This document shows, in pieces, positions 1-64,000 of a stretch of 64,000 bases of DNA; the first letter of the stretch is position 1; every line of letters starts with the position of its first letter. The stretch lies in contig PABP01000009.1 of NCBI GenBank assembly GCA_002699585.1, forward strand, positions 419,750 to 483,749, written 5' to 3'. The notes under the pieces are model-generated. The model did no database searches. It was not told the DNA's origin and was given only the letters and a program-made list of their open reading frames with translations. A program made the translations under genes and the position numbers. The DNA is from Anaerolineaceae bacterium. Lineage in GTDB: Bacteria > Chloroflexota > Anaerolineae > Aggregatilineales > Phototrophicaceae.

Positions 1-540
1 ATGCGGCATGTCCAGTTCCAGGTTTTGACGCACAATATCAAAGATGCTGGCATAGCTGTGGGGGAGTCGCTCTGCCTCACTCAATTTGAGCTTCTTAACC
101 GTTGCTTCAATCGTGGTGACGTCGCCTTCAATTTCGGTGAAGTTGCCATAGGGCAGTTCATCCAGCACGATTTCCGCGCCGTCGAGTTCATAGGTGGTGC
201 GGTATTTTTCGTAGGCCATGAACGGAAAATAGCCCAGGCGGTCCAGAATAAGGTCCATCATATCGTAATCATCGACCTCAACCTCGAATTCTTCGCGGCT
301 GATGATGCCATTTTCAACGACACCTGGCCCTTTGTACGTCAATAATGTGCGCACATCCTGGCGTAGCCGCACGACAATACCCTGCGGTGTCAGCCCATGT
401 TCATGATCTTCGTAGCGAACGTTGCGTTCAAACACGCGCTCAGATACGAGCTTTGCGCCATTGGCTTCTAGTACCTCGACGATGGATTTGAGATTGGGCG
501 TGTGCAGTTTGACTTCGGTCTCTTGTTTGCTTGTTGTCAT
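1..540 (-). CDS. CYTH-domain protein (class IV adenylyl cyclase / triphosphatase-like), truncated by window start; N-terminus MTTSKQETEVKL carries the ExExK CYTH signature
   Basis: Reverse-strand translation from ATG (complement of 538-540) is open to position 1. The ExExK motif and acidic C-terminal pattern are typical of CYTH. The listed + strand ORF 1..345 is antisense to it. Confidence 0.5.
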   Translation of the reverse strand, partial: MTTSKQETEVKLHTPNLKSIVEVLEANGAKLVSERVFERNVRYEDHEHGLTPQGIVVRLRQDVRTLLTYKGPGVVENGIISREEFEVEVDDYDMMDLILDRLGYFPFMAYEKYRTTYELDGAEIVLDELPYGNFTEIEGDVTTIEATVKKLKLSEAERLPHSYASIFDIVRQNLELDMPH

Positions 541-583
541 CGGTTATGTACTCGCTACAGTAAATTTGACAGTAAAGGGTCCG

Positions 584-1093
584 CTATTTCTTGATTCGCT
601 TGATGGCTTCCGGCAGATAGGCATCAATGGCGTTGACCAGGGCGCTGTATGGCATCGGAGGTGTGACAGGCGTCATGATGACACTGTGGACGTATTGTGC
701 TGCGCCGCGCTCCAACTGCCATAGCAAGTTGACATGCGGCGACATATCGCGCTGGTGATACAAGCCATCAAAGTGTACACGATGCAATACGTCACAGAAA
801 TGCTCATATCGGTCATCTGCAACCGAATAATGTAAAGGTTTCTGCTCAAACAAGCCCTCGTACAGACAATCCAGTGTGGTCTGTTGGGCGCTGTGGATGA
901 GCGTGGCGATACTGTTATGGGCGCTACCATCGCCGTAATAGCAGATAATGCGGTGTACGCTGTGCATACCGGGCTGCCGCAGCAGCGTCCGCAGGGATGA
1001 CTGTCCGGTGCGTTCTTGCACCCCATACATGGCCGCTTCCAGTCGCTCAATGCTGACCGGGCTGCGGTCTTTGCCTCGGTCAGTGCTCATCAA
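584..1093 (-). CDS. hypothetical protein (169 aa)
   Basis: Complete ORF overlapping the ADH stop by 4 nt. No motif recognised. Confidence 0.4.
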   Translation of the reverse strand: MMSTDRGKDRSPVSIERLEAAMYGVQERTGQSSLRTLLRQPGMHSVHRIICYYGDGSAHNSIATLIHSAQQTTLDCLYEGLFEQKPLHYSVADDRYEHFCDVLHRVHFDGLYHQRDMSPHVNLLWQLERGAAQYVHSVIMTPVTPPMPYSALVNAIDAYLPEAIKRIKK

Positions 1094-2124
1094 GCATCAA
1101 TCGTCAGCACAACTTTGCCATCCACCGCGTTGTCCTCCAACAGGGCCTGGGCCTGCCGTGCTTCCTGCAATGGGAACGTCTCACCGATGACCGCCTTTAG
1201 GCGGCCTGCGTACAGCAAATCCATCACCTGGGCATAGTCCCGATGCGTGCCCATCGTGCTGCCGATCAGGCTGATGTGCTTGGCGAACAACTGCGCCACG
1301 TTGATCTCGACCTTGTAGCCCGTTGTGCCGCCGACGATCAGCACGCGTCCGCCGATTTTGGTGCTGCGAATGCTATCGTTGAGCGTGGCCGCGCCGACAT
1401 TATCGACCACCACATCAACGCCAGCTTTGTCGGTCAGCTTATAAAGCTCACGCGACCACTCTGGCGTTTCTTCCCGGTTGATAGTGATATCTGCGCCCAG
1501 GTCTTTGGCGATCTGGCATTTTTCCGCGTTGCTGCCGACGGCATATACAGTCGCCCCGGCCAGCTTGGCGATTTGGATGCTCATGCTGTTGACGCCACCC
1601 GCAGAGCCGACCACCAGCACGCTTTCGCCAGCCTGCAACCCGCCGCGTGTGATCAGCGAGTGCCACGCTGTCACGCCCACTAGCCCGCTTGCCGCTACAT
1701 CCTCAAACGGGAATCCATCTGGGATACGGTACAGATTACCAGCAGGGACAATCGCGTATTCACGGGCGCTGCCGGGGTAATCCTCACCCAAAATGCCGAC
1801 CTGCTTGCCCTGGTTTTCGTAACGGCCTTCTGGTTGTGCCGCGGCATAAATCGTCGGGTTGATGCCGACTGCATCGCCGACTTGCCACTCGGTTACATCT
1901 GGCCCGACTGCATCAACGATACCCGCGCCATCACTGCCTATCGGGTGCGGGAAGTCGAGTTCCAGGCCTTTCCAGCCGCGCCGCACGAACAAATCCAGCC
2001 GATTAAGCGCCGCTGCTTTCATACGGACACGGGCTTCACCGAATCCCGGTTCCGGTATTGGTAAATCTTCAACATATTGAATGACATCCAGGTCGCCGTG
2101 TGCGCTGAGGACGGCTGCTCTCAT
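1090..2124 (-). CDS. zinc-type alcohol dehydrogenase / quinone oxidoreductase (MDR superfamily)
   Basis: 344 aa with GroES-like N-terminus and Rossmann motif VVGSAGGVNSMSIQIAKLAGA, typical of MDR/Qor. Confidence 0.85.
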   Translation of the reverse strand: MRAAVLSAHGDLDVIQYVEDLPIPEPGFGEARVRMKAAALNRLDLFVRRGWKGLELDFPHPIGSDGAGIVDAVGPDVTEWQVGDAVGINPTIYAAAQPEGRYENQGKQVGILGEDYPGSAREYAIVPAGNLYRIPDGFPFEDVAASGLVGVTAWHSLITRGGLQAGESVLVVGSAGGVNSMSIQIAKLAGATVYAVGSNAEKCQIAKDLGADITINREETPEWSRELYKLTDKAGVDVVVDNVGAATLNDSIRSTKIGGRVLIVGGTTGYKVEINVAQLFAKHISLIGSTMGTHRDYAQVMDLLYAGRLKAVIGETFPLQEARQAQALLEDNAVDGKVVLTIDA

Positions 2125-2230
2125 AGGGGGAACTCCAATGCGTGGTGGTGGTCAGTGCTTTCTATATCTCATCGCATACATATTGCCATCTGCTAGGCAT
2201 GTTCACTATTATAGCATTACTTACTTGGCA

Positions 2231-2824
2231 ATGGATGGAGCCGGATTGATCCAACTTCTGGCCCAGGGAGCAGACATGGAGCAATGGAAGACGCTTTCTC
2301 GTAAAGAGGTTTTGCAATATGGTCGATTTCTGACGGTCGAGGAGCATGTTGTCGAGCTGCCTGATGGCACGCGCATTGAGGATTGGACGTGGGTAGATAC
2401 GCCGGATTTTATCAATGCGATTGTGATCGATGAAGCCGGACTGTTCCTCATGTTTCGGCAGGTGAAATACGCTGTTGATGGCACCACACTGGCTCCTGTT
2501 GGCGGCTACATCGAACCTGGGGAAGATCCGCTGGTGGCCGCCAAACGCGAAGTGCTGGAAGAAATCGGCTACGAAGCCGACCACTGGGTTTCGCTGGGAT
2601 CGTATGTATGTGATGCCAATCGCGGCGCAGGAACAGGCTATCTCTACCTGGCGACGGGCGCGCGTTATGTCGCTGAACCCAACAGTGATGATCTTGAAGA
2701 ACAGGAATTGCTGCATCTAACCAAAGACGAGGTGCGTCGGCAGTTGCTAAAGGGTGCATTCAAAGTCATGCCCTGGTCGGCAGCGGTGGCGATGGCTCTG
2801 CTTTACCTCGATACAGCAGAATAG
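2231..2824 (+). CDS. NUDIX hydrolase (ADP-ribose pyrophosphatase-like)
   Basis: Nudix box GGYIEPGEDPLVAAKREVLEEIGYEA. The ORF runs from 2081, but that N-terminal extension overlaps the convergent ADH, so a start at M51 (2231) is more likely. Confidence 0.8.
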   Translation: MDGAGLIQLLAQGADMEQWKTLSRKEVLQYGRFLTVEEHVVELPDGTRIEDWTWVDTPDFINAIVIDEAGLFLMFRQVKYAVDGTTLAPVGGYIEPGEDPLVAAKREVLEEIGYEADHWVSLGSYVCDANRGAGTGYLYLATGARYVAEPNSDDLEEQELLHLTKDEVRRQLLKGAFKVMPWSAAVAMALLYLDTAE

Positions 2825-2834
2825 GGAAATTGTG

Positions 2835-3233
2835 ATGAAAATTAATCACCTGGCGGTTGTGGTCCACAGTGTAGACGAGGCTCTTACGTTTTGGCGCGAT
2901 GCCCTTGGTTTGCCCTTTGATGGCGTCGAAGATGTGCCTGACGAAGCCGTAAAAATCGGCTTTCTGGACGTGGATGGTGTGCATATCGAATTGCTGGAGC
3001 CAACCACAGACGACAGCGGCGTGGCCAAGTATCTGGATAAGCGCGGACCAGGGATGCATCACCTGTGCCTGGAAGTCGATGATCTGAATATGGCAATGGC
3101 TGAGTTAGAGGCTAAAGGGGTACAGCTCATTTATGAGATGCCACGCACCCGCGACAATGGCCGCCGCTATACCTTCATACATCCCAAAAGCACGGGCGGT
3201 GTCATGATCGAGTTGTACGAAGCACGCGAATAG
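2835..3233 (+). CDS. methylmalonyl-CoA epimerase / glyoxalase-family (VOC) protein
   Basis: MKINHLAVVV...GPGMHHLCLEVDD...GGVMIELYE matches the VOC/MCE family. Start at M28 of the listed ORF, with a GGGAAA RBS. Confidence 0.75.
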   Translation: MKINHLAVVVHSVDEALTFWRDALGLPFDGVEDVPDEAVKIGFLDVDGVHIELLEPTTDDSGVAKYLDKRGPGMHHLCLEVDDLNMAMAELEAKGVQLIYEMPRTRDNGRRYTFIHPKSTGGVMIELYEARE

Positions 3234-3314
3234 TTGGCTTGTTGTGTCGGGCTTTGCCCTTTATGCTTAATAGAACCTGTCACTCAAAAGTTGTTTTCCA
3301 AAGAGGGGATACTC

Positions 3315-4493
3315 ATGCGTTTTCGCATTTTATTACTGGCTGTCGTGGCCCTGTTCGTTGTGCCCGTCATCAGCGCCCAGACTTGTGAAAGCCTGGTAGC
3401 TGATGCCTTGCAGGCCATTTCCGATAGCTGCGCCACCACCGAGCGCAATCAGGCATGTTATGGCAATAACGAGGTTGATGTGCAGCCGCAGCCGACTGTC
3501 ACTGATCCGGTTGTTTTTGACGCTCCCGGCGACACAACCGCCGTTGATAATATCCAGACGCTGAGTCTGTATCCGCTGGATTTGGACACTCAGAATTGGG
3601 GAATTTCCCTGCTGCGCGTACAGGCCAGTGTGCCGGATACGCTGCCGGGGTCAAACGTGACGTTTTTGCTGTTTGGCGATGCCGAACTGAGCAATCCATC
3701 GGGCACGATGGATGCCGTCTATTTCCGTAGTGGCATTGGCGCGCCGGAATGTGCGGATGCCCCGGATGGCGTGCTCATCCAGACGCCGGAGGGCGTCGGC
3801 GAGGTGTCGTTTACGCTTAACAATGTCCAGATTCAACTGGGGTCAACGGCTTACTTGCAAGCAGAAGCTGAAGATGGCCTGACGTTCAATCTGCTGGAAG
3901 GCGATGCTACTTTGATCGCTGACGACAGTGAACAGATTATCGAAGGCGGGCAATTCGTCACGATTCCGCTGGATGAAAACCTCGATGCCAGCGGCCCGCC
4001 GACCGAACCCGAACCCATCGACTTTGATACGTTGCCCAATTTGCCCATATCGGTCCTGCCCATCGACATCAGCGACCAGTTACCAGACGACGAAAATACC
4101 TCATCCGAGGCGATCATTCCGTTATCTGGCAACTGGATTTACACGCGCGGCGATGTTGAACTCAGCGCCGGATGCCCACCCATGATGGCCAATATGCTCA
4201 GTTCATCCACACCCATTACCGAATCGGCTTTCGTCGATTTTGGTGGCCAACCCTTTGACTTCCAGACCTTCCTGACGGAAAACTCAGAAGGGGGCTTGCC
4301 GCCGGGTGAATTCATTAATGTGGATGCCAATACCTTCCAATGGACCATGAGCGAAGACGGTGGCTCGTTTATCTATGAGTTGGCTGTTATCAGCGAAACG
4401 CGGCTCGAAGGCTATTTCCTGATGGACATCAATGCCGAGGGCGTATCCTGCACCATCCGCATGCCATTTGAAGTCGAGCACGCGGGCGGTTAG
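3315..4493 (+). CDS. secreted hypothetical protein with Cys-containing N-terminal module
   Basis: Signal peptide MRFRILLLAVVALFVVPVISAQ. N-terminal motif AQTCESL...CATTERNQACYGN is shared with the next gene. Confidence 0.6.
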   Translation: MRFRILLLAVVALFVVPVISAQTCESLVADALQAISDSCATTERNQACYGNNEVDVQPQPTVTDPVVFDAPGDTTAVDNIQTLSLYPLDLDTQNWGISLLRVQASVPDTLPGSNVTFLLFGDAELSNPSGTMDAVYFRSGIGAPECADAPDGVLIQTPEGVGEVSFTLNNVQIQLGSTAYLQAEAEDGLTFNLLEGDATLIADDSEQIIEGGQFVTIPLDENLDASGPPTEPEPIDFDTLPNLPISVLPIDISDQLPDDENTSSEAIIPLSGNWIYTRGDVELSAGCPPMMANMLSSSTPITESAFVDFGGQPFDFQTFLTENSEGGLPPGEFINVDANTFQWTMSEDGGSFIYELAVISETRLEGYFLMDINAEGVSCTIRMPFEVEHAGG

Positions 4494-4590
4494 TTCAAGC
4501 GGGTGTTCAAGAACGTGTATATGGATACAAAACGCCTCTGGCCTGTGGTAAGGTAGCGGCGTTTTCTGTTTGATAGATGGAGCGTGTGAC

Positions 4591-5940
4591 GTGCGCATTT
4601 TCGGATTTTTGTTTGCGATTTTACTGCTGGGCGTTGGCGTCATTGCCGCCCAGGAAACAGCTTGTTCACTGACCCAGCAGGCGACTGTTGCCGAGGCGGC
4701 GGGTTGGTGCGCTGACCTGGCCGTTGGCGAGTTGTGCTATGGTGATGCGGGCGTCAACGTGCTCGATAACGAAGGTGAATTGCTAGAGGGTGGTCTTGCT
4801 GGGGATCGCGTTTCGCTGGTGGACATCAGCCAGGTGGAAACGCTCATCCGTGATACCGCTTATGGCCTTGCTTTGCTCCAGGCGCAAACTCTCGGGGCGA
4901 ACAATGCCAGTTCCCAGACGTTGACATTGGCTGTGCTTGGGGCAGCTACCCTGGTCAACGAAGCTCCTGACACGTCTGACTATCTGTATGCAGCCATTGT
5001 TCCCGCCCAGGGGGCCAATATTCGTTCTGGCCCCGGTGAACAGTTCCGTCTGCTGACATCGCGCAGCCAGAACAACACCGTTCTGCTGACAGGTCGTGCG
5101 TCGGATGGCCTGTGGCTGCGGCTGCAATTGGCAGATGGTAGCGCCGGATGGATTGTCGCTGGTGCTGTTCTTGCCGATACCAGTGCCCTGCCAACCGTTA
5201 CCGTCGATGACCCTGCGCCAGCGCTGTACTACGATGATTTCGCTGCTTTTTCGGTATCGGTCGATGAAGAAGCGTCCGCTTGTGAAGATGGTATCCCCTC
5301 CGGTGTGCTGGTACAGGTCGTACAGCCGACGGATAGCACCCGTATCCAGATTGACGACCTCGTCGTCGATTTTGAGGGAACGTTGTTTATCAGCCAAACA
5401 CAGGGCCAGCTTTTCATCAATGCGGTGGATGGCGAGGCGGTTGTAACGACCGTCGATGGCCTTTCAGTGGATATCGCTCCCAGCCAATCGGTGATTGTCC
5501 AGGCTGGCGAGGAAGGCGACGTGTTCACCGATCTGATGTCCTATGATTATGCTGTGCTGTCGCGGTTGCCCATGACCCTGCTGCCGGACATCAGCTTTGT
5601 CGCCCTGGACCTAAGCCAGTTTATTACGCCAGCCCCTCCAGGCGAGGGTAGCGCCATAGCCGATATGCTAGCGACTGATCCCTGCCGCATCACGACCGGC
5701 CCCGGTGGTGCCAATCTGCGCGTTGGTCCTGGCACTGACTATCCGATTCGTGGCGTGATGCAGCAGCGCGAAAGTGCTGATGTCTCAGGTCGCGCAGTCG
5801 GTACGGATGGCGCGACATGGTGGCAAATCGCGCCCTATCTATGGATCAGCGGCAATACGACGGTTACGGGCGGTGAGTGCGTCACTGTGCCGACCGTTCC
5901 AGTGCCGCCGTTGCGCAGTCAACCGGAGTCAGAAGAGTAG
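4591..5940 (+). CDS. secreted protein with paralogous N-terminal module and two SH3b-like domains
   Basis: GTG start (GGAG 10 nt upstream) followed by signal peptide RIFGFLFAILLLGVGVIAAQ. SH3b-like segments GANIRSGPGEQFRLL...GLWLRLQLADGSAGWI and GANLRVGPGTDYPIRG...TWWQIAP. Confidence 0.55.
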   Translation: MRIFGFLFAILLLGVGVIAAQETACSLTQQATVAEAAGWCADLAVGELCYGDAGVNVLDNEGELLEGGLAGDRVSLVDISQVETLIRDTAYGLALLQAQTLGANNASSQTLTLAVLGAATLVNEAPDTSDYLYAAIVPAQGANIRSGPGEQFRLLTSRSQNNTVLLTGRASDGLWLRLQLADGSAGWIVAGAVLADTSALPTVTVDDPAPALYYDDFAAFSVSVDEEASACEDGIPSGVLVQVVQPTDSTRIQIDDLVVDFEGTLFISQTQGQLFINAVDGEAVVTTVDGLSVDIAPSQSVIVQAGEEGDVFTDLMSYDYAVLSRLPMTLLPDISFVALDLSQFITPAPPGEGSAIADMLATDPCRITTGPGGANLRVGPGTDYPIRGVMQQRESADVSGRAVGTDGATWWQIAPYLWISGNTTVTGGECVTVPTVPVPPLRSQPESEE

Positions 5941-6066
5941 CTAATTTTGCCTGTCCCAAGTGTGCTATAAGCACTGGCGGCAATGCCCTATAATAGAATC
6001 CTATTGTAAGATGGTTCGACATCTGCCTATCTTCAAACTATGAACATGTGACGTATTTGAAAAGGA

Positions 6067-6477
6067 ATGGATGCTATGGTGGCATTAGAAGGATATGGAC
6101 TCAAGACAACTGTCGACGCGGACTTCGATACCACAATGGAGCAGGTCGTCGCGGCTTTAAAAGAGCAGGGCTTTGGTGTATTGACCGAGATTGATGTCAA
6201 AGCGACCCTGAAAACCAAGCTCGACGTCGATATGCACCGTTATCAGATTTTGGGGGCTTGCAACCCGCCCCTGGCCCACAAAGCCTTGTCGTCAGACCCG
6301 GCGATTGGCTTGCTGCTACCCTGCAATGTGGTCGTCTATGAAGATGCCGAGGCCGGCAACACGGTCGTGATGGCCATCGACCCCATGACGATGGTCCAGC
6401 TCAGTGATAGCGCTGTGATGTGCGAAGTCGCGGAAGTCGCCCGTGAGAAGCTAGAGAAGGCCCTCGCCACGCTGTAA
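6067..6477 (+). CDS. DUF302-domain protein
   Basis: 136 aa; GFGVLTEIDVKATLKTKL...YQILGACNP...PCNVVVYE pattern typical of DUF302. Confidence 0.7.
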   Translation: MDAMVALEGYGLKTTVDADFDTTMEQVVAALKEQGFGVLTEIDVKATLKTKLDVDMHRYQILGACNPPLAHKALSSDPAIGLLLPCNVVVYEDAEAGNTVVMAIDPMTMVQLSDSAVMCEVAEVAREKLEKALATL

Positions 6478-6515
6478 CCGCCAATACCCACCCATTTGAA
6501 CCCCTTTTGAAGAAA

Positions 6516-6540
6516 GGCACGTCCAGAACGTGTCTTTTTT
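6516..6540 (+). terminator. rho-independent terminator after the DUF302 gene
   Basis: GGCACG-TCCAGAA-CGTGTC stem (one G-U) followed by TTTTTT. Confidence 0.5.
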
Positions 6541-6564
6541 CATGCCGTAAGAATGACATTTCTG

Positions 6565-6593
6565 TTGACGTCATATACCCATAGGGGTATATT
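6565..6593 (+). promoter_or_regulatory. sigma70-like promoter (TTGACG-17-TATATT) overlapped by CsoR-type operator ATACCC-ATAG-GGGTAT
   Basis: Perfect 6-bp inverted arms at 6575-6590 overlapping the -10. Resembles the B. subtilis copZA CsoR operator (TACCC-N-GGGTA core), quoted from memory. Confidence 0.5.
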
Positions 6594-6624
6594 GAAAGCA
6601 TGTTCAATCCAGTCGGGAAAACTC

Positions 6625-6939
6625 ATGGAAATCACTGAAAAATCGACAGGGCATTGTTGTTCCGCAGTTGGCGACCGTTGCGACTATAACAAGCAAACAC
6701 TCAACCGGATTCGGCGACTCAAAGGCCAGTTATCCTCATTAGAAGCGATGATCGAAGCCGACGAAGGCTCGTGCGAGGAGCGGGTTGTCCGTGCGCGGAC
6801 CGTAGAGAAGGGCATGGCCAGCCTGATTCGTCATCTGGTGTCCTGCTATATGGAAAATACGGCGCGTCACGAGATGCAGACCGACCCTGACAAAGTGATT
6901 GACGATATGTCACGCATCATTGAACTGCTCAATAAATAA
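6625..6939 (+). CDS. csoR: CsoR/RcnR-family copper-sensing transcriptional repressor
   Basis: NRIRRLKGQLSSLEAMIEADEGSCEE...HLVSCY carries the Cys/His/Cys ligands of CsoR. Sits directly upstream of copA. Confidence 0.8.
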   Translation: MEITEKSTGHCCSAVGDRCDYNKQTLNRIRRLKGQLSSLEAMIEADEGSCEERVVRARTVEKGMASLIRHLVSCYMENTARHEMQTDPDKVIDDMSRIIELLNK

Positions 6940-6978
6940 GTTCTTCCGCTGTCCACAGCTAAGAAAGAAGGCGTCACT

Positions 6979-9480
6979 ATGACAACGACGCAAATTAATC
7001 TACCCATCACAGGCATGACCTGTGCCATGTGCGAGAAAAATGTCAACCGCGCGTTATCGCGTACCGACGGCGTGGCCGAGGTCCAGCTCAATCTGGCGAC
7101 CGATAAGGCGCTGGTCAACTTTGATAAATCCACGACTGATTTACAGTCGCTCATTAAATCAGTGGAAGCCGCGGGGTATGGTGTGGCGACCGCGTCCATC
7201 GACCTGCCCATCACGGGCATGACCTGCGCCATGTGCGAGAAAAATGTCTCGCGTGCGCTCAATAAGCCCGATGGCGTCATTGACGTGCAGGTCAACCTCG
7301 CGACAGAACGTGCCCATGTCACCTATGTTCCCGGCGTGGTTCGTCGTAGTGACCTGATTAAAGCGGTTGAAGCGGCGGGCTATGGTGTCGTCGATACGGA
7401 AAATGTTGAATTGCCAGAAGATGCCGAAGCTGCTGCCCGTGCTGCTGAAATTGAGCGTCAACGGCGCTTGGTCATCATCGGCGCGATTTTCACCATCCCG
7501 CTGGTGATTCTCAGCATGACGCGTCACTTTATGCACCAGATTCCCATCATCATGCAAACTGTGCCCTGGCTGGCCGACAACGCCTGGCTGTTCATCTTTG
7601 GCGCGATGGCCACCCCGGTCTATGTCATCCTTGGACGCCAGTACATCACCGGCGCGATCAAGTCCGTTCGGAACGGTACGGCTAACATGGACGTGCTGGT
7701 CGCCCTGGGGTCGTCTGCTGCTTATCTGTATGGGCTGGTCGTGTTGCTGGGGATTGTCTTTAGCTTCAGCGATGTTGTCGGCACGGATGACTACTTCGAG
7801 TCCTCGGCGGTGATCCTGACGCTGATTACGCTGGGTAAACTGCTGGAAGCGCGTGCCAAAGGCCACACCAGCGATGCCATCAAGAAGCTGATGGACCTGG
7901 CGCCCAAGAAAGCCATTCTGCTGCGCGATGGCCAGGAGCAGGAAATCGCCGTAGATGATGTCGTTCCCGGTGACCACCTGGTTGTTCGGCCAGGGGCCAA
8001 TGTGCCTGTCGATGCTGTCGTGGTCGAAGGCCGTTCCAGTGTGGATGAAGCCATGCTGACGGGCGAGAGCATGCCGGTCAATAAAACAGTAGGCGCGGAT
8101 GTCATCGGCGGGACGGTCAACAAGCAGGGTCGCCTGATTATCGAAGCCTCGCGTGTTGGCTCGGAGACCGCTCTCGCACAGATTATCCGTTTGGTGGAGC
8201 AGGCCCAGGGGTCGAAGGCACCTATCCAGCGTATCGCGGATCGTGTGTCATCCTACTTTGTGCCAGCCGTGCTCGTCCTGGCCGTGATTACTTTCCTGGG
8301 TTGGTTGCTGATTGGCCAGATTGGCCTGCCGACAGCCACGCTGCACGCTATCGCCGTGCTGGTGATCGCCTGCCCGTGTGCGCTCGGCTTGGCCACCCCG
8401 ACGGCCATCATGGTCGGGATGGGGCGTGGCGCTGAAATGGGCATTCTGTTCCGTAACAGCGAAGCCCTGGAAAATGCCCATCGCCTGAATGCGATTGCCC
8501 TCGACAAAACCGGGACGATCACGCAGGGCCAGCCGCAGGTGACGCAGGTCGTCAGCGAAGGGTTATCCAAAGATGAGCTGCTGCACTTGGCGGCATCGGT
8601 GGAACGTGCCAGTGAGCACCCCTTAGCTGAGGCCATCGTCCAGGCAGCCAAACATCTGACTCTGGCTCAGCCTCAGAAATTTGAGTCGGTCGCAGGCAAC
8701 GGTGTCCAAGCCCTGGTGGAGGATCGCCAGGTTTTGGTCGGCAGCCCGCGTTTCATGCAGGAAAGCCAGATTGACCTGGAGACGCTTGCGAAGACCATCA
8801 CAGGCGTACAGGACCAGGCCCAAACAGCGGTCGTCGTCGCAGTCGATGGCATCGCCCAGGGTGTGATAGGCATCGCCGATACGATCAAAGCCACGTCACG
8901 GCAGGCCATCGCTGATTTGCAGGCGCTCGGTCTGGAAGTGGTCATGCTGACAGGCGACAACGAGAAAACGGCCAAGTCGATTGCGGCCCAGGTGGGCATC
9001 ACCAGCGTCGTCTCGGAAGTGGTACCCGGTGAAAAAGTGCAGGCGGTTCAGCGGTTGCAGACCGATGAACGTCGCGTGGGTATGGTCGGTGATGGCATCA
9101 ACGATGCCCCGGCCCTGGCCCAGGCTGATGTCGGCATCGCCATTGGTACTGGCACCGACATCGCTATTGAAGCCAGCGATGTGACGCTCATGGGTGGCGA
9201 CTTGGCAGGCGTCCCGCGTGCGATTGCCCTCAGCAAGGCGACCATGCGCACCATCTACCAGAATCTGTTCTGGGCGTTTATCTACAACCTCATTCTAGTC
9301 CCGGTAGCGATGTCCGGCAACCTCATCCCGATGTTCGCCGCAGGTGCGATGGCCTTCTCATCAGTCTTCGTTGTGACAAATTCTCTGAGACTGAGAGGTT
9401 CATCGTTACCGCTTGCTCAGGATTCCGCTCCAGATAGTGTTCAATCGTCTCGTGCTGCTTCATCGGCACCTGCGGCTTAG
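6979..9480 (+). CDS. copA: copper-translocating P1B-type ATPase with two N-terminal HMA domains
   Basis: Two [14 protein letters not shown] motifs, TM CPC motif [22 protein letters not shown]. The ORF tail after NSLRLR (about 9405-9480) is encoded antisense to the recombinase gene and is probably not native. Confidence 0.95.
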
Positions 9481-11632
9481 TCACTTTGAAATCCTTTCCT
9501 CGGAGCTGGGTGATCTTATTACGGATTTTCGCCCAGCTTCGATGAGGTAGAGCGGCACACAGTTCGAGCTGTTCTGCGCCTTCATTCAGCATAGATTCCA
9601 GCATTTCGATTTCATCCTCAACCCAACGGGAACCAGCTTTTCTTGGGTGCTTCCATCCCGTTTTCTCCATTCTTTCGACATAATCGGCATATGTTTCCTC
9701 ATCACGTATTGGTTTGGGTGATATGTGAAACGAGCGCTTGCCGACGATCTCATAGGCTTTGATGCGAATTGCGCGCCAATTACGATTGGGTAGGGCCGCT
9801 GATATTTCTTCCTGTGTCGCTTTTTGTTCAATCAGTTCTTGTAGTGTTTCAACTTCCACAGGAAGCCATAGCGTCCATGTCTTTGCCGACCAGGGAAGCA
9901 CAAAATCATCGACGCTTTCATCTCGCCAGTAGATTTCAACATCAGCTACGCGGTATTTCTCTGTTTGTGTAACGACAATTCGTTCGATGAATACTTGCGC
10001 AACTGCTCGTCTCTCGATCAAACCCATTTGATCCCAGTTTTGCAGAACATTCTCTGCCTTCTGCGCTAGCGCGATTAGAGATTCTTGTTGATCGATGCGC
10101 TGCTCTAGATCGTTGAGTTTTCGCTCAAGTCGCGATTTTTCCTGTTCGTGTTCGGCGAATTGGCGTTCAAGTGCTTGTGCCATTGATTGTGACTGCACAT
10201 AGGAGAAGTTATCGAGTAATGCGGTCATCTTCTGTTCGACAGAAGTAAGCTGATGTTGGAGCATCCGACCTTCCTTGTCGAAGTCATCGCCAGCAGATGT
10301 GAGGACATCTTCCCATACCTGATGGTCAAAGGTCGCCTGAAGTTTAGCAAAAAGCATCTCGTTGATGATTCGATCGAAATAATCACTTCGTCTTGACCAT
10401 AGGTGCTGTTGATTATCGGCACTGTCAGAATAGTTGACGGTATAAGCGTACATTTGCATTCCAACCGTCCAGGAGGCGGTCGCGCCACACCAGGTCTCTT
10501 CGTGATAGCTTCCCACCAGTCCGAGATATATCGGTTCGTCGACGTGTCGTTTTTTCTTCTTGGTTGAATGACGCCGCCCTAATCTGGGTGCATAGCTCTC
10601 GTTAGGTGTGCCGTCTAGGTTGTAGGGCGAAATGTAGTTGAATGCGTGATAGAAAAGATCTTCAGTGACAATCGCCGGATGGTTATTCCACTGAACAACG
10701 CGATCTTTGAATACCCAGTGTCCAAGATACACGGCGTTGGACAGCATGTTTTGTAGGGCAAGCGAACCTACCATGTAGATTCCACCACGCTTGAGCATCC
10801 GCATTGGCTTTGCCCAGGAGAAGCCGGGTGGTATTTCACGCATCAGTTCAGGGTTGTCGAAATCGGGAAAGTGCGGGCCATTATCGTGTAGATAACGCAA
10901 CGTCCCACGCTGGTTGCCACCGAGCATCACGAACGTTTCGAATATCTTTACAACAACTTCAGCACATGGTTCAAAAGGCTGATACTTGCGCCAGTTAGGA
11001 TTGGGGATGCCACTTGGTAGGGATTTACGATCATCGACCATGTAACCGAGGTTGATGTTGCCACCCATCCACAACCCCTGCATTAGCATTCGCTCTTTAG
11101 CGGCGTAAAGTCGCCCACGAACATAAGAATTCAGAAAATCGGCGGCTTGCTCCGCTCGCATACGAAATAGTAAGCGATGGTAGGGGCCTTCGTGTTTATC
11201 TGCGAAGTTGTATTTGAAATAGGGAGTCAATACGCGGATATCATTCTTGACACAAGCATCAAGAAATACATTGACTTGAATCTGTGTTTCATCACGGAAC
11301 AGTCGATCTTCTGCCTGCACGGCAACTGCGCCTATCTGACGGGTGAGCATCAGATCGAACAGGCGGCTCATTCCTTCACGTTCGTCGATGCTCTTTGCGC
11401 CGCTCACGCCTTCGTCTTCGTCAATCAGGACGACATCCTCTTGCTGCCATCCAAGTGACATAACATATCGCGGTAGATCAATCTGCTGCATGTCAGTTGA
11501 AATGTTGCCTACCTGCTTCATGGAGGACTGCCGATAGTAGACGGCAATTGAGCGGTCTGTAGGCAGCATCCCAGGTTGCACAGGCGACGAGTCATCGCTG
11601 CGCTGTGGCTTGTACTTCTTAGCGCCAGGCAT
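9323..11632 (-). CDS. large serine recombinase (integrase), 769 aa, island 1
   Basis: N-terminal resolvase motif [11 protein letters not shown] (catalytic Ser), recombinase and zinc-ribbon/coiled-coil regions, C-terminal duplicated module [18 protein letters not shown] / [18 protein letters not shown]. Paralog of 22509-24572. Confidence 0.9.
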
Positions 11633-11671
11633 GTGGTAAAATCCTTGTGGTCTAGATTATCGGTCTGGACT

Positions 11672-11710
11672 GAAGCCGGGTGTCAGTTTCCTAGGCCGTC
11701 GCCCGGCTTC
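11672..11710. repeat. 9-bp perfect inverted repeat GAAGCCGGG...CCCGGCTTC with 21-nt loop between Xis-like gene and LSR1
   Basis: Read directly from sequence. Inner CCTAGG palindrome. Confidence 0.4.
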
Positions 11711-11751
11711 TTACATCACTGGTCTTGACCAGTGCCTCCATCTTGAGGCAG

Positions 11752-11961
11752 TTATGCCTCCTCCTCATTGTGGCTCGACTTTCTGCGGCGGTTGGGTCTG
11801 CCTGCTTCGATCCACGCTTCTACATCCTCGCGTTTGATAATCCAATTGCGTCCTACTCGTTGTGCCGCAAGAAAACCTGCTTCAATCGCTCGACGTATTG
11901 TGTCGTCATGGCATCCCGCGATTTCGGCTGCTTTCGTCGGGCTGATTAACTCCTCGCTCAT
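11752..11961 (-). CDS. excisionase-family HTH DNA-binding protein (candidate Xis/RDF)
   Basis: MSEELISPTKAAEIAGCHDDTIRRAIEAGFLAAQRVGRNWIIKREDVEAWI matches the HTH_17/AlpA-Xis pattern. Adjacent to LSR1. Confidence 0.65.
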   Translation of the reverse strand: MSEELISPTKAAEIAGCHDDTIRRAIEAGFLAAQRVGRNWIIKREDVEAWIEAGRPNRRRKSSHNEEEA

Positions 11962-12824
11962 ATAAACTCCAGTTAATTCTATTGTACGGGATAATCCGCA
12001 CATTGGCAATGAGGCTATGAGTAGAGTCTACTGCGAGTGATGTAATCTCACGAATTTTTTGATTTCTCTTCCAGATGCTCTTGTTTAAGTGGCACACTCG
12101 ATTGAATGTAGGCATTGATCAGCAACCGATAAGCATTGACCAGATCGAATCTTTTGTTCGCTTTATTTGTTCGGTTCCGTCTTATGATTTGTAATTCTTG
12201 ATCCTGCACTTGGCTCAACTGGTGATCCTCCTGAATGTGTGCTGTAGTGATTGGTAACTTGCCTTAGAAAATGACAGACAAGATGGGATGTGTCACATTC
12301 AACTGCTGGAAAAGCCCTTGGGTTGATTCCTGCTCAACCGATGTTAATCGATGGCCAGGAACATGGTTGGCTTCGACAGGGGGTTCATGTGACTCAGGTA
12401 GTGAAATTATGCTACTCATTGCGTTTCCTCTTGTTTTACGCATGAATCGAGCTTATCACAGCGGCTATACGGTTTTTTGGAAATATCCAATTTTGTCCTG
12501 GCAATTGTCAGATTTTGCAAAGCAAAAATTCACTCAGCCATGTTTCATGAACAGATTCGGATCTTTATCGAAATTGAAGTGCGCTTGTTGTACGCTGATG
12601 TTCTCGAGGTAGAAAAACGGGTAGAGGTAATGCTGAGGTTTACAGTCGTGGACCGCAGGCTTTCCTCCATATATGTTTTCTAGTAACTCCTTGTTGAACT
12701 GTATGAATGTTGCAATCGATGATGACGAATTCATCAAGCGCTGGAGCAATGAAGATGTAACCGAGTCTGAGCTGACTTACTGTTTGGTTCAGATATACAT
12801 TGTTAATGAATCGAAGGAACTGAT

Positions 12825-14906
12825 ATGACCGATATTCAAGAAGCACTGCGACAATTCGATCTTGAAGCGCATCGCGAGTATTTCGAGACAGGCGACCGTG
12901 AACGCGCTCAGATGTTGGAACATTTTCCGCTCGAACGCTGGCCGACGATGACGCTTGAGGAATATGCGCTGGGACAAAGCCGCCCAAACGAAGATGTGTA
13001 CTGCTGGTGGCTGGAGTTCGGCACAAAGAATCTCGTCAACATTGGCGGTGCAACTGCCATCAAGCACATGATTTTTTATCACAGCGACGGCTACTGGAAG
13101 CACCTCAGCGCCTATCCCGACAAGGATACAGCCTGGGAAGCCATTCACGGCGAGTTTGTACGGCTGTTTGAACTCGCGGAAGCTCAGAATTGGGAGCAAA
13201 TGGACGCTGAAGACCTGTTCAACCGGGGCAGTCGCACGAAATTGAAATCGCTGTACCTCTATTATCCCCACCACATTATCCCCATCGTGGCTCCGCAGCA
13301 CATGAAACACTTTTTGATGCTGCTTGGTGATGATGAAGCTGATTTGAAGGGGCTTTCATCGATACTTCTGAACCGCCGCTTGCAGCAGAAATTACACACT
13401 TTCCCCGAAGCTCAGCAGTTTTCGACTCGCGAACTGATGCGGTGTTTATATGAGTGGGATGATCCACGCAAGGACGACACCATCACGACCTATTCTCAGA
13501 AGAGGCAGGATGATGTTCCACCCGACGAGCAGAAGCCATCCGATCTTTTTCTATCTATCGCTGATGCGCTCGAACGCAAAGGGCAAGTCATCCTTCATGG
13601 TCCACCGGGGACGGGGAAAACCTACCAAGCGCTGCGTTTTGCTGAATGGTGGTTGGCACGTTCTAACGGACGTACGCTCGATGATCTCACAGCGCGTCAA
13701 ACGCCACGTCGAGTCTGGTGGGTTGTGGCGAATCCCAAACAGTGGCATTGGGATGATCTGTTCACGGATGGCAGCGTTGAGTACAAGTATGGTCGCCTGA
13801 AGCGCAATTATCCACTGGTTCAGCCCGGTGATCTGGTGGTCGGGTATCTGGCCGCACCCGACAAGCGTATCTATGCGCTGGCGCGAGTGACCGAAGGGTT
13901 ACACGGTAAAGACGGTGATCCACGAATCACGCTTGCGCCTGTTCATCGAATCGAAAATGGCCTGACCTATGCGGAACTGACTGAAGATTCAACACTCAAT
14001 CAATCCGAGCCAATCTACAATCGCTGTCAGGGCACGCTGTTTAAGCTGGAAGAACGTGAAGCGGACTACCTGTTGAGTTTGCTCGCCGAGCGAGACCCGA
14101 AAATCGAGGACTACATCGACCAATCCGGGACTCAGGCAGATACGCAGAATCAACTGACGCTGGTCACGTTCCATCCATCGTACAGTTATGAAGACTTCAT
14201 TGAGGGCTTTCGCCCACAAGATACAGGTGAAGGGCTGCGCTTGCGGTTGGCGGACGGTCTTTTCAAAACTGTCTGCGCCACAGCCCGCGCAAACCCGGAA
14301 CGCAAATATCTCGTTCTTGTTGACGAGATCAATCGTGCGAATCTGGCAAAGGTGTTTGGTGAAATCATCACACTGCTGGAGCGCGACAAACGCGGTGTTC
14401 CGGTGGTACTGCCCCAGAGTAAAGAGCCGTTCAGCGTGCCGAAAAACGTTTACATGTTGGGCACGATGAATACATCGGATCGCAGTATTCGACTGATGGA
14501 TGCAGCCCTGCGGCGGCGTTTTGGCTTCATTGAAGTGATGCCCGATCTTACTCTCCTGCGTGGGGCGCAGATCGACGGTGTACTCGATCTCTATGATTTC
14601 CTGATGGTGCTGAACACGCGGGTCAGCCGCACACAGGGACGCGAAAAGCAAATCGGGCATTCGTTCTTCCTGGAAGATGGTCAACCGATCAGCGATGGCT
14701 CGGAATTTGCCCGGCGTTTCCGTCAGGAAGTCCTGCCACTGCTACAAGAATACTGTTATGACGATTATGGGGAACTGGCGGAGTACATCGGGGTCGATCT
14801 GGTCGATGTAGAAAATGCCGTGTTGCGGGCAGACCTGTTGCACGATGATGAGAAACTTGTATCGGCCCTGTCCGAGTTCACGTCAGCACCAGCAGGAACA
14901 GCATAA
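12825..14906 (+). CDS. mcrB: McrB-family GTPase (type IV restriction) with EVE/PUA-like insertion in the GTPase domain
   Basis: Walker A ILHGPPGTGKT, McrB signature FHPSYSYEDFIEGFRP, LVLVDEINRANLAKVFGEIITLLE, MLGTMNTSDRSI. About 150 extra aa between Walker A and the SYSYEDF motif contain WWVVANPKQW...GDLVVGYLAAPDKRIYALARV, which looks EVE-like. Confidence 0.85.
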   Translation: MTDIQEALRQFDLEAHREYFETGDRERAQMLEHFPLERWPTMTLEEYALGQSRPNEDVYCWWLEFGTKNLVNIGGATAIKHMIFYHSDGYWKHLSAYPDKDTAWEAIHGEFVRLFELAEAQNWEQMDAEDLFNRGSRTKLKSLYLYYPHHIIPIVAPQHMKHFLMLLGDDEADLKGLSSILLNRRLQQKLHTFPEAQQFSTRELMRCLYEWDDPRKDDTITTYSQKRQDDVPPDEQKPSDLFLSIADALERKGQVILHGPPGTGKTYQALRFAEWWLARSNGRTLDDLTARQTPRRVWWVVANPKQWHWDDLFTDGSVEYKYGRLKRNYPLVQPGDLVVGYLAAPDKRIYALARVTEGLHGKDGDPRITLAPVHRIENGLTYAELTEDSTLNQSEPIYNRCQGTLFKLEEREADYLLSLLAERDPKIEDYIDQSGTQADTQNQLTLVTFHPSYSYEDFIEGFRPQDTGEGLRLRLADGLFKTVCATARANPERKYLVLVDEINRANLAKVFGEIITLLERDKRGVPVVLPQSKEPFSVPKNVYMLGTMNTSDRSIRLMDAALRRRFGFIEVMPDLTLLRGAQIDGVLDLYDFLMVLNTRVSRTQGREKQIGHSFFLEDGQPISDGSEFARRFRQEVLPLLQEYCYDDYGELAEYIGVDLVDVENAVLRADLLHDDEKLVSALSEFTSAPAGTA

Positions 14907-16180
14907 TGCCGACTGTAGAATTGCAGGAGTGGGGAGATACCTTCCTGCCGAATGTCGTGCTATCCTCAGGTGATCGACGACTGGCACAAACCTTGCAGGG
15001 CGTTGAAATCCGTGAGATGCGCGATGGCTTGTACATCAAAGCATCATCCCGGATTGGTGTTGTGCGATTTGAAGCGTTTGTATTGCGTATCCGCCCGAAG
15101 CTGACCAACATTGATGTCATGCGAATGCTGCTCGTTGCTGGTGGTTTAAATCGCTTAAAACGATACCGTGCGACACGTGATTATGAACTGCGTGATACGA
15201 ATATGTCGTTGTTTGATCTCGTCGCGTTATTGCTGGCAGACACCTGTACGGTTATTGCCAGAGATGGTTTACTGCGCGGCTATGTCGTCGAGGAATATGA
15301 TCTACCAGTTGTGCGTGGTCGGCTGCGGTTCACCGATCAGATTCGACGGCGTTACGGGCAGGTGAACCGGCTGGAGTGTCGCTTTGATGATCATCATGCC
15401 AATGTCGTTGAAAATCGCATTCTGCACACTGCGCTTGCGCTATGCCGTCGCTATGTTCAGCATCCTCACGTTAGAAATCGAATTCAACGGCTGTTGGATA
15501 CTTTCGCCGCTGTCAGTCAACCACTTGACCAGAACTGGCGGACTGTGCAAGCCGATATGGCTTATAACCGGCTCAACTCACGTTACAAAGAAGCACACAC
15601 ACTTGCCTGGATCATCATGGCTGGATTGAACATCGAGGATCTATTGGCAGCAGGCTGTTCACGCGGGTTTGCATTTTTGCTGGATATGAATCCATTATTC
15701 GAGAAGTTCATGGAAATACTTATCCGACACATTTTGCGGAATGACTCCATCGCGGTTCAAGCGCAGTTGACAGCCACGGGTCACATCTGGGATGCTGAAC
15801 GCAATCAAACCTACAAGCGTCTTCGTCCTGATCTATTGCTAACCAATTTGGATTGTCTCAGTTTGGCAATCGATGCCAAGTACAAGCGATACGACGCAAA
15901 GAAGCTACATGAGAGCGACATCTACCAGACGTTCCTGTACACTTATGCTTTTCGCAGTGCCGACGTTGATATGCTGCCATCGGCACTGATTGTGTATCCC
16001 TCCGACATGCCATCTACCGGAATGACCCGTCTGCATATCCGCGACAGTCGAGGTACAGTGCAAGCACGATTGCACGCCTTTGGCGTAGACATTCCCTCGA
16101 TGCTCGATGAACTATTTGATGACACAGTACAAAAATCTACCTCGGTGTTGCGGGAGGCTATCAGGTATCTGCTGACTTAG
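14906..16180 (+). CDS. mcrC: McrC-family PD-(D/E)xK nuclease subunit
   Basis: Start overlaps the mcrB stop (TAATG). C-terminal RPDLLL...IDAKYKRYD nuclease motif. Confidence 0.75.
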   Translation: MPTVELQEWGDTFLPNVVLSSGDRRLAQTLQGVEIREMRDGLYIKASSRIGVVRFEAFVLRIRPKLTNIDVMRMLLVAGGLNRLKRYRATRDYELRDTNMSLFDLVALLLADTCTVIARDGLLRGYVVEEYDLPVVRGRLRFTDQIRRRYGQVNRLECRFDDHHANVVENRILHTALALCRRYVQHPHVRNRIQRLLDTFAAVSQPLDQNWRTVQADMAYNRLNSRYKEAHTLAWIIMAGLNIEDLLAAGCSRGFAFLLDMNPLFEKFMEILIRHILRNDSIAVQAQLTATGHIWDAERNQTYKRLRPDLLLTNLDCLSLAIDAKYKRYDAKKLHESDIYQTFLYTYAFRSADVDMLPSALIVYPSDMPSTGMTRLHIRDSRGTVQARLHAFGVDIPSMLDELFDDTVQKSTSVLREAIRYLLT

Positions 16181-16282
16181 TGAAATAGGTTTAGAGCTAC
16201 AGTTTCAACCTAAGCGAAGCAAAAAAACAGCTGGCGAACGTGCCTGCTCACACTTTCACCAGCCGATGTGAAGTCATCGAAA

Positions 16283-17179
16283 TCAAAAAGAGACAGCCCG
16301 TCCATAGGCTGTCTCAAGGCGTTTCAACGCTGCGCGTCGGTAGCGCGTCACTGTTCGTCGCTCGTTCTCACAGGTGACGAAATGCCGTACTTTTGCTTGT
16401 GTCGATAACGTATACAGTGCGGCTAAGGCCAGCGGACGATCCTCATAGTGCGTCACTACCTCTAGATACGGCGCGATCTCACCGTTATCGAAACGTTCGC
16501 GCCAGGTGCGCCGCTTTTCGGGTTTGTACTCTGCTAGCAGCGTCTGCAACCGCTCCTGGATCTGATCCAACCGTGCATATACCGACGACTGCGGCAGATT
16601 GTGCGCATTGATCGTCTGCAACGGCTTAGCATCCGTCGTGAGGATATAAAGCGCGACTAAACCAGTGATGTCATCAGCATAGTGCTGGGCAATAGTCGTG
16701 ATCGCTCGCTCGATGTCGAACTGAACATCGATCCGGGTAGCGAAGCCTGCCCAGCGTTCTTTAGCATCCCAGAGCTGCAAACGTGAATCATCACCGTGCA
16801 CACCGTATTCATCAACATCCATGCCAGTATTCGCCTGGATGTCGGCGAAAAAATTGTAACGCTCTTGCTTATCGACAATCACCATGCAGCTACAGACTGC
16901 GATCGCTCGCCAGACCGTGCGCGTCAGAGCATCACACGCCAACAGTTCTGGTTCGTCGGTCAGCTTGAGCCAGAGCTTCATCAGCCCGGTCTGCACGCTG
17001 TCGGGAATGTCCTGTCCGAACACGCCGAAGCGCGTGATCTTCTTCGCCATCAGTGGCCCTATACGCTCAGCAATGGCGTCAAAGGTCATTGCACCGCCCC
17101 AACCGGTGGGATAGGTTGCGATTTTCGGAAACGGCTTGATCTGACTACGAATCTTGCTGCGGAATGTTGATTCGGACAT
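16283..17179 (-). CDS. sigma-70/ECF-like protein (region 2 and region 4 like), island 1
   Basis: DIPDSVQTGLMKLWLKL resembles ECF region 2.2. LVALYILTT...LPQSSVYARLDQIQERL resembles region 4. Paralog at 28360-29253. Confidence 0.45.
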   Translation of the reverse strand: MSESTFRSKIRSQIKPFPKIATYPTGWGGAMTFDAIAERIGPLMAKKITRFGVFGQDIPDSVQTGLMKLWLKLTDEPELLACDALTRTVWRAIAVCSCMVIVDKQERYNFFADIQANTGMDVDEYGVHGDDSRLQLWDAKERWAGFATRIDVQFDIERAITTIAQHYADDITGLVALYILTTDAKPLQTINAHNLPQSSVYARLDQIQERLQTLLAEYKPEKRRTWRERFDNGEIAPYLEVVTHYEDRPLALAALYTLSTQAKVRHFVTCENERRTVTRYRRAALKRLETAYGRAVSF

Positions 17180-17370
17180 GACGAAACCTCCTCGTCACAC
17201 TGCTGGAACCGCCAGCACGGTCGAGCACAACGCTCCCTGATGCGGGACAACGCAAAAGGGGGGACCGTCAAGCAATCCGATTGAGGATAGGCGGGTGGTT
17301 CGGCAGTCCCGCCGGAATGGTGGTACTGGCGTACCGACCCGTCGGTGCTTGATGGTGGGTGTCCCTTGCG
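17180..17370 (-). promoter_or_regulatory. conserved structured leader/upstream region of sigma-like gene (homologous to 29254-29490)
   Basis: Shared blocks CATGACGAAACCTCCTCGTCA, GAGCACAACGCTC, GGCGGGTGGTTCGGCAGTCCCGCC (stem with compensatory change in the other copy). Confidence 0.4.
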
Positions 17371-17496
17371 TTGTAAAATTGCCGCGAAACGTTGTGCGAG
17401 GAGGAAGAGCATCCAGATCATTGATCGATCGTGCAGAACGCGAGCAAGTCAACAGAGTACAATGAATGAAGGTATCGGTAGGTGATGTGAGGTTTA

Positions 17497-19749
17497 TTGA
17501 TGCGAAAGATTGTGTTTATAGGACTTCTTTTGCTAATAACGGTTGTTCCCGTGCAGGCAGTGGACGGGGAAAACCGCCTGCGTATCCCGAGTGCGGAGGA
17601 GTATCTACGTGAAATACTTGAGTTACTTGCACTATCTCCAGATGATCACGGGATTCTTGAAGCAGAGTTAATCACACGTTACGCCGATGAAATTGGACAG
17701 CAGGATTATGATCTTGTTGATATGGCGTACAGGTTTTTTAAGGAAGAATATCTGCAAAACGAAATGGAATCATTCTGGCTTCAGGCTCGTGTTGCAGCAT
17801 GGCTGAAATCTCAACAAATTGACCTCGACGTGGCGACGGCGTTTGAATTTGACGATGTGCAGATTCCGGTAACTGCTCTTGACCTGAACAATGATGGTCA
17901 GGATGAGTGGATTCTGGACTTTCAACAGAACATATTTCAGGGTTATGTCGTCGTTCGCCGAGACGAAAACGAGTCTTATCAAGTGGTTTCAACACCTTTG
18001 CCATTCGAACTATATCAAGGATTGCCGTTTGTGCAGGAAGGCGTAACAAAAGCCCGGTGGAACATCGAATACTTTGGAGATGTTACTGGAGATGGACAGC
18101 CTGAACTTGTTGTGCTCTATACATTTCAAAACGACGACTATGAAAATACGGGACTGAGCGGGCGTTATTATATTTTAACCTGGAGAGCAGATTCACTGGT
18201 CGATGTTGGTGGAGAAGCATTCTCATTTCGACTTCAAAACTTAGGCACAACTTGGGAATGGACAGAGGCAGATGCCAGTACGGCCTTAGATCTCAAGCAA
18301 ATCCGCGAAATGCGGGATAACTGGGATTGCCACTGGGAGCAGACAACGGTTTTCAGTTGGGATGGCAGCGCATTTACCGAAGCCCAGATTGAAGAATATT
18401 TCCCGGAAACTGCAAGTTGTTACTTGAGGTTAGCTGAAAACGCCATGCGAGCGAAGGATTATGATGGCGCGATCATGAACTATCGCCATGTAGTGCGACT
18501 AGACTCTCCGGGTGGTATAAACTGGGTAGGGGATTATGCCGCTATTCGATTGGCAATTGCGCTTATTCTAAACGGCGAAGAAGAGCGCGGTATTGAGATT
18601 CTTCGTTCGCAACAGAACGAAAGAGAGACATTCCGCAGCTTGCCTGAATTGATCAATGCGCTCCTGGACGCCTATGACGAGAATCCTACCTCCGTCGGCG
18701 TTTGCCTCGCCGCATATGACTTTTTTTGGCTCAACTCCTATTATGTTTGGGATGAGACGTCTTTGGAAGTTGGACGCACTGTGGACAACCTTATCTATGG
18801 ACGGGGAATGTACATACCACCTCCAGCCAGTCCTGTAGGTGCGGGGTGCGATGCTCCGTCACTGATTGAGGATATTCTGGATGAATACACGTTCACGACT
18901 CAATCTACGCTAGTTGAACAATTAGAGTCATTGGGCATTCCCTGGGATTCCGTATTCTATGACGACTTAAATGGAGATGATATTGACGATTGGATTGTCG
19001 GTATTTCTGCCATCAATATGCCACCTGTGTTCTTTCTGTCGGACGGGGCGGTGTATAGCGTTTCGCGCCCAGCACTTTCTCCACTTCATGAACCAGACGA
19101 ATTTAACCAGTTGTTCACTTTCCAATTGCCAGATGATGCGGGTGTCGCCTTACTCCGTACAAACTATGTCCAGCCCCACAGACAGATCCATGCTGGTTAT
19201 GGAATAGGCGGTGGCCCGGGCGAGTGCTCGGCATCAGGCCGCGTTAGCATATGGCGTCTCGATCAAAGCACCTTAATCCCGATTTTCTCGTCTTTACTTT
19301 GTGAGGAGATTGAAACTCAGGCGGTTGTCGATGATATGGCAATTGTATCGCACGTATATGGTTGGGAATTTAGTGATCGGATTCATAATTATGTTCCGGT
19401 TGAATTTGTCTGGAACGCGGTAAATCAGGCATATGAACTAACATCAACGTCCGAGACAGCTTTGGTGCCACTCCCCTCTGAGAGATCGGTGCCCCCGCCT
19501 TATCAGCAATACCGTGGGGAAAATCTCTTCTTACAGCATGAATACGAACGGATCATCGATTACCAACAGAAGGCGATAACAGAGATACCAGACATATCCG
19601 ATCCCGTCCTTCTGAGATGGCGATATCTGGCGGCCCTCACACTCGAAGTGCTTGATCGCCCTGCTGAAGCGCTGGCGGAATACATTGCTATCTACGAAGC
19701 CGCGCCGGACTCCGTCTGGGGAACGCTTGCCTCACTTCACGTCGAGTGA
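17497..19749 (+). CDS. secreted protein with FG-GAP/VCBS-like DxNGDG repeats and TPR-like segments; lower GC than backbone
   Basis: Signal peptide MMRKIVFIGLLLLITVVPVQA. Repeats DLNNDGQDEW, DVTGDGQPEL, DLNGDDIDDW. Confidence 0.55.
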   Translation: MMRKIVFIGLLLLITVVPVQAVDGENRLRIPSAEEYLREILELLALSPDDHGILEAELITRYADEIGQQDYDLVDMAYRFFKEEYLQNEMESFWLQARVAAWLKSQQIDLDVATAFEFDDVQIPVTALDLNNDGQDEWILDFQQNIFQGYVVVRRDENESYQVVSTPLPFELYQGLPFVQEGVTKARWNIEYFGDVTGDGQPELVVLYTFQNDDYENTGLSGRYYILTWRADSLVDVGGEAFSFRLQNLGTTWEWTEADASTALDLKQIREMRDNWDCHWEQTTVFSWDGSAFTEAQIEEYFPETASCYLRLAENAMRAKDYDGAIMNYRHVVRLDSPGGINWVGDYAAIRLAIALILNGEEERGIEILRSQQNERETFRSLPELINALLDAYDENPTSVGVCLAAYDFFWLNSYYVWDETSLEVGRTVDNLIYGRGMYIPPPASPVGAGCDAPSLIEDILDEYTFTTQSTLVEQLESLGIPWDSVFYDDLNGDDIDDWIVGISAINMPPVFFLSDGAVYSVSRPALSPLHEPDEFNQLFTFQLPDDAGVALLRTNYVQPHRQIHAGYGIGGGPGECSASGRVSIWRLDQSTLIPIFSSLLCEEIETQAVVDDMAIVSHVYGWEFSDRIHNYVPVEFVWNAVNQAYELTSTSETALVPLPSERSVPPPYQQYRGENLFLQHEYERIIDYQQKAITEIPDISDPVLLRWRYLAALTLEVLDRPAEALAEYIAIYEAAPDSVWGTLASLHVE

Positions 19750-19975
19750 TGGACAGCAAGTAATACGGTAAAGCGGGCGCATCGTGTAATACACAGCTTG
19801 CTGGTGAGGAAACTGATTCAGCCATCAGGACGGAATTGATGCTGGTTGAATGTTAGGCTGAAGTTCGCCACACGCTGCTCACTGAACTATTTCAGAATCG
19901 CATCCTGCGCCATGAACCATGTAAACTGAACACTCATGCTGCTACCCATTGTGACACCTCCAGATTGATCTGTGT

Positions 19976-20452
19976 TTACACTTTATTTGACAAAGCGCTC
20001 CACCTGCAAAGATGGTCAGGATAAATCGAGTGCATGAGGCGATGAGAACGCAGCGGCAGGGAGGTGGATAGTGTAGCGAACGTCAAACCCTTCCGATAAT
20101 CGGCTGAGCGGTCACGGACCACGATTTCAACTTCAAGATGGGCTGCAAACCAGGTCTGGATGTCCTCTGCCAGACTACCGTTCACCCGTTCGACCACCCG
20201 CCTCGTTTCCTGATCAATCATCATGCTCCCGTAGCGATGTCCTTTGCGGATTGCCCAGTCATCCAAGCTCACCACCCGTGGACAAGTATCGTTGACAAGC
20301 GCTGTTTGTTTCACGATCCGCAAGATCGTGTCACCACTGGTGATGATCTGAAAACAGCGGAAGATGCGTCGCGCACTCTCTGCGCTGACTTCAAAGCCAA
20401 CCCGACGCATGACCTGCGTCAACCGTTCAGTCCGCCGAGCATAGGGCGACAA
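19976..20452 (-). pseudogene. ISL3-family transposase internal fragment
   Basis: VVSLDDWAIRKGHRYGSMMIDQETRR matches the ISL3 DDE-region motif (VLGVDDFAxRKGHxYxTV). Lacks N- and C-terminal parts. Confidence 0.6.
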
Positions 20453-20695
20453 CCAGTCGGGAAACCGTTCAGCATAAAGTGCGGAAGTTCCAAAATTTCG
20501 GTGATTCGTAAAAAATCAGTTCGCTTTGTGGTATACGAACATTTGTGCTATATACTAGAGAGATAAAGCGTCAGAGAAGGGACGAAGTTATGCCGACAAT
20601 CACCATTGGTGCAAAAGTCGTCGGGCAGAAACGCCCGCTGTTTACAGACTACTGCTTTCCACTGTTACCCGATGTTATGGCATTACCCCGATAAG

Positions 20696-22482
20696 ATGGT
20701 TCTTCCGCACTTTGATGTTGTTGGCGAACCCCTGTTTAGGTTTAAAAAGGTCTATACTGGTAGAAAAACGGGGTGCGTAGAGAATTAAGGGGGATGCTCA
20801 TGTCACTGCCAAAACAAGCGATTGAATCGGTGCCCGAAGACACGGCACAAGTTGCTCGGAAAGCATTTCCAAAGGGCAATCCGTATATCCAGATACGTGA
20901 TCAGTTGGGCACGATTTACACCGATGAGATTTTCGCGGATTTGTATCCGCCTGATGGTCACCCCGCGATCCGTCCCTGGCGACTAGCGCTGGTCACGGTG
21001 ATGCAATTTGCTGAAAATCTGACGGATCGTCAGGCAGCTGACGCAGTACGGGACCGTATCGCCTGGAAGTATGCCCTGAGTTTGTCGTTAACGGATGCCG
21101 GCTTCGACTATTCGGTGCTAAGTGAATTTCGTCAACGCCTGTTGGATCATGATGCTGCACAGCAATTACTCGATGTGATGCTGAAACAATTTTCTGAGCA
21201 GGGTTGGCTGAAAACACGTGGTAAGCAACGCACGGACTCGACGCACATTTTGGCGGCCATTCGACGACTCAACCAACTGGAATTGGTACATGAAACGTTG
21301 CGTCACGCGCTCAATGAATTGGCTGCTGAAGCGCCAGCGTGGCTCAGGCAACGGGTCACTGCGGATTGGTTCGATAGCTACAGCCAGCGCACGAGCAACT
21401 ACCTGCTCCCGAAGAAAGATGCTGAGCGTAAAGCCTGGGGGAACGGGTCGGGCAGGATGGTCTTTATTTGCTGGAGCAGGATTATGCGGGGGGTCATCAT
21501 CCGGAACTGGCGCAATTACCTGCTGTAGAAATGTTGCGACAGGTATGGATGCAGCATTTTTATCAGCTTGAAGAGCAAGTTTGTCTGTGTGAGAAACGCG
21601 ATCAGCCGCCTGCGTCACGCCTGATCACCTTATCTTCTTATGATCCCCAAGCGCGATGTAGCGCCAAGCGCAACGTCACCTGGGACGGCTACAAAGTGCA
21701 TTTGACTGAGACCTGTGATGACGACACACCCAATCTGATTACCAACCATGAAATGCGTCCATCCACCGAACCGGATCATGATGCCACGGAGGTTATTCAT
21801 GACCATCTGGTGGTCAATGGTTACGCACCCAGAGAACATTTTGTGGATCAGGGGTATATGTCGATCGATCATGTGGTTCAACAGGCTCAGGACGGTATTG
21901 ATTTGATGGGTGCGGTTCCCGATGACAATAGCTGGCAGGCTCGCCATGGTGGTTATGATAGTCGCCAATTTGTTGTCGACTGGGACAATGAACAGGCTGT
22001 TTGTCCACAAGGGCACGACAGTTGCAGTTGGTCATTGGCACAAACACGCTCGCAGCGTCCAGTCGTGAAGATCAAGTTTCGACATCGAGATTGTGCCCCA
22101 TGTCCTGCGCTGAACTTATGCGCCAACAATCATGAGAAACGGCGCACCTTGACCATTCTTGCGCCGCAGACTCTTTACGAGGCCCAGCAAGTAGCCCGTC
22201 AACGGCAGCAAACCACGAACTTCAAAACAGCATGTCACGTCCGTGCAGGTGTGGAAGGAACCGTGTCGCAAGCAGCCCATGCTCTTGGCGCACGGCGATC
22301 ACGCTACCGAGGCATGGACAAAACCCATCTCCAGCATCTGGGCGTTGCTGCGGCTATTAATCTGTTACGCATCGTCAATTGGCTGGATGATGTCCCGCCT
22401 TCCAAAACACCTCAATCGCGTTTTGCGCAGCTGGCCGCCTGATGAAGGGTTCGCCAAAAACATCAAAGTGCGGAAGAACCAT
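20696..22482 (+). mobile_element. IS1182-family insertion sequence with 38-bp imperfect terminal inverted repeats (36/38)
   Basis: IRL 20696-20733 ATGGTTCTTCCGCACTTTGATGTTGTTGGCGAACCCCT. IRR 22445-22482 is its reverse complement with 2 mismatches. Confidence 0.8.
20800..22442 (+). pseudogene. IS1182-family DDE transposase split by a frameshift in a G5 run (21437-21441)
   Basis: Frame 1 gives ...KDAERKAWGNG. A frame shifted by 1 nt continues GERVGQDGLYLLEQDYAGG..., so a single ORF is restored by a 1-nt shift at GCCTGGGGGAAC. Confidence 0.7.
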
Positions 22483-22508
22483 TAAATTAGGGTATTGCCA
22501 GATCTAAC

Positions 22509-24572
22509 TTATGCCGAAACCCAATGGGGAGATAGGCATGTATCAGTAGAGGGATAACTCAACATGGGTTGTTGCACAACACCCACCAACACCCCTTCAT
22601 CCTCGGCGGTGGTCGCAGCAGCTTCCGACGCTGCTTCCTCAGAATCTTCCCATTTCGTATCACGCGGATACTTCTTCTCGCCGCTATACGACTTCCACCA
22701 ACCTTTGCCGTAGTGATAGCGCATCCGCTGGGTGAGTGCCCGCCACGGATAGTCCGGGAAGGCTCGCAGGATGTCTATCTGGTCGGCATCAGCGTCGAAC
22801 ATGGCCTTCAGCCGGTCGAGGTCTTCCTCATCCCAGAAGTAGCCGATGCTGCGATGTGTCGTGCTTTCGGTCGTGGTCGAGCCGTCACGCCAGTGGACGA
22901 TGGTGATCTTGGTATGGCGGGTCACCTTCGAAATGTTTGCGTAGGACGCGAACGCCTCGAACAACTCACGCCGTTCCTGACGCGGGACATCCTCCCAGCG
23001 GTCGATGACGGTTTCCAGCACGGGTTTGGCATCGGCAAGGTTGACCTGCTTGCGTTCACCCGACTTCAACCGCGACCATTCCGCCTGCAATGACTCAAGC
23101 TCCAACTCCAGCGAGCGATAACGAGCCTCTGCCCGTTCGACCATCTCTGGATGGCTCAGGGTAGCTAGACTGCTAATGAGGTTGTCTTTCGACGCTTCCG
23201 CCTGACGGATGGCTGCTTCCAGCCGCCGGACTTCGGCATGATCGCCGTCTTCCATCGTCGCCAGGGCTGCCTGCCACGTCGCTTCGTCGATGGTTGTCGC
23301 CTTCAGCCGTTGCAACAACATCCGGTCGATAATGGCATCCACGATGAAGCACTTGATGTTCCAGACATTCGACCGCTCGTACTCGTAAAGTTGATACTGG
23401 TACTTCTCAGCCGATGTGTTCCACACCGTCGCTAAACGGTGATGGGGATCGTCTGGCAGGTCATCCGAGTAGAGCAGGTTGCTGTAGGTCGGTGGGTCTT
23501 CATTGCGGTCGGCTTTGTTGTGCCGCGTCCAGGGACGGTAGGGCACGTAGTCGGCGTTGGGATTGCCATAGAAGTCAGCAGGGGAGATGCGGTTGAAGGC
23601 ATATAGAAAGAGGTCATTCGGGATGATCGCCTCGTGGTTGTGCCACTCGACAATCACGCCCTGGTGAATCCAGTGTCCGATGTAAGCCACATTGATGAGC
23701 ATCCCTTGCAAACCGCTGTAGGACGGCGTGAGACCACCGGTGTGCTTCGAGCGACGCTTGAGGTGATCCGTCACTTTGAATCCATCGGGCATGTCCTCTG
23801 CCGTCAGGTCAGGGAAGTACGGACCGTGCTGCTCGATCTGCCGCCACGTTTGCTTTAGATTGCCCTCGTTCTCACGGAATAACTCGAAGTACGCCAGCAC
23901 CACATCGGCGTAGAGGTCGAAACGGCTGTACTTGCGCCACTCCGGGTTGCGACTGCCATCGGGCAGCTTCTCCCGCATATCAACCATGAAGCCGGGCGTG
24001 ATCTTGCGTCCCGCCCACATGCCACGCTCCTTGCGCCAGTGACGTGCTTTCACTAACCGACCCCGCACATGGTAGTCGATGTAATCGGCGGCACGCTGTG
24101 CCTGGTCGCGGAACATCTGCATGTGATAGCGACCCTGGGTTGGGTGTGCAAAGTCATAGACAAACGTCGGTGTGAGCACCAGCACGTTGTTGCGGCGGCA
24201 GGCATCAATGAAGATGTTCGGCTCGATCTGCGTCATATCGCGGAAGAAGCGATCCATATCCTGAGCCGCCACCAACCCGATCTCGCCGTTCTCGATCTGG
24301 CGATAGAGCAGGGACATGCCCGGACGCTCACTAATCTTCTTCTGTCCGCTGATACCTGCATCCATGTCGATCATGTTGATTTGTTCACGCTGCCAGCCCT
24401 GTGCGATGAGGTGTTCCACCATATCCACCGTTTGCAGGGTAGTGGAGATGTTGCCGATTTGTCCCTCCGAGGACTGCCGGTAGTAGACCGAAACAGGTTT
24501 GCCGAGTGGCAGGGGTTGTGCCCTATACGGATCAATCGACGCGGTTTCAGGGCGTTTGAGTGTTCTGACCAT
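22509..24572 (-). CDS. large serine recombinase (integrase), 687 aa, island 2
   Basis: SVYYRQSSEGQ catalytic motif. Collinear similarity to LSR1 (GNISTxxQ, QGWQxE, GxSGxKxIxEREGMSxL...). AAGGAGG RBS. Confidence 0.9.
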   Translation of the reverse strand: MVRTLKRPETASIDPYRAQPLPLGKPVSVYYRQSSEGQIGNISTTLQTVDMVEHLIAQGWQREQINMIDMDAGISGQKKISERPGMSLLYRQIENGEIGLVAAQDMDRFFRDMTQIEPNIFIDACRRNNVLVLTPTFVYDFAHPTQGRYHMQMFRDQAQRAADYIDYHVRGRLVKARHWRKERGMWAGRKITPGFMVDMREKLPDGSRNPEWRKYSRFDLYADVVLAYFELFRENEGNLKQTWRQIEQHGPYFPDLTAEDMPDGFKVTDHLKRRSKHTGGLTPSYSGLQGMLINVAYIGHWIHQGVIVEWHNHEAIIPNDLFLYAFNRISPADFYGNPNADYVPYRPWTRHNKADRNEDPPTYSNLLYSDDLPDDPHHRLATVWNTSAEKYQYQLYEYERSNVWNIKCFIVDAIIDRMLLQRLKATTIDEATWQAALATMEDGDHAEVRRLEAAIRQAEASKDNLISSLATLSHPEMVERAEARYRSLELELESLQAEWSRLKSGERKQVNLADAKPVLETVIDRWEDVPRQERRELFEAFASYANISKVTRHTKITIVHWRDGSTTTESTTHRSIGYFWDEEDLDRLKAMFDADADQIDILRAFPDYPWRALTQRMRYHYGKGWWKSYSGEKKYPRDTKWEDSEEAASEAAATTAEDEGVLVGVVQQPMLSYPSTDTCLSPHWVSA

Positions 24573-24692
24573 AATTTGTCCTACCTCCTTTCATCTGAAT
24601 GAAAAACGCCCTGCTTATGCGAGTGCCCATACGGTTGCATGGGGTGCAGAAGCAAGGCGCAGAATGTTCTCGGTAATGAGGTACAATGCGTC

Positions 24693-24899
24693 TTAGCCCT
24701 GCGACGTGCTACGATCACTCGCCGGGTCAGGCAGGTCGTCGAGCGGGAACTCGTCGGCCTGTCGTCGATTATGTCCGTTTGACTTGTCCTCATGATACTC
24801 TCTTTTCGGTAGGCGTGCAACGATCCTGAGCAGGGTGCGTGAGATAGTCTCCAGGTTCACCCCCTCGCTGGTCTGTGAGTCGCGGTTCTTGACTTCCAA
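24693..24899 (-). CDS. possible small DNA-binding protein (degenerate Xis-like?)
   Basis: Position is analogous to the Xis-like gene of island 1. Only weak HTH-like segment LETISRTLLRIVARL. Confidence 0.2.
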   Translation of the reverse strand: MEVKNRDSQTSEGVNLETISRTLLRIVARLPKREYHEDKSNGHNRRQADEFPLDDLPDPASDRSTSQG

Positions 24900-24936
24900 T
24901 TGGTTGATCCCTCATCTGTTTTATCTGGTTTTACCC

Positions 24937-25092
24937 ATACACTCAGCGTAGCAAACCACCACACCCCTCAGACTGAAATTTTCCAGTTTGGGATGCGAAA
25001 AATTTCAAAATGGCGAAATTCGGTGGAATCGGGTGCTTGACAGGTCGTGCATCGGGCTTTTCCGGTGACTGACTGATACACTCAGCTTAGCA
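24937..25092 (+). repeat. two ~60-bp imperfect direct repeats (ATACACTCAGCKTAGCA ... TGAAATTYTYCAGTTT) 139 bp apart in the LSR2-MTase intergenic region
   Basis: Read from sequence at 24937-24998 and 25076-25135. Confidence 0.5.
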
Positions 25093-25190
25093 GATGGGGG
25101 AGGTGCGACCCGTGAAATTCTTCAGTTTTGCGCCAGCAGTATTACGGCGGGGCGAAGCAGTTTTTCAGGCTCGAAGCGATAGGATGAAAA

Positions 25191-26699
25191 TCAGGGTTTT
25201 TTCCAGATGGTAATGCTTTTACGCAGGGCTTCTCGTCCAAAACGTCCCATCTGCTGACTGCTGTTCCCCTTGCGCTGCGGCAGAATATAGACCTTCTCAG
25301 GACTGAAACCGAGGTCTTCAGCGATGGACGTGGTAAGCAGGTCGACGGGAATGATCTCACCGCCATAGCGAACATTATCGTTGACGAAAGCGATACGTGC
25401 GTCACATCTTGCCGTTCTGAGGATTTCGGCAAACACAAAGGTTAGTTCGATGAAATACCCCTCAACCATCGGCAGTATACCCCGGTTGTTGATCTCACCC
25501 CGTTCCCAACGGATTTGTAGTGCCTCATTGATCTCTTTGAATACGGGATTGCTCAAAACTGTTTGCAGGATATGCTCAAAACGCTCAGATTGTCCCAGTG
25601 AACGGTAATGAGCACGAAGCTCATCGACTTTCGAGTTATGTTCAACCGTGCAGGATAGTTGCTCCTGGCGAAGTTTACGAATGCCTTCCTCGCCTGCTCC
25701 GAGATAGGCAATCTCAAGGGCGTAGGTGCGCGTATAATCGTAACGATTGCAGTACGGTGGTGATGTGATGACACCCGCAAATTGATCTGCTTCCAGCGTG
25801 GGCAATACCTTCAGACTACTTCCCTGAAGAAGTTGCTGGCTGCTTCCAGTGACTTGCTGCTGTTGGATAATCTCAATGTCCTCGATGACGGTAAACATTG
25901 CGGCAAGTAGGGCTTCCTTAACGGTAGGGAGGTCGCCTTTGTGCATTCCCTTGATGGGTAATTTGCCATTTTCCTCGCGCTTGCGATTGCGAGCCTGCAC
26001 TTTTTCTGCTCGGCGATCCCACCGAAGGTATTGTCCATCTTTGCGCGTGTAGCTGACTTCCTCCAGGATACTGGTTAGAAGCAGGCGAAGCAGTATCTTT
26101 GTTGATCCACTGAAATCGGACTGCTCGACCCAATCCGTGTAGTACATCAATGCGCTTTCCTCTTCTTCAGGAAACGCAGTCTGCGTAATCACAAGATGGG
26201 GAAAAGAACGTGAGGCTTTGCCCGGTTCACTCAATTTGATTTGCTGATAAATGTCGCGCAACTCAGCCACATCATAGTTAAATACATGTGACTTTGCCCG
26301 CCAGGTCAGGTGGCAATTCGGCAGGATTTCGACTCCCACAGCACTAATGCCCCGACTCTTTGCTACCAGTAGTGTTGTGCCTGATCCGTTGAACGGTTCC
26401 AGTAGCGTATCACATGGCTTGATGTCAAACTCATCAATGAGACGATCCACCAGTTCAGCGGAAAAGCCCTCCCTGTATTTGATCCAGCTATGGAGCAGTT
26501 GTCCCTTATTGCCCTGAAAGCTGACCGTTCGGCGGTCAAACTTGTCCGTCTCTTCAAATAAATCCCGGTAACGCTCTTCTAGTGCTAGTCTTGCGGTTTC
26601 ATCGGCGACACCATCATGTGAGAATGAATCACGGACGACAGCCTGGCCTGATGAAAATGGTGTCAACTGGTCATCATTGAATAAGGGTAATTGTTTCAC
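25191..26699 (-). CDS. DNA amino-methyltransferase (N6-A or N4-C), motif I then motif IV
   Basis: LLEPFNGSGTTLLVA (FxGxG, AdoMet binding) and VITSPPYCNRYDY (SPPY catalytic motif). Confidence 0.8.
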   Translation of the reverse strand: MKQLPLFNDDQLTPFSSGQAVVRDSFSHDGVADETARLALEERYRDLFEETDKFDRRTVSFQGNKGQLLHSWIKYREGFSAELVDRLIDEFDIKPCDTLLEPFNGSGTTLLVAKSRGISAVGVEILPNCHLTWRAKSHVFNYDVAELRDIYQQIKLSEPGKASRSFPHLVITQTAFPEEEESALMYYTDWVEQSDFSGSTKILLRLLLTSILEEVSYTRKDGQYLRWDRRAEKVQARNRKREENGKLPIKGMHKGDLPTVKEALLAAMFTVIEDIEIIQQQQVTGSSQQLLQGSSLKVLPTLEADQFAGVITSPPYCNRYDYTRTYALEIAYLGAGEEGIRKLRQEQLSCTVEHNSKVDELRAHYRSLGQSERFEHILQTVLSNPVFKEINEALQIRWERGEINNRGILPMVEGYFIELTFVFAEILRTARCDARIAFVNDNVRYGGEIIPVDLLTTSIAEDLGFSPEKVYILPQRKGNSSQQMGRFGREALRKSITIWKKP

Positions 26700-27931
26700 G
26701 TTGGGTTTCCAGTTTCATCTAACGTCATTTCAAAGAACGCTACCATCTGATTCAAGAAATCCTGCTGCATAGCGGGATCGTTAGCGATTTTTGTCAGATT
26801 ATGGACACTCGCCAACTTTCCCTGTTGTAACCAGAGTGCGGCTTCCTGTGCGACGCGATCTACGAGGATTGTTGCCATAAACGAAAGTTGCGGTATCGGA
26901 CGATGTGTCTTTTCAGCAGCATCGATCATGCGGTTGAACGCCTGCGTCGCTGTCTTCCAATGTTCATCTGAACCAGCCGGGTCTGCACCGCCTTTCAATT
27001 CAGCAGCCCAGGGAAAAGTATCAGACGGTATTTCGGTGATGAGATCGGGGCCAATTCGATAGCGTCGCTTCGTTTCCTCATTATGCCAGTACATCTGACG
27101 ATTGAGCAGCACACTGTTGCCGTTCGTCAGGTTGATCTGTCGATAGACAATCCGTTGGTCTTCGAGATCCGAGAGCAGGGTAGCCACTTCCTGTTCAGAG
27201 CGTCCTTGTAGTTCCACTTTCTGAATCTTCCCGTTATCGTTTTCATCCTCGTCTTCGAGAACGATGCGCCCCTTGACCTTGAAGATGATGCTTTTTAACT
27301 TTTGAAGGCGATGTAAATGGAGCACGATGGGCGAAATCACCGAAATATAGGCCAGTCGTCCAACCTCATTACGCCAACCACCGTCCAGACTCGCGCCAAT
27401 GTTGATGTACACCATTTCCAGATGACGCCGCTGCCCATATAGTCCAGTTTCCATAACCAGTGCGCTGGTAATCTTGTTGAGATGCTGAGCGATGGCCTGA
27501 GCCTTGTCTACACCGAGCGGCATACTGATCTCGTGTTGCGTCGTGTCTAATCCGATGTTGTTCATCACCTTGTTTGAGATCATTGCGACATTACGATAGT
27601 AGAGTACGAGGCGAGGCTCTCGCACGAGATCACCTGGTAAACAGAAATAGTAGGGATACGGAACAGGTGGATCATGGGCATCAAGCGTATCGATTGCAGT
27701 GGGGGAAATACCAGCAGCCTCGGCGCGTTCACGCCAGAGTTCCATATCATATTCTCTACCAAGTTGCTCAATGTCTTGGACAATGCCATCAACATCCAGC
27801 GCCGAGAGGTTCTTCAGGAAAAAGAGACCCCGGCGCACCGAGTTTTCACGAACTGCCTGAAGGATTTCCTCCTGTGTGCTTGCGTATTGGGTGTAGTCGT
27901 CTTGTTGCGATGCATTGGGTTGATCGGTCAT
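26696..27931 (-). CDS. putative restriction endonuclease partner of the methyltransferase (unassigned fold)
   Basis: ATGA start/stop overlap with the MTase gene suggests translational coupling. No recognisable family. Start taken at MTDQPNAS (the ORF extends to 27991). Confidence 0.35.
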   Translation of the reverse strand: MTDQPNASQQDDYTQYASTQEEILQAVRENSVRRGLFFLKNLSALDVDGIVQDIEQLGREYDMELWRERAEAAGISPTAIDTLDAHDPPVPYPYYFCLPGDLVREPRLVLYYRNVAMISNKVMNNIGLDTTQHEISMPLGVDKAQAIAQHLNKITSALVMETGLYGQRRHLEMVYINIGASLDGGWRNEVGRLAYISVISPIVLHLHRLQKLKSIIFKVKGRIVLEDEDENDNGKIQKVELQGRSEQEVATLLSDLEDQRIVYRQINLTNGNSVLLNRQMYWHNEETKRRYRIGPDLITEIPSDTFPWAAELKGGADPAGSDEHWKTATQAFNRMIDAAEKTHRPIPQLSFMATILVDRVAQEAALWLQQGKLASVHNLTKIANDPAMQQDFLNQMVAFFEMTLDETGNPT

Positions 27932-28025
27932 AAATTCTTCTACAAGGGCTGTTGCTGAATAAATAAGGTTCTGTTTCCTATCATAGCACAAAGATTTTCA
28001 AGCATTCGAGGACTTATGCCCCAGC

Positions 28026-28260
28026 GTCACAACCGTCACAGGTCGAAATCAGCTACATGAAGATTGTTTTTTGTGCGGTATGTGATTTTTGCAAAATGTG
28101 TAGCAGTAACCGTCTCAGCTTGTGACGCTGTGACACCTGTGACGGATGCTGTTGGTCAATCGATTTTGTCGGGATTTTGCAGGTCAAAACACGGGGAATC
28201 GCATCATGTTTCGTAGCTACCATGCCCGGATTTTTGATTCGCCAACAACATCTGTGACGG
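28026..28260. repeat. GTCACA-rich repeat cluster A (GTCACAACCGTCACAGG forward; TGTGACGCTGTGACACCTGTGACGG and TGTGACGG reverse)
   Basis: The 17-mer GTCACAACCGTCACAGG recurs exactly at 39645-39661. The 16-mer CGTCACAGGTGTCACA recurs, inverted, at 39635-39650. Confidence 0.6.
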
Positions 28261-28359
28261 CGACCGGCTCGAAGCAAAAAAACAGCTGGTGAACGTGCCT
28301 GCTCAACACGCTTACCAGCCGGAGAAACAAAAACGGCTGCCCTTGTCGAGAGCAGCCGT

Positions 28360-29253
28360 CTAAGCGACACAACAGTATGCGATGGCGAGTTTCTTCTTGA
28401 TCTTCTTCCGGTAGTAGAAGATCATCTTGTGTTCTTTCTCGTCGCGGGCGAACTTCTTCACCTTTGCCTTGGTGGTCAGCGTGTAAATCGCAAACAGTGC
28501 CAGTGGACGATCCGAGTAGTGTTCGACCACCTGGAGATACGGTTCGATCTCGCCTGCATCGAGTCGTTCCTGCCAGGTGCGTGGCTGGATCATCGGCTCG
28601 TACTCCTTCAGGATGCGCTGAAGCCGGTGCTTGATCGCTGTCATACGCTCGTAGACCATCGAGTGCGCCAGATTATGCGCTTCCAGTGCCGCCTTCGAGT
28701 CAACACTGGTCGTCAGGATGTAGAGCGCGACCAGTTCCTTAATGTCGTCAGCGTATTCTTCGGCAATGGCGTGGATCGCGTCGGTAATGTCCAGCCGGAA
28801 GTCAATCTTCGTTGCCCACGGTGCCCAGCGTTCCGAGGACTTCTGCCAGGCGGTGGGGGATGAGTAGCCCGGAATGCCGTACTCGTCCACGTCCAGCGCC
28901 AGCTCACCTTCGATATCAGTGAAGGGGAGATACTTCTTGTTTTGCTTCTGAAGCGTGGTGGACTTGCTGATCGCCAACGCACGCCACATCGCCCCAAAGA
29001 TACCGACATCTGCCAGCAAGTTCGGGTCTTCGACCAGTCGCATCCACAGACGCATCAGCCCGGTCTGGATGCTGTCGGGGATATCCTGGCCATAGTTGCC
29101 AAAACGCTTCAGTTTGTTCGCCATCATCGGCGACAGGCACTCTGCGATCTCCTCGAAGGTGAGGTCGCCACCCCAGCCTGTCGGATAGCGCGGCGTGTGC
29201 GGAAATGGCTCGATGGACTCACGGATTTTGCTACGGGTTGTTGCTTCAGACAT
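28360..29253 (-). CDS. sigma-70/ECF-like protein, island 2 paralog
   Basis: Collinear with 16283-17179 (PTGWGG, GQDIPDSxQTGLMxLW, LVALYILTT...). Confidence 0.45.
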   Translation of the reverse strand: MSEATTRSKIRESIEPFPHTPRYPTGWGGDLTFEEIAECLSPMMANKLKRFGNYGQDIPDSIQTGLMRLWMRLVEDPNLLADVGIFGAMWRALAISKSTTLQKQNKKYLPFTDIEGELALDVDEYGIPGYSSPTAWQKSSERWAPWATKIDFRLDITDAIHAIAEEYADDIKELVALYILTTSVDSKAALEAHNLAHSMVYERMTAIKHRLQRILKEYEPMIQPRTWQERLDAGEIEPYLQVVEHYSDRPLALFAIYTLTTKAKVKKFARDEKEHKMIFYYRKKIKKKLAIAYCCVA

Positions 29254-29490
29254 GACGAAACCTCCTCGTCAAACCGGAAATCCGTCCGGCTGGCGGCTGA
29301 GCACAACGCTCAACCTGCCGGGGACGGCGCAGAGGAGGGGACCTGTCAAACAAAAAAGCCGACCAGATTGGTCAGCTTCTCATGATTTCAATTTGTGGTC
29401 GGCTTTTTAGGCGGATGGTTCGGTGGTCCCGTCCGCAGGATGGTACCAGCGTATCAGCCGCCGGTGTTTGATGGGGTGGATGCCCGCGCC
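29254..29490 (-). promoter_or_regulatory. conserved leader of sigma-like gene carrying an extra intrinsic-terminator hairpin (29353-29410)
   Basis: AAAAAAGCCGACCA...TGGTCGGCTTTTT, with a U-run on the gene (minus) strand. This hairpin is absent from the island-1 copy. Confidence 0.4.
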
Positions 29491-29608
29491 GTATGATCGC
29501 CGCGCGGCGGTGTGCGAACTTCAATTATTCTATGCAATAAACTTGTCTGAATTGACCTGGGGATGCTAATATTCATTAAAGGTAAAGTGAGCTAGAAGTA
29601 GGTTTTAG

Positions 29609-31156
29609 ATGGGCAATGGGACTATAGCCCTTGGAATTGATCTGGGCACAACAAATTCTGTTGTTGCTGTCGTAAATGAGCAGGGTGTGCCTGAGGTTAT
29701 ACCCAATAGTGAGGGTGAGCGATTGACTCCTTCATCTGTTCATTTTGATGGTGACAATATTGTAGTAGGACAATTTGCGAGAGATGCGCTGAGAGTTGAT
29801 CCAGACAATGTAGTTATGTTCGTCAAAAGACAGATCGGCAATCCGACTTGGCATGTGCAATATGATGGGAAGGAACATACTGCGATTGATGTTTCGGCTT
29901 TGATTCTTGAGAAACTCAGAAAGGATGCGGAACAGGCATTGAATATGTCCATCAATTATGCTGTCATCACTGTTCCAGCTGATTTTGATGATGCGCGACG
30001 ACGTGCAACAGAAACAGCAGCTACGATCGCGGGAATGAAAGTCCTGTGTTTAATCAATGAGCCTACGGCTGCTGCGATCGCGTTTGGCGCTAATCGTAAA
30101 GGTGATAAGAAAACTGTACTCGTTTACGACCTAGGTGGTGGTACCTTTGATGTTACTTTGATGATGATTGAAGGTGATAAGATTCGTGTTCTTGCTACAG
30201 AAGGCCAGCAACTTTTAGGTGGAAAAGATTTTGACGACCTGATTATCAAATATGCTGTCCAGGCATTCCAAGCTGAGCATGGCTTCGATCCAACAGCAGA
30301 AGAATATGTCGCAGCAGAATTGAGAGAACAAGCCGAAAAAGCCAAACGTGAGTTAAGTAAACGCAGCAGCACGATCCTTGTCATTGGGGCAAAGGGTAGG
30401 ACAACACGGACCTCGCTCACAAAAGAACAACTGGATGAGTTTATTTCATCAAAAGTAGATAATACTTTTATTCATATTCGAAATGTTCTAGAACATAGCA
30501 AACTTGCTCCAGAAGATGTTGATCAGGTTATACTTGTTGGCGGGTCAACACGTTTGCGGATTGTGCGCGAAAAATTAGCCGAGTTTTTTGGAAAAGACCC
30601 CGATGCTTCTATCAACCCAGATGAAGCTGTAGCACTTGGAGCAGCTATTGTCGCCGCTCGTGAATTAGCTGAAATAGAACCCGAGGCACTTTCAGAAACT
30701 GTACATGAGGTTGTTGGCGGATTACAGGTATCTGATGTGCTTTCTCATTCGTTGGGAATAGGCACCTTCGTACCCGGTACGAACCGTCCCTTCAATTCCA
30801 TTATGCTAGCTCGAAATACTCCCATCCCAAAAGAAGAATCCAGGATATTTCCAACTACCACGGCCAACCAAACGGCAATTAAGATAACTATATATCAGGG
30901 CGAATTTGATGATCCATCACTGTGTAATCCTGTGGGCGAATTTTTGCTTAAAGGCTTACCCCCAAACAGACCGGTAGGGAAAAAAGTTCGCATAACGATA
31001 TCTTGTAATACAAATGGGATGGTCGAGGTTCAAGCCACAGATATTGAGACCGGCTTGCAGGCCGAGACTGTAGTTAACTATAGTCAAGGATTGTCTCAGG
31101 ACGAAATCGCTGACAAGCAGAGCTGGCTGAAAAAGAAGACGAAGACCATCCTCTAG
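29609..31156 (+). CDS. Hsp70-family ATPase lacking the C-terminal helical lid (HscC-like)
   Basis: IDLGTTNSVVAV, DLGGGTFDVTLM, VILVGGSTRLRIVREKLAEFFGKDPDASINPDEAVALGAAIVAA. SBD-beta present, ends at 515 aa. Confidence 0.9.
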   Translation: MGNGTIALGIDLGTTNSVVAVVNEQGVPEVIPNSEGERLTPSSVHFDGDNIVVGQFARDALRVDPDNVVMFVKRQIGNPTWHVQYDGKEHTAIDVSALILEKLRKDAEQALNMSINYAVITVPADFDDARRRATETAATIAGMKVLCLINEPTAAAIAFGANRKGDKKTVLVYDLGGGTFDVTLMMIEGDKIRVLATEGQQLLGGKDFDDLIIKYAVQAFQAEHGFDPTAEEYVAAELREQAEKAKRELSKRSSTILVIGAKGRTTRTSLTKEQLDEFISSKVDNTFIHIRNVLEHSKLAPEDVDQVILVGGSTRLRIVREKLAEFFGKDPDASINPDEAVALGAAIVAARELAEIEPEALSETVHEVVGGLQVSDVLSHSLGIGTFVPGTNRPFNSIMLARNTPIPKEESRIFPTTTANQTAIKITIYQGEFDDPSLCNPVGEFLLKGLPPNRPVGKKVRITISCNTNGMVEVQATDIETGLQAETVVNYSQGLSQDEIADKQSWLKKKTKTIL

Positions 31157-31349
31157 GTGACAAATGTCATTGTTTATTAGGTTTCTGGCTGCATCCAATT
31201 CATGACAAAAAATCGTCCTAAAAACTTTGCTAGGATGCGATTCTCATATTATATTTATCTTGTGGGTTACTCTTGCGTGTGTACCGTAAGGCACATCAAG
31301 AATAGAAAGATGTGTTAACATGTAAAGAATTAGAATTAAGGCTACAAAG

Positions 31350-32651
31350 ATGCCCAACAATCGCCATCTAATCATTGACGAAGAACTGGTTCGTCCGCAA
31401 CAGCTTCTTGATAGAGGTTGGCCCATACCTGGTTTGGGGGGGAAACATCGGGTCGATCAAGGATGGTGCGCTGTCATCACGGTCGGTGGTGCTTATGAAG
31501 AGACTCTCGAACCCGGATTTTACGATATCAGCAAGTATCCTCGCCAGGATGTTCAGGCAATTCATGTCGATAAACGTCTCAAGCAGCTCACAGTAGCAAC
31601 TACACGCGAGTTCACGATCGCACGTCCCTTCCCCGTAGAAGTCGATCTTACACTGTCAGTAGAATATCGCGTCTCTGATCCCAGACGAGTAGCAGTCGAA
31701 ATTGAAAGCCCATTGACCAGCCTCTATGATCGTGTCCTTCAGGCGGTCAGAGGTGCAGTTGTGCATGTCGATTATGAGGAGTTTCGTACACAAGGGGAAC
31801 GGCTCGCACAGATCACGCTGGATCGGCTAAAAGCAATGCGCCTGCCAGATGTATTGGGGATCGACATCTTCAACGTTTTGGTTACGACCATCAAAGGAGC
31901 GGGTGAAGTCGCCAAGCGCATCCAGCATGAATGGGAGACTTTGCGCGATTGGCAGATGAACGCTCACATGGTGCAGAATTCGCAGATTACGCCACAATGG
32001 ATGGCAGTCAATGCGCCTGAACTCTACCAACAACTGATGGCAAATAATCATGAAGTGCGAATGGCTTTGATTGATATGGGACTTCTCGGACCTCAGGGCT
32101 TTCTCAATCAACCCGCTAATGCAAGCGGGACATTCGATGTCCAAAGTTTTATGAATACTTTGCCACCGGGCATGACATCTCCACAAGGACAAGTATTTTC
32201 CCCTTATGGACAGAACCAACCATCATTCCAACAGCAACCGCCACAGCTACAACAGCCAGCACAGACTCAGCATACACATGGCGTTGCACAACCGCAACAG
32301 AGTACTGATCCACTCGCACGTATTCGCGAAGAAGTAGAGTATCTTAAAAAACTCTCGAATGTCGTGGTGAAAGCTGAGGCATGTGAAGGTGAGGATGGCC
32401 TGCCTGACGGGACTTACATTCTTACTGTTCAGTTGAAAAGAACAGCAGATACCCCAGTTGTACTTGTGATTTATTGTCCAGAGGGGTTTCCCGATACAGC
32501 ACCTGAGGCAAGTGTGTTCTTCAGCGATGATGAAGCGGTGTTAAACGATCCTTCACAAGGGAAACCCTTCCAGTCGGGAGTCATGAGGAGATGGGCACCA
32601 TCCAACTATATTGTCGAAATTGCGCGTGAAGTGCGCGAGTTCTATGGATAG
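31350..32651 (+). CDS. SPFH/band-7 (flotillin/stomatin-like) domain protein with Q/P-rich linker and C-terminal possible E2/UEV-like domain
   Basis: GWCAVITVGGAYEETLEPGFYDI...VEYRVSDPRRVAVEIESPLTSLYDRVLQAVRGAV...LGIDIFNVLVTTIK follows the SPFH pattern. C-terminal VVLVIYCPEGFPDTAPEASVFF resembles the E2/UEV fold signature. Confidence 0.55.
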   Translation: MPNNRHLIIDEELVRPQQLLDRGWPIPGLGGKHRVDQGWCAVITVGGAYEETLEPGFYDISKYPRQDVQAIHVDKRLKQLTVATTREFTIARPFPVEVDLTLSVEYRVSDPRRVAVEIESPLTSLYDRVLQAVRGAVVHVDYEEFRTQGERLAQITLDRLKAMRLPDVLGIDIFNVLVTTIKGAGEVAKRIQHEWETLRDWQMNAHMVQNSQITPQWMAVNAPELYQQLMANNHEVRMALIDMGLLGPQGFLNQPANASGTFDVQSFMNTLPPGMTSPQGQVFSPYGQNQPSFQQQPPQLQQPAQTQHTHGVAQPQQSTDPLARIREEVEYLKKLSNVVVKAEACEGEDGLPDGTYILTVQLKRTADTPVVLVIYCPEGFPDTAPEASVFFSDDEAVLNDPSQGKPFQSGVMRRWAPSNYIVEIAREVREFYG

Positions 32652-32664
32652 GTGGTGATCGATC

Positions 32665-33426
32665 ATGAGTTTGGAACCCAATTACTATGATGTTCTGAAA
32701 ATACCACGCCATGCAACAGATCAGGAAGTAGAAGTCGCATTTCATGAACTATCAGATCAGTTAAAATCACTGGTGTCAACTGGGAGTGAGTTCGAAAGTG
32801 CTGAAGCAAGTCAACAACTTCAATTGGTTGATGATGCTTATCAGACGCTTCAAGGTGAAATACGGCGCAAGCAGTACGATTCTCAGCTTGATGGCTCGGA
32901 CCCTGACGTGCTGACGCCTGAATTAAGTATCGACAAAGCCCGAAAACAAACTGCAATCACAACTACGCCATCTCAAAATAGAACAGCCTACTGTGCAAGC
33001 TGTGGTGCTCATCTGCCTGAGAAAAGCATGGTCTGCATGAATTGTGGGGCAAGAGCACCTCAACTTGTTACATCCGAGATGCAGTGCCCATATTGCCGTA
33101 GTCAAGTCCCAGCAGGAAGCATGACATGCCTAACTTGCGGAGAGCAGGTTAGCCGTTTATGTCCTCAGTGTGGAGAGGCTATAGCATTAGGTGAAATAAT
33201 TTGTGGGCGATGTGGTACAAATATTCAGGACTATGACCGACGCCGATTTGGACAAGCAGAAATTATAAAACGTGAATTTGATAAGGAACGTGCAGAAGAT
33301 GCAGTTCGTGTGGAGAGTCAGCGGAGAATTCTCGCTTCACTTGATAAACAGGCAAGAGAATTCTGGTTTGTGGTAATTGGCTTAATAATTTTAACTATAA
33401 TTATCTTGTCGATGACCAATGGATAA
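32665..33426 (+). CDS. membrane-anchored multi-zinc-ribbon protein with degenerate J-domain-like N-terminus (no HPD)
   Basis: NYYDVLKIPRHATDQEVEVAFHEL... then five CxxC pairs and a C-terminal TM helix FWFVVIGLIILTIIILSM. Confidence 0.5.
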   Translation: MSLEPNYYDVLKIPRHATDQEVEVAFHELSDQLKSLVSTGSEFESAEASQQLQLVDDAYQTLQGEIRRKQYDSQLDGSDPDVLTPELSIDKARKQTAITTTPSQNRTAYCASCGAHLPEKSMVCMNCGARAPQLVTSEMQCPYCRSQVPAGSMTCLTCGEQVSRLCPQCGEAIALGEIICGRCGTNIQDYDRRRFGQAEIIKREFDKERAEDAVRVESQRRILASLDKQAREFWFVVIGLIILTIIILSMTNG

Positions 33427-34057
33427 AATTGATCACACCCATGCTGAAGCTCGCTGGCAATGCATTGACTGCGGATATGAGAATGTAACTGGTACAGATT
33501 CTTGCTCGGTTTGTGGCAGTCCAAAGCAGATTAACTGCTTGAATTGTAGATCACTCATTGATGCAGGGACAATCGTTTGTCCAACATGCGGCATAGACAT
33601 TACAAAGTATTCTTCTGCTTATGAACATTTGACAGCTAATTTCGTACTTGAAGTTGATGCTGATCGTGAAAAGTGGAAACAAAGTCAAGATGAACGAGTT
33701 GAACGTGAAATTGCATCTTCTTACGCGAACGCAAAACGTAGGACAGTACAAGCCCTTGTGCTATTTGGCGTCCTATTCGTAATTTTGATGACACTCTTCG
33801 TTGTTCGGCAAATAAGGGAACAAGAAAAGCAGGCAATGTTGTCGCGAGAATATGAAGCCGCTGCGAACTGTTTAGGAGAACACGACTACAACTGCGCTCG
33901 CGACCACTTACGTTATGTGCTGTCTGTTGAACCTGACTATCGCGATGCTTCAGAACTTCTAGAAGTCGTATACAACGATTGGATTGGTGAAGCGACTAGG
34001 CAGGGAGACATAGGGCTTGTCATCTCACTATTGGCTGAACGGACATTTTGGGATTAG
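33419..34057 (+). CDS. zinc-ribbon membrane protein with C-terminal TPR-like region
   Basis: WQCIDCGY...CSVCGS...CLNCRS...CPTCG. TM helix ALVLFGVLFVILMTLFVV. Confidence 0.5.
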   Translation: MDKIDHTHAEARWQCIDCGYENVTGTDSCSVCGSPKQINCLNCRSLIDAGTIVCPTCGIDITKYSSAYEHLTANFVLEVDADREKWKQSQDERVEREIASSYANAKRRTVQALVLFGVLFVILMTLFVVRQIREQEKQAMLSREYEAAANCLGEHDYNCARDHLRYVLSVEPDYRDASELLEVVYNDWIGEATRQGDIGLVISLLAERTFWD

Positions 34058-34089
34058 GAAAAGACTAAAGCAAGGGAAAGGAGATCCCC

Positions 34090-35079
34090 ATGCAGCAAAC
34101 ACAAAACTACTATGAAGTTCTACAGGTGGATCAAACCGCCGGAATGAATGAAATCGAGGAGGCATATCGTCGAGAATACAACAAGTGGTCTAAACTGATC
34201 AATCATCATGACCCTGATATGCAGGACAGCGCTCGAAAGAACCTGCGCCTTATCGAGGCTGCCAAAACAACATTGCTGGACGCATCTAAACGGTCTGAAC
34301 ATGACAGTGCGTTGGCATCAGGGCTTTATGATGAATCGGCGAAGCCAAATCTAACTGCTGTGGCGGGTATGCCCGTGATGACTCCACCGCCACCTCAGAA
34401 ATCATCCAAGAAGGAATCACCAACACTCAAGAATGCGTGGGAATGCACTGATTGTGATACCGTAAACTCTCCCGGTACGATGTATTGTATTTCCTGTGGT
34501 ACTCAACTAGGGAAGAACTGTCCAGAGTGTGGACACACACTTCCTGTCAGTGCCGAGTTCTGCACGAACTGTGGTGTCAATTTCCAGCAACGTGAGTGGG
34601 AGATTGAGCAAGATCAAATTGCAGCAGAGAAAGCAGCACGGCAACAGATGCAGAATTATTTCCAGTATGTACGCTCAATCCCGATGCATCGCCACAAAAA
34701 GGTCAGAGAAGAACTGGAAGCACATCCTGAGTACTCGCAGACAAGCGAAGCCATCAATTTGTATGAAGCGGCAAAACAAGAAGGGTCAAAGTGGACTTGG
34801 ACTCTTATTGGTATTTCAGCCGCTATTTCGGCATTTGCCGGGCTTGTTTTGGGCAGTACTGGACGTAATCCTGATGGGGGTTCAGGTTTGCTATTCGGTG
34901 CAGTGCTTGGAGCAATTGGTGGGGCGATATTTGGTCACTGGTGGGGTGGCAAGTGGGGAGGTGAGAGTGGACAGCCTCTAGATGCTATTCTCGCTGTCTT
35001 GACAGGGCCATTTCTGCTCGTCTTTGGTATTTTCATTCTTGTAATTGTTGGTTTTGTGATGTTTGCTGCTGGGGGATAA
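34090..35079 (+). CDS. J-domain-like / zinc-ribbon membrane protein with glycine-zipper C-terminal TM region
   Basis: NYYEVLQVDQTAGMNEIEEAYRREYNKWSKLINHHDPDMQ (HxDPD in place of HPD). CxxC pairs. GxxxG-rich TM helices. Confidence 0.5.
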   Translation: MQQTQNYYEVLQVDQTAGMNEIEEAYRREYNKWSKLINHHDPDMQDSARKNLRLIEAAKTTLLDASKRSEHDSALASGLYDESAKPNLTAVAGMPVMTPPPPQKSSKKESPTLKNAWECTDCDTVNSPGTMYCISCGTQLGKNCPECGHTLPVSAEFCTNCGVNFQQREWEIEQDQIAAEKAARQQMQNYFQYVRSIPMHRHKKVREELEAHPEYSQTSEAINLYEAAKQEGSKWTWTLIGISAAISAFAGLVLGSTGRNPDGGSGLLFGAVLGAIGGAIFGHWWGGKWGGESGQPLDAILAVLTGPFLLVFGIFILVIVGFVMFAAGG

Positions 35080-35085
35080 ATCTGT

Positions 35086-35640
35086 TTGGAGGTAGAACTC
35101 AAGATTAGTAGATCTACATTGAGCAGGTTGATCGTGCTTGGTTCCGTCTTACTGCTCAATATCGGAATTCTGACGTTGGGCAGCCGTCTAGAGGAAAACT
35201 CTGGTGCCAGCTATGGGGGGTTGTTTGTTCTGGCTTTCCTATTTAACTCAACTGTGTTGCTACCCTCCCCAATCCTTACCATAGTTGGCGCGATGAGTTT
35301 GTCTTTGCCTCCCTTGTGGGTTGGGTTAGTCGCTGGGGTTGGCTCTACACTGGGTGAGCTTGTAGGCTATACGGCTGGAGCAAGTGGAAGAGAGTTAGTT
35401 GATGGGCATGTAGGAGAGAGGCTGCGTAGTTTGATTGAACGTGGAGGAGGAGCAACCGTTTTTCTTGCAGCATTTACACCGGGGCCAGTATTCGACTTTG
35501 TTGGCATTGCAGCAGGGGCATTACGTTTTCCGCTAGGTCGATTTATCTTCTTCTGCGGGATGGGAAAGATACTAAAAATGATTTTATTTGCTTATTTAGG
35601 CGAAAGACTATTTTCAACTTTGTTGGAGTTTATCAAATAG
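35086..35640 (+). CDS. DedA/VTT (SNARE-associated, TVP38/TMEM64) family membrane protein
   Basis: Polytopic with GY...G motif region VGSTLGELVGYTAGASGRELV...FTPGPVFDFVGIAAGALRFPLGRF. Confidence 0.65.
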   Translation: MEVELKISRSTLSRLIVLGSVLLLNIGILTLGSRLEENSGASYGGLFVLAFLFNSTVLLPSPILTIVGAMSLSLPPLWVGLVAGVGSTLGELVGYTAGASGRELVDGHVGERLRSLIERGGGATVFLAAFTPGPVFDFVGIAAGALRFPLGRFIFFCGMGKILKMILFAYLGERLFSTLLEFIK

Positions 35641-35644
35641 AAAG

Positions 35645-35905
35645 GTGATCGACATGGCACGCTTTGAATACATGATGGTACAAGTACCTCCGACAATTCC
35701 GAAGTCGAAAGGAGCGAGCGGCAGCGAGGCTGCATCCTATTTGCAGTCGATAGTAAACGAACATGCTACAAAAGGCTGGGAGTTCTATCGAGTTGATTCA
35801 ATTGGAGTTGTTTCCGATCCAGGTTGTTTAGGAGCTTTGCTTGGGCAGAAACAAACCATTATCGAGTATTATGTAGTCACCTTCCGTAAACAACAAGGCG
35901 GATAG
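35645..35905 (+). CDS. DUF4177-like small protein
   Basis: FEYMMVQV...VNEHATKGWEFYRVDSIGV pattern. Confidence 0.4.
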   Translation: MIDMARFEYMMVQVPPTIPKSKGASGSEAASYLQSIVNEHATKGWEFYRVDSIGVVSDPGCLGALLGQKQTIIEYYVVTFRKQQGG

Positions 35906-35993
35906 CAACGAAGCTAACTTTGGCTTGCAGATGTTTGATGGGGGTTGGTACTTCACCAGCCCCAGTAGTTATTGATTAATAGTCGGGGGACCG

Positions 35994-38915
35994 ATGAAGA
36001 TTCCCTATATTTATATCTCAGACCGAGAATTGATTCGTGTCCCTGTTGAATATGATAATCAACAAGGTGTGCGATATGAAGACGTTGGCGGTGAACACGC
36101 AATTTGGATTGCTCGCGTTCCTTTTTTGCCAAGCTTTATGTCTGACGACTTCACACGGCTAGGCAAAGAACGAATAAGAATTATTGTACGGCGACAGTAT
36201 CGCTTTATTTATGATCTATCTCGATCCCGAGAAAATCAGGCAACATTCGAATTACGTTTTGTATCCACGCCAAACCCCATACCTGGGCAACCCAACGCCA
36301 TTGATATGGTGTTTTTAGGTAAAGTGTTCTCACGCCGCCATCGTGGTGGTTTTACCGAAGCCGTCGCACTATGGGATAAGTTTGCTGCAAATTTCCCACT
36401 TGAGGATCCCTTTAATTACCCTCTGGAACCTGTCTCTGAAGAACGATTTCAGCATTTTTATCAGCCTTTTGAGTTCAATACGCTCACTAAGGATAATATT
36501 CTCGAATTACGCAAGTATGAGGACATGCCCGTAACACCTGGAGGAGAGCTTGGACGCCAAGCCCGCAAGGGTGATTATATCGTTCATCCATTTGTACCCA
36601 GCACTGATTTCAACCCTATGGGACGATTCTTTGAGGCATTGGCTGTTCAGCAGCAGAAATGCTTTGCTTCGATTAGTTTGCGTCCGACCTCTCTGTTCCC
36701 ACAGGAGATACAGAATGTCAGTTTCCAGATAGGACAATTTCGCAAAGATGCGGCAGAGAATGATGAGGCGACAGAAGAATATATTCGGACTCGTTCGATC
36801 ATTGGATTGAAGGTCTATCAGCGATTAATGATGGAACGTGAGCACTTGCTTATGGTCCGCGTTCACGTCGTGGGTGAAAATCACGCACCTTATGCTGTGG
36901 CGGAAGCACTTGGCTCGGAGATGATGGATAATGGTCGTAACGAATATCCTACACAATGGAACAACGTTCAACCATCTACACCAAATGAACTTGAATCTGC
37001 TATACATAACTTGCGATGGCTAGAACACGATCTGTGGGGAGAGACTAAAGCTGTTCCACAGCTGGAACGTCTCAGGTATCTTGCTAGCGCATCTGAAGCG
37101 TCCGGAGCCTTCCGACTTCCTGTTCCTTCCGAAAGTGGATACATGCCAGGTGTACTTGTAAAGAGTGAGCCGTTTGTAGCACCGGCTGATTATCTCGAAA
37201 GTGACTCTGATGAAACAATTGATACAAGTGAAGCCAGATCAGAAGGGAATATTGATCTTGGCTATATATACCATCGCGGAAAATCGACCGCACAGAAATT
37301 CACAATTCCAGTAAGCGATTTTACTCGTCACACGTTGATTGCGGGATCGACAGGAGCGGGTAAGACGACCACCATAATGAGCATTCTAGCGCAAATGTGG
37401 AGTAAACATCGTATTCCATTTATGGTCCTGTATCCTATTGACAAAACTGATTATCGTGAACTGCGCCATTTCGGTGATTTGAAAGAAAATCTTTTAGTGT
37501 TTTCGTTGGGTGACGAAACAACTTCGCCTTTTCGGTTCAATCCATTCGAAGTACCAGAAGGAATGCTCCTCAAAACTCATCTGAGTCGCTTGATGAGGGT
37601 TTTTTCTGCTGCCTTTAGTCTGATGGATCCGCTACCCATGATCTATCGCGATGCCCTACGACGAGTGTATCGAAATCTTGGTTGGAACCCAGTCATTGAT
37701 CGCGGACAACCGGGCAGACAATATCCGGTCATGAGTGAGTTTCATTCCACAATCGATGAGATTACGAATGAGTTGAATTATGGTCGAGAAGTTCAGGATA
37801 ATGTACGACAGGCTTCTGTTATTCGCATCGGCGATCTCCTAGAAAATGCTGGTTATGTTGTCAATGTTCGTGAATCAATGCCCATATCGAGAATAATGCA
37901 ATATCCAACAGTGATGGAAATTGGTCGAGTTGGATCAATGGCTGATACAGCTCTTCTAATGGGCTTCCTTTTAATGCGTTTGGCAGGTGAGATTGAAAGA
38001 AATCCACGTCCCAGACATATGCCACATATCACAGTTGTCGAAGAAGCGCACAGATTGATGTCAGAAGTCTCGACAAATGGACAAGAAACAGGAGATCCGA
38101 GAAGTAGTGCTGGTGAGGATTTCAGTAATATACTTGCAGAGGTGCGCGGCTTTGGCGAAGGAATCATTATCGCCGAACAAATTCCGACTTTGCTGGTCAA
38201 AGGCGCGATTGGAAACACGTATATAAAGGTAATGCACTGGTTAGAAGATGTTCCCAGTTATGAGCTGTTTTCAAATGTTATGAATCTGAACGATCAGCAG
38301 CGTGAGTATGCTCGTACCTTGCAGGCAGGTCATGCCATTGTTCGTAGCCCTTTTGGACGCCCAGTTCACATCAAGATTCCAAGAATTACGGAACAACAAG
38401 CTGATAACTCTGACAAAGCTATTGCAGAACACATGGCCGAGCAACGTACTAAACTGGACATTAGAGCATCCAACATCATTGAATGGACTTCATCGATTTC
38501 AGCTAACACCGAAATCCGTAAGTTGCAGCTAGTTACGGTACAGAAGGCCGTTTCTGCTCGGATTTTGGATGCACCAATGCAGACTTGTGCTCACTGTATT
38601 CCATTGCTCAGCGAAGGAAAATGTCCTTATCGAAGTCAAGCCAAGCCGATGGTAGATTCCAAGGAATTCGCAAAGTGGGCTGAGTTGATTGATCTCACTA
38701 GTGAATTAGAAGATCCTCCAGCACGTTGGACAAACCTCTCTCAAATAGGGCGGAGGCTATTCGGAAAGGGAAATCCGGGGCAGTTTTACTGCTTACTGGC
38801 GCATCTAGCGGATCGTGCACAAAAGCTGGCGAGGGATGATGCTTCTAGTTTTGAAATGCGGTATCAACGTTATAGAAATATTTTAAACGATTTCCAGACT
38901 AACTATGAAAGGTAA
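35994..38915 (+). CDS. HerA/FtsK-superfamily (DUF87-like) ATPase, 973 aa, with large unique N-terminal region and C-terminal Cys cluster
   Basis: Walker A LIAGSTGAGKTTTIMSIL, Walker B-like ITVVEEAHRLM, FGEGIIIAEQIPT. CAHCIPLLSEGKCPY near the C-terminus. Confidence 0.8.
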   Translation: MKIPYIYISDRELIRVPVEYDNQQGVRYEDVGGEHAIWIARVPFLPSFMSDDFTRLGKERIRIIVRRQYRFIYDLSRSRENQATFELRFVSTPNPIPGQPNAIDMVFLGKVFSRRHRGGFTEAVALWDKFAANFPLEDPFNYPLEPVSEERFQHFYQPFEFNTLTKDNILELRKYEDMPVTPGGELGRQARKGDYIVHPFVPSTDFNPMGRFFEALAVQQQKCFASISLRPTSLFPQEIQNVSFQIGQFRKDAAENDEATEEYIRTRSIIGLKVYQRLMMEREHLLMVRVHVVGENHAPYAVAEALGSEMMDNGRNEYPTQWNNVQPSTPNELESAIHNLRWLEHDLWGETKAVPQLERLRYLASASEASGAFRLPVPSESGYMPGVLVKSEPFVAPADYLESDSDETIDTSEARSEGNIDLGYIYHRGKSTAQKFTIPVSDFTRHTLIAGSTGAGKTTTIMSILAQMWSKHRIPFMVLYPIDKTDYRELRHFGDLKENLLVFSLGDETTSPFRFNPFEVPEGMLLKTHLSRLMRVFSAAFSLMDPLPMIYRDALRRVYRNLGWNPVIDRGQPGRQYPVMSEFHSTIDEITNELNYGREVQDNVRQASVIRIGDLLENAGYVVNVRESMPISRIMQYPTVMEIGRVGSMADTALLMGFLLMRLAGEIERNPRPRHMPHITVVEEAHRLMSEVSTNGQETGDPRSSAGEDFSNILAEVRGFGEGIIIAEQIPTLLVKGAIGNTYIKVMHWLEDVPSYELFSNVMNLNDQQREYARTLQAGHAIVRSPFGRPVHIKIPRITEQQADNSDKAIAEHMAEQRTKLDIRASNIIEWTSSISANTEIRKLQLVTVQKAVSARILDAPMQTCAHCIPLLSEGKCPYRSQAKPMVDSKEFAKWAELIDLTSELEDPPARWTNLSQIGRRLFGKGNPGQFYCLLAHLADRAQKLARDDASSFEMRYQRYRNILNDFQTNYER

Positions 38916-38923
38916 ATGGGATC

Positions 38924-39235
38924 ATGTTCGAAAGGCCCAGATTTCGTCCAGAGCATGAACTGAGAAAAGAAGATAACGACAATCCCCAGCCATCTAGTTC
39001 TTCGGATGTAGACTTATCAGGGAATTTCGTGGAGCGTAAACGCGACCCAAGTGACGACGTGGGATCTGATACACCTGTTTCACAATATGACCAAACCGAT
39101 GAACATATAGAGAATCCTGATTTAACTTGGACGGACGAAGATGAGTCGTTATTTGATGAAGTTCAGAAGCTACGTTCCGAACAAGCGCAAGATATCAAAG
39201 AGGATGCGGATGCCCTTGATGATAAGTTCAAATAA
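38924..39235 (+). CDS. small acidic low-complexity protein with DLTWTDEDESLFDEV motif
   Basis: Starts 9 nt after the HerA-like stop. Paralog of the next gene. Confidence 0.45.
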   Translation: MFERPRFRPEHELRKEDNDNPQPSSSSDVDLSGNFVERKRDPSDDVGSDTPVSQYDQTDEHIENPDLTWTDEDESLFDEVQKLRSEQAQDIKEDADALDDKFK

Positions 39236-39272
39236 ATAAAAAGACATTTAGCCCGCAAGGTGAGAAATTGCT

Positions 39273-39605
39273 ATGAGCGATTGGCGTAAGGCAGCAAAAA
39301 TCGGGTTGACCGCTGCGGACATGTGGTGGCAAATCAATGGACATCCATTAGGAGAATTGCCTGATGCATATTCACATCTTGAAAGTCAGCAGCACGATCA
39401 AAATACAGCCCAAATGACCGAACTTAGAGATGCTATTCAGAGTGAAAGTGATCGTCCAGCCGAGTATCGAGATTATGAAGATGAATCGGGTGACCACATT
39501 GATACTGTAGATTTGAGCTTTACCGATGAGGATGAGGCTCTCTTTGCCGAAGTTGAAGCGGCTATTGAAGATCAAAGCTCTTTGTCTGAACAAAAAGATG
39601 AGTGA
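39273..39605 (+). CDS. small acidic protein paralog with DLSFTDEDEALFAEV motif
   Basis: Shares the TDEDExLFxEV C-terminal motif with the preceding gene. Confidence 0.45.
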   Translation: MSDWRKAAKIGLTAADMWWQINGHPLGELPDAYSHLESQQHDQNTAQMTELRDAIQSESDRPAEYRDYEDESGDHIDTVDLSFTDEDEALFAEVEAAIEDQSSLSEQKDE

Positions 39606-39634
39606 GCTTAGGGCGCAATAATGTAATGTTCGAA

Positions 39635-39733
39635 GCGTCACAGGTGTCACAACCGTCACAGGCACAAAGAGCGTGCCTGTGATTGCTTTTTGCGGTCTAT
39701 TTGGTCTGCGTCTCAGGTGTCACAGCCGTCACA
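39635..39733. repeat. GTCACA-rich repeat cluster B (CGTCACAGGTGTCACAACCGTCACAGG and GTCACAGCCGTCACAG)
   Basis: The first block is non-coding. The second overlaps the last codons of the Rep gene (encoding DCDGCDT). Confidence 0.6.
39656..39691 (+). terminator. rho-independent terminator of the Hsp70-HerA operon
   Basis: CACAGGCAC-AAAGAGC-GTGCCTGTG 9-bp stem followed by ATTGCTTTTTG. Confidence 0.65.
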
Positions 39734-42688
39734 GTCCAGAATCTCGGACTTGAGTTGCCATAATCGCACTCTACCGCCTCTAACCCTGCGCTGAACCGTC
39801 AGATTGAGGTTTCCAGGCAACAAGAAACCATCCTCCTTGAGCATCTTGCCGATGACATTGGCACCGAAGTTAAGCGGCTGGACGTGGTTCACAGCCTTGA
39901 GTGCGATCTCCGGCAGCAGGTAGACGAAGTTGTCGTCCTTATAGCCAACTACCGTTACACCGGGCGGGTACTCACGCGGATTGCGCATGTCATCGTCAAT
40001 GACCGCCTGCCCACCGGCGAGCAGCTGACCCAGGATGTCCAGAAAGACCTGACTGGCAAGCTCCTGGCGCAGATTTTGTACGGTCTCCACGATGCTGTCC
40101 TGCCACGTCGGGAGCAGATAGTCCTCCTCCATCTCCGCGACAAACTTCGAGAGCATCTGGAAAACCGTCACCAGCACTGCCCAGTTCTTCACGGCGCGGT
40201 CGTGTGCGTTCGATTTGCCGAGCTGCGCGGTTACTTTGGCGTTGTAACCGATCACGTTCTGACTGAAGCGGCTGGCAAGTTCAGCTTTGAAGTCACCATC
40301 ATCGAGCTGGCGTGCCACCCATGATGCAAAGTGGGCAGTGAAACCGGGCAGCTTATCGCGCAGCGCCTCAGCTTCGGCGAGTGCCTTACCCTGCGGATCA
40401 CGGTGCTTCCAGGGTGGGATTTCGAGTGCCATCATGCGCGAGGACACCGACATCTCGCCTTCCAGGCTGGTTTCACCAGTGGAGAGGATCAATCCCCGGC
40501 ACGGGCGAGACGTTTGCAGCTTGGCATCCCGTGTCAGCCGACCGCGACCGAGGTTACGCGAGTATCCCTGCAAGAAACGGGTGAACGTGCGGGTGTCGGC
40601 GTAGATGTCTTTGTAATCGTCCACCCAGTAAAGCGCGTCCGCCAACGGATAACCGAGCATCTCGACGGTGTTGATGGTGACGCCCCACTGCGCAGGCGGC
40701 GTATCACGGCTGAACTGTCCATAGAAGCTGCTCAACAGCGATGCGATTTCCGATTTGCCGCTACCCGATGTGCCGACCAGATGGATGGCTGGCCGCGTCG
40801 CCGACGGCGGGAAAAAGCGCTGGATCACCGGCAGTAGCGCGAAAGCAATCAGCGAGGGTGCCAGATTCGACGGCAGTACCTTTGCCACTGCATCAAATGC
40901 CCGCAGACTTTCGTCCCAACTGACCGCCTGCAAGCCGTAGTCGCGGAGGCGCTGGTCGAGTTCGACCGATGGTGGTTCCGCCAGCTTGCCCTTTGCGGTG
41001 ATGCAATCTTCAGGGGAGACATAGACCCATCTGCCGTCGATCTGCTTCCAGCCCATGAAGTTGTAGTGGCGATGGGTCGGAAACTCGCCCGACAGATGCA
41101 CGATGGCGGGAACCAGGTGCTTCGACATGCCTGCCCGAACGACGTACTGCGCTCCGGCGTTGGCTCCGATGAAGCGGCGCAGCGCGACATCATCGACGAA
41201 TACCTCACCGGGCACTTCCAGCTTTTTGGTCGATGATCCCCGCTGCAATTCGATGGTCGTGACGTGCGCTTCCTTGCCGTCATCATCAACCTGGCAGGTC
41301 TGATAAAGTGCGGTGGCTGCCCAATCGGTGACGGTACGCTCGGTCGTACCGCGATACGTCTCCTTGCGATAAACAATCTTGCCGTCCAGCAACAGATAGC
41401 TCTCGGTATCGACATATTCCTGCTGCCGCTGGCGCTCGATTGACTTCCGTTTCTCCCGGTACAGCTTGTCGATGTCACTGATTTTCAGTCCATCACCAGT
41501 GATTGCTTTGAACTTCTCGCGCTGTTCGGCCCATTCAACCGCATTGAGAGAGGCGCAAGCCTCCACCGCTTCGATGATCTCGGCGGTGGATGGTCTTTCA
41601 ACCGATTTCTGCCGCGTGTCGTAGCGATCCACCAGTTGGCTGACGTACGCCTCCGCGACTTGCCGTCGCGACTGAATCGCCTCGCGTGGCGGCTGGCTGA
41701 ACGCACTGGCGATAGTGGCGCGTGCCTCTTTCTCGCGTGCGGTGGCATTCTCACTACCATCTCCATCAGCCATGTAGCGACTGACCAGTTCTCGTTCTGC
41801 ATCGGACTGGCTGTAACCCGCATCACGTAACTGGCAGGCGGCGGCGAACAGTTCATGATTGCGGTTGCCATTGACTGCACCGGACGAAAGATAGCTCTCG
41901 GTACGCGGTGGTATTGGCGCGTTTCCATCGAGTGTCACGACATTGAGGTTGCCTATGCGTTCCACTTTCGGTCGCGGCTTGACTTCCAGCCAATCGAAGC
42001 ATTCCAACGGGTAGCGCCGATCCGGATGCCATTCCGTGATCTGAACCGCTGCGCCGTCGCGGTCAGGCTTGGTGTTGATGCTGCCCGGCAAGCGCATCAC
42101 GGATGCCACCGATTTCACATAGCCCTCGTCACCACCGAGTGCCGTGAATACGCCCTGCATCACGCGCCCGATTTTCTGCTTGTTTTCCTCGTCGAGTGAT
42201 AGCGGCTCATCGAGCAGCCAGTAGCCGTGCCAGCCGCCTCCGCTGGACACTACAATAGAAGGAGGCGTATCGAAGCCTTTTAGTCTTTCCAGATCGCGTT
42301 CCCTATTTTCCTCCGGGCCGTCGATGTCAATCCAGAGCGCGGGCAACAGTGCTGCCGATGCCGCGTTACCTTTCTTACCCGAACGGAGGCAGGGTGCGAA
42401 GTACACGCCATAGCCCTCGCCGTTGAGCGTATCTGCCTGCTTCAGCACGGCGTCGCGCTGTTTCTCGTTCCCGATTTGCGTCCAGAGGGCACGGACTTCG
42501 CCCGTTACCGGATGGATGCAGCGCAGTTCCAACCATAAATCAGCGGGGGCGTTTGGATATAGCGCAGAGAGAAAAGTGTCTCTGCCCGCGTTTTCGTCGT
42601 TGGTCGATTCGTGTTTCTGTGTCATACTATTTGTATTCCTTATGATGTACACAGGGGCTTGGGGTGAAACGTTTGGTCGCGATCTCAC
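39713..42688 (-). CDS. replication protein: archaeo-eukaryotic Prim-Pol domain fused to D5-like SF3 helicase/P-loop NTPase
   Basis: GVYFAPCL, ALWIDIDGP, SGGGWHGYWLL, RLPGSINTK (Prim-Pol). Walker A LVGTSGSGKSEI and YWVDDYKD. Confidence 0.85.
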   Translation of the reverse strand: MRSRPNVSPQAPVYIIRNTNSMTQKHESTNDENAGRDTFLSALYPNAPADLWLELRCIHPVTGEVRALWTQIGNEKQRDAVLKQADTLNGEGYGVYFAPCLRSGKKGNAASAALLPALWIDIDGPEENRERDLERLKGFDTPPSIVVSSGGGWHGYWLLDEPLSLDEENKQKIGRVMQGVFTALGGDEGYVKSVASVMRLPGSINTKPDRDGAAVQITEWHPDRRYPLECFDWLEVKPRPKVERIGNLNVVTLDGNAPIPPRTESYLSSGAVNGNRNHELFAAACQLRDAGYSQSDAERELVSRYMADGDGSENATAREKEARATIASAFSQPPREAIQSRRQVAEAYVSQLVDRYDTRQKSVERPSTAEIIEAVEACASLNAVEWAEQREKFKAITGDGLKISDIDKLYREKRKSIERQRQQEYVDTESYLLLDGKIVYRKETYRGTTERTVTDWAATALYQTCQVDDDGKEAHVTTIELQRGSSTKKLEVPGEVFVDDVALRRFIGANAGAQYVVRAGMSKHLVPAIVHLSGEFPTHRHYNFMGWKQIDGRWVYVSPEDCITAKGKLAEPPSVELDQRLRDYGLQAVSWDESLRAFDAVAKVLPSNLAPSLIAFALLPVIQRFFPPSATRPAIHLVGTSGSGKSEIASLLSSFYGQFSRDTPPAQWGVTINTVEMLGYPLADALYWVDDYKDIYADTRTFTRFLQGYSRNLGRGRLTRDAKLQTSRPCRGLILSTGETSLEGEMSVSSRMMALEIPPWKHRDPQGKALAEAEALRDKLPGFTAHFASWVARQLDDGDFKAELASRFSQNVIGYNAKVTAQLGKSNAHDRAVKNWAVLVTVFQMLSKFVAEMEEDYLLPTWQDSIVETVQNLRQELASQVFLDILGQLLAGGQAVIDDDMRNPREYPPGVTVVGYKDDNFVYLLPEIALKAVNHVQPLNFGANVIGKMLKEDGFLLPGNLNLTVQRRVRGGRVRLWQLKSEILDCDGCDT

Positions 42689-42712
42689 CTTCAGCTCCTG
42701 TGTGCGTTATGG

Positions 42713-43624
42713 TCAAAAGTCAATCGTCGGACGCAGTTCTTCATCACGCTGGATGTTTTTTGCGTCTGCTTGCAGTCGTTCCTTCATGTATTCAGCGGCT
42801 CTCTCCGCTTCACTGTGTTCCAGACCAGGCATGAGTGGACGGAATTGCAGTTTCAAACGTCCCTCCCGATCCTCAAACCAACCATAAAAGCCTGCCGCGC
42901 TGGTATTCTCATCCGTACGACGGATACCTGCCCAGACCGGATCACCACCCCACATACCATGCGCTTCCTCTATAATGGCAATCTGTTCCTGTTGCTCACG
43001 GATTGTCGCGAGTTCGTCGTAACGCTGTTCCCAGTCGCGTCCTGCATATCTGTCCATAAGCTCTGCCATCTGCTCCTGCGTGATGTCGTGTAGCAGGTCG
43101 ATATGATTGACCTCCCGATTACGCGAAAAATATAGCGGTTTGCGTCGTCCCTCATCGGCATCGTAGTAGGTTCCAGGCAGGACAACATGCGTATGCGGAT
43201 CATGCTGATTGGGCGATTCTTCCCCATCGGTATTTCGGTGATGCGTGACATATGAATATTCAACGCCTGTATCAATCCCACGTGCATCAAAGAAACCTTC
43301 AACGGTGCGCTCAGTCAATTGCTTTACAAATGCCTCACGCTCCTCATGGGGAACCATGCGAATCAGGTCGGGATTCGGATTCACAACAAGGCTGAACAGC
43401 AGAACATGATCGCTCTGGTAGCCCTCGCAGGTATTGGCAATCTGTGTCACGGATTTGCCCATGCCGTGATCGACCCAGCGTTCCACGCCACTGACCTGCG
43501 GCACATAGTCGTCGCGGCTGTCACGGTAGGTCAGATAGCTGAGCAGGTTCTTCATCCGCCGCGCCTCGTTCTGCGTCGGCTTCTTGTACTTCACATTGGT
43601 CACGCACATCTGCTTTCTGTCCAT
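42713..43624 (-). CDS. putative relaxase / mobilisation nuclease
   Basis: HHRNTDGEESPNQHDPHTHVVLPG three-His motif (HxDxxxPHxHvv) plus N-terminal Tyr-containing region. Confidence 0.45.
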   Translation of the reverse strand: MDRKQMCVTNVKYKKPTQNEARRMKNLLSYLTYRDSRDDYVPQVSGVERWVDHGMGKSVTQIANTCEGYQSDHVLLFSLVVNPNPDLIRMVPHEEREAFVKQLTERTVEGFFDARGIDTGVEYSYVTHHRNTDGEESPNQHDPHTHVVLPGTYYDADEGRRKPLYFSRNREVNHIDLLHDITQEQMAELMDRYAGRDWEQRYDELATIREQQEQIAIIEEAHGMWGGDPVWAGIRRTDENTSAAGFYGWFEDREGRLKLQFRPLMPGLEHSEAERAAEYMKERLQADAKNIQRDEELRPTIDF

Positions 43625-43627
43625 GTC

Positions 43628-43957
43628 CTACGCTCCCCGCCGTTTTTTGAAAAAAGCAACCAGCTTTTCCAGCAGATCGTTCTGTTGTTGCAGTAGATGG
43701 CTCTGCTGCCCAAGCTGCTCCTCAACGGCATCCAGCCTTCCTTCGAGCTTGCGGGTAATCGCCGCTCGCGTACCGGGGATGTCGTCGTGGTGGCTCAGAT
43801 ACAGATTGAGCGCATCCCTGATGAGATCGGTCTTGTGCTGCATCTTGCCGTCGCGGGCACGGACCCGCAGAATCTCCTCGACCCGGCGCATCTGCTCCAG
43901 CGTGAAGCCGACCGAGATTCGTTCGGAATAGCCGTCGCGCCGCTTACGTTTGCTCAT
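43628..43957 (-). CDS. ribbon-helix-helix mobilisation accessory protein (MobC-like)
   Basis: GFTLEQMRRVEEIL RHH beta-strand/helix pattern. Directly upstream of the relaxase. Confidence 0.55.
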   Translation of the reverse strand: MSKRKRRDGYSERISVGFTLEQMRRVEEILRVRARDGKMQHKTDLIRDALNLYLSHHDDIPGTRAAITRKLEGRLDAVEEQLGQQSHLLQQQNDLLEKLVAFFKKRRGA

Positions 43958-44264
43958 GGGCTGCCTCCTCGATCTTCGCTTTCAAACTCGGTGTAGGACG
44001 GAAGCGACCGTACACCCGGCGCAGGCGACCGTGTTGGGCGAGTGCGCCACCGGCGGTCATGTCCTGCACCTCAATGCTCAACCGCCCGATGTCAGGCAGG
44101 ACGACTTCGCCGCCGTTGATGAGTTCCTCTGACCAGACTTCCAGAAGTAGTTCGACTACTTCACTCACATCACGTCGCGTCTGGTGAGGCAGTCGTCTGG
44201 CGACCTTTGCAATCACGTCTCGGTGATACACCTTGCGCTCCTTCGCTTCGTTTTGTCTTTTCAT
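43944..44264 (-). CDS. HU/IHF-family DNA-bending protein
   Basis: GEVVLPDIGRLSIEVQDM...GRFRPTPSLK arm motif. Confidence 0.75.
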   Translation of the reverse strand: MKRQNEAKERKVYHRDVIAKVARRLPHQTRRDVSEVVELLLEVWSEELINGGEVVLPDIGRLSIEVQDMTAGGALAQHGRLRRVYGRFRPTPSLKAKIEEAAHEQT

Positions 44265-44592
44265 CAGCCTGCAAGACAGGCTGATTTGTTGCTTATCTAA
44301 GCAACATCTCCATCAACCGCGAAAACTATCGCGGGTGTGATCTGTCGGGCTGGTAGACTAGTTCGACAGGTGCGGTGTGTGCCTAACACCGCCGCACCGG
44401 GTGCAAGCGCGAAACGGCGCTGCACCAAGCCCCTCTGGCGTTGAAGAGCCAGCATATTTAGCTGGCTTAGGGCTGAGGGGGAATATATCCCATTGAACCT
44501 GACGGTTCTCCCCTCTGCCCGTACCCTGTTGGGACAAGCCCAACAGGGATGGATTGCGCCAGCAGTCCATATCGTCGGACACGTTGAAAGGG
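44265..44592. promoter_or_regulatory. inverted-repeat-rich intergenic region upstream of ihf-mobC-relaxase (candidate oriT/promoter)
   Basis: IRs CAGCCTG-caaga-CAGGCTG (44265-44283), TGTTGCTTA-tc-TAAGCAACA (44287-44306), CCCTGTTGGG-acaag-CCCAACAGGG (44524-44548). Confidence 0.3.
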
Positions 44593-45012
44593 CTACCATG
44601 TGGCACGCTTCATGCGCCGTGTCCGACGTTCGCTCTCAGCATCCGTTAGGGCTGGATCATCCTGGACAACCACCTGCGGCGATGCTCTCGGTGGGTTCTG
44701 TCCTACAGCAATGGGTTGAACATTGTTTGCTACATGCTGAATGACTCGTTCCAGATAGGCAGGCATATCATTCAATGCGTCTTTGATCCACAGCGTATCG
44801 CGGCGCACTTCCATCAGTTCCGGCAGGTCAATGATCGGCACTTTTGGTTTACGTCGGACACCCAACTGATCGCGGATAAGATCACGCATAGCATCACTGC
44901 GTTCTCCTTCTTCAATGCCTTCCCACCAGTCGAGAATATCTTGATCGCTATCGTAATAGGCTTTGAAGGCAATCAGTTTAAAAGCGCGTTTGCTCTTTTT
45001 CTTCTTCGGCAT
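44593..45012 (-). CDS. possible ParR-like partition adaptor (basic N-terminus MPKKKKSKRAF)
   Basis: Sits immediately downstream of the ParM-like gene, as in parMRC loci. No family motif confirmed. Confidence 0.3.
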   Translation of the reverse strand: MPKKKKSKRAFKLIAFKAYYDSDQDILDWWEGIEEGERSDAMRDLIRDQLGVRRKPKVPIIDLPELMEVRRDTLWIKDALNDMPAYLERVIQHVANNVQPIAVGQNPPRASPQVVVQDDPALTDAESERRTRRMKRATW

Positions 45013-45082
45013 AAGTCCTCCTTCTATAGGGGTTTTACGCGGTATACACTTCGGGCATACTCGGTAAAACCCCCGTTCAGAA

Positions 45083-46156
45083 CTAATCTTCGCGCTGGGC
45101 AAAGTTGGCGTAGTAGAGATAACCTCTGGCATTTGCCATCTGTGCCTGCGGGACTAATTTCGTTTGCGGATAGGCTTCAACCACCTGCTCATAGACCAGT
45201 TCTGCACCACCGCCTGATAAATAAATGACATCGACAGTCGTCCCGTGTTGCCACTTTTCACTCATCAAACCGAGTGTTGCACTGCGGAGAGGGGAGAGCG
45301 CATCTTCAACCTCACGGCTGTAATCCACAGGCGTACCACTGGCAGTGAAAATTCCCGTTCTCAAAACCTGTTCAACGATTTTGTAGGGCATCTTCTCACG
45401 GTAATCTCGTTCCAGCATGGTGCTGATTCTTTCCTGCGCGGTATACACTCCACCTTCAATACTGCCGCTTTCTGAATCGACAAACTCACCATCGTCATCC
45501 AGTGCAATATCGACTGTGTACGTCCCCACATCCACAATACCCGTCCGCATATAGGTGTGATGCACATTGATGTTTCCATCTGGCGTTAACATCTGGCTAT
45601 ACCCTGTACCATATGGCTGGGGCATTACTCTCACTTCAGTGACATTGGCGATGACCTCACACACATCAGTCTCGATAAGATGCTGACCGAGCAGAGCTTC
45701 TTTGAGTTCATTGGCATCTCGCATGTGATCCACAGGCAAGCCCGAACTCAGTCGCAGATGCACGACATCCCGACCCCACACCCCTTGAACCAACTTGCCA
45801 ATCGCCACTTTTGCCAGACGCAGGCGAAAGGCATTACCCATCCGTTTTTCGTTGGCAGTCCGTCCGCGCAGGCGCAGTAATTCACCAGGTGGAAGCTGTG
45901 CCAATGCCAGATCGCCCACAAACCATTCCCCCTCATCGTCTGTAATCTGGTCGCCCGGATACTTCTGCTGGATAGTTTCCTGCTGGAATTTGATTTCACG
46001 GGCATGACCCATCACTGAGGGGAATCCGAATGAGTTGTGATCGGTGACGACTTTCACCACGCCATAACCAATATCCAGCCCGACGGTCAGAACGCCATTG
46101 CCGTTGAGGACAGAGGTGTTTTCTTGTTGCTTCTTCTTCTTTGTTTGCTTTGCCAT
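45083..46156 (-). CDS. ParM/StbA-like actin-fold plasmid segregation ATPase
   Basis: VGLDIGYGVVK (phosphate 1), IVDVGTYTVDIA (phosphate 2), VIYLSGGGAEL. Start at MAKQTKKKK with GGAGA RBS. Confidence 0.75.
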   Translation of the reverse strand: MAKQTKKKKQQENTSVLNGNGVLTVGLDIGYGVVKVVTDHNSFGFPSVMGHAREIKFQQETIQQKYPGDQITDDEGEWFVGDLALAQLPPGELLRLRGRTANEKRMGNAFRLRLAKVAIGKLVQGVWGRDVVHLRLSSGLPVDHMRDANELKEALLGQHLIETDVCEVIANVTEVRVMPQPYGTGYSQMLTPDGNINVHHTYMRTGIVDVGTYTVDIALDDDGEFVDSESGSIEGGVYTAQERISTMLERDYREKMPYKIVEQVLRTGIFTASGTPVDYSREVEDALSPLRSATLGLMSEKWQHGTTVDVIYLSGGGAELVYEQVVEAYPQTKLVPQAQMANARGYLYYANFAQRED

Positions 46157-46724
46157 TGTGCTTTCTATCTCCATATCTAAGGCAGAAGTCTCAGTCATTG
46201 GACTGATCTTCCAGATGTGCAAAACGCGACGCGAACGAACCATTGAAGGCACGCGCTACGTCGCCTAAGTCAAACGGCATAACTACTTGTTGAGTTGGTG
46301 ATGTATCAGTACATGAATATCTGCCTCTTAGTTGTGTTGGTAGAGCCATAGAAGCTCTTAAAATATCATAGAGGCTCACCTCACCAGATCGGATGCAATC
46401 AGGAATCTTCATGTCGATCTTCCTCTTTCGCCGAATCAGATGGGTTTGGTAGATATGTGGATTGATTATCGCGGGGACTGTCACGTGGAAAATTTGTTTC
46501 GCGTGCCGATAGAGAAGGTAAAATCGTAGTAGGTTTGAGTACCGCGAGGTTCAGGCGGCGGAGACGATGGGGTTTCTTATTTTGGGGAACTTGTGGTGAC
46601 CAACAGTCTCCGCCTGCGCGGCAAGAAAATCGTGGGTGATACGCCCTCGGCAGCCACATCGAATGAACTTCAACCTGCTTCGGCTGGTGCTGGCGACTAA
46701 CCGTAATTCCTATATAACAAACGC

Positions 46725-46753
46725 AAAGAGGCGCACGCACTGCGCCTCTTTTT
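46725..46753. terminator. bidirectional hairpin terminator AAAGAGGCGC-acgcact-GCGCCTCTTTTT near the right edge of the accessory region
   Basis: Read from sequence. Confidence 0.55.
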
Positions 46754-46817
46754 GTGTTCCAAATTATTTTATAGGCACTGTAGCCAGGAGTTGATGTTAA
46801 TATGAATTATTGCAATA

Positions 46818-47513
46818 TTGATTCATTTTGGTATCGAAGGATTAATAATGTCAGACAAGGAAGTTCAACAGATAGTTGATTATTGCAACGCAAACCTAAA
46901 TTTGGATGATATACAGCGTGCTGCCGAATATGGTTATCCATATCTTGCGTTGTGCGTCATTGATACCATATTCTCGATTGGTGCCCACTATAATTCAACA
47001 ACAAATACTGTAAATAGATTTAGATCATATATTGGTGATCCACCTTCTTTTTCTATACAGGATTTGTTCAATCTATATCAACAAGAAAAGATAGAAGGTA
47101 TGGCTACCCGAGTCTACGAAAACAAACAGCGAACATCAACAAAAAATGGCATATTGAAGGCTGAAGCCGTTCTAAGAGTTGTTGAATTACTCCTCAGATA
47201 CGATGTGGAAAATACTCAGGACATGGAACGTCTCTATGATGATGCGCAATTTGAGGCTGATTTCAAGCAGATTCCTGGGCAGGGCAGTGGTATATCTTTG
47301 AATTATTTTTACATGCTGACCGGGCACGAAAACAAGATCAAGCATGACCGGATGGTGGTTCGTTTCTTGGAGACATGCCTTGGGCGAAGCATAGACCCTG
47401 CGGAAGGCCCACGTCTGTTAATTCAGAGCTGCGAATTACTTAAAGCGCATTACCCTGAATTGACTCCAAGAAGTCTGGATCATGAAATTTGGAAATTTCA
47501 GCGCCAACAATAA
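46818..47513 (+). CDS. hypothetical protein in a strongly AT-rich segment (about 35% GC)
   Basis: Composition contrasts with the flanks. No motif recognised. Confidence 0.5.
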   Translation: MIHFGIEGLIMSDKEVQQIVDYCNANLNLDDIQRAAEYGYPYLALCVIDTIFSIGAHYNSTTNTVNRFRSYIGDPPSFSIQDLFNLYQQEKIEGMATRVYENKQRTSTKNGILKAEAVLRVVELLLRYDVENTQDMERLYDDAQFEADFKQIPGQGSGISLNYFYMLTGHENKIKHDRMVVRFLETCLGRSIDPAEGPRLLIQSCELLKAHYPELTPRSLDHEIWKFQRQQ

Positions 47514-47626
47514 TCTCATCCAATAAGAATGCAAAAATGCCCAATGATTTATATGGCTGACAAATTCTTAGCGAAAGAGGCGCCTAATCCGCGCCTTTTT
47601 CGCACTTATGCGGATGTTGCTCTGGC

Positions 47627-48637
47627 CTAATCAGTGGGATGAATAGCTACTACCCGTGATCCAATCGCTGACAGCTTTTCGGACAGGTTTTGCAGCATGG
47701 CCTTGTCAGCATATGTGCCGACAATCGCCCCACCGGAACCTGCAAATTTGGCACTCGCGCCACAGGCTCGCGCCGTTTCGATCATGTCCACCTGCCACTT
47801 TGGCAATTTCGCTATCCGCTGCCGGGTATCGAAATTGGTGTCAATCAGTTCGGCTAAGTGGGGCATATCGTTGGCGAGGATGGCGTCACGGCCATCTTCC
47901 GCGAACTGCGCAAACTGCTGCATGGCATCCACCACTTCTTGCTCGCCGCGATTAAACCGCCCGCGAATATCATTGTGGAAAATCTCTGTGGGTTCGCCCA
48001 ACTGCGTGTGGTAGGCAATGTACAGCGGTAAATCCGGTGCCCACTGCAAGCGCTCGTAATGGTAATGCTTGATGCCATTCATAATCTGCGCCTGCGATTC
48101 GTCAAAATCCATGTAGACCATGCCCTCATAGGCCTGGATCACACGATCCTGTAACCCTGCGGAGATGCCGAGTTCATCAGACTCCACTGACAGCACAAAC
48201 GAGGGCTGAATTTCCAGCGGCATGTCGACCTCGTAGAAGGCCATCAGGCTGCGCAGCATCGCCGTGATGATCGAGCTAGACCCGGCAAGGCCGACCTGTC
48301 GCGGAATATGGCTTTCATAACGAACAGAGAAATTCTGCGAATGAAGTTGAATATCCTGCGCATTGCAGTAGTCCACAAAGCGCTTGATGGTCGCTTTTAT
48401 CAACCGAATGCCGCCGTAGTAGCCATGCGACGAGACATCGTCTGCCAGGTCATAAATCGACCGGAAGCGCCCGTGATCGTATTGCGAAGGGAGAATTTCC
48501 AGGGTGTGCCAGTCGTACATGGTCACTTCCGACCAGAAATCCTTGACGCTCACGGAAATGGTTTTGCCGTTATAGCCATCTGACGGATTCCCCAGCAGGC
48601 CGGCCCGTGCATAGGCCCGTTTTCGGATGATACGCAT
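47627..48637 (-). CDS. GHMP-family sugar kinase
   Basis: LLGNPSDGY and GLAGSSSIITA motifs. Confidence 0.8.
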   Translation of the reverse strand: MRIIRKRAYARAGLLGNPSDGYNGKTISVSVKDFWSEVTMYDWHTLEILPSQYDHGRFRSIYDLADDVSSHGYYGGIRLIKATIKRFVDYCNAQDIQLHSQNFSVRYESHIPRQVGLAGSSSIITAMLRSLMAFYEVDMPLEIQPSFVLSVESDELGISAGLQDRVIQAYEGMVYMDFDESQAQIMNGIKHYHYERLQWAPDLPLYIAYHTQLGEPTEIFHNDIRGRFNRGEQEVVDAMQQFAQFAEDGRDAILANDMPHLAELIDTNFDTRQRIAKLPKWQVDMIETARACGASAKFAGSGGAIVGTYADKAMLQNLSEKLSAIGSRVVAIHPTD

Positions 48638-49515
48638 TACGATTCGCCTTTGAGCAGGTCACTAACATACTTGTGGAGGTCTTCACCATAAGTGGGGTCC
48701 GCCAGGGCAAACTCAATGAACGCGCGATAATAAGACGGGTAGCTGCCAATATCGAAGCGACGTTCTTCGTCTGTGAGCCGTACCCCATAAACGCGATGGC
48801 CGTCCTCAATCAGCAGCCGAACGGCATCCGTCAACTGGATTTCACCACCTGCGCCTGGTTGTGTACGCTGTAACGCCTCAAATATGATTGGATTGAAGAT
48901 ATAGCGAGCCGCCACCGCCAACTGGCTGGGCGCATCTTCGACGGTTGGCTTCTCCACGATGTCCGCTAGCTCGAAGACATCACCCTCGCTCTTAGGAGCA
49001 GCAATCCCATAACGATAGACCTCTTCTCTGGGGACTGTCTCGAAAGCGATCACAGCGGCGCACTCGTTCTCATCAAAGCAGGCCTGCATACGCGATAACA
49101 GTTTCGAATCACCACCCTTGATGATCGAATCACCGAGGGCAACGACAAAGGGTTGGCCTGATGTGAAGTCACTGGCGCACTGCACTGCATGACCCAGACC
49201 AAGCAGTTGCCGCTGACGGGTGAAATAGTATTTCACAGGGACATAATCAAGCTGCAACTCCGCGAGCGCGTCTTCTTTCCCACGTTCCCGCAGCATACTG
49301 ACCAGCGACTCATTGAGGTCGAAGTAATTTTCAATGGATGTCTTGCTAGCACCTGTGATGAATAATATTTGATCGACCCCGTTTTCGATCAGCTCTTCAA
49401 CGATATGATGCACAACGGGTTTGCGCCCAACAGCTAACATTTCCTTGGGCTTTGATTTGGTCAAGGGTAACAAGCGGGTACCCAGTCCGGCGACTGGTAC
49501 GACAGCAATACTCAT
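48637..49515 (-). CDS. UTP-glucose-1-phosphate uridylyltransferase-like sugar-1-P nucleotidyltransferase
   Basis: VVPVAGLGTRLLPLTKSKPKEML. Start at MSIAVV with upstream GGA-rich region. Confidence 0.8.
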   Translation of the reverse strand: MSIAVVPVAGLGTRLLPLTKSKPKEMLAVGRKPVVHHIVEELIENGVDQILFITGASKTSIENYFDLNESLVSMLRERGKEDALAELQLDYVPVKYYFTRQRQLLGLGHAVQCASDFTSGQPFVVALGDSIIKGGDSKLLSRMQACFDENECAAVIAFETVPREEVYRYGIAAPKSEGDVFELADIVEKPTVEDAPSQLAVAARYIFNPIIFEALQRTQPGAGGEIQLTDAVRLLIEDGHRVYGVRLTDEERRFDIGSYPSYYRAFIEFALADPTYGEDLHKYVSDLLKGES

Positions 49516-49818
49516 GAATGTGCCTATCCTTTTAGTACGGTATTCAATGGTTCCCGTATATAGTACCACCGGGATCGTGAAATTCAGTTCGTCAGAGTGA
49601 AAACGCATGTTGTGATTAAATCGTGAGACATGCATAGATGAACCTGTTTTCATGTCTGAATGCTACTTTATGCAATCTCAGAAATTATACCCTGCTTGCG
49701 TGCAATGCGGTATGCGGGCATCCTATGGGGGCTACCTGTATATTTTTTGTATTCCAGAAGCGCATTAAGTACGATTTGCAGCAACAAACTGTTGCTCGCT
49801 TAGTTTGAGGGAACCAAC

Positions 49819-50781
49819 ATGAGGATTACGAAGGATATGCTCAATGAGGGCCTTAAAGATGCCTATTGGCCAAGCAAAGCTGTCGGATTCATGCTAAGTC
49901 ACGCCTGGACTGTTAAGTTGATAGATCGTGTTGGCGCAAGGACAAAGGGTGCTGATATTGATGGGTTACACTGCGAAGAGACTTACGTTCCCAGTTGCAG
50001 CGGTGGCCCTGATATTCGCGTCAGGATATATAAACCCTTGGATTCACCCCAGATGTTGCCTGGTATGCTATATATTCATGGGGGTGGCTATATGTTGGGA
50101 ACGCCTGAGTCTTTCGCCGATGTCATAAAGAAGTTTATTGCAGCTAAACCTTGTGTTATTCTGGCGCCCGACTACCGAAAAGCGATGGATGCACCTTATC
50201 CCGCGGCATTCAACGACTGCTACGACACCCTATTGTGGATGAATGAACATGCTGACAAACTTGGCATTATTCCTGATAGTTTTATCGTAGCTGGGCATAG
50301 TGCAGGCGGCGGACTTACGGCGGCAGTGACGCTAAAGGCAACGGATACCCAGGATGTTAACATCGCTTTCCAGATGCCTGTTTATCCCATGATTGATGAT
50401 CGTGGCGCGACTGCATCTTCTCTTTCCAACGCACCCGTCTGGAATTCAAAATCGAACAAATTGGGATGGCGTCTATATCTGAGAGATTTACTAAAAGATG
50501 GCGTTGAGATTCCGGCCTATGCGGCACCTGCGCGTGCCACAGACTACTCCCGCCTTCCTCCAACGATTACTTTTGTCGGTGACCTGGAGCCGTTCAGAGA
50601 TGAGACAATCGCATACGTTGAAAATATCAAGAAAGCAGGCATTCCTGTCGAGTTTGAGCTTTACGAAGGCTGTTTTCATGGATTTGATAGTGTCGTAACC
50701 CAGGCGGAGATCAGCATTAAGGCATGGGATTTCTTATTGTCTAAATACAATGCTTTTGTCGATAAATACGTTTACGCCTAA
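49819..50781 (+). CDS. alpha/beta-hydrolase fold esterase (HSL-like)
   Basis: HGGGY oxyanion motif and GHSAGG nucleophile elbow. Confidence 0.8.
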   Translation: MRITKDMLNEGLKDAYWPSKAVGFMLSHAWTVKLIDRVGARTKGADIDGLHCEETYVPSCSGGPDIRVRIYKPLDSPQMLPGMLYIHGGGYMLGTPESFADVIKKFIAAKPCVILAPDYRKAMDAPYPAAFNDCYDTLLWMNEHADKLGIIPDSFIVAGHSAGGGLTAAVTLKATDTQDVNIAFQMPVYPMIDDRGATASSLSNAPVWNSKSNKLGWRLYLRDLLKDGVEIPAYAAPARATDYSRLPPTITFVGDLEPFRDETIAYVENIKKAGIPVEFELYEGCFHGFDSVVTQAEISIKAWDFLLSKYNAFVDKYVYA

Positions 50782-50894
50782 GGTTTGGACCAACGGGTAC
50801 TTCTCCATTTGCTTGGCTTCGTCCCATTTCTCTCTCATCCTTGTGGCATGGCTATGTTATCATCGTGCGGTGATTAACAAATGTGAGCAGATAA

Positions 50895-52412
50895 ATGGCC
50901 TATTACTACGATCAACCCTCTCGTACGTTCAGTGAGTACTTGTTAATTCCCAGATATTCGTCGGCAGAGTGTGTGCCTACGAATGTGTCGCTGAAAACAC
51001 CCCTGGTCAAGTTCAAACAAGGTGAAACACCCGCCCTGACATTAAACACCCCGTTGGTTTCCGCGATCATGCAGTCGGTGTCCAATGATACGATGGCGAT
51101 TGCCCTGGCGCGTGAGGGCGGTTTGTCCTTTATTTACTGCTCCCAGCCCATTGAGCGCCAAGCGGAGATGGTACGCCGTGTGAAAAGCTACAAAGCGGGC
51201 TTCGTCGTCACGGATTCAGCCGTGCATGCCGACAACACCCTGGCGGACATCCTGGCACTTAAAGAAAAGACCGGACATTCGACGGTTGCGGTCACTGAGG
51301 ATGGCACGTCCACAGGTAAGTTCATCGGGATCATCACCAGCCGCGATTATCGCGTCAGCCGCATGGAACCCAATACCAAAGTATCCAGCTTCATGACCCC
51401 GCTGGAAAAGATCATCTATGCCAGAGATGGCATCACCCTGAGCGAGGCCAACGACATCATTTGGGACCACAAAATCAATGTGTTGCCTATCGTTGATGAA
51501 CAGCAGCGCCTGGTGTCATTCGTGTTCCGCAAAGACTACGACGTGCATAAGGCCAATGTCAATGAACTGCTGGATAACTCCAAACGCTATCTGGTCGGCG
51601 CAGGCGTCAACACACGCGATTATGAACAGCGTATTCCGGAGTTGGTTGAAGCGGGCGTCGATGTCTTGTGCATTGACTCCTCAGAAGGCTTTACCGAATG
51701 GCAGAAGCGCACATTAGCATTCGTCCGAGACCAGTATGGCGACGATGTGAAAATTGGCGCAGGCAATGTGGTCGATCGTGATGGCTTCCGCTTTTTGGCA
51801 GAGGCCGGTGCAGATTTCATCAAGGTTGGCATCGGTGGTGGCGCCATTTGCATCACCCGCGAAGCCAAGGGTATCGGGCGCGGGCAGGCAACTGCCGTGA
51901 TTGAAGTCGCTAAAGCCCGTGATGAGTATTTTGAGGAAACGGGCATCTACATCCCGATCTGCTCGGATGGCGGTATCGTCCATGACTATCAGGTTTCGCT
52001 GGCGTTGGCGATGGGCAGCGATTTCTGCATGTTAGGTCGCTACTTCGCGCGCTTTGATGAAAGCCCCTCTAATAAAGTGGTCGTCAATGGCAATTACATG
52101 AAAGAATACTGGGGTGAGGGCAGTGCCCGCGCGCGTAACTGGCAGCGGTACGATTCAGGTGGAGATGCCAAACTCTCGTTTGAGGAAGGTGTTGATTCCT
52201 ATGTGCCCTATGCCGGTAGCCTGCGCGATAACCTCGCTATTACACTAAGCAAGGTCAAGTCGGCGATGTGTAACTGTGGTAGCCTCAGTATCCAAGAATT
52301 CCAGGATAATGCGCATCTGACGCTGGTGTCTTCGGTTAGCATTGTCGAAGGGGGTGCCCACAACGTCCTGGTGCGCGATCAGCAGGTCAGCTCTACGTCA
52401 TCTGGCTCGTAA
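50895..52412 (+). CDS. IMP dehydrogenase-family protein with CBS pair
   Basis: N-terminal [11 protein letters not shown], catalytic loop [12 protein letters not shown]. Confidence 0.75.
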
Positions 52413-52453
52413 TCCATACGGCGTAAGCACTTCCTGCAAATTCAGCACAATCC

Positions 52454-52481
52454 AAAAGAGGCACTGATAATGTGCCTCTTT
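52454..52481. terminator. bidirectional terminator AAAAGAGGCAC-tgataat-GTGCCTCTTT
   Basis: Perfect 10-bp stem between convergent genes. Confidence 0.6.
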
Positions 52482-52502
52482 GTGTTTTAGGAATCGGGCA
52501 AA

Positions 52503-54221
52503 TCAGGCCAACTCAGCAATCAGAATTTCGAACGGCGACAGGTTTATGCTTGCAGACGTATCGACCGTATGGGACCGCATTTCTGTGGAAAACAGCACAT
52601 GCGCCGTTTTCTCATCGCGATCAAGCTCAATCTGCTGGTTCACTTCCGAGAAGTTAAGGGCAACTAGGCATGTCTGATTAACCTCTGTCCTTTGCCTGAG
52701 AAAGATCAGACAGTCGGTATTTTCAGCATCAAGGACCTGATAATCGCCAGTGTTCAATGCCGGGGTTGCCTGCCTCAGTTGGATCACCGCCCGGTAGAAA
52801 CTAAGCAGCGAAGTTGGATCGTCGATCTGATCGGCAACGTTGATGCCCGTCTCATGATTGGGATGAATAGGTAGCCAGGTGGTACTCCCTGATGGACTGA
52901 AACCAGCTTCCGGGCTGCTGTTCCATTGCATGGGCGTGCGACAGCGGTCGCGTGTCGCCAGGAGCGCCGCTTCCGTGGCTTCATCGGCTGTTTTACCGAG
53001 TTTCTGCGTCATGCGCTGGTATAGATTGAGTGCCGCCGTATCACGAATCTCGTCCATGCTCGTGAGCTTTAAATCGACCATGCCGATTTCTTCGCCATAA
53101 TACAGGAACGGCGTGCCCTTCAATGTTAGCATCAGGGCCGCATGCAGACGTGCCAGGGCTGCGTCATGCTGACCGTCCCCATAGCGCGTCCATACACGGG
53201 AGGCATCATGGTTGTTGAGCGTGTTGCAGGGCCATGCCTCGTCAGGCAGATCGGTTAGGCGCAATGTCTGGTTGGCGCGGATACCCATTGGCGTCAATCG
53301 TTTAAGCCGCATCAATGGGAAATTGAAGACCAGATGCAGTTCATCATCGCCGGAACCATGAAACGTGACATCTTCATCTTCACCCACAAGGATGCGATCA
53401 CCAGGATATTGGTCGATTAACGTGCGCAGTTCTTTCAAAAGCGCATGGAGTCCCGGTCGTTTCACTTGGTATTCCATAAGGTGATAGTAATCGGCTGTTT
53501 CGAGTGAGTTCGGGTCGGGGATCTCATCAAATGACAGCGGAAAAGTGTGATCCGGTATGTCCAGGTCTTCATATATGGTTGCAACGGCATCCAGTCGAAA
53601 ACCATCGACGCCCATGTCCAACCAGAATCGTACAGCGTCCCACATCGCCGCTTTGACTTCAGGATTGCGCCAGTTGAGGTCCGGTTGCTCTTTGAGGAAA
53701 GCATGGTAATAGTATTGCTCAGTTACGGCATCGTATTCCCAGGCTGATCCCCCAAAAATCGATGCCCAGTTGTTGGGTGCACTGCCATTTTTGCCATCAT
53801 GCCAGATGTACCAGTCCCGTTTGGGGTTGTCTCGGCTGGAACGTGATTCCTGAAACCAGGGATGCTGATCCGAACTGTGGTTGAGGACCAGGTCGAGAAT
53901 CACCCGAATATCGCGCGCATGGGCTTCATCCAGGAACATTTTGAAATCCGCCAGTGTGCCATATTCTGGTGCGACATCTTCATAATCGGAGATGTCATAA
54001 CCGCAGTCAATATATGGTGAGGGAAAATGCGGAGATAACCAGATTCCGCCGATACCGAGATCGCGCAGATGGTCGAGTTTGCTGATGATGCCCTGAAAAT
54101 CACCGATGCCATCCCCATTGCCATCTGCAAAACTACGCGGGTAAATCTGATAGAAGACGGCCCGCTGCCACCATTTGATTTCAGTCAATGTCTTTTTCCT
54201 TGCAGTCGATGTCAGTCCCAT
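52503..54221 (-). CDS. GH13 alpha-glucosidase / oligo-1,6-glucosidase-like
   Basis: FYQIYPRSFADGNGDGIGD, GIGGIWLSP, DLVLNHSS. Confidence 0.9.
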   Translation of the reverse strand: MGLTSTARKKTLTEIKWWQRAVFYQIYPRSFADGNGDGIGDFQGIISKLDHLRDLGIGGIWLSPHFPSPYIDCGYDISDYEDVAPEYGTLADFKMFLDEAHARDIRVILDLVLNHSSDQHPWFQESRSSRDNPKRDWYIWHDGKNGSAPNNWASIFGGSAWEYDAVTEQYYYHAFLKEQPDLNWRNPEVKAAMWDAVRFWLDMGVDGFRLDAVATIYEDLDIPDHTFPLSFDEIPDPNSLETADYYHLMEYQVKRPGLHALLKELRTLIDQYPGDRILVGEDEDVTFHGSGDDELHLVFNFPLMRLKRLTPMGIRANQTLRLTDLPDEAWPCNTLNNHDASRVWTRYGDGQHDAALARLHAALMLTLKGTPFLYYGEEIGMVDLKLTSMDEIRDTAALNLYQRMTQKLGKTADEATEAALLATRDRCRTPMQWNSSPEAGFSPSGSTTWLPIHPNHETGINVADQIDDPTSLLSFYRAVIQLRQATPALNTGDYQVLDAENTDCLIFLRQRTEVNQTCLVALNFSEVNQQIELDRDEKTAHVLFSTEMRSHTVDTSASINLSPFEILIAELA

Positions 54222-54407
54222 ATACCGACGAGATTATAGCAGGTTCATCATCATTGGCAGGGTGTAAGACTAACTGTGGTGAATCTCCAATTCCCTCGGC
54301 ATCACGCTAGCAAATGAACGCAGGTATAAGGATTCGCTTTGTTGGCGTAAGATACCCTGTGTCTGGTTCCATCAAATAAGCTCCAACCCAAATATGGAGA
54401 GAACTAA

Positions 54408-54818
54408 ATGAACGACTTTAATGCCCGTATTATCAAGGAATTCCGTGCCAATGAGGGTGTAGTTGGCGGCCCTTTTGAAGGTGCAACCTTGCTCCTGCTG
54501 CATACAACTGGCGCAAAAAGTGGCAAGGAACGGGTCAATCCGCTCATGTATTTCAAAGAGGGGGATCGCTATGTGATTATCGCATCCAAAGCTGGTGCGG
54601 ATTCCCATCCTGATTGGTACTACAACGTAAAGGCCAATCCTGATGTGTCCATTGAAGTGGGCACAGAGCAGTTGGATGCACAGGCATCCATAGCGCCGGA
54701 ACCGGACCGTACCCAACTTTATGAAAAGATGGAGTCGATTAGTAGTGCCTTCACGGAGTATAAAAACAAAGCCTCGCGCGTCATCCCGGTTGTGACCTTG
54801 ACGCCTACATCGTCATAG
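54408..54818 (+). CDS. deazaflavin (F420)-dependent nitroreductase-family protein (DUF385/PNPOx-like)
   Basis: GATLLLLHTTGAKSGKERVNPLMYF...VIIASKAGADSHPDWYYNVKANP. Confidence 0.8.
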   Translation: MNDFNARIIKEFRANEGVVGGPFEGATLLLLHTTGAKSGKERVNPLMYFKEGDRYVIIASKAGADSHPDWYYNVKANPDVSIEVGTEQLDAQASIAPEPDRTQLYEKMESISSAFTEYKNKASRVIPVVTLTPTSS

Positions 54819-54844
54819 TTAGATTGCTATCATGAAGTTTTTAA

Positions 54845-54871
54845 GGGGCGCGTAAACTGCGCCTCTTTTTA
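54845..54871 (+). terminator. rho-independent terminator
   Basis: GGCGC-gtaaact-GCGCC followed by TCTTTTT. Confidence 0.5.
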
Positions 54872-55017
54872 CATCGAATTGTTTTTGGGATCGGAGTGGG
54901 GCATTCCTTGGCTATTCTGTCCTAGTCCTGAATCAGCAAATTTACTGACTGACAAAAAGATCTTCATTGATTACCCTTGGAAGTAACGATATTCATCCCA
55001 CGCGAACAAGGTGATCC

Positions 55018-56022
55018 ATGACAGACTCAACACAGACACGTTCCCGCAGAGGTTGCTGGATGACAGGTATAGCTGTTTTGCTTGTACCTATCCTGCTGAT
55101 TATCCTCGTCAGTCAATTTACGCCCATTCTCAATATCTGGTTGGTTCGTACGCTCATCAGCAGGGTGACCTATGGCGAACCCGATAACATGGATGAAATC
55201 AGGCGCAATATCACCGCTGTGTCTGATCTTACCTATGGCACGGAACCCAACAGCGACCTCGATATTTACTATCCCACAGATGCGCAAACACCTTTACCTG
55301 TTGTCGTCTATATACATGGTGGCGGCTTTATCGGTGGCGATAAATCGGCGGTGCAACCCTTCGCTATGGCCATCGCCAATGAGGGCTATCTGGTTGCCAA
55401 TATTAATTATGGGTTTGCCCCGGAGCAGCCTTATCCGACCGCTGTCACGCAGGTTAACCAGGCGCTCGCCTATGTTGACGAGCAGATTGCAGACTATGGT
55501 GGCGATAGCGACAGGCTGTTTATTGCAGGGAATTCTGCTGGCGCACAGTTGACGAGTCAGGTAGCTGCCCTCATCACGAACGAGAGCTTTGCCACGCAGA
55601 TGGATCTACAGCCGACTATCACGCCGGAGCAACTTAAGGGTGTTGTGCTTATCAATGGCATATACAACATGCAGACCCTGCGCGAAACAGGGTTTCCCAA
55701 TATCGGACAGTTTATGTGGGCCTACACGGGCGCGCGTGAATTTGAAACGTATCACCGATTGAATGAAATTTCCACGATTGAGCATGTCACAGCCGACTAT
55801 CCGCCTGTATTCATCACTGCTGGCGACATTGACCCCTTGCAATCACAAACATTGGCGATGATCGACGAGCTGAATGACAATGATATTGATGTGACCTCGG
55901 CCTTATTTACCGATCAAAATATGGGTTTGGACCATGATTTCATCCTCAATTTGGATCAACCAACCAGCGAAGCGACTTTTCGCCAGTTGATGGAGTTCCT
56001 CAACCAGCGCGCGAATAATTGA
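55018..56022 (+). CDS. alpha/beta-hydrolase fold esterase
   Basis: VYIHGGGF and IAGNSAGAQL. Confidence 0.8.
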   Translation: MTDSTQTRSRRGCWMTGIAVLLVPILLIILVSQFTPILNIWLVRTLISRVTYGEPDNMDEIRRNITAVSDLTYGTEPNSDLDIYYPTDAQTPLPVVVYIHGGGFIGGDKSAVQPFAMAIANEGYLVANINYGFAPEQPYPTAVTQVNQALAYVDEQIADYGGDSDRLFIAGNSAGAQLTSQVAALITNESFATQMDLQPTITPEQLKGVVLINGIYNMQTLRETGFPNIGQFMWAYTGAREFETYHRLNEISTIEHVTADYPPVFITAGDIDPLQSQTLAMIDELNDNDIDVTSALFTDQNMGLDHDFILNLDQPTSEATFRQLMEFLNQRANN

Positions 56023-56041
56023 TGTGCTGAAAAATAAAAGC

Positions 56042-56068
56042 AAAATGGCCCCAATTTGGGGCCATTTT
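56042..56068. terminator. bidirectional terminator AAAATGGCCCC-aatt-TGGGGCCATTTT
   Basis: Perfect hairpin between convergent genes. Confidence 0.65.
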
Positions 56069-56086
56069 CTTGCAGATCAGACGTAT

Positions 56087-56995
56087 TTAGTTATTTGGCC
56101 ATTGTGCCCAGTTGGAGCAGTGGCTACCGACATCACGGCCCTGCAGTTCGCGCAGTGTACCGCCATAGATAGCGTTCATGCTGGCGCGTGGGTTTGCGAC
56201 CAGGGAGCCATCTGAACGTGTACCAATATTGCCGAAGTGGGCTGCACTCAGCCCATGACCAACTTCGTGAATCGCAACAGTTGGTAGGTCAAAGACGCGC
56301 GGGCCACTCGGTTGTGCGCCTTCGACGCCGTTGTCAGCCCACTCGTATTGATCGTTGTAGTAGATTTCACGCAGGGCAGCGTCGACCTTCCCGTTGTTAT
56401 CAATGTCAGTCAGATTGCCATTGGCATCGGTCCAGAATAGGGTGTAGGTCACACCAAGTGTGCTGGTCCCTGGTGGGAAGATAGAGCTTACGCCTAAGAA
56501 ACCAATCTGGGTGACATCAGCCTGGACCAGACCGATATCGAGTACGCCTGTACTGAAGAAGTTGGCAACCAGGCCGGGTGATGAAGGATTCACGCTATTC
56601 TCAGTCAGGGTAAGGCCAGAGCATTGGAGGCGTTCCCAAACCCGGAAGGACTCCCCAAACCAGGATAACTGATTGGTCAGGTTGACATCACTTGATTGGA
56701 AGCCGGTCTTCACGCCATAGCTGATGCCCGGAACGGTATCCCATGCTGCACGCGGATCGTTGTAGACGAAGTCATGTGCCAGTTGACCATTGCCCAGATC
56801 ACTACGGAAATAGGTGATGCCACCTGCTTCGCCACTTGCCGGGTCGGTGATGTACTGGGCATAACCGAGCACAACCGTATGACCACTGTAGTCTTGTGCT
56901 TGCACCTGAGTGTTGACCACTGAGAAGCCCAATACGGCTACCAGTGCCACAGCCACCAGCAGTGCTAGTCTAAATTTGGTATTCATTTGTTTCAC
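56087..56995 (-). CDS. secreted zinc metalloprotease (metzincin/matrixin-like)
   Basis: Signal peptide. AIHEVGHGLSAAH (HExxHxxGxxH). Confidence 0.7.
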   Translation of the reverse strand: MKQMNTKFRLALLVAVALVAVLGFSVVNTQVQAQDYSGHTVVLGYAQYITDPASGEAGGITYFRSDLGNGQLAHDFVYNDPRAAWDTVPGISYGVKTGFQSSDVNLTNQLSWFGESFRVWERLQCSGLTLTENSVNPSSPGLVANFFSTGVLDIGLVQADVTQIGFLGVSSIFPPGTSTLGVTYTLFWTDANGNLTDIDNNGKVDAALREIYYNDQYEWADNGVEGAQPSGPRVFDLPTVAIHEVGHGLSAAHFGNIGTRSDGSLVANPRASMNAIYGGTLRELQGRDVGSHCSNWAQWPNN

Positions 56996-57325
56996 TCCCG
57001 TAAAAAAACCAACGACATAATTTTCTTCTGATATTGCCTACAGAGCGGTATCAGAGAGCTGAGTATGGCATAAGTCTCAAATTATGCCAAGAAATGTTAG
57101 ACAATTGATCATATTTATGTATGAGCGTTAATAATAGTTCATATTCGTAGGGAATATCCTAAATTTCATTTTTATGCTAGCTCAATAAAAGAGCCTCAAT
57201 TGTGAAAAAATACGCTTATTAGGGTTGGTTTATATACGCGTGCCTACTACTTGACGTATACAAACAAATGTTCTATTCTGGATGTAATTCAAGTTCCCAT
57301 ACAACCTGTTCCCATATAAGAGGAT

Positions 57326-58443
57326 ATGCATATGAGCGAAGTCCGTGTTCTCGTTGGTACAAGCAAGGGCGCTTTTATCCTGCGGTCGGATGAAAAGCGT
57401 AAGGACTGGACAGTCGATGGCCCGCACTTCCCAGGGTGGGAGGTGTATCATATGACAGGCACACCCAGCGACCCCAATCGGCTGTATGTCTCGCAGTCTG
57501 GCGGTTGGTTCGGCCAAGTGATCCAGCGCTCCGATGATGCCGGAAAAACCTGGGAAGCCGTTAGTAACGAGTTTGTTTACGATGGCGAAACGGGTACGCA
57601 TCAGTGGTACGATGGATCGCAACATCCCTGGGAATTCACCCGCGTATGGCATCTGGAACCCTCCCCAACCGACCCCGATTCAATCTATGCAGGCGTGGAA
57701 GATGCTGCGTTGTTCCATTCGGCGGATGGTGGCAAAAGCTGGCAGGAGCTTCCGGGTCTGCGTAAGGTCAAAGGCGATTTGTGGCAACCGGGAGCGGGGG
57801 GTATGTGCCTGCACACGATTGTCCTCAGCCCCGATAACCCCAATCGCATGGTGGTCGCCATTTCTGCGGCGGGGGCCTTCCGTACTGATGACGGCGGCCA
57901 GACCTGGATGCCCATCAATGAGAGTCTGAAGTCGGACTACGAACTGCCTGATGCCGAAGCAGAGGTTGGTCATTGTGTGCACAGCATCAACATGCACCCC
58001 TCGAACCCTGATATCCTGTTTATGCAAAAGCACTGGGACGTCATGCGCTCCGATAATGCTGGTGACTCCTGGTACGAAGTCAGCGGCAATTTGCCCAGCG
58101 ACTTTGGCTTTCCGATTGTCGTGCATGCCCATGAACCCAACACCATCTATGTCGTGCCGATTGAGAGTGACTCGCATCACTTCCCGCCGGAGGGCAAACT
58201 GCGCGTGTATCGCAGTCGGACGGGGGGTAACGAGTGGGAAGCCCTGACCCATGGTCTGCCGCAAAGCGACTGTTACGTCAATGTGCTGCGGAATGCCATG
58301 TGTGTGGATTCACTCGACTCGTGTGGTATCTACTTCGGGACCACGGGCGGGCAGGTCTATGTCTCTGCGGATTCCGGCGATAACTGGATGCCCATCGTCC
58401 ATGATTTGCCGCGTGTGCTGTCGGTTGAGGTACAGGTAGTCCC

Positions 58444-58447
<4 letters not shown>
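57326..58447 (+). CDS. BNR/Asp-box repeat beta-propeller protein
   Basis: [45 protein letters not shown]. Confidence 0.7.
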
Positions 58448-58740
<293 letters not shown>

Positions 58741-58973
58741 TTCATAAAACTTTTTAGGTGCATATCGTTCTGCATGTATTGTGATTCATAAACGGGTAGC
58801 TATCAATACGGTAGCTGCCCATTTTCTTTTTTATCGGTGATGAACGGATGAGGCCAAGATGGATGTTACCAAATTATGCTGAATCTCATCATAAAATCTA
58901 TAAAATATTGCAAAAATGCAGTTTATTCTATATATTTACGTAGATTTTTCACTTTTCGCATTGGAATGTTGAT

Positions 58974-60101
58974 ATGCGTCCCAGAATCCCCACCCAACCG
59001 CCCAGGCCGGAAGTCCAGGCGAAAATGCAGGAACGCGCCCAGCGGTTGACCAAACGCCAATATGTGCGTTTCGCATTCTACAAAGTCGATCCCCTTTGGC
59101 GTCGTCTGCCTGCCGACGAACAGGCCGAGCAAAAACAAGAACTCATTGATGTGATACGCACGTTCAATCGGCGGATGCTGCTGCGCCCCTACAGTCTGAT
59201 GGGCACACGCGCCGATGCCGAACTGCTGCTGTGGCAGATTTCAGAAGACCCACAGCCGTTCCGGGAATTGGCAAGCGCCATCATGCGTACGCGCATGGGT
59301 GCTTACCTCAATATGGCTTATTCCTACTTTTCCCAGACAAAACGCTCGCTTTACGAAATTCGTACGGCGGGTGTGGACGATGAGGACGAAGAAGAGCGTC
59401 TCGTCCTGGACCCAACCGAGGCCAAATACCTGTTTGTCTATCCTTTCATCAAAACGCGCGAGTGGTATCAGCTATCGCAGCATGCACGCCAGGGCATGAT
59501 GGACGAGCATATTGAAGTCGGTCGTAAATACCCCTCGGTGCGCCTGAACACGACATACAGCTTTGGCATTGATGATTACGAGTTCATCGTCGCCTTTGAA
59601 ACAGACGAACCCTCTGATTTCCTTGATCTGGTGCAGGAGTTGCGCGAATCGACAGTCAGCATGTATACCTTGCAGGATACGCCGCTGTTCACTTGCATCA
59701 ACATGCGCCTCGACGAAGCCCTCGACGCGCTGGGTGGTCCGCCGATTGCGGAAGCTATCGTTCCTGGCGAAGAGCGCGAAGTCTGGCTAGAAGTCTGCCC
59801 GTTGGATGAACTCGGACCTGGCGAAACCAAAACGGTCTTCCTGGAAGGCAAAATGGTTGGCTTGTTCAATGTCAACGGCGTGCTGTTCGCCCTGAACAAT
59901 CGCTGCTCGCATGCGCGTGGTCCACTCAGTGAAGGCCAGGTGGATGCCGATGAATGCAGCGTTACCTGTCCCTGGCACTATGGCAAATTCGATCTGGCCA
60001 CAGGTCAGCCGCTGGATGGCGTCGTCAATAAGCCCGTTGATACTTACCGCGTTGAAATTCGTGACGGCATGATCCATGTCGGCACGACGGTTACATACTA
60101 A
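58974..60101 (+). CDS. coproheme decarboxylase (HemQ/ChdC, chlorite-dismutase family) fused to a C-terminal Rieske [2Fe-2S] domain
   Basis: Chlorite-dismutase family body. Rieske motifs CSHARGPL and CPWHYGKF in the last ~100 aa. Confidence 0.75.
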   Translation: MRPRIPTQPPRPEVQAKMQERAQRLTKRQYVRFAFYKVDPLWRRLPADEQAEQKQELIDVIRTFNRRMLLRPYSLMGTRADAELLLWQISEDPQPFRELASAIMRTRMGAYLNMAYSYFSQTKRSLYEIRTAGVDDEDEEERLVLDPTEAKYLFVYPFIKTREWYQLSQHARQGMMDEHIEVGRKYPSVRLNTTYSFGIDDYEFIVAFETDEPSDFLDLVQELRESTVSMYTLQDTPLFTCINMRLDEALDALGGPPIAEAIVPGEEREVWLEVCPLDELGPGETKTVFLEGKMVGLFNVNGVLFALNNRCSHARGPLSEGQVDADECSVTCPWHYGKFDLATGQPLDGVVNKPVDTYRVEIRDGMIHVGTTVTY

Positions 60102-60116
60102 GAAGGTGATTTCAAT

Positions 60117-61166
60117 ATGACTGTTTTTGGGGCACCGACTGCCGACGCGCCGTTGTTCGACGAGCAGGCCCACGACTACGACGCTATTCTGGTGATGTCT
60201 TTCGGCGGGCCAGAAGGCCAGGATGATGTGATTCCGTTCCTGCAAAAAGTCGCTGGTGGCCGCAACATCCCGGTAGAACGCCTGGAAGAAGTCGCGGTGC
60301 ATTATCGTGATTTTGGTGGCGTCAGCCCGATTAACGCCCAGAACCGCGCCCTCATCGCCGCACTGCAAGATGAACTCAAGGTGCACGATCTCAATTTGCC
60401 TGTCTACTTTGGCAATCGTAACTGGCATCCCTTCATTGAAGATACGATCCGCCAGATGCGTGACGATGGCGTCAAACGCGCTTTGGCCTTCTTCACATCG
60501 GCCTTTAGCTCGTATTCCGGCTGTCGCCAATACCGTGAGGACATCATCCGCGCCAGTGAATCCGTCGAAGGTGCGCCCATCTTCGATAAGTTGCGCGTGT
60601 TTTACAACCATCCCGGTTTTATCAACCCCATGATCGAAAACACGCAGGCCGCGCTTGACCAGTTCCCTGAAGGCGAGCGTGATGCTGTGCATTTGGTGTT
60701 TACAGCCCACAGCATCCCGATGGGCATGGCGCGTAACAGCGATTACGTCGCCCAGCTAGAAGAAGCCTGCCGTCTGGTTGCGAAGGGCGTGGGCCGTGAT
60801 GACTTCCGCCTGGTGTATCAGAGCCGCAGTGGCCCGCCACATGTGCCCTGGCTGGAACCGGACATCTGCGATTATCTGCGGGAAATCGGCGAGCAGGGCA
60901 TCAAGCAAGTGGTCATGGTCCCGATTGGCTTCATCTCCGATCATATGGAAGTGATGTTTGACCTGGATACGGAAGCCATGCAAACTGCCGACGAAATCGG
61001 CATGACGCTCGTCCGTGCGGCGACCGTCGGCACACACCCGGCATTCATCAGCATGATTCGTGAACTAATTTTAGAGCGCATGTCGGAAAATCCGCAGCGG
61101 TTGGCATTGGGTGAGCGTGGTCCTAACCATGACATCTGCCCGGTGGACTGTTGTCTTATGCGCTAA
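60117..61166 (+). CDS. hemH: ferrochelatase (coproporphyrin ferrochelatase type)
   Basis: 349 aa. Typical ferrochelatase layout with VMSFGGPEG N-terminus. Confidence 0.85.
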   Translation: MTVFGAPTADAPLFDEQAHDYDAILVMSFGGPEGQDDVIPFLQKVAGGRNIPVERLEEVAVHYRDFGGVSPINAQNRALIAALQDELKVHDLNLPVYFGNRNWHPFIEDTIRQMRDDGVKRALAFFTSAFSSYSGCRQYREDIIRASESVEGAPIFDKLRVFYNHPGFINPMIENTQAALDQFPEGERDAVHLVFTAHSIPMGMARNSDYVAQLEEACRLVAKGVGRDDFRLVYQSRSGPPHVPWLEPDICDYLREIGEQGIKQVVMVPIGFISDHMEVMFDLDTEAMQTADEIGMTLVRAATVGTHPAFISMIRELILERMSENPQRLALGERGPNHDICPVDCCLMR

Positions 61167-61315
61167 CAAAACAGGCTGCTAAATTCGTGACAAATAGCAG
61201 TGATGGTATGACAACCATCATTACCGTGCCTCGGTGGGATTGGTTACGATTGCTGCGTACTGCACACAGAATTATGTAGTTTTACGCGAATTATGCAGAT
61301 TTTGAGAGGGAAATC

Positions 61316-62431
61316 ATGAGCTATCCAGCGCCGAGGCTCGTCTTCTGGGAAACGACTGCCGGATGTAACTTACGCTGCATCCACTGTCGCCGGGTGACAT
61401 TGGCCGACCAATTGACACCACAAGACCTGACGACCGAAGAGTCGTTCCAGTTGATTGACCAGATCCGGGAAACCGGACGGCCTGTTTTTGTACTTTCCGG
61501 TGGTGAGCCGCTGTTCCGGCCTGATATTTACGACATCGCCGAATATGCGACCGAAGCTGGTCTGCCTGTCGCTATGGCGACCAACGGCACACTCATCGAC
61601 GATGCTGTCGCCGAGCGCATCAAGGCCAGTGGTGTTAAGCGCGTGAGCATTTCTTTCGATGGGGCCGATGCCGCCACCCACGATATGTTCCGTGGCCTGC
61701 CTGGTTCCTTCGAAGCAGCCATTCGTGGCTTTAAGGCGCTGCGCAAAGTTGGCCTGCCCGTGCAGATCAATACCACTGTCGCCAATCACAATAAAACTCA
61801 GCTAGAGAGCATGTTGCAACTGGCCAAAGATCTGGATGCGGTAGGCCTGCACCTGTTCCTGCTGGTCCCGGTAGGCTGTGGCGTAGAAATTGCTGAAGAT
61901 CAGATGATTAGTGCCGCCGAATACGAGCAGGTGCTCAACTGGCTGTACGATACCGAGCAATCCGAGCCGGATTTGCAGCTTAAGGCGACCTGCGCGCCGC
62001 ATTACTTCCGCGTGATGCGCACTCGCCGCGCTGAAGAGCGCCGTAGTGGTGTTGCTCGTGAATTGCCCGCCAGCCATGATCGCCAGCTCAACGGCCATCC
62101 GCATGGCCAGATGCACGCCGCGACCAAAGGCTGTTTGGCCGGGACAGGCGTGACCTTTATCTCGCATCGTGGGGAAGTCTTCCCCTGTGGTTACTTACCT
62201 GTGGAAGCGGGCCATGTGCGTAAGCAGGCATTCGGCGACATCTGGCAGAACAGCCCGCTGTTCGCTGAACTGCGCGACCCGGACCTACTCGGTGGCAAGT
62301 GTGGCGTATGTCACTTTAAGTCGCTGTGCAGTGGCTGCCGTGCCCGTGCCTATGGCATGACGGGTGATTACCTTGCAGAAGAACCCTTCTGCGCCTATCA
62401 ACCGGAGACGCGCGAAGTCGTCTTGTCATAG
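61316..62431 (+). CDS. radical SAM protein with SPASM/twitch C-terminal Cys cluster (AhbD/NirJ-like)
   Basis: CNLRCIHC radical SAM motif. C-terminal CGVCHFKSLCSGCRARAY. Confidence 0.8.
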   Translation: MSYPAPRLVFWETTAGCNLRCIHCRRVTLADQLTPQDLTTEESFQLIDQIRETGRPVFVLSGGEPLFRPDIYDIAEYATEAGLPVAMATNGTLIDDAVAERIKASGVKRVSISFDGADAATHDMFRGLPGSFEAAIRGFKALRKVGLPVQINTTVANHNKTQLESMLQLAKDLDAVGLHLFLLVPVGCGVEIAEDQMISAAEYEQVLNWLYDTEQSEPDLQLKATCAPHYFRVMRTRRAEERRSGVARELPASHDRQLNGHPHGQMHAATKGCLAGTGVTFISHRGEVFPCGYLPVEAGHVRKQAFGDIWQNSPLFAELRDPDLLGGKCGVCHFKSLCSGCRARAYGMTGDYLAEEPFCAYQPETREVVLS

Positions 62432-62475
62432 AACCTGTTATTTTGTCATAAACCAATGTCGTTGGGAATGAACCT

Positions 62476-63831
62476 GTGACGATTGTACTTGTCGGACTCA
62501 ACCACCGAACTGCATCGGTTGAGCTACGTGAAAAAATGGCCCTTACGCCCTACGGGGTAGGCGTGGCCCTTGACCAGTTGAGAGATCATGTCCAAGAGGG
62601 CATGATCCTTTCTACGTGTAACCGCCTGGAGATCTATGCCCTGGTCGAGGGTGTTGATGCTGCCTTATCTGAGCTAGATGCCTTCATGGCTGATCTGCAT
62701 GATATGTCCAAGGATCAGATGCAGCCGCATCTCTATCATAAGCGTGGCCAGGATGCCATCCGTCACCTGATGCGTGTCGCCGCGGGCCTGGATTCTATGA
62801 TCCTGGGCGAGCCGCAAATCCTGGGGCAAGTGACCCAGGCCTTTGGCGAAGCCCAGGCAAGCAGCTTAACTGGCCCGATACTATCAAACCTGGCGGCGCG
62901 CGCTATCCATGCGGGTAAACGTGCCCGCGCAGAAACCGAAATCAGCCGTTATACGACCTCGGTCAGCCATGCTGGGGCGATCCTGGCGCTTGACCATGTG
63001 CATGCTGAATCGCCCAATATCCTGATTATGGGTGCGGGCGAAATGGCCCGCTTGGCGGCCAAATCGCTGGCACACCGTGACGGTATCAACCTGGCCTGCC
63101 TCAACCGGACCCTTAGCCGTGCCCAATCGCTGGCCCAGGAACTGGATGCTATCACCATGGACTGGCATCAGCTTGAAGAAGGCCTCGTGTGGGCCGATGC
63201 GGTTATCTGCGCGACGGGTGCGCCGCATACGGTCATCCATGCGGATATTGTGCAGCGGTCGCAAGCCCAACGCGCCGACCGTCCGCTGGCTTTCGTGGAT
63301 ATTGCTGTGCCGCGTGATGTCGAAGTGGCTGTCGAGGACATTCCCGGCGTACTGCGCTTCGATATTGATGATTTGAACTCGATTGTCGATAGCAACACGG
63401 CTCATCGTGAATCCGCCATCCCCCAGGTAGAAGCCATTCTCGAAGAAGAGAACAGCATCTATTATGAGTGGTATCACAGCCGCGCCGTAACGCCCGTGAT
63501 TAAGGACTTGCGCCGTTGGGCGGTGGATGTCGCCCAGATGGAAGTCGACCAGGCCCTCAACAAGCTGGGTGATGTCGATGACCACACGACCGAAGTCGTC
63601 AATCGGTTGGCCCATCGCCTTGTGAACAAGCTACTGCATAAGCCAACTGTGCGCTTACGTGGTCAGGCGGCAGAGAGCAACGGGCATTGTTATGCTCAGG
63701 CGGTGTCTGACCTGTTTGGGCTTGATGCGAGCAGTACCCAACCTGGGGTTCAAACGGATCAGCATGATCACCATGTACGCGAATGGGTGCAGGCTAGCGC
63801 GCAAAACGGGAATGGACACTATGAAGAGTAA
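62476..63831 (+). CDS. hemA: glutamyl-tRNA reductase
   Basis: GTG start. VGLNHRTASVELRE...STCNRLEIY. Confidence 0.9.
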   Translation: MTIVLVGLNHRTASVELREKMALTPYGVGVALDQLRDHVQEGMILSTCNRLEIYALVEGVDAALSELDAFMADLHDMSKDQMQPHLYHKRGQDAIRHLMRVAAGLDSMILGEPQILGQVTQAFGEAQASSLTGPILSNLAARAIHAGKRARAETEISRYTTSVSHAGAILALDHVHAESPNILIMGAGEMARLAAKSLAHRDGINLACLNRTLSRAQSLAQELDAITMDWHQLEEGLVWADAVICATGAPHTVIHADIVQRSQAQRADRPLAFVDIAVPRDVEVAVEDIPGVLRFDIDDLNSIVDSNTAHRESAIPQVEAILEEENSIYYEWYHSRAVTPVIKDLRRWAVDVAQMEVDQALNKLGDVDDHTTEVVNRLAHRLVNKLLHKPTVRLRGQAAESNGHCYAQAVSDLFGLDASSTQPGVQTDQHDHHVREWVQASAQNGNGHYEE

Positions 63832-64000
63832 CATCGTCAAATTGGGCACGCGCGGCTCTCAATTAGCACGCTGGCAGACCGATCACGTCGCCTCTTTGTT
63901 GTGCGGCGCTTTCCCAGATCTTAAGATAAGGCAAGTGGTTATCTCCACACGCGGCGACCAGGTCTTGGATACGCCGCTGCCACTGGTTGGCGGCAAGGGC
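63821..64000 (+). CDS. hemC: hydroxymethylbilane synthase (porphobilinogen deaminase), 5' part only
   Basis: MKSNIVKLGTRGSQLARWQT. Overlaps the hemA stop. Truncated by window end. Confidence 0.8.
   Translation, partial: MKSNIVKLGTRGSQLARWQTDHVASLLCGAFPDLKIRQVVISTRGDQVLDTPLPLVGGKG

Follow-up and report, generated by a model that had tools for sequence, protein, structure and literature searches.

A mobile Chloroflexota gene cassette combining a lid-less Hsp70, an SPFH-RWD protein and a VirB4/DndH-like ATPase: a candidate membrane-associated conflict system

In E. coli the gene for HscC, a dedicated non-DnaK Hsp70, adjoins those for the membrane-anchored class-C J-proteins DjlB and DjlC, in which the HPD triad is non-canonical and reads HPE (PMC10410713). 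Chaperones are also a theme of the NTP-dependent ternary and GTPase-centric conflict systems of multicellular prokaryotes, where Hsp70 and GrpE occur with DnaJ-fused FNIII proteins (Kaur et al., 2020; PMC7159879). The ten-gene block described here, from a 64,000-nucleotide stretch of an Anaerolineaceae contig (the window), recalls both. Its Hsp70 gene likewise adjoins genes for membrane-anchored J-proteins with an altered triad and, as in HscC, the residues corresponding to DnaK ~76-101 are deleted (PMC8215388). With the systems of Kaur et al. it has in common chaperone-based conflict-system regulation in filamentous bacteria, variable domains of the FGE-sulfatase type and adaptor domains common to components. 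In this study, we propose that the block is a member of an undescribed, nearly Chloroflexota-confined multi-gene system, most likely a membrane-associated conflict (anti-invader) system on mobile DNA, a reading to which we assign a probability of about 0.45. The first-pass annotation knew of no described system of such composition, and this is borne out by PADLOC, which recognised no system in the window and returned only sub-threshold matches for the ATPase, and by the literature searched, in which no description of such a gene cluster was found.

The observation behind this proposal is real. All ten ORFs lie on the forward strand with exactly the coordinates first annotated (Table 1), the strong terminator announced after the last gene is present as an 11-bp stem with a T-run, and the GC content falls to 45.5% from 52.6% in the remaining window, whose lowest-GC 10-kb stretch begins at 29501. 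The GC dip thus does not vanish on computation, but the backbone value of ~58% was overstated, the left and right parts of the surrounding integrative element having 51 and 55%, respectively. Likewise, the overlapping or near-zero spacing holds for the junctions originally quoted (an 8-bp overlap at 33419/33426 and gaps of 6, 4 and 8 bp), but looser junctions occur between the Hsp70 and SPFH genes (193 bp), the DUF4177-like and ATPase genes (88 bp, with a hairpin at 35941-35963), ac1 and ac2 (37 bp) and ZnR2 and J3 (32 bp). Promoter-like sites are no more numerous in the region than in shuffled sequence. The limits of a mobile cassette (29575..39606, +) are given by one 10,050-bp blastn alignment to locus L047 with 92% identity; the sequences flanking the cassette in the two loci are unrelated by blastn, and transposases flank the L047 copy. 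Because this 92%-identical cassette sits in a different context, the block is a co-inherited unit that was gained in one piece, as had been suspected. The McrBC and R-M genes earlier placed on the same element indeed neighbor the window copy, together with serine recombinases; the element carries no other recognisable transfer genes.

Table 1. Features of the ten-gene block and its putative signals (window coordinates; TM, transmembrane).
Feature	Coordinates	Strand	Evidence and remarks
Promoter-like site 5' of first gene, weak evidence	29468..29497	+	TTGATG-18-TATGAT, 9/12 matches
Lid-less Hsp70, 515 aa	29609..31156	+	Pfam HSP70 1.2e-130; nucleotide-binding domain and SBD-beta, no helical lid
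SPFH/Band-7 protein	31350..32651	+	Pfam Band_7 35.5 bits; coiled-coil helices, disordered Q/P-rich linker, C-terminal RWD/UEV-like domain (aa ~318-433)
J1, J-like domain without HPD motif	32665..33426	+	Pfam DnaJ 34.1 bits, Zn_Ribbon_1, DZR; 3-4 zinc ribbons, C-terminal TM anchor
ZnR2, double zinc ribbon	33419..34057	+	Pfam DZR 28.9 bits, weak Fis1_TPR_C; one TM segment, TPR-like C-terminus
J3, J-domain with HHDP replacing HPD	34090..35079	+	Pfam DnaJ 32.6 bits, DZR; double zinc ribbon, three glycine-rich TM segments
DedA/VTT-family membrane protein	35086..35640	+	Pfam VTT_dom 58.5 bits; five TM-like segments
DUF4177-like small protein, 86 aa, tentative call	35645..35905	+	Pfam DUF4177 21.5 bits, cutoff 25
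FtsK-HerA-superfamily ATPase, 973 aa	35994..38915	+	N-domain aa 1-~400; VirB4/DndH-like P-loop domain; helical C-terminal extension
ac1, acidic, probably disordered, 103 aa	38924..39235	+	30% D+E; no family match
ac2, acidic, 110 aa, ac1 paralogue	39273..39605	+	26% D+E; reciprocal phmmer E ~1e-4
Intrinsic-terminator-like hairpin and T-run, end of operon	39655..39693	+	Stem 39655-39683, 11 pairs, 6 GC, then TGCTTTTTGC

Homologues of the ATPase number more than 200, almost all from Chloroflexota. The system is rare and patchy; 5.8 billion proteins yielded about 200 clusters. The gene order repeats in dozens of loci across Chloroflexota classes at 40-60% protein identity, and the lists of Hsp70, SPFH and ATPase homologues share the same contigs. 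Since homologues co-occur this widely, the linkage is not peculiar to one locus, the case that the first-pass annotation had named against itself. The invariant core that these loci show is smaller than the ten-gene set and comprises a soluble SPFH protein with a C-terminal RWD/UEV-like domain, a VirB4/DndH-like ATPase with a ~400-aa N-domain and an acidic disordered protein, the SPFH gene adjoining that of the ATPase in 23 of the 24 assessable loci. What precedes this core is interchangeable: in Anaerolineae the front end consists of the lid-less Hsp70, a tail-anchored J-like protein, a protein of ZnR-TM-TPR type and one to at least eight tandem J-domain/double-zinc-ribbon/TM proteins, and this full Hsp70/J arrangement occurs in at least 12 loci. 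In Chloroflexia-type and some other loci, CBASS-type E2-JAB-E1 genes and extra RWD proteins form the front end; E2-JAB-E1 lies directly 5' of SPFH-ATPase in L019, L022, L023, L025, L031, L046 and L055, and matches the PADLOC CBASS-type models at 2e-21 (E2), 4e-15 (JAB) and 3e-39 (E1-E2). Oscillochloris trichoides has an E2-JAB-E1 version. The DedA and DUF4177-like genes, found among all loci examined only in the window cassette and its 97%-identical relative L047, are lineage-specific additions outside the conserved system; of their initial description, the VTT_dom match stands while the DUF4177 match is below cutoff.

The genomic settings of the copies differ. Transposases lie inside or beside several of them, one sits within a BREX locus, with a PglX-like methylase on one side and PglZ/BrxL on the other, and one is pseudogenised; most lie outside mobile elements. 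Among 94 flanking genes surveyed in 21 loci, defence genes were not generally enriched; most were housekeeping and signalling genes, with very few defence matches, so the defence-island argument rests on individual loci. A HExxH protein is encoded in 13 loci; it and its partner are absent from the window copy, which has no recognisable effector. The first-pass annotation missed the HExxH protein in sister loci, the E2-JAB-E1 front end and the tandem expansion and variable ectodomains of the J-proteins.

The window Hsp70 indeed ends without a lid: its Pfam match spans profile positions 2-509 of 599, its alignment with DnaK stops at DnaK residue 512, and the best 120 homologues all measure 510-538 aa. 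A dedicated lid-less Hsp70 clade thus accompanies the core in Anaerolineae. The HscC-type identity originally assigned is rejected, DnaK being closer (36% identity, 296 bits) than HscC (33%, 229 bits), which retains a shortened lid. The position of DnaK R167 is occupied by Cys, and in the clade as a whole mostly by D, G, K or E. Of the three zinc-ribbon J-like proteins proposed, all have zinc ribbons and membrane segments, but within the operon only 32665-33426 and 34090-35079 exceed the Pfam DnaJ cutoff; in ZnR2 (33419-34057; TM segment aa 107-133) Pfam finds zinc ribbons only and no J-domain. Non-canonical HPD regions were correctly seen, since the J1 alignment shows no HPD and the THHDP motif of J3 is conserved among its paralogues. 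The gene for J1 (TM at aa 229-253) always lies directly 3' of the SPFH gene in Hsp70-type loci, with ZnR2 kept after it. J3 (TM segments aa 236-258, 263-282 and 296-329) is single in the window and tandemly expanded elsewhere, with paralogues that bear PD40, FGE-sulfatase or BACON domains or end in polytopic segments, glycine-rich membrane domains among them; LysM and SH3 (SH3_3) are also among the variable J-protein ectodomains, and GrpE is present in one variant. The substitution of HHDP for HPD alongside the replacement of R167 suggests that the Hsp70-J interface has co-evolved, which would favor a conflict role.

The SPFH/band-7 assignment is confirmed by Pfam as well as by Foldseek matches of the SPFH region to HflK/C, stomatin and prohibitin (E 4e-10 to 5e-7); no TM segment is predicted in the window protein. 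Its C-terminal domain, absent from the first-pass annotation, matches the Vps23 UEV (5.5e-3) and UBE2D, and a profile of it detects paralogous domains in sister loci, one of which matches Pfam RWD at 1e-5. In the E2-JAB-E1 loci this RWD-like domain is found again in further proteins, JAB-containing ones among them, and in one family member a TIR domain (1.7e-17) is inserted between SPFH and RWD. The ATPase (Walker A GSTGAGKT, Walker B VVEEAH, four conserved Cys in the C-terminal extension) is called as a DUF87/FtsK-type P-loop protein. It was first described as HerA-like; full-length TrwK/VirB4, the VirB4 C-domain and DndH-C are its nearest structural neighbors rather than HerA. Structural and profile neighbors together include DndH-C, defence HerAs and mad8. 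Nor is its N-terminal part, initially taken as ~430 unique residues, unique; it is a conserved module present in 196 representative clusters. The two acidic peptides are weak paralogues sharing the motif L[ST][WF]TDEDExLFxEV, seen in these two ORFs only. In nearly all related loci an acidic ORF lies directly 3' of the ATPase gene, as it also does in distant relatives (Streptomyces, a Priestia plasmid), and the acidic N-terminus is fused to a HExxH domain in L014 and L017.

In the mechanism that we envisage, the membrane J-proteins would form a diversified sensor/adaptor array at the envelope and, through cytoplasmic J-domains of the HHDP variant, recruit the lid-less Hsp70. In this chaperone the residue contacting J-domains changed in step, and ATP-driven clamping by the chaperone would switch the state of a membrane SPFH-RWD oligomeric scaffold; in E2-JAB-E1 loci, ubiquitin-like conjugation and deconjugation would do so instead. 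The scaffold may hold or release a hexameric ATPase, which would translocate a polymer. This substrate is most likely DNA of an invader, engaged where it enters the cell; the acidic protein is an alternative candidate. In some lineages HExxH peptidase-like, TIR-domain or nuclease-like proteins may serve as variable effectors.

The interpretation first given to the operon is partly supported. A conflict role is favored by the E2-JAB-E1 swap, the TIR fusion, the BREX embedding and the mobility of the cassette, by the conserved linkage and the shared RWD-like adaptor domain, by the sensor-like diversification of the J-proteins and their apparently co-evolved interface with Hsp70, by the defence ATPases among the relatives, and by the McrBC and R-M neighbors of the window copy and the pseudogenisation of another. 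It is disfavored by the PADLOC result, the mostly housekeeping flanks, the missing effector in the window and the narrow distribution in Chloroflexota MAGs, and the LysM, SH3 and PD40 ectodomains and DedA suit envelope maintenance equally. The role is still a tentative one.

A non-immune module for envelope homeostasis or membrane-protein quality control is a less likely alternative. J-proteins with peptidoglycan- or glycan-binding ectodomains (LysM, SH3_3, PD40) would signal damage to wall or membrane, the Hsp70 (with GrpE in one variant) and an SPFH cage would organise extraction or turnover of membrane proteins as in HflK/C-FtsH, the ATPase would unfold or extract these proteins as the motor, and the HExxH protein of the 13 loci would be a protease; the cage-former-like fold and helices of the SPFH protein, the inserted DedA gene and the housekeeping flanks are in line with this. 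However, rarity and patchiness, carriage on a mobile cassette and pseudogenisation in one genome argue against it, E2-JAB-E1 in place of the chaperones and a TIR member are unexpected for housekeeping proteostasis, and VirB4/DndH-like ATPases are, to our knowledge, not known as protein unfoldases for quality control.

Still less probable is a novel VirB4-derived apparatus for protein secretion or DNA export/import, with the ATPase as motor, the zinc-ribbon membrane proteins as channel, the SPFH ring as scaffold, Hsp70 holding substrates in an unfolded state and, as secreted cargo, the acidic proteins, of which some carry a fused HExxH toxin-like domain (L014, L017). The TrwK/VirB4 structural matches, an NCBIfam match to the DNA-translocating ATPase CedD (1.6e-12), the acidic protein following the ATPase even in Streptomyces and the Priestia plasmid, and the location in an integrative element without other recognisable transfer genes point this way. 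A transfer module with a conjugative VirB4 had been named as a refuting case, and VirB4 is among the structural neighbors, but none of the T4SS families (VirB3/6/8, VirD4, relaxase or others) was detected among the ten products, and NCBIfam VirB4 (VirB4_CagE) reaches 17 bits where its cutoff is 643. Moreover, most copies lie outside mobile elements, the membrane proteins are too variable in number and topology for a fixed channel, and the E2-JAB-E1 and TIR associations are left unexplained. That unrelated genes became adjacent by chance in a low-GC island is hardly credible, since the conserved gene order, the shared contigs of the Hsp70, SPFH and ATPase homologues and the transfer of the cassette in one piece contradict it, against two loose junctions (193 and 88 bp, one with a hairpin) in its favor.

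The block differs from each of the closest described systems. The HerA/FtsK defence systems (DndFGH with the DndH C-domain, SIR2-HerA/Nezha, HerA-DUF4297, MADS mad8 and the capture systems of PMC10853773) are all matched by the window ATPase far below family thresholds; the block has no SIR2, DUF4297, DndF/G, nuclease or HTH partner, and those systems have no counterpart to the N-domain, the SPFH-RWD protein, the Hsp70/J front end or the acidic partner, with neither SPFH nor Hsp70 mentioned in the papers describing them. VirB4 of T4SS, besides its sequence models and partner genes, is set apart by low TM-scores (0.3-0.4) and by the additional Cys-rich helical C-terminus of the window ATPase. 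HscC has 550-580 aa, keeps the R167 equivalent lost in the window Hsp70 and has no SPFH or ATPase partners, and the zinc ribbons and HHDP belong to the window J-proteins. The systems of Kaur et al. (2020; PMC7159879) have MoxR-vWA or GAP1-type GTPases at their center and lack SPFH, an RWD-tagged scaffold, a VirB4-like ATPase and zinc-ribbon J-proteins. The resemblance to SPFH cages (HflK/C-FtsH, QmcA-YbbJ/NfeD, stomatin, flotillin) makes an oligomeric membrane-proximal scaffold enclosing a partner enzyme a plausible role for the SPFH protein; in contrast to them, it has no predicted TM or hairpin anchor and no FtsH or NfeD partner, and it has a unique disordered linker with an RWD/UEV-like C-terminus. 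Type II CBASS (Cap2 E1-E2, Cap3 JAB) is approached by the sister loci, where by analogy E2, JAB and E1 would regulate the downstream machinery via reversible conjugation. Those loci have no CD-NTase, cyclic-nucleotide effector, SAVED or CARF, and in the window Hsp70 and J-proteins stand in the place of E2-JAB-E1.

The block at 29575-39606 of the window is a discrete cassette. In a blastn comparison of the window with its relative L047 (97% identical), this block gave the sole alignment (92% identity over 10,050 bp), and in L047 it is flanked by ISL3 and rve transposases and by an extra copy of the J3 gene. An ORF listing reproduced exactly the ten + strand genes of the first-pass annotation, in the order Hsp70, SPFH, J1, ZnR2, J3, DedA, DUF4177-like, ATPase and two acidic ORFs (ac1 and ac2). 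That annotation had also described a low-GC block in a 58% GC backbone; the first part stands (45.5% GC for the operon and 52.6% in the remainder of the window, the operon being the window's lowest-GC 10-kb stretch), but the backbone value was overestimated. Inside the 88-bp gap 5' of the ATPase gene, a GC-rich hairpin of 9 pairs with a weak T tail (35941-35963) may act as an internal attenuator or RNA-processing site. Scanning all of the window with Rfam at gathering thresholds and for tRNAs revealed no RNA gene, and a megablast search of plasmids with the 10-kb block returned no match.

Features of the cassette and its surroundings, in window coordinates
Feature	Position	Strand	Remark
Large serine recombinase	9323-11632	-	Resolvase + Recombinase domains
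McrBC-type restriction pair	12825-16180		EVE-McrB + McrC
ORF, 298 aa	16283-17179	-	no Pfam match
ORF, 750 aa	17497-19749	+	no Pfam match
Transposase/IS, two overlapping ORFs	20773-22442		DUF772 N-terminal, DDE_Tnp_1_6 C-terminal
Large serine recombinase	22509-24572	-	Resolvase + Recombinase domains
Type II R-M pair	25191-27991	-	BsoBI-like endonuclease + N6/N4 methylase, overlapping reading frames
ORF, 297 aa	28360-29253	-	no Pfam match; divergent, just upstream of cassette
J1	32665-33426	+	
ZnR2	33419-34057	+	
J3	34090-35079	+	
ATPase	35994-38915	+	973 aa
Hsp70 to SPFH junction			193 bp
SPFH to J1 junction			13 bp
J1 to ZnR2 junction			8-bp overlap
ZnR2 to J3 junction			32 bp
J3 to DedA junction			6 bp
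DedA to DUF4177-like junction			4 bp
DUF4177-like to ATPase junction			88 bp
ATPase to ac1 junction			8 bp
ac1 to ac2 junction			37 bp
Terminator-like hairpin, strong	39655-39683		followed by T-run; 3' of operon
DUF927 primase/helicase-like protein, 991 aa	39713-42688	-	
ORF, 303 aa	42713-43624	-	no Pfam match
ParM-like actin (ALP_N)	45083-46252	-	

The same genes co-occur elsewhere, as their proposal as one system had implied; their linkage is thus not unique to the window and marks a conserved family. Homologues of the ATPase form >200 full-length clusters at 40-62% identity. A one-genome-per-species scan yielded 38 loci, about 27 of which hold full-length relatives and belong to Anaerolineae, Ardenticatenia, Chloroflexia, Chlorohelix and one cyanobacterial MAG; the Chloroflexia carriers include Chloroploca and the cultured Oscillochloris trichoides DG6. 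Loci were typed by mapping the window proteins onto all of them, together with called-gene tables. The SPFH gene adjoins the ATPase gene in 23 of the 24 loci with assessable flanks. Type A (Anaerolineae, at least 12 complete loci) reads Hsp70, SPFH, J1, ZnR2, J3 in a varying number of copies, ATPase and acidic protein, usually ending in a protein of ~195 aa, whose VHEGRHAYQ motif (HExxH) is invariant, and then a ~110-aa protein. The latter two are absent from the window, and a profile of the HExxH protein had no significant match among PDB sequences. Conversely, the DedA and DUF4177-like genes occur in the window and L047 only, among the loci mapped. The former product belongs to the DedA/VTT family (VTT_dom, 58.5 bits, cutoff 33.9; five TM-like segments); the latter scores 21.5 bits against Pfam DUF4177, under the cutoff of 25, and its L047 orthologue has no recorded match.

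In type B (L019, L022, L023, L025, L031, L046, L055), extra RWD proteins, E2, JAB and E1 precede SPFH, ATPase and acidic protein, and E2, JAB and E1 match CBASS-type models (2e-21, 4e-15 and 3e-39). Other arrangements are SPFH, membrane protein, ZnR-TM protein, ATPase and acidic protein (L003), an ATPase followed by two SPFH-like genes (L021, L024, L026), and, in Chlorohelix, Hsp70, SPFH, ATPase and acidic protein followed by a 1002-aa polytopic protein with two J-domains and a nuclease-like protein. One variant (L054, 1637-10001) encodes GrpE, an 851-aa Hsp70-zinc-ribbon fusion and TPR-LysM, DA1-like and SH3_3 proteins, with no Band_7 gene called upstream of its ATPase. Directly downstream of one type A copy (L045, 14149-20482) lies a second, different ubiquitin-like system composed of a GntR-ThiF E1, Prok-RING, YukD(Ubl)-E2, free Ubl, JAB, FHA and vWA proteins. 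Outside Chloroflexota, distant relatives of the N-domain ATPase are encoded on the Priestia megaterium plasmid pN447-3.1 (L051, 8276-15201) and a Hymenobacter plasmid (L052, 6971-11849), where they belong to operons of three genes for hypothetical proteins.

The Hsp70 is a genuine superfamily member, judged by an actin-like NBD with phosphate-1, phosphate-2 and adenosine motifs plus a beta-sandwich SBD: it matches Pfam HSP70 (1.2e-130) and its translation shows GIDLGTTNS, DLGGGTFD, NEPTAA and LVGGSTR. The match stops at profile position 509 of 599, the protein aligns to DnaK residues 5-512, and its 515 aa terminate ~15 residues past SBD-beta. Since the best 120 homologues are all 510-538 aa long, these proteins form a dedicated lid-less clade. 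The earlier assignment to the HscC type failed on direct comparison with the E. coli proteins (BLASTP 36% and 296 bits with DnaK versus 33% and 229 bits with HscC); the top NCBIfam matches are DnaK and HscA models. HscC proteins, moreover, measure 550-580 aa and keep a shortened helical lid (PMC8215388), unlike the protein of the window.

Two of the three proteins initially read as J-like, J1 and J3, indeed combine zinc ribbons with a DnaJ domain (34.1 and 32.6 bits, cutoff 27.8), but the third, ZnR2, has zinc ribbons only and no Pfam DnaJ match. The HPD tripeptide between helices II and III, required to stimulate the Hsp70 ATPase, is present in rare paralogues only: J3-type proteins keep THHDP and J1-type proteins lack any such motif. 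In the established DnaK-DnaJ interaction, the Asp of HPD pairs with DnaK R167. The window Hsp70 has Cys at the equivalent position, where its clade mostly has D, G, K or E. Together, the HHDP or missing motif and the R167 change suggest a re-wired or non-stimulatory Hsp70-J interface. The J-protein family described here would have been missed in a large survey that discarded sequences without HPD (PMC10410713). The J3 paralogues share a J-domain, a double zinc ribbon, a basic stretch and a TM segment, followed by variable C-termini: a PD40 propeller (1.4e-62), FGE-sulfatase (1.8e-29), BACON, glycine-rich membrane domains with 2-6 TM or, in L054, LysM or SH3. Their copy number ranges from one in the window to at least eight (L007, L053). 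As a group, the J-proteins resemble a set of receptors that face the envelope and are diversifying.

The SPFH protein belongs to the SPFH/Band-7 family (Pfam Band_7, 35.5 bits, cutoff 23.6), and its alpha/beta SPFH domain and the long coiled-coil helices after it match HflK/C, stomatin and prohibitin (Foldseek, 218-290 columns). A Kyte-Doolittle scan revealed no hydrophobic segment for a TM or hairpin anchor, and no operon product matches the NfeD or FtsH families. Past these helices, the AF2 model (pLDDT 75) shows a disordered linker and then an alpha-beta4-alpha domain (H321-333, four strands, H421-432) resembling Vps23 UEV (5.5e-3) and UBE2D (1.3e-2) in Foldseek and carrying a conserved CPxxYPxxPP motif. 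This fold with its YPxxxP-type flap, for which catalysis is not required, places the domain among RWD/UEV/UBC-like folds. The window domain itself reaches only E=0.13 against Pfam RWD; its non-iterated profile finds paralogous domains in type B JAB-containing and other proteins (E 6.5e-12 to 1e-4), one of which matches Pfam RWD at 1e-5. We know of no other SPFH protein tagged with an RWD/UEV domain. One metagenomic homologue (P0216, 705 aa) has a TIR_2 domain (1.7e-17) inserted into its SPFH-RWD linker, and in another (P0210) zinc ribbons and a membrane tail replace the RWD domain. Among the Anaerolineae-type SPFH-RWD homologues (P0121-P0216), 78 of 92 end in Gly, mostly as -FG or -YG (window protein end at 32649); the idea that this Gly is an E1 substrate was dropped, as it is not conserved in E1-carrying loci.

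The 973-aa protein has a DUF87/FtsK-type P-loop in profile searches and, with its RecA-like P-loop core, Walker A and B motifs and superfamily fold, belongs to the FtsK-HerA superfamily. It is not a HerA proper (HerA_antiphage 19.9 bits and HerA_Thermprot 23.9 bits, cutoffs 800), and no NurA, SIR2 or DUF4297 partner occurs among the operon products. Sequence models match loosely (mad8 3.5e-13, CedD 1.6e-12, the DUF87 protein of PDB 8yho 7.8e-12). The top Foldseek matches of the AF2 model (pLDDT 80) are full-length TrwK/VirB4, with alignments that cover both halves at low TM-scores. The fold of the ~400-aa N-domain is characterised solely through these full-length matches; the N-domain profile has no significant match among PDB sequences. 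The N-domain contains many invariant residues, is found in just 196 of 1.84 billion representative clusters, and mostly lies N-terminal to the same ATPase, sometimes alone or behind TPR/receiver domains. In almost all loci the next ORF after the ATPase gene is acidic and of low complexity, and in many it overlaps the ATPase stop codon. Distant Streptomyces relatives have such an ORF too, and on the Priestia megaterium plasmid the acidic protein is repetitive, with 1135 aa and 28% D+E. Between loci the acidic proteins could not be aligned, and a TDEDExLFxEV motif searched in all loci was found in the window only.

A marine Anaerolineaceae MAG encodes proteins 100% identical to the SPFH and Hsp70 proteins of the window. 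The DNA around the cassette resembles an integrated mobile element or island, which the two serine recombinases may delimit or subdivide; neither a tRNA gene nor flanking repeats turned up for the recombinase-bearing element. The split transposase is probably a frameshifted or programmed-frameshift IS. The R-M pair lies immediately upstream of the cassette, and the McrB homologue has an EVE (modified-base reader) domain inserted before its AAA_5 GTPase module. Directly downstream, on the opposite strand and at 55-58% GC, the DUF927 and ParM-like genes indicate replication and segregation of the plasmid or ICE type. The divergent 297-aa ORF could encode a regulator. Elsewhere, transposases lie inside or adjoining several copies of the system. 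A Chloroflexia MAG (L033, 6268-12737) holds a pseudogenised copy with Hsp70, SPFH and ATPase each split into several short ORFs; these breaks could be sequencing errors, yet are compatible with dispensability. An Anaerolineae copy sits inside a BREX-like locus (L048, which is L001/L002 extended, 2400-5153; L001, 14412-20525), with an Eco57I/PglX-like methylase on one side, PglZ, PDDEXK_4 and BrxL on the other, and McrBC beyond.

The evidence best supports reading the cassette as a membrane-associated conflict system, with a probability that we put at about 0.45. This reading is based chiefly on the swappable switch modules, Hsp70 with J-proteins or E2-JAB-E1 in the same position before the same SPFH-RWD/ATPase back end, and on the receptor-like J-protein array. 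To our knowledge, E2/JAB/E1 modules have so far been characterised solely as regulators of anti-phage systems. The same reading is favoured by the TIR fusion, the 3' nuclease-like and HExxH genes, the mobility of the cassette, the transposases in or next to copies of the system, the pseudogenised copy, the copy between a PglX-like methylase and PglZ/BrxL and, in the window, the McrBC and R-M neighbours. The flanks give no general defence-island signal, since 94 flanking proteins from 21 loci, searched with Pfam and PADLOC, are mainly housekeeping or signalling proteins with almost no PADLOC matches. An envelope-homeostasis machine, a less likely alternative, would fit the peptidoglycan- and glycan-binding ectodomains, the GrpE of one variant and the DedA insertion. 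Still less probable is a secretion or DNA-transfer device, which would account for the VirB4-like fold and the ever-present acidic partner and leaves the E1/E2/JAB and TIR links unexplained. A known T4SS module in particular was rejected: the ATPase is structurally VirB4-like, but it scores 17 bits against VirB4 TIGR00929 (cutoff 643), and no VirB3/6/8, VirD4 or relaxase family was found among the operon products. Chance adjacency is excluded by the conservation of the gene set.

If the cassette is a conflict system, the interchangeable ectodomains of the J-domain receptors would report envelope events to the Hsp70. The sensor J-protein would set the Hsp70 clamp, which in turn would release or activate the SPFH-held ATPase, and the latter might translocate invader DNA or the acidic protein. 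We tentatively raise, well short of even odds, the possibility of a new immune-system class in which TM J-receptors act on a lid-less Hsp70 gating an SPFH-RWD-caged VirB4-like DNA translocase, swappable with a Cap2/Cap3-like conjugation switch. Hsp70 and J-proteins would then be a signalling device in bacterial immunity, not a folding machine, and the pair would link membrane and cytoplasm as the switch of a defence motor. A ubiquitin-like E1/E2/JAB module could drive the same back end instead, a natural experiment in which chaperone cycling would be equivalent in regulatory function to reversible conjugation. Even if not immune, the system would be an unusual envelope-surveillance machine of a poorly studied phylum. 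Oscillochloris trichoides DG6, in culture and with the E2-JAB-E1 version, offers an experimental entry point.

The initial claim that no described system has this composition is borne out: the operon products correspond to no system in PADLOC-DB v2, and full-text literature searches with combinations of Hsp70, SPFH, HerA, VirB4, RWD and J-domain found no paper combining the components. The ATPase has weak PADLOC matches (mad8 3.5e-13, HerA 7e-10), the Hsp70 one marginal match (PDC-S05, E 0.0068), the zinc-ribbon matches are spurious, and SPFH, ZnR2, J3, DedA and acidic proteins have none. The sister loci match E2, JAB and E1 of type II CBASS strongly, but no cyclase or effector gene was found in L022, which therefore does not belong to this type. 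The nearest known systems, the CoCoNuT CnuD Hsp70-like proteins, GTPase-Hsp70-GrpE-DnaJ conflict systems, HerA/FtsK 'capture' systems, BREX-related capture systems and HscC-DjlB/C, differ in their core parts. All domain families are individually known; new are the combination of components, the lid-less Hsp70 clade, the HHDP J-domains, the SPFH-RWD fusion and the N-domain ATPase branch. New families are thereby defined, among them a lid-less Hsp70 clade with a putatively re-wired J interface (HHDP for HPD, R167 equivalent lost) and, within the VirB4/DndH-like ATPases, a branch bearing the N-domain. We rate the system as akin to the multi-gene, switch-regulated conflict-type systems centred on an FtsK-HerA ATPase, with a substantial though less than even chance that its signalling logic is categorically new.
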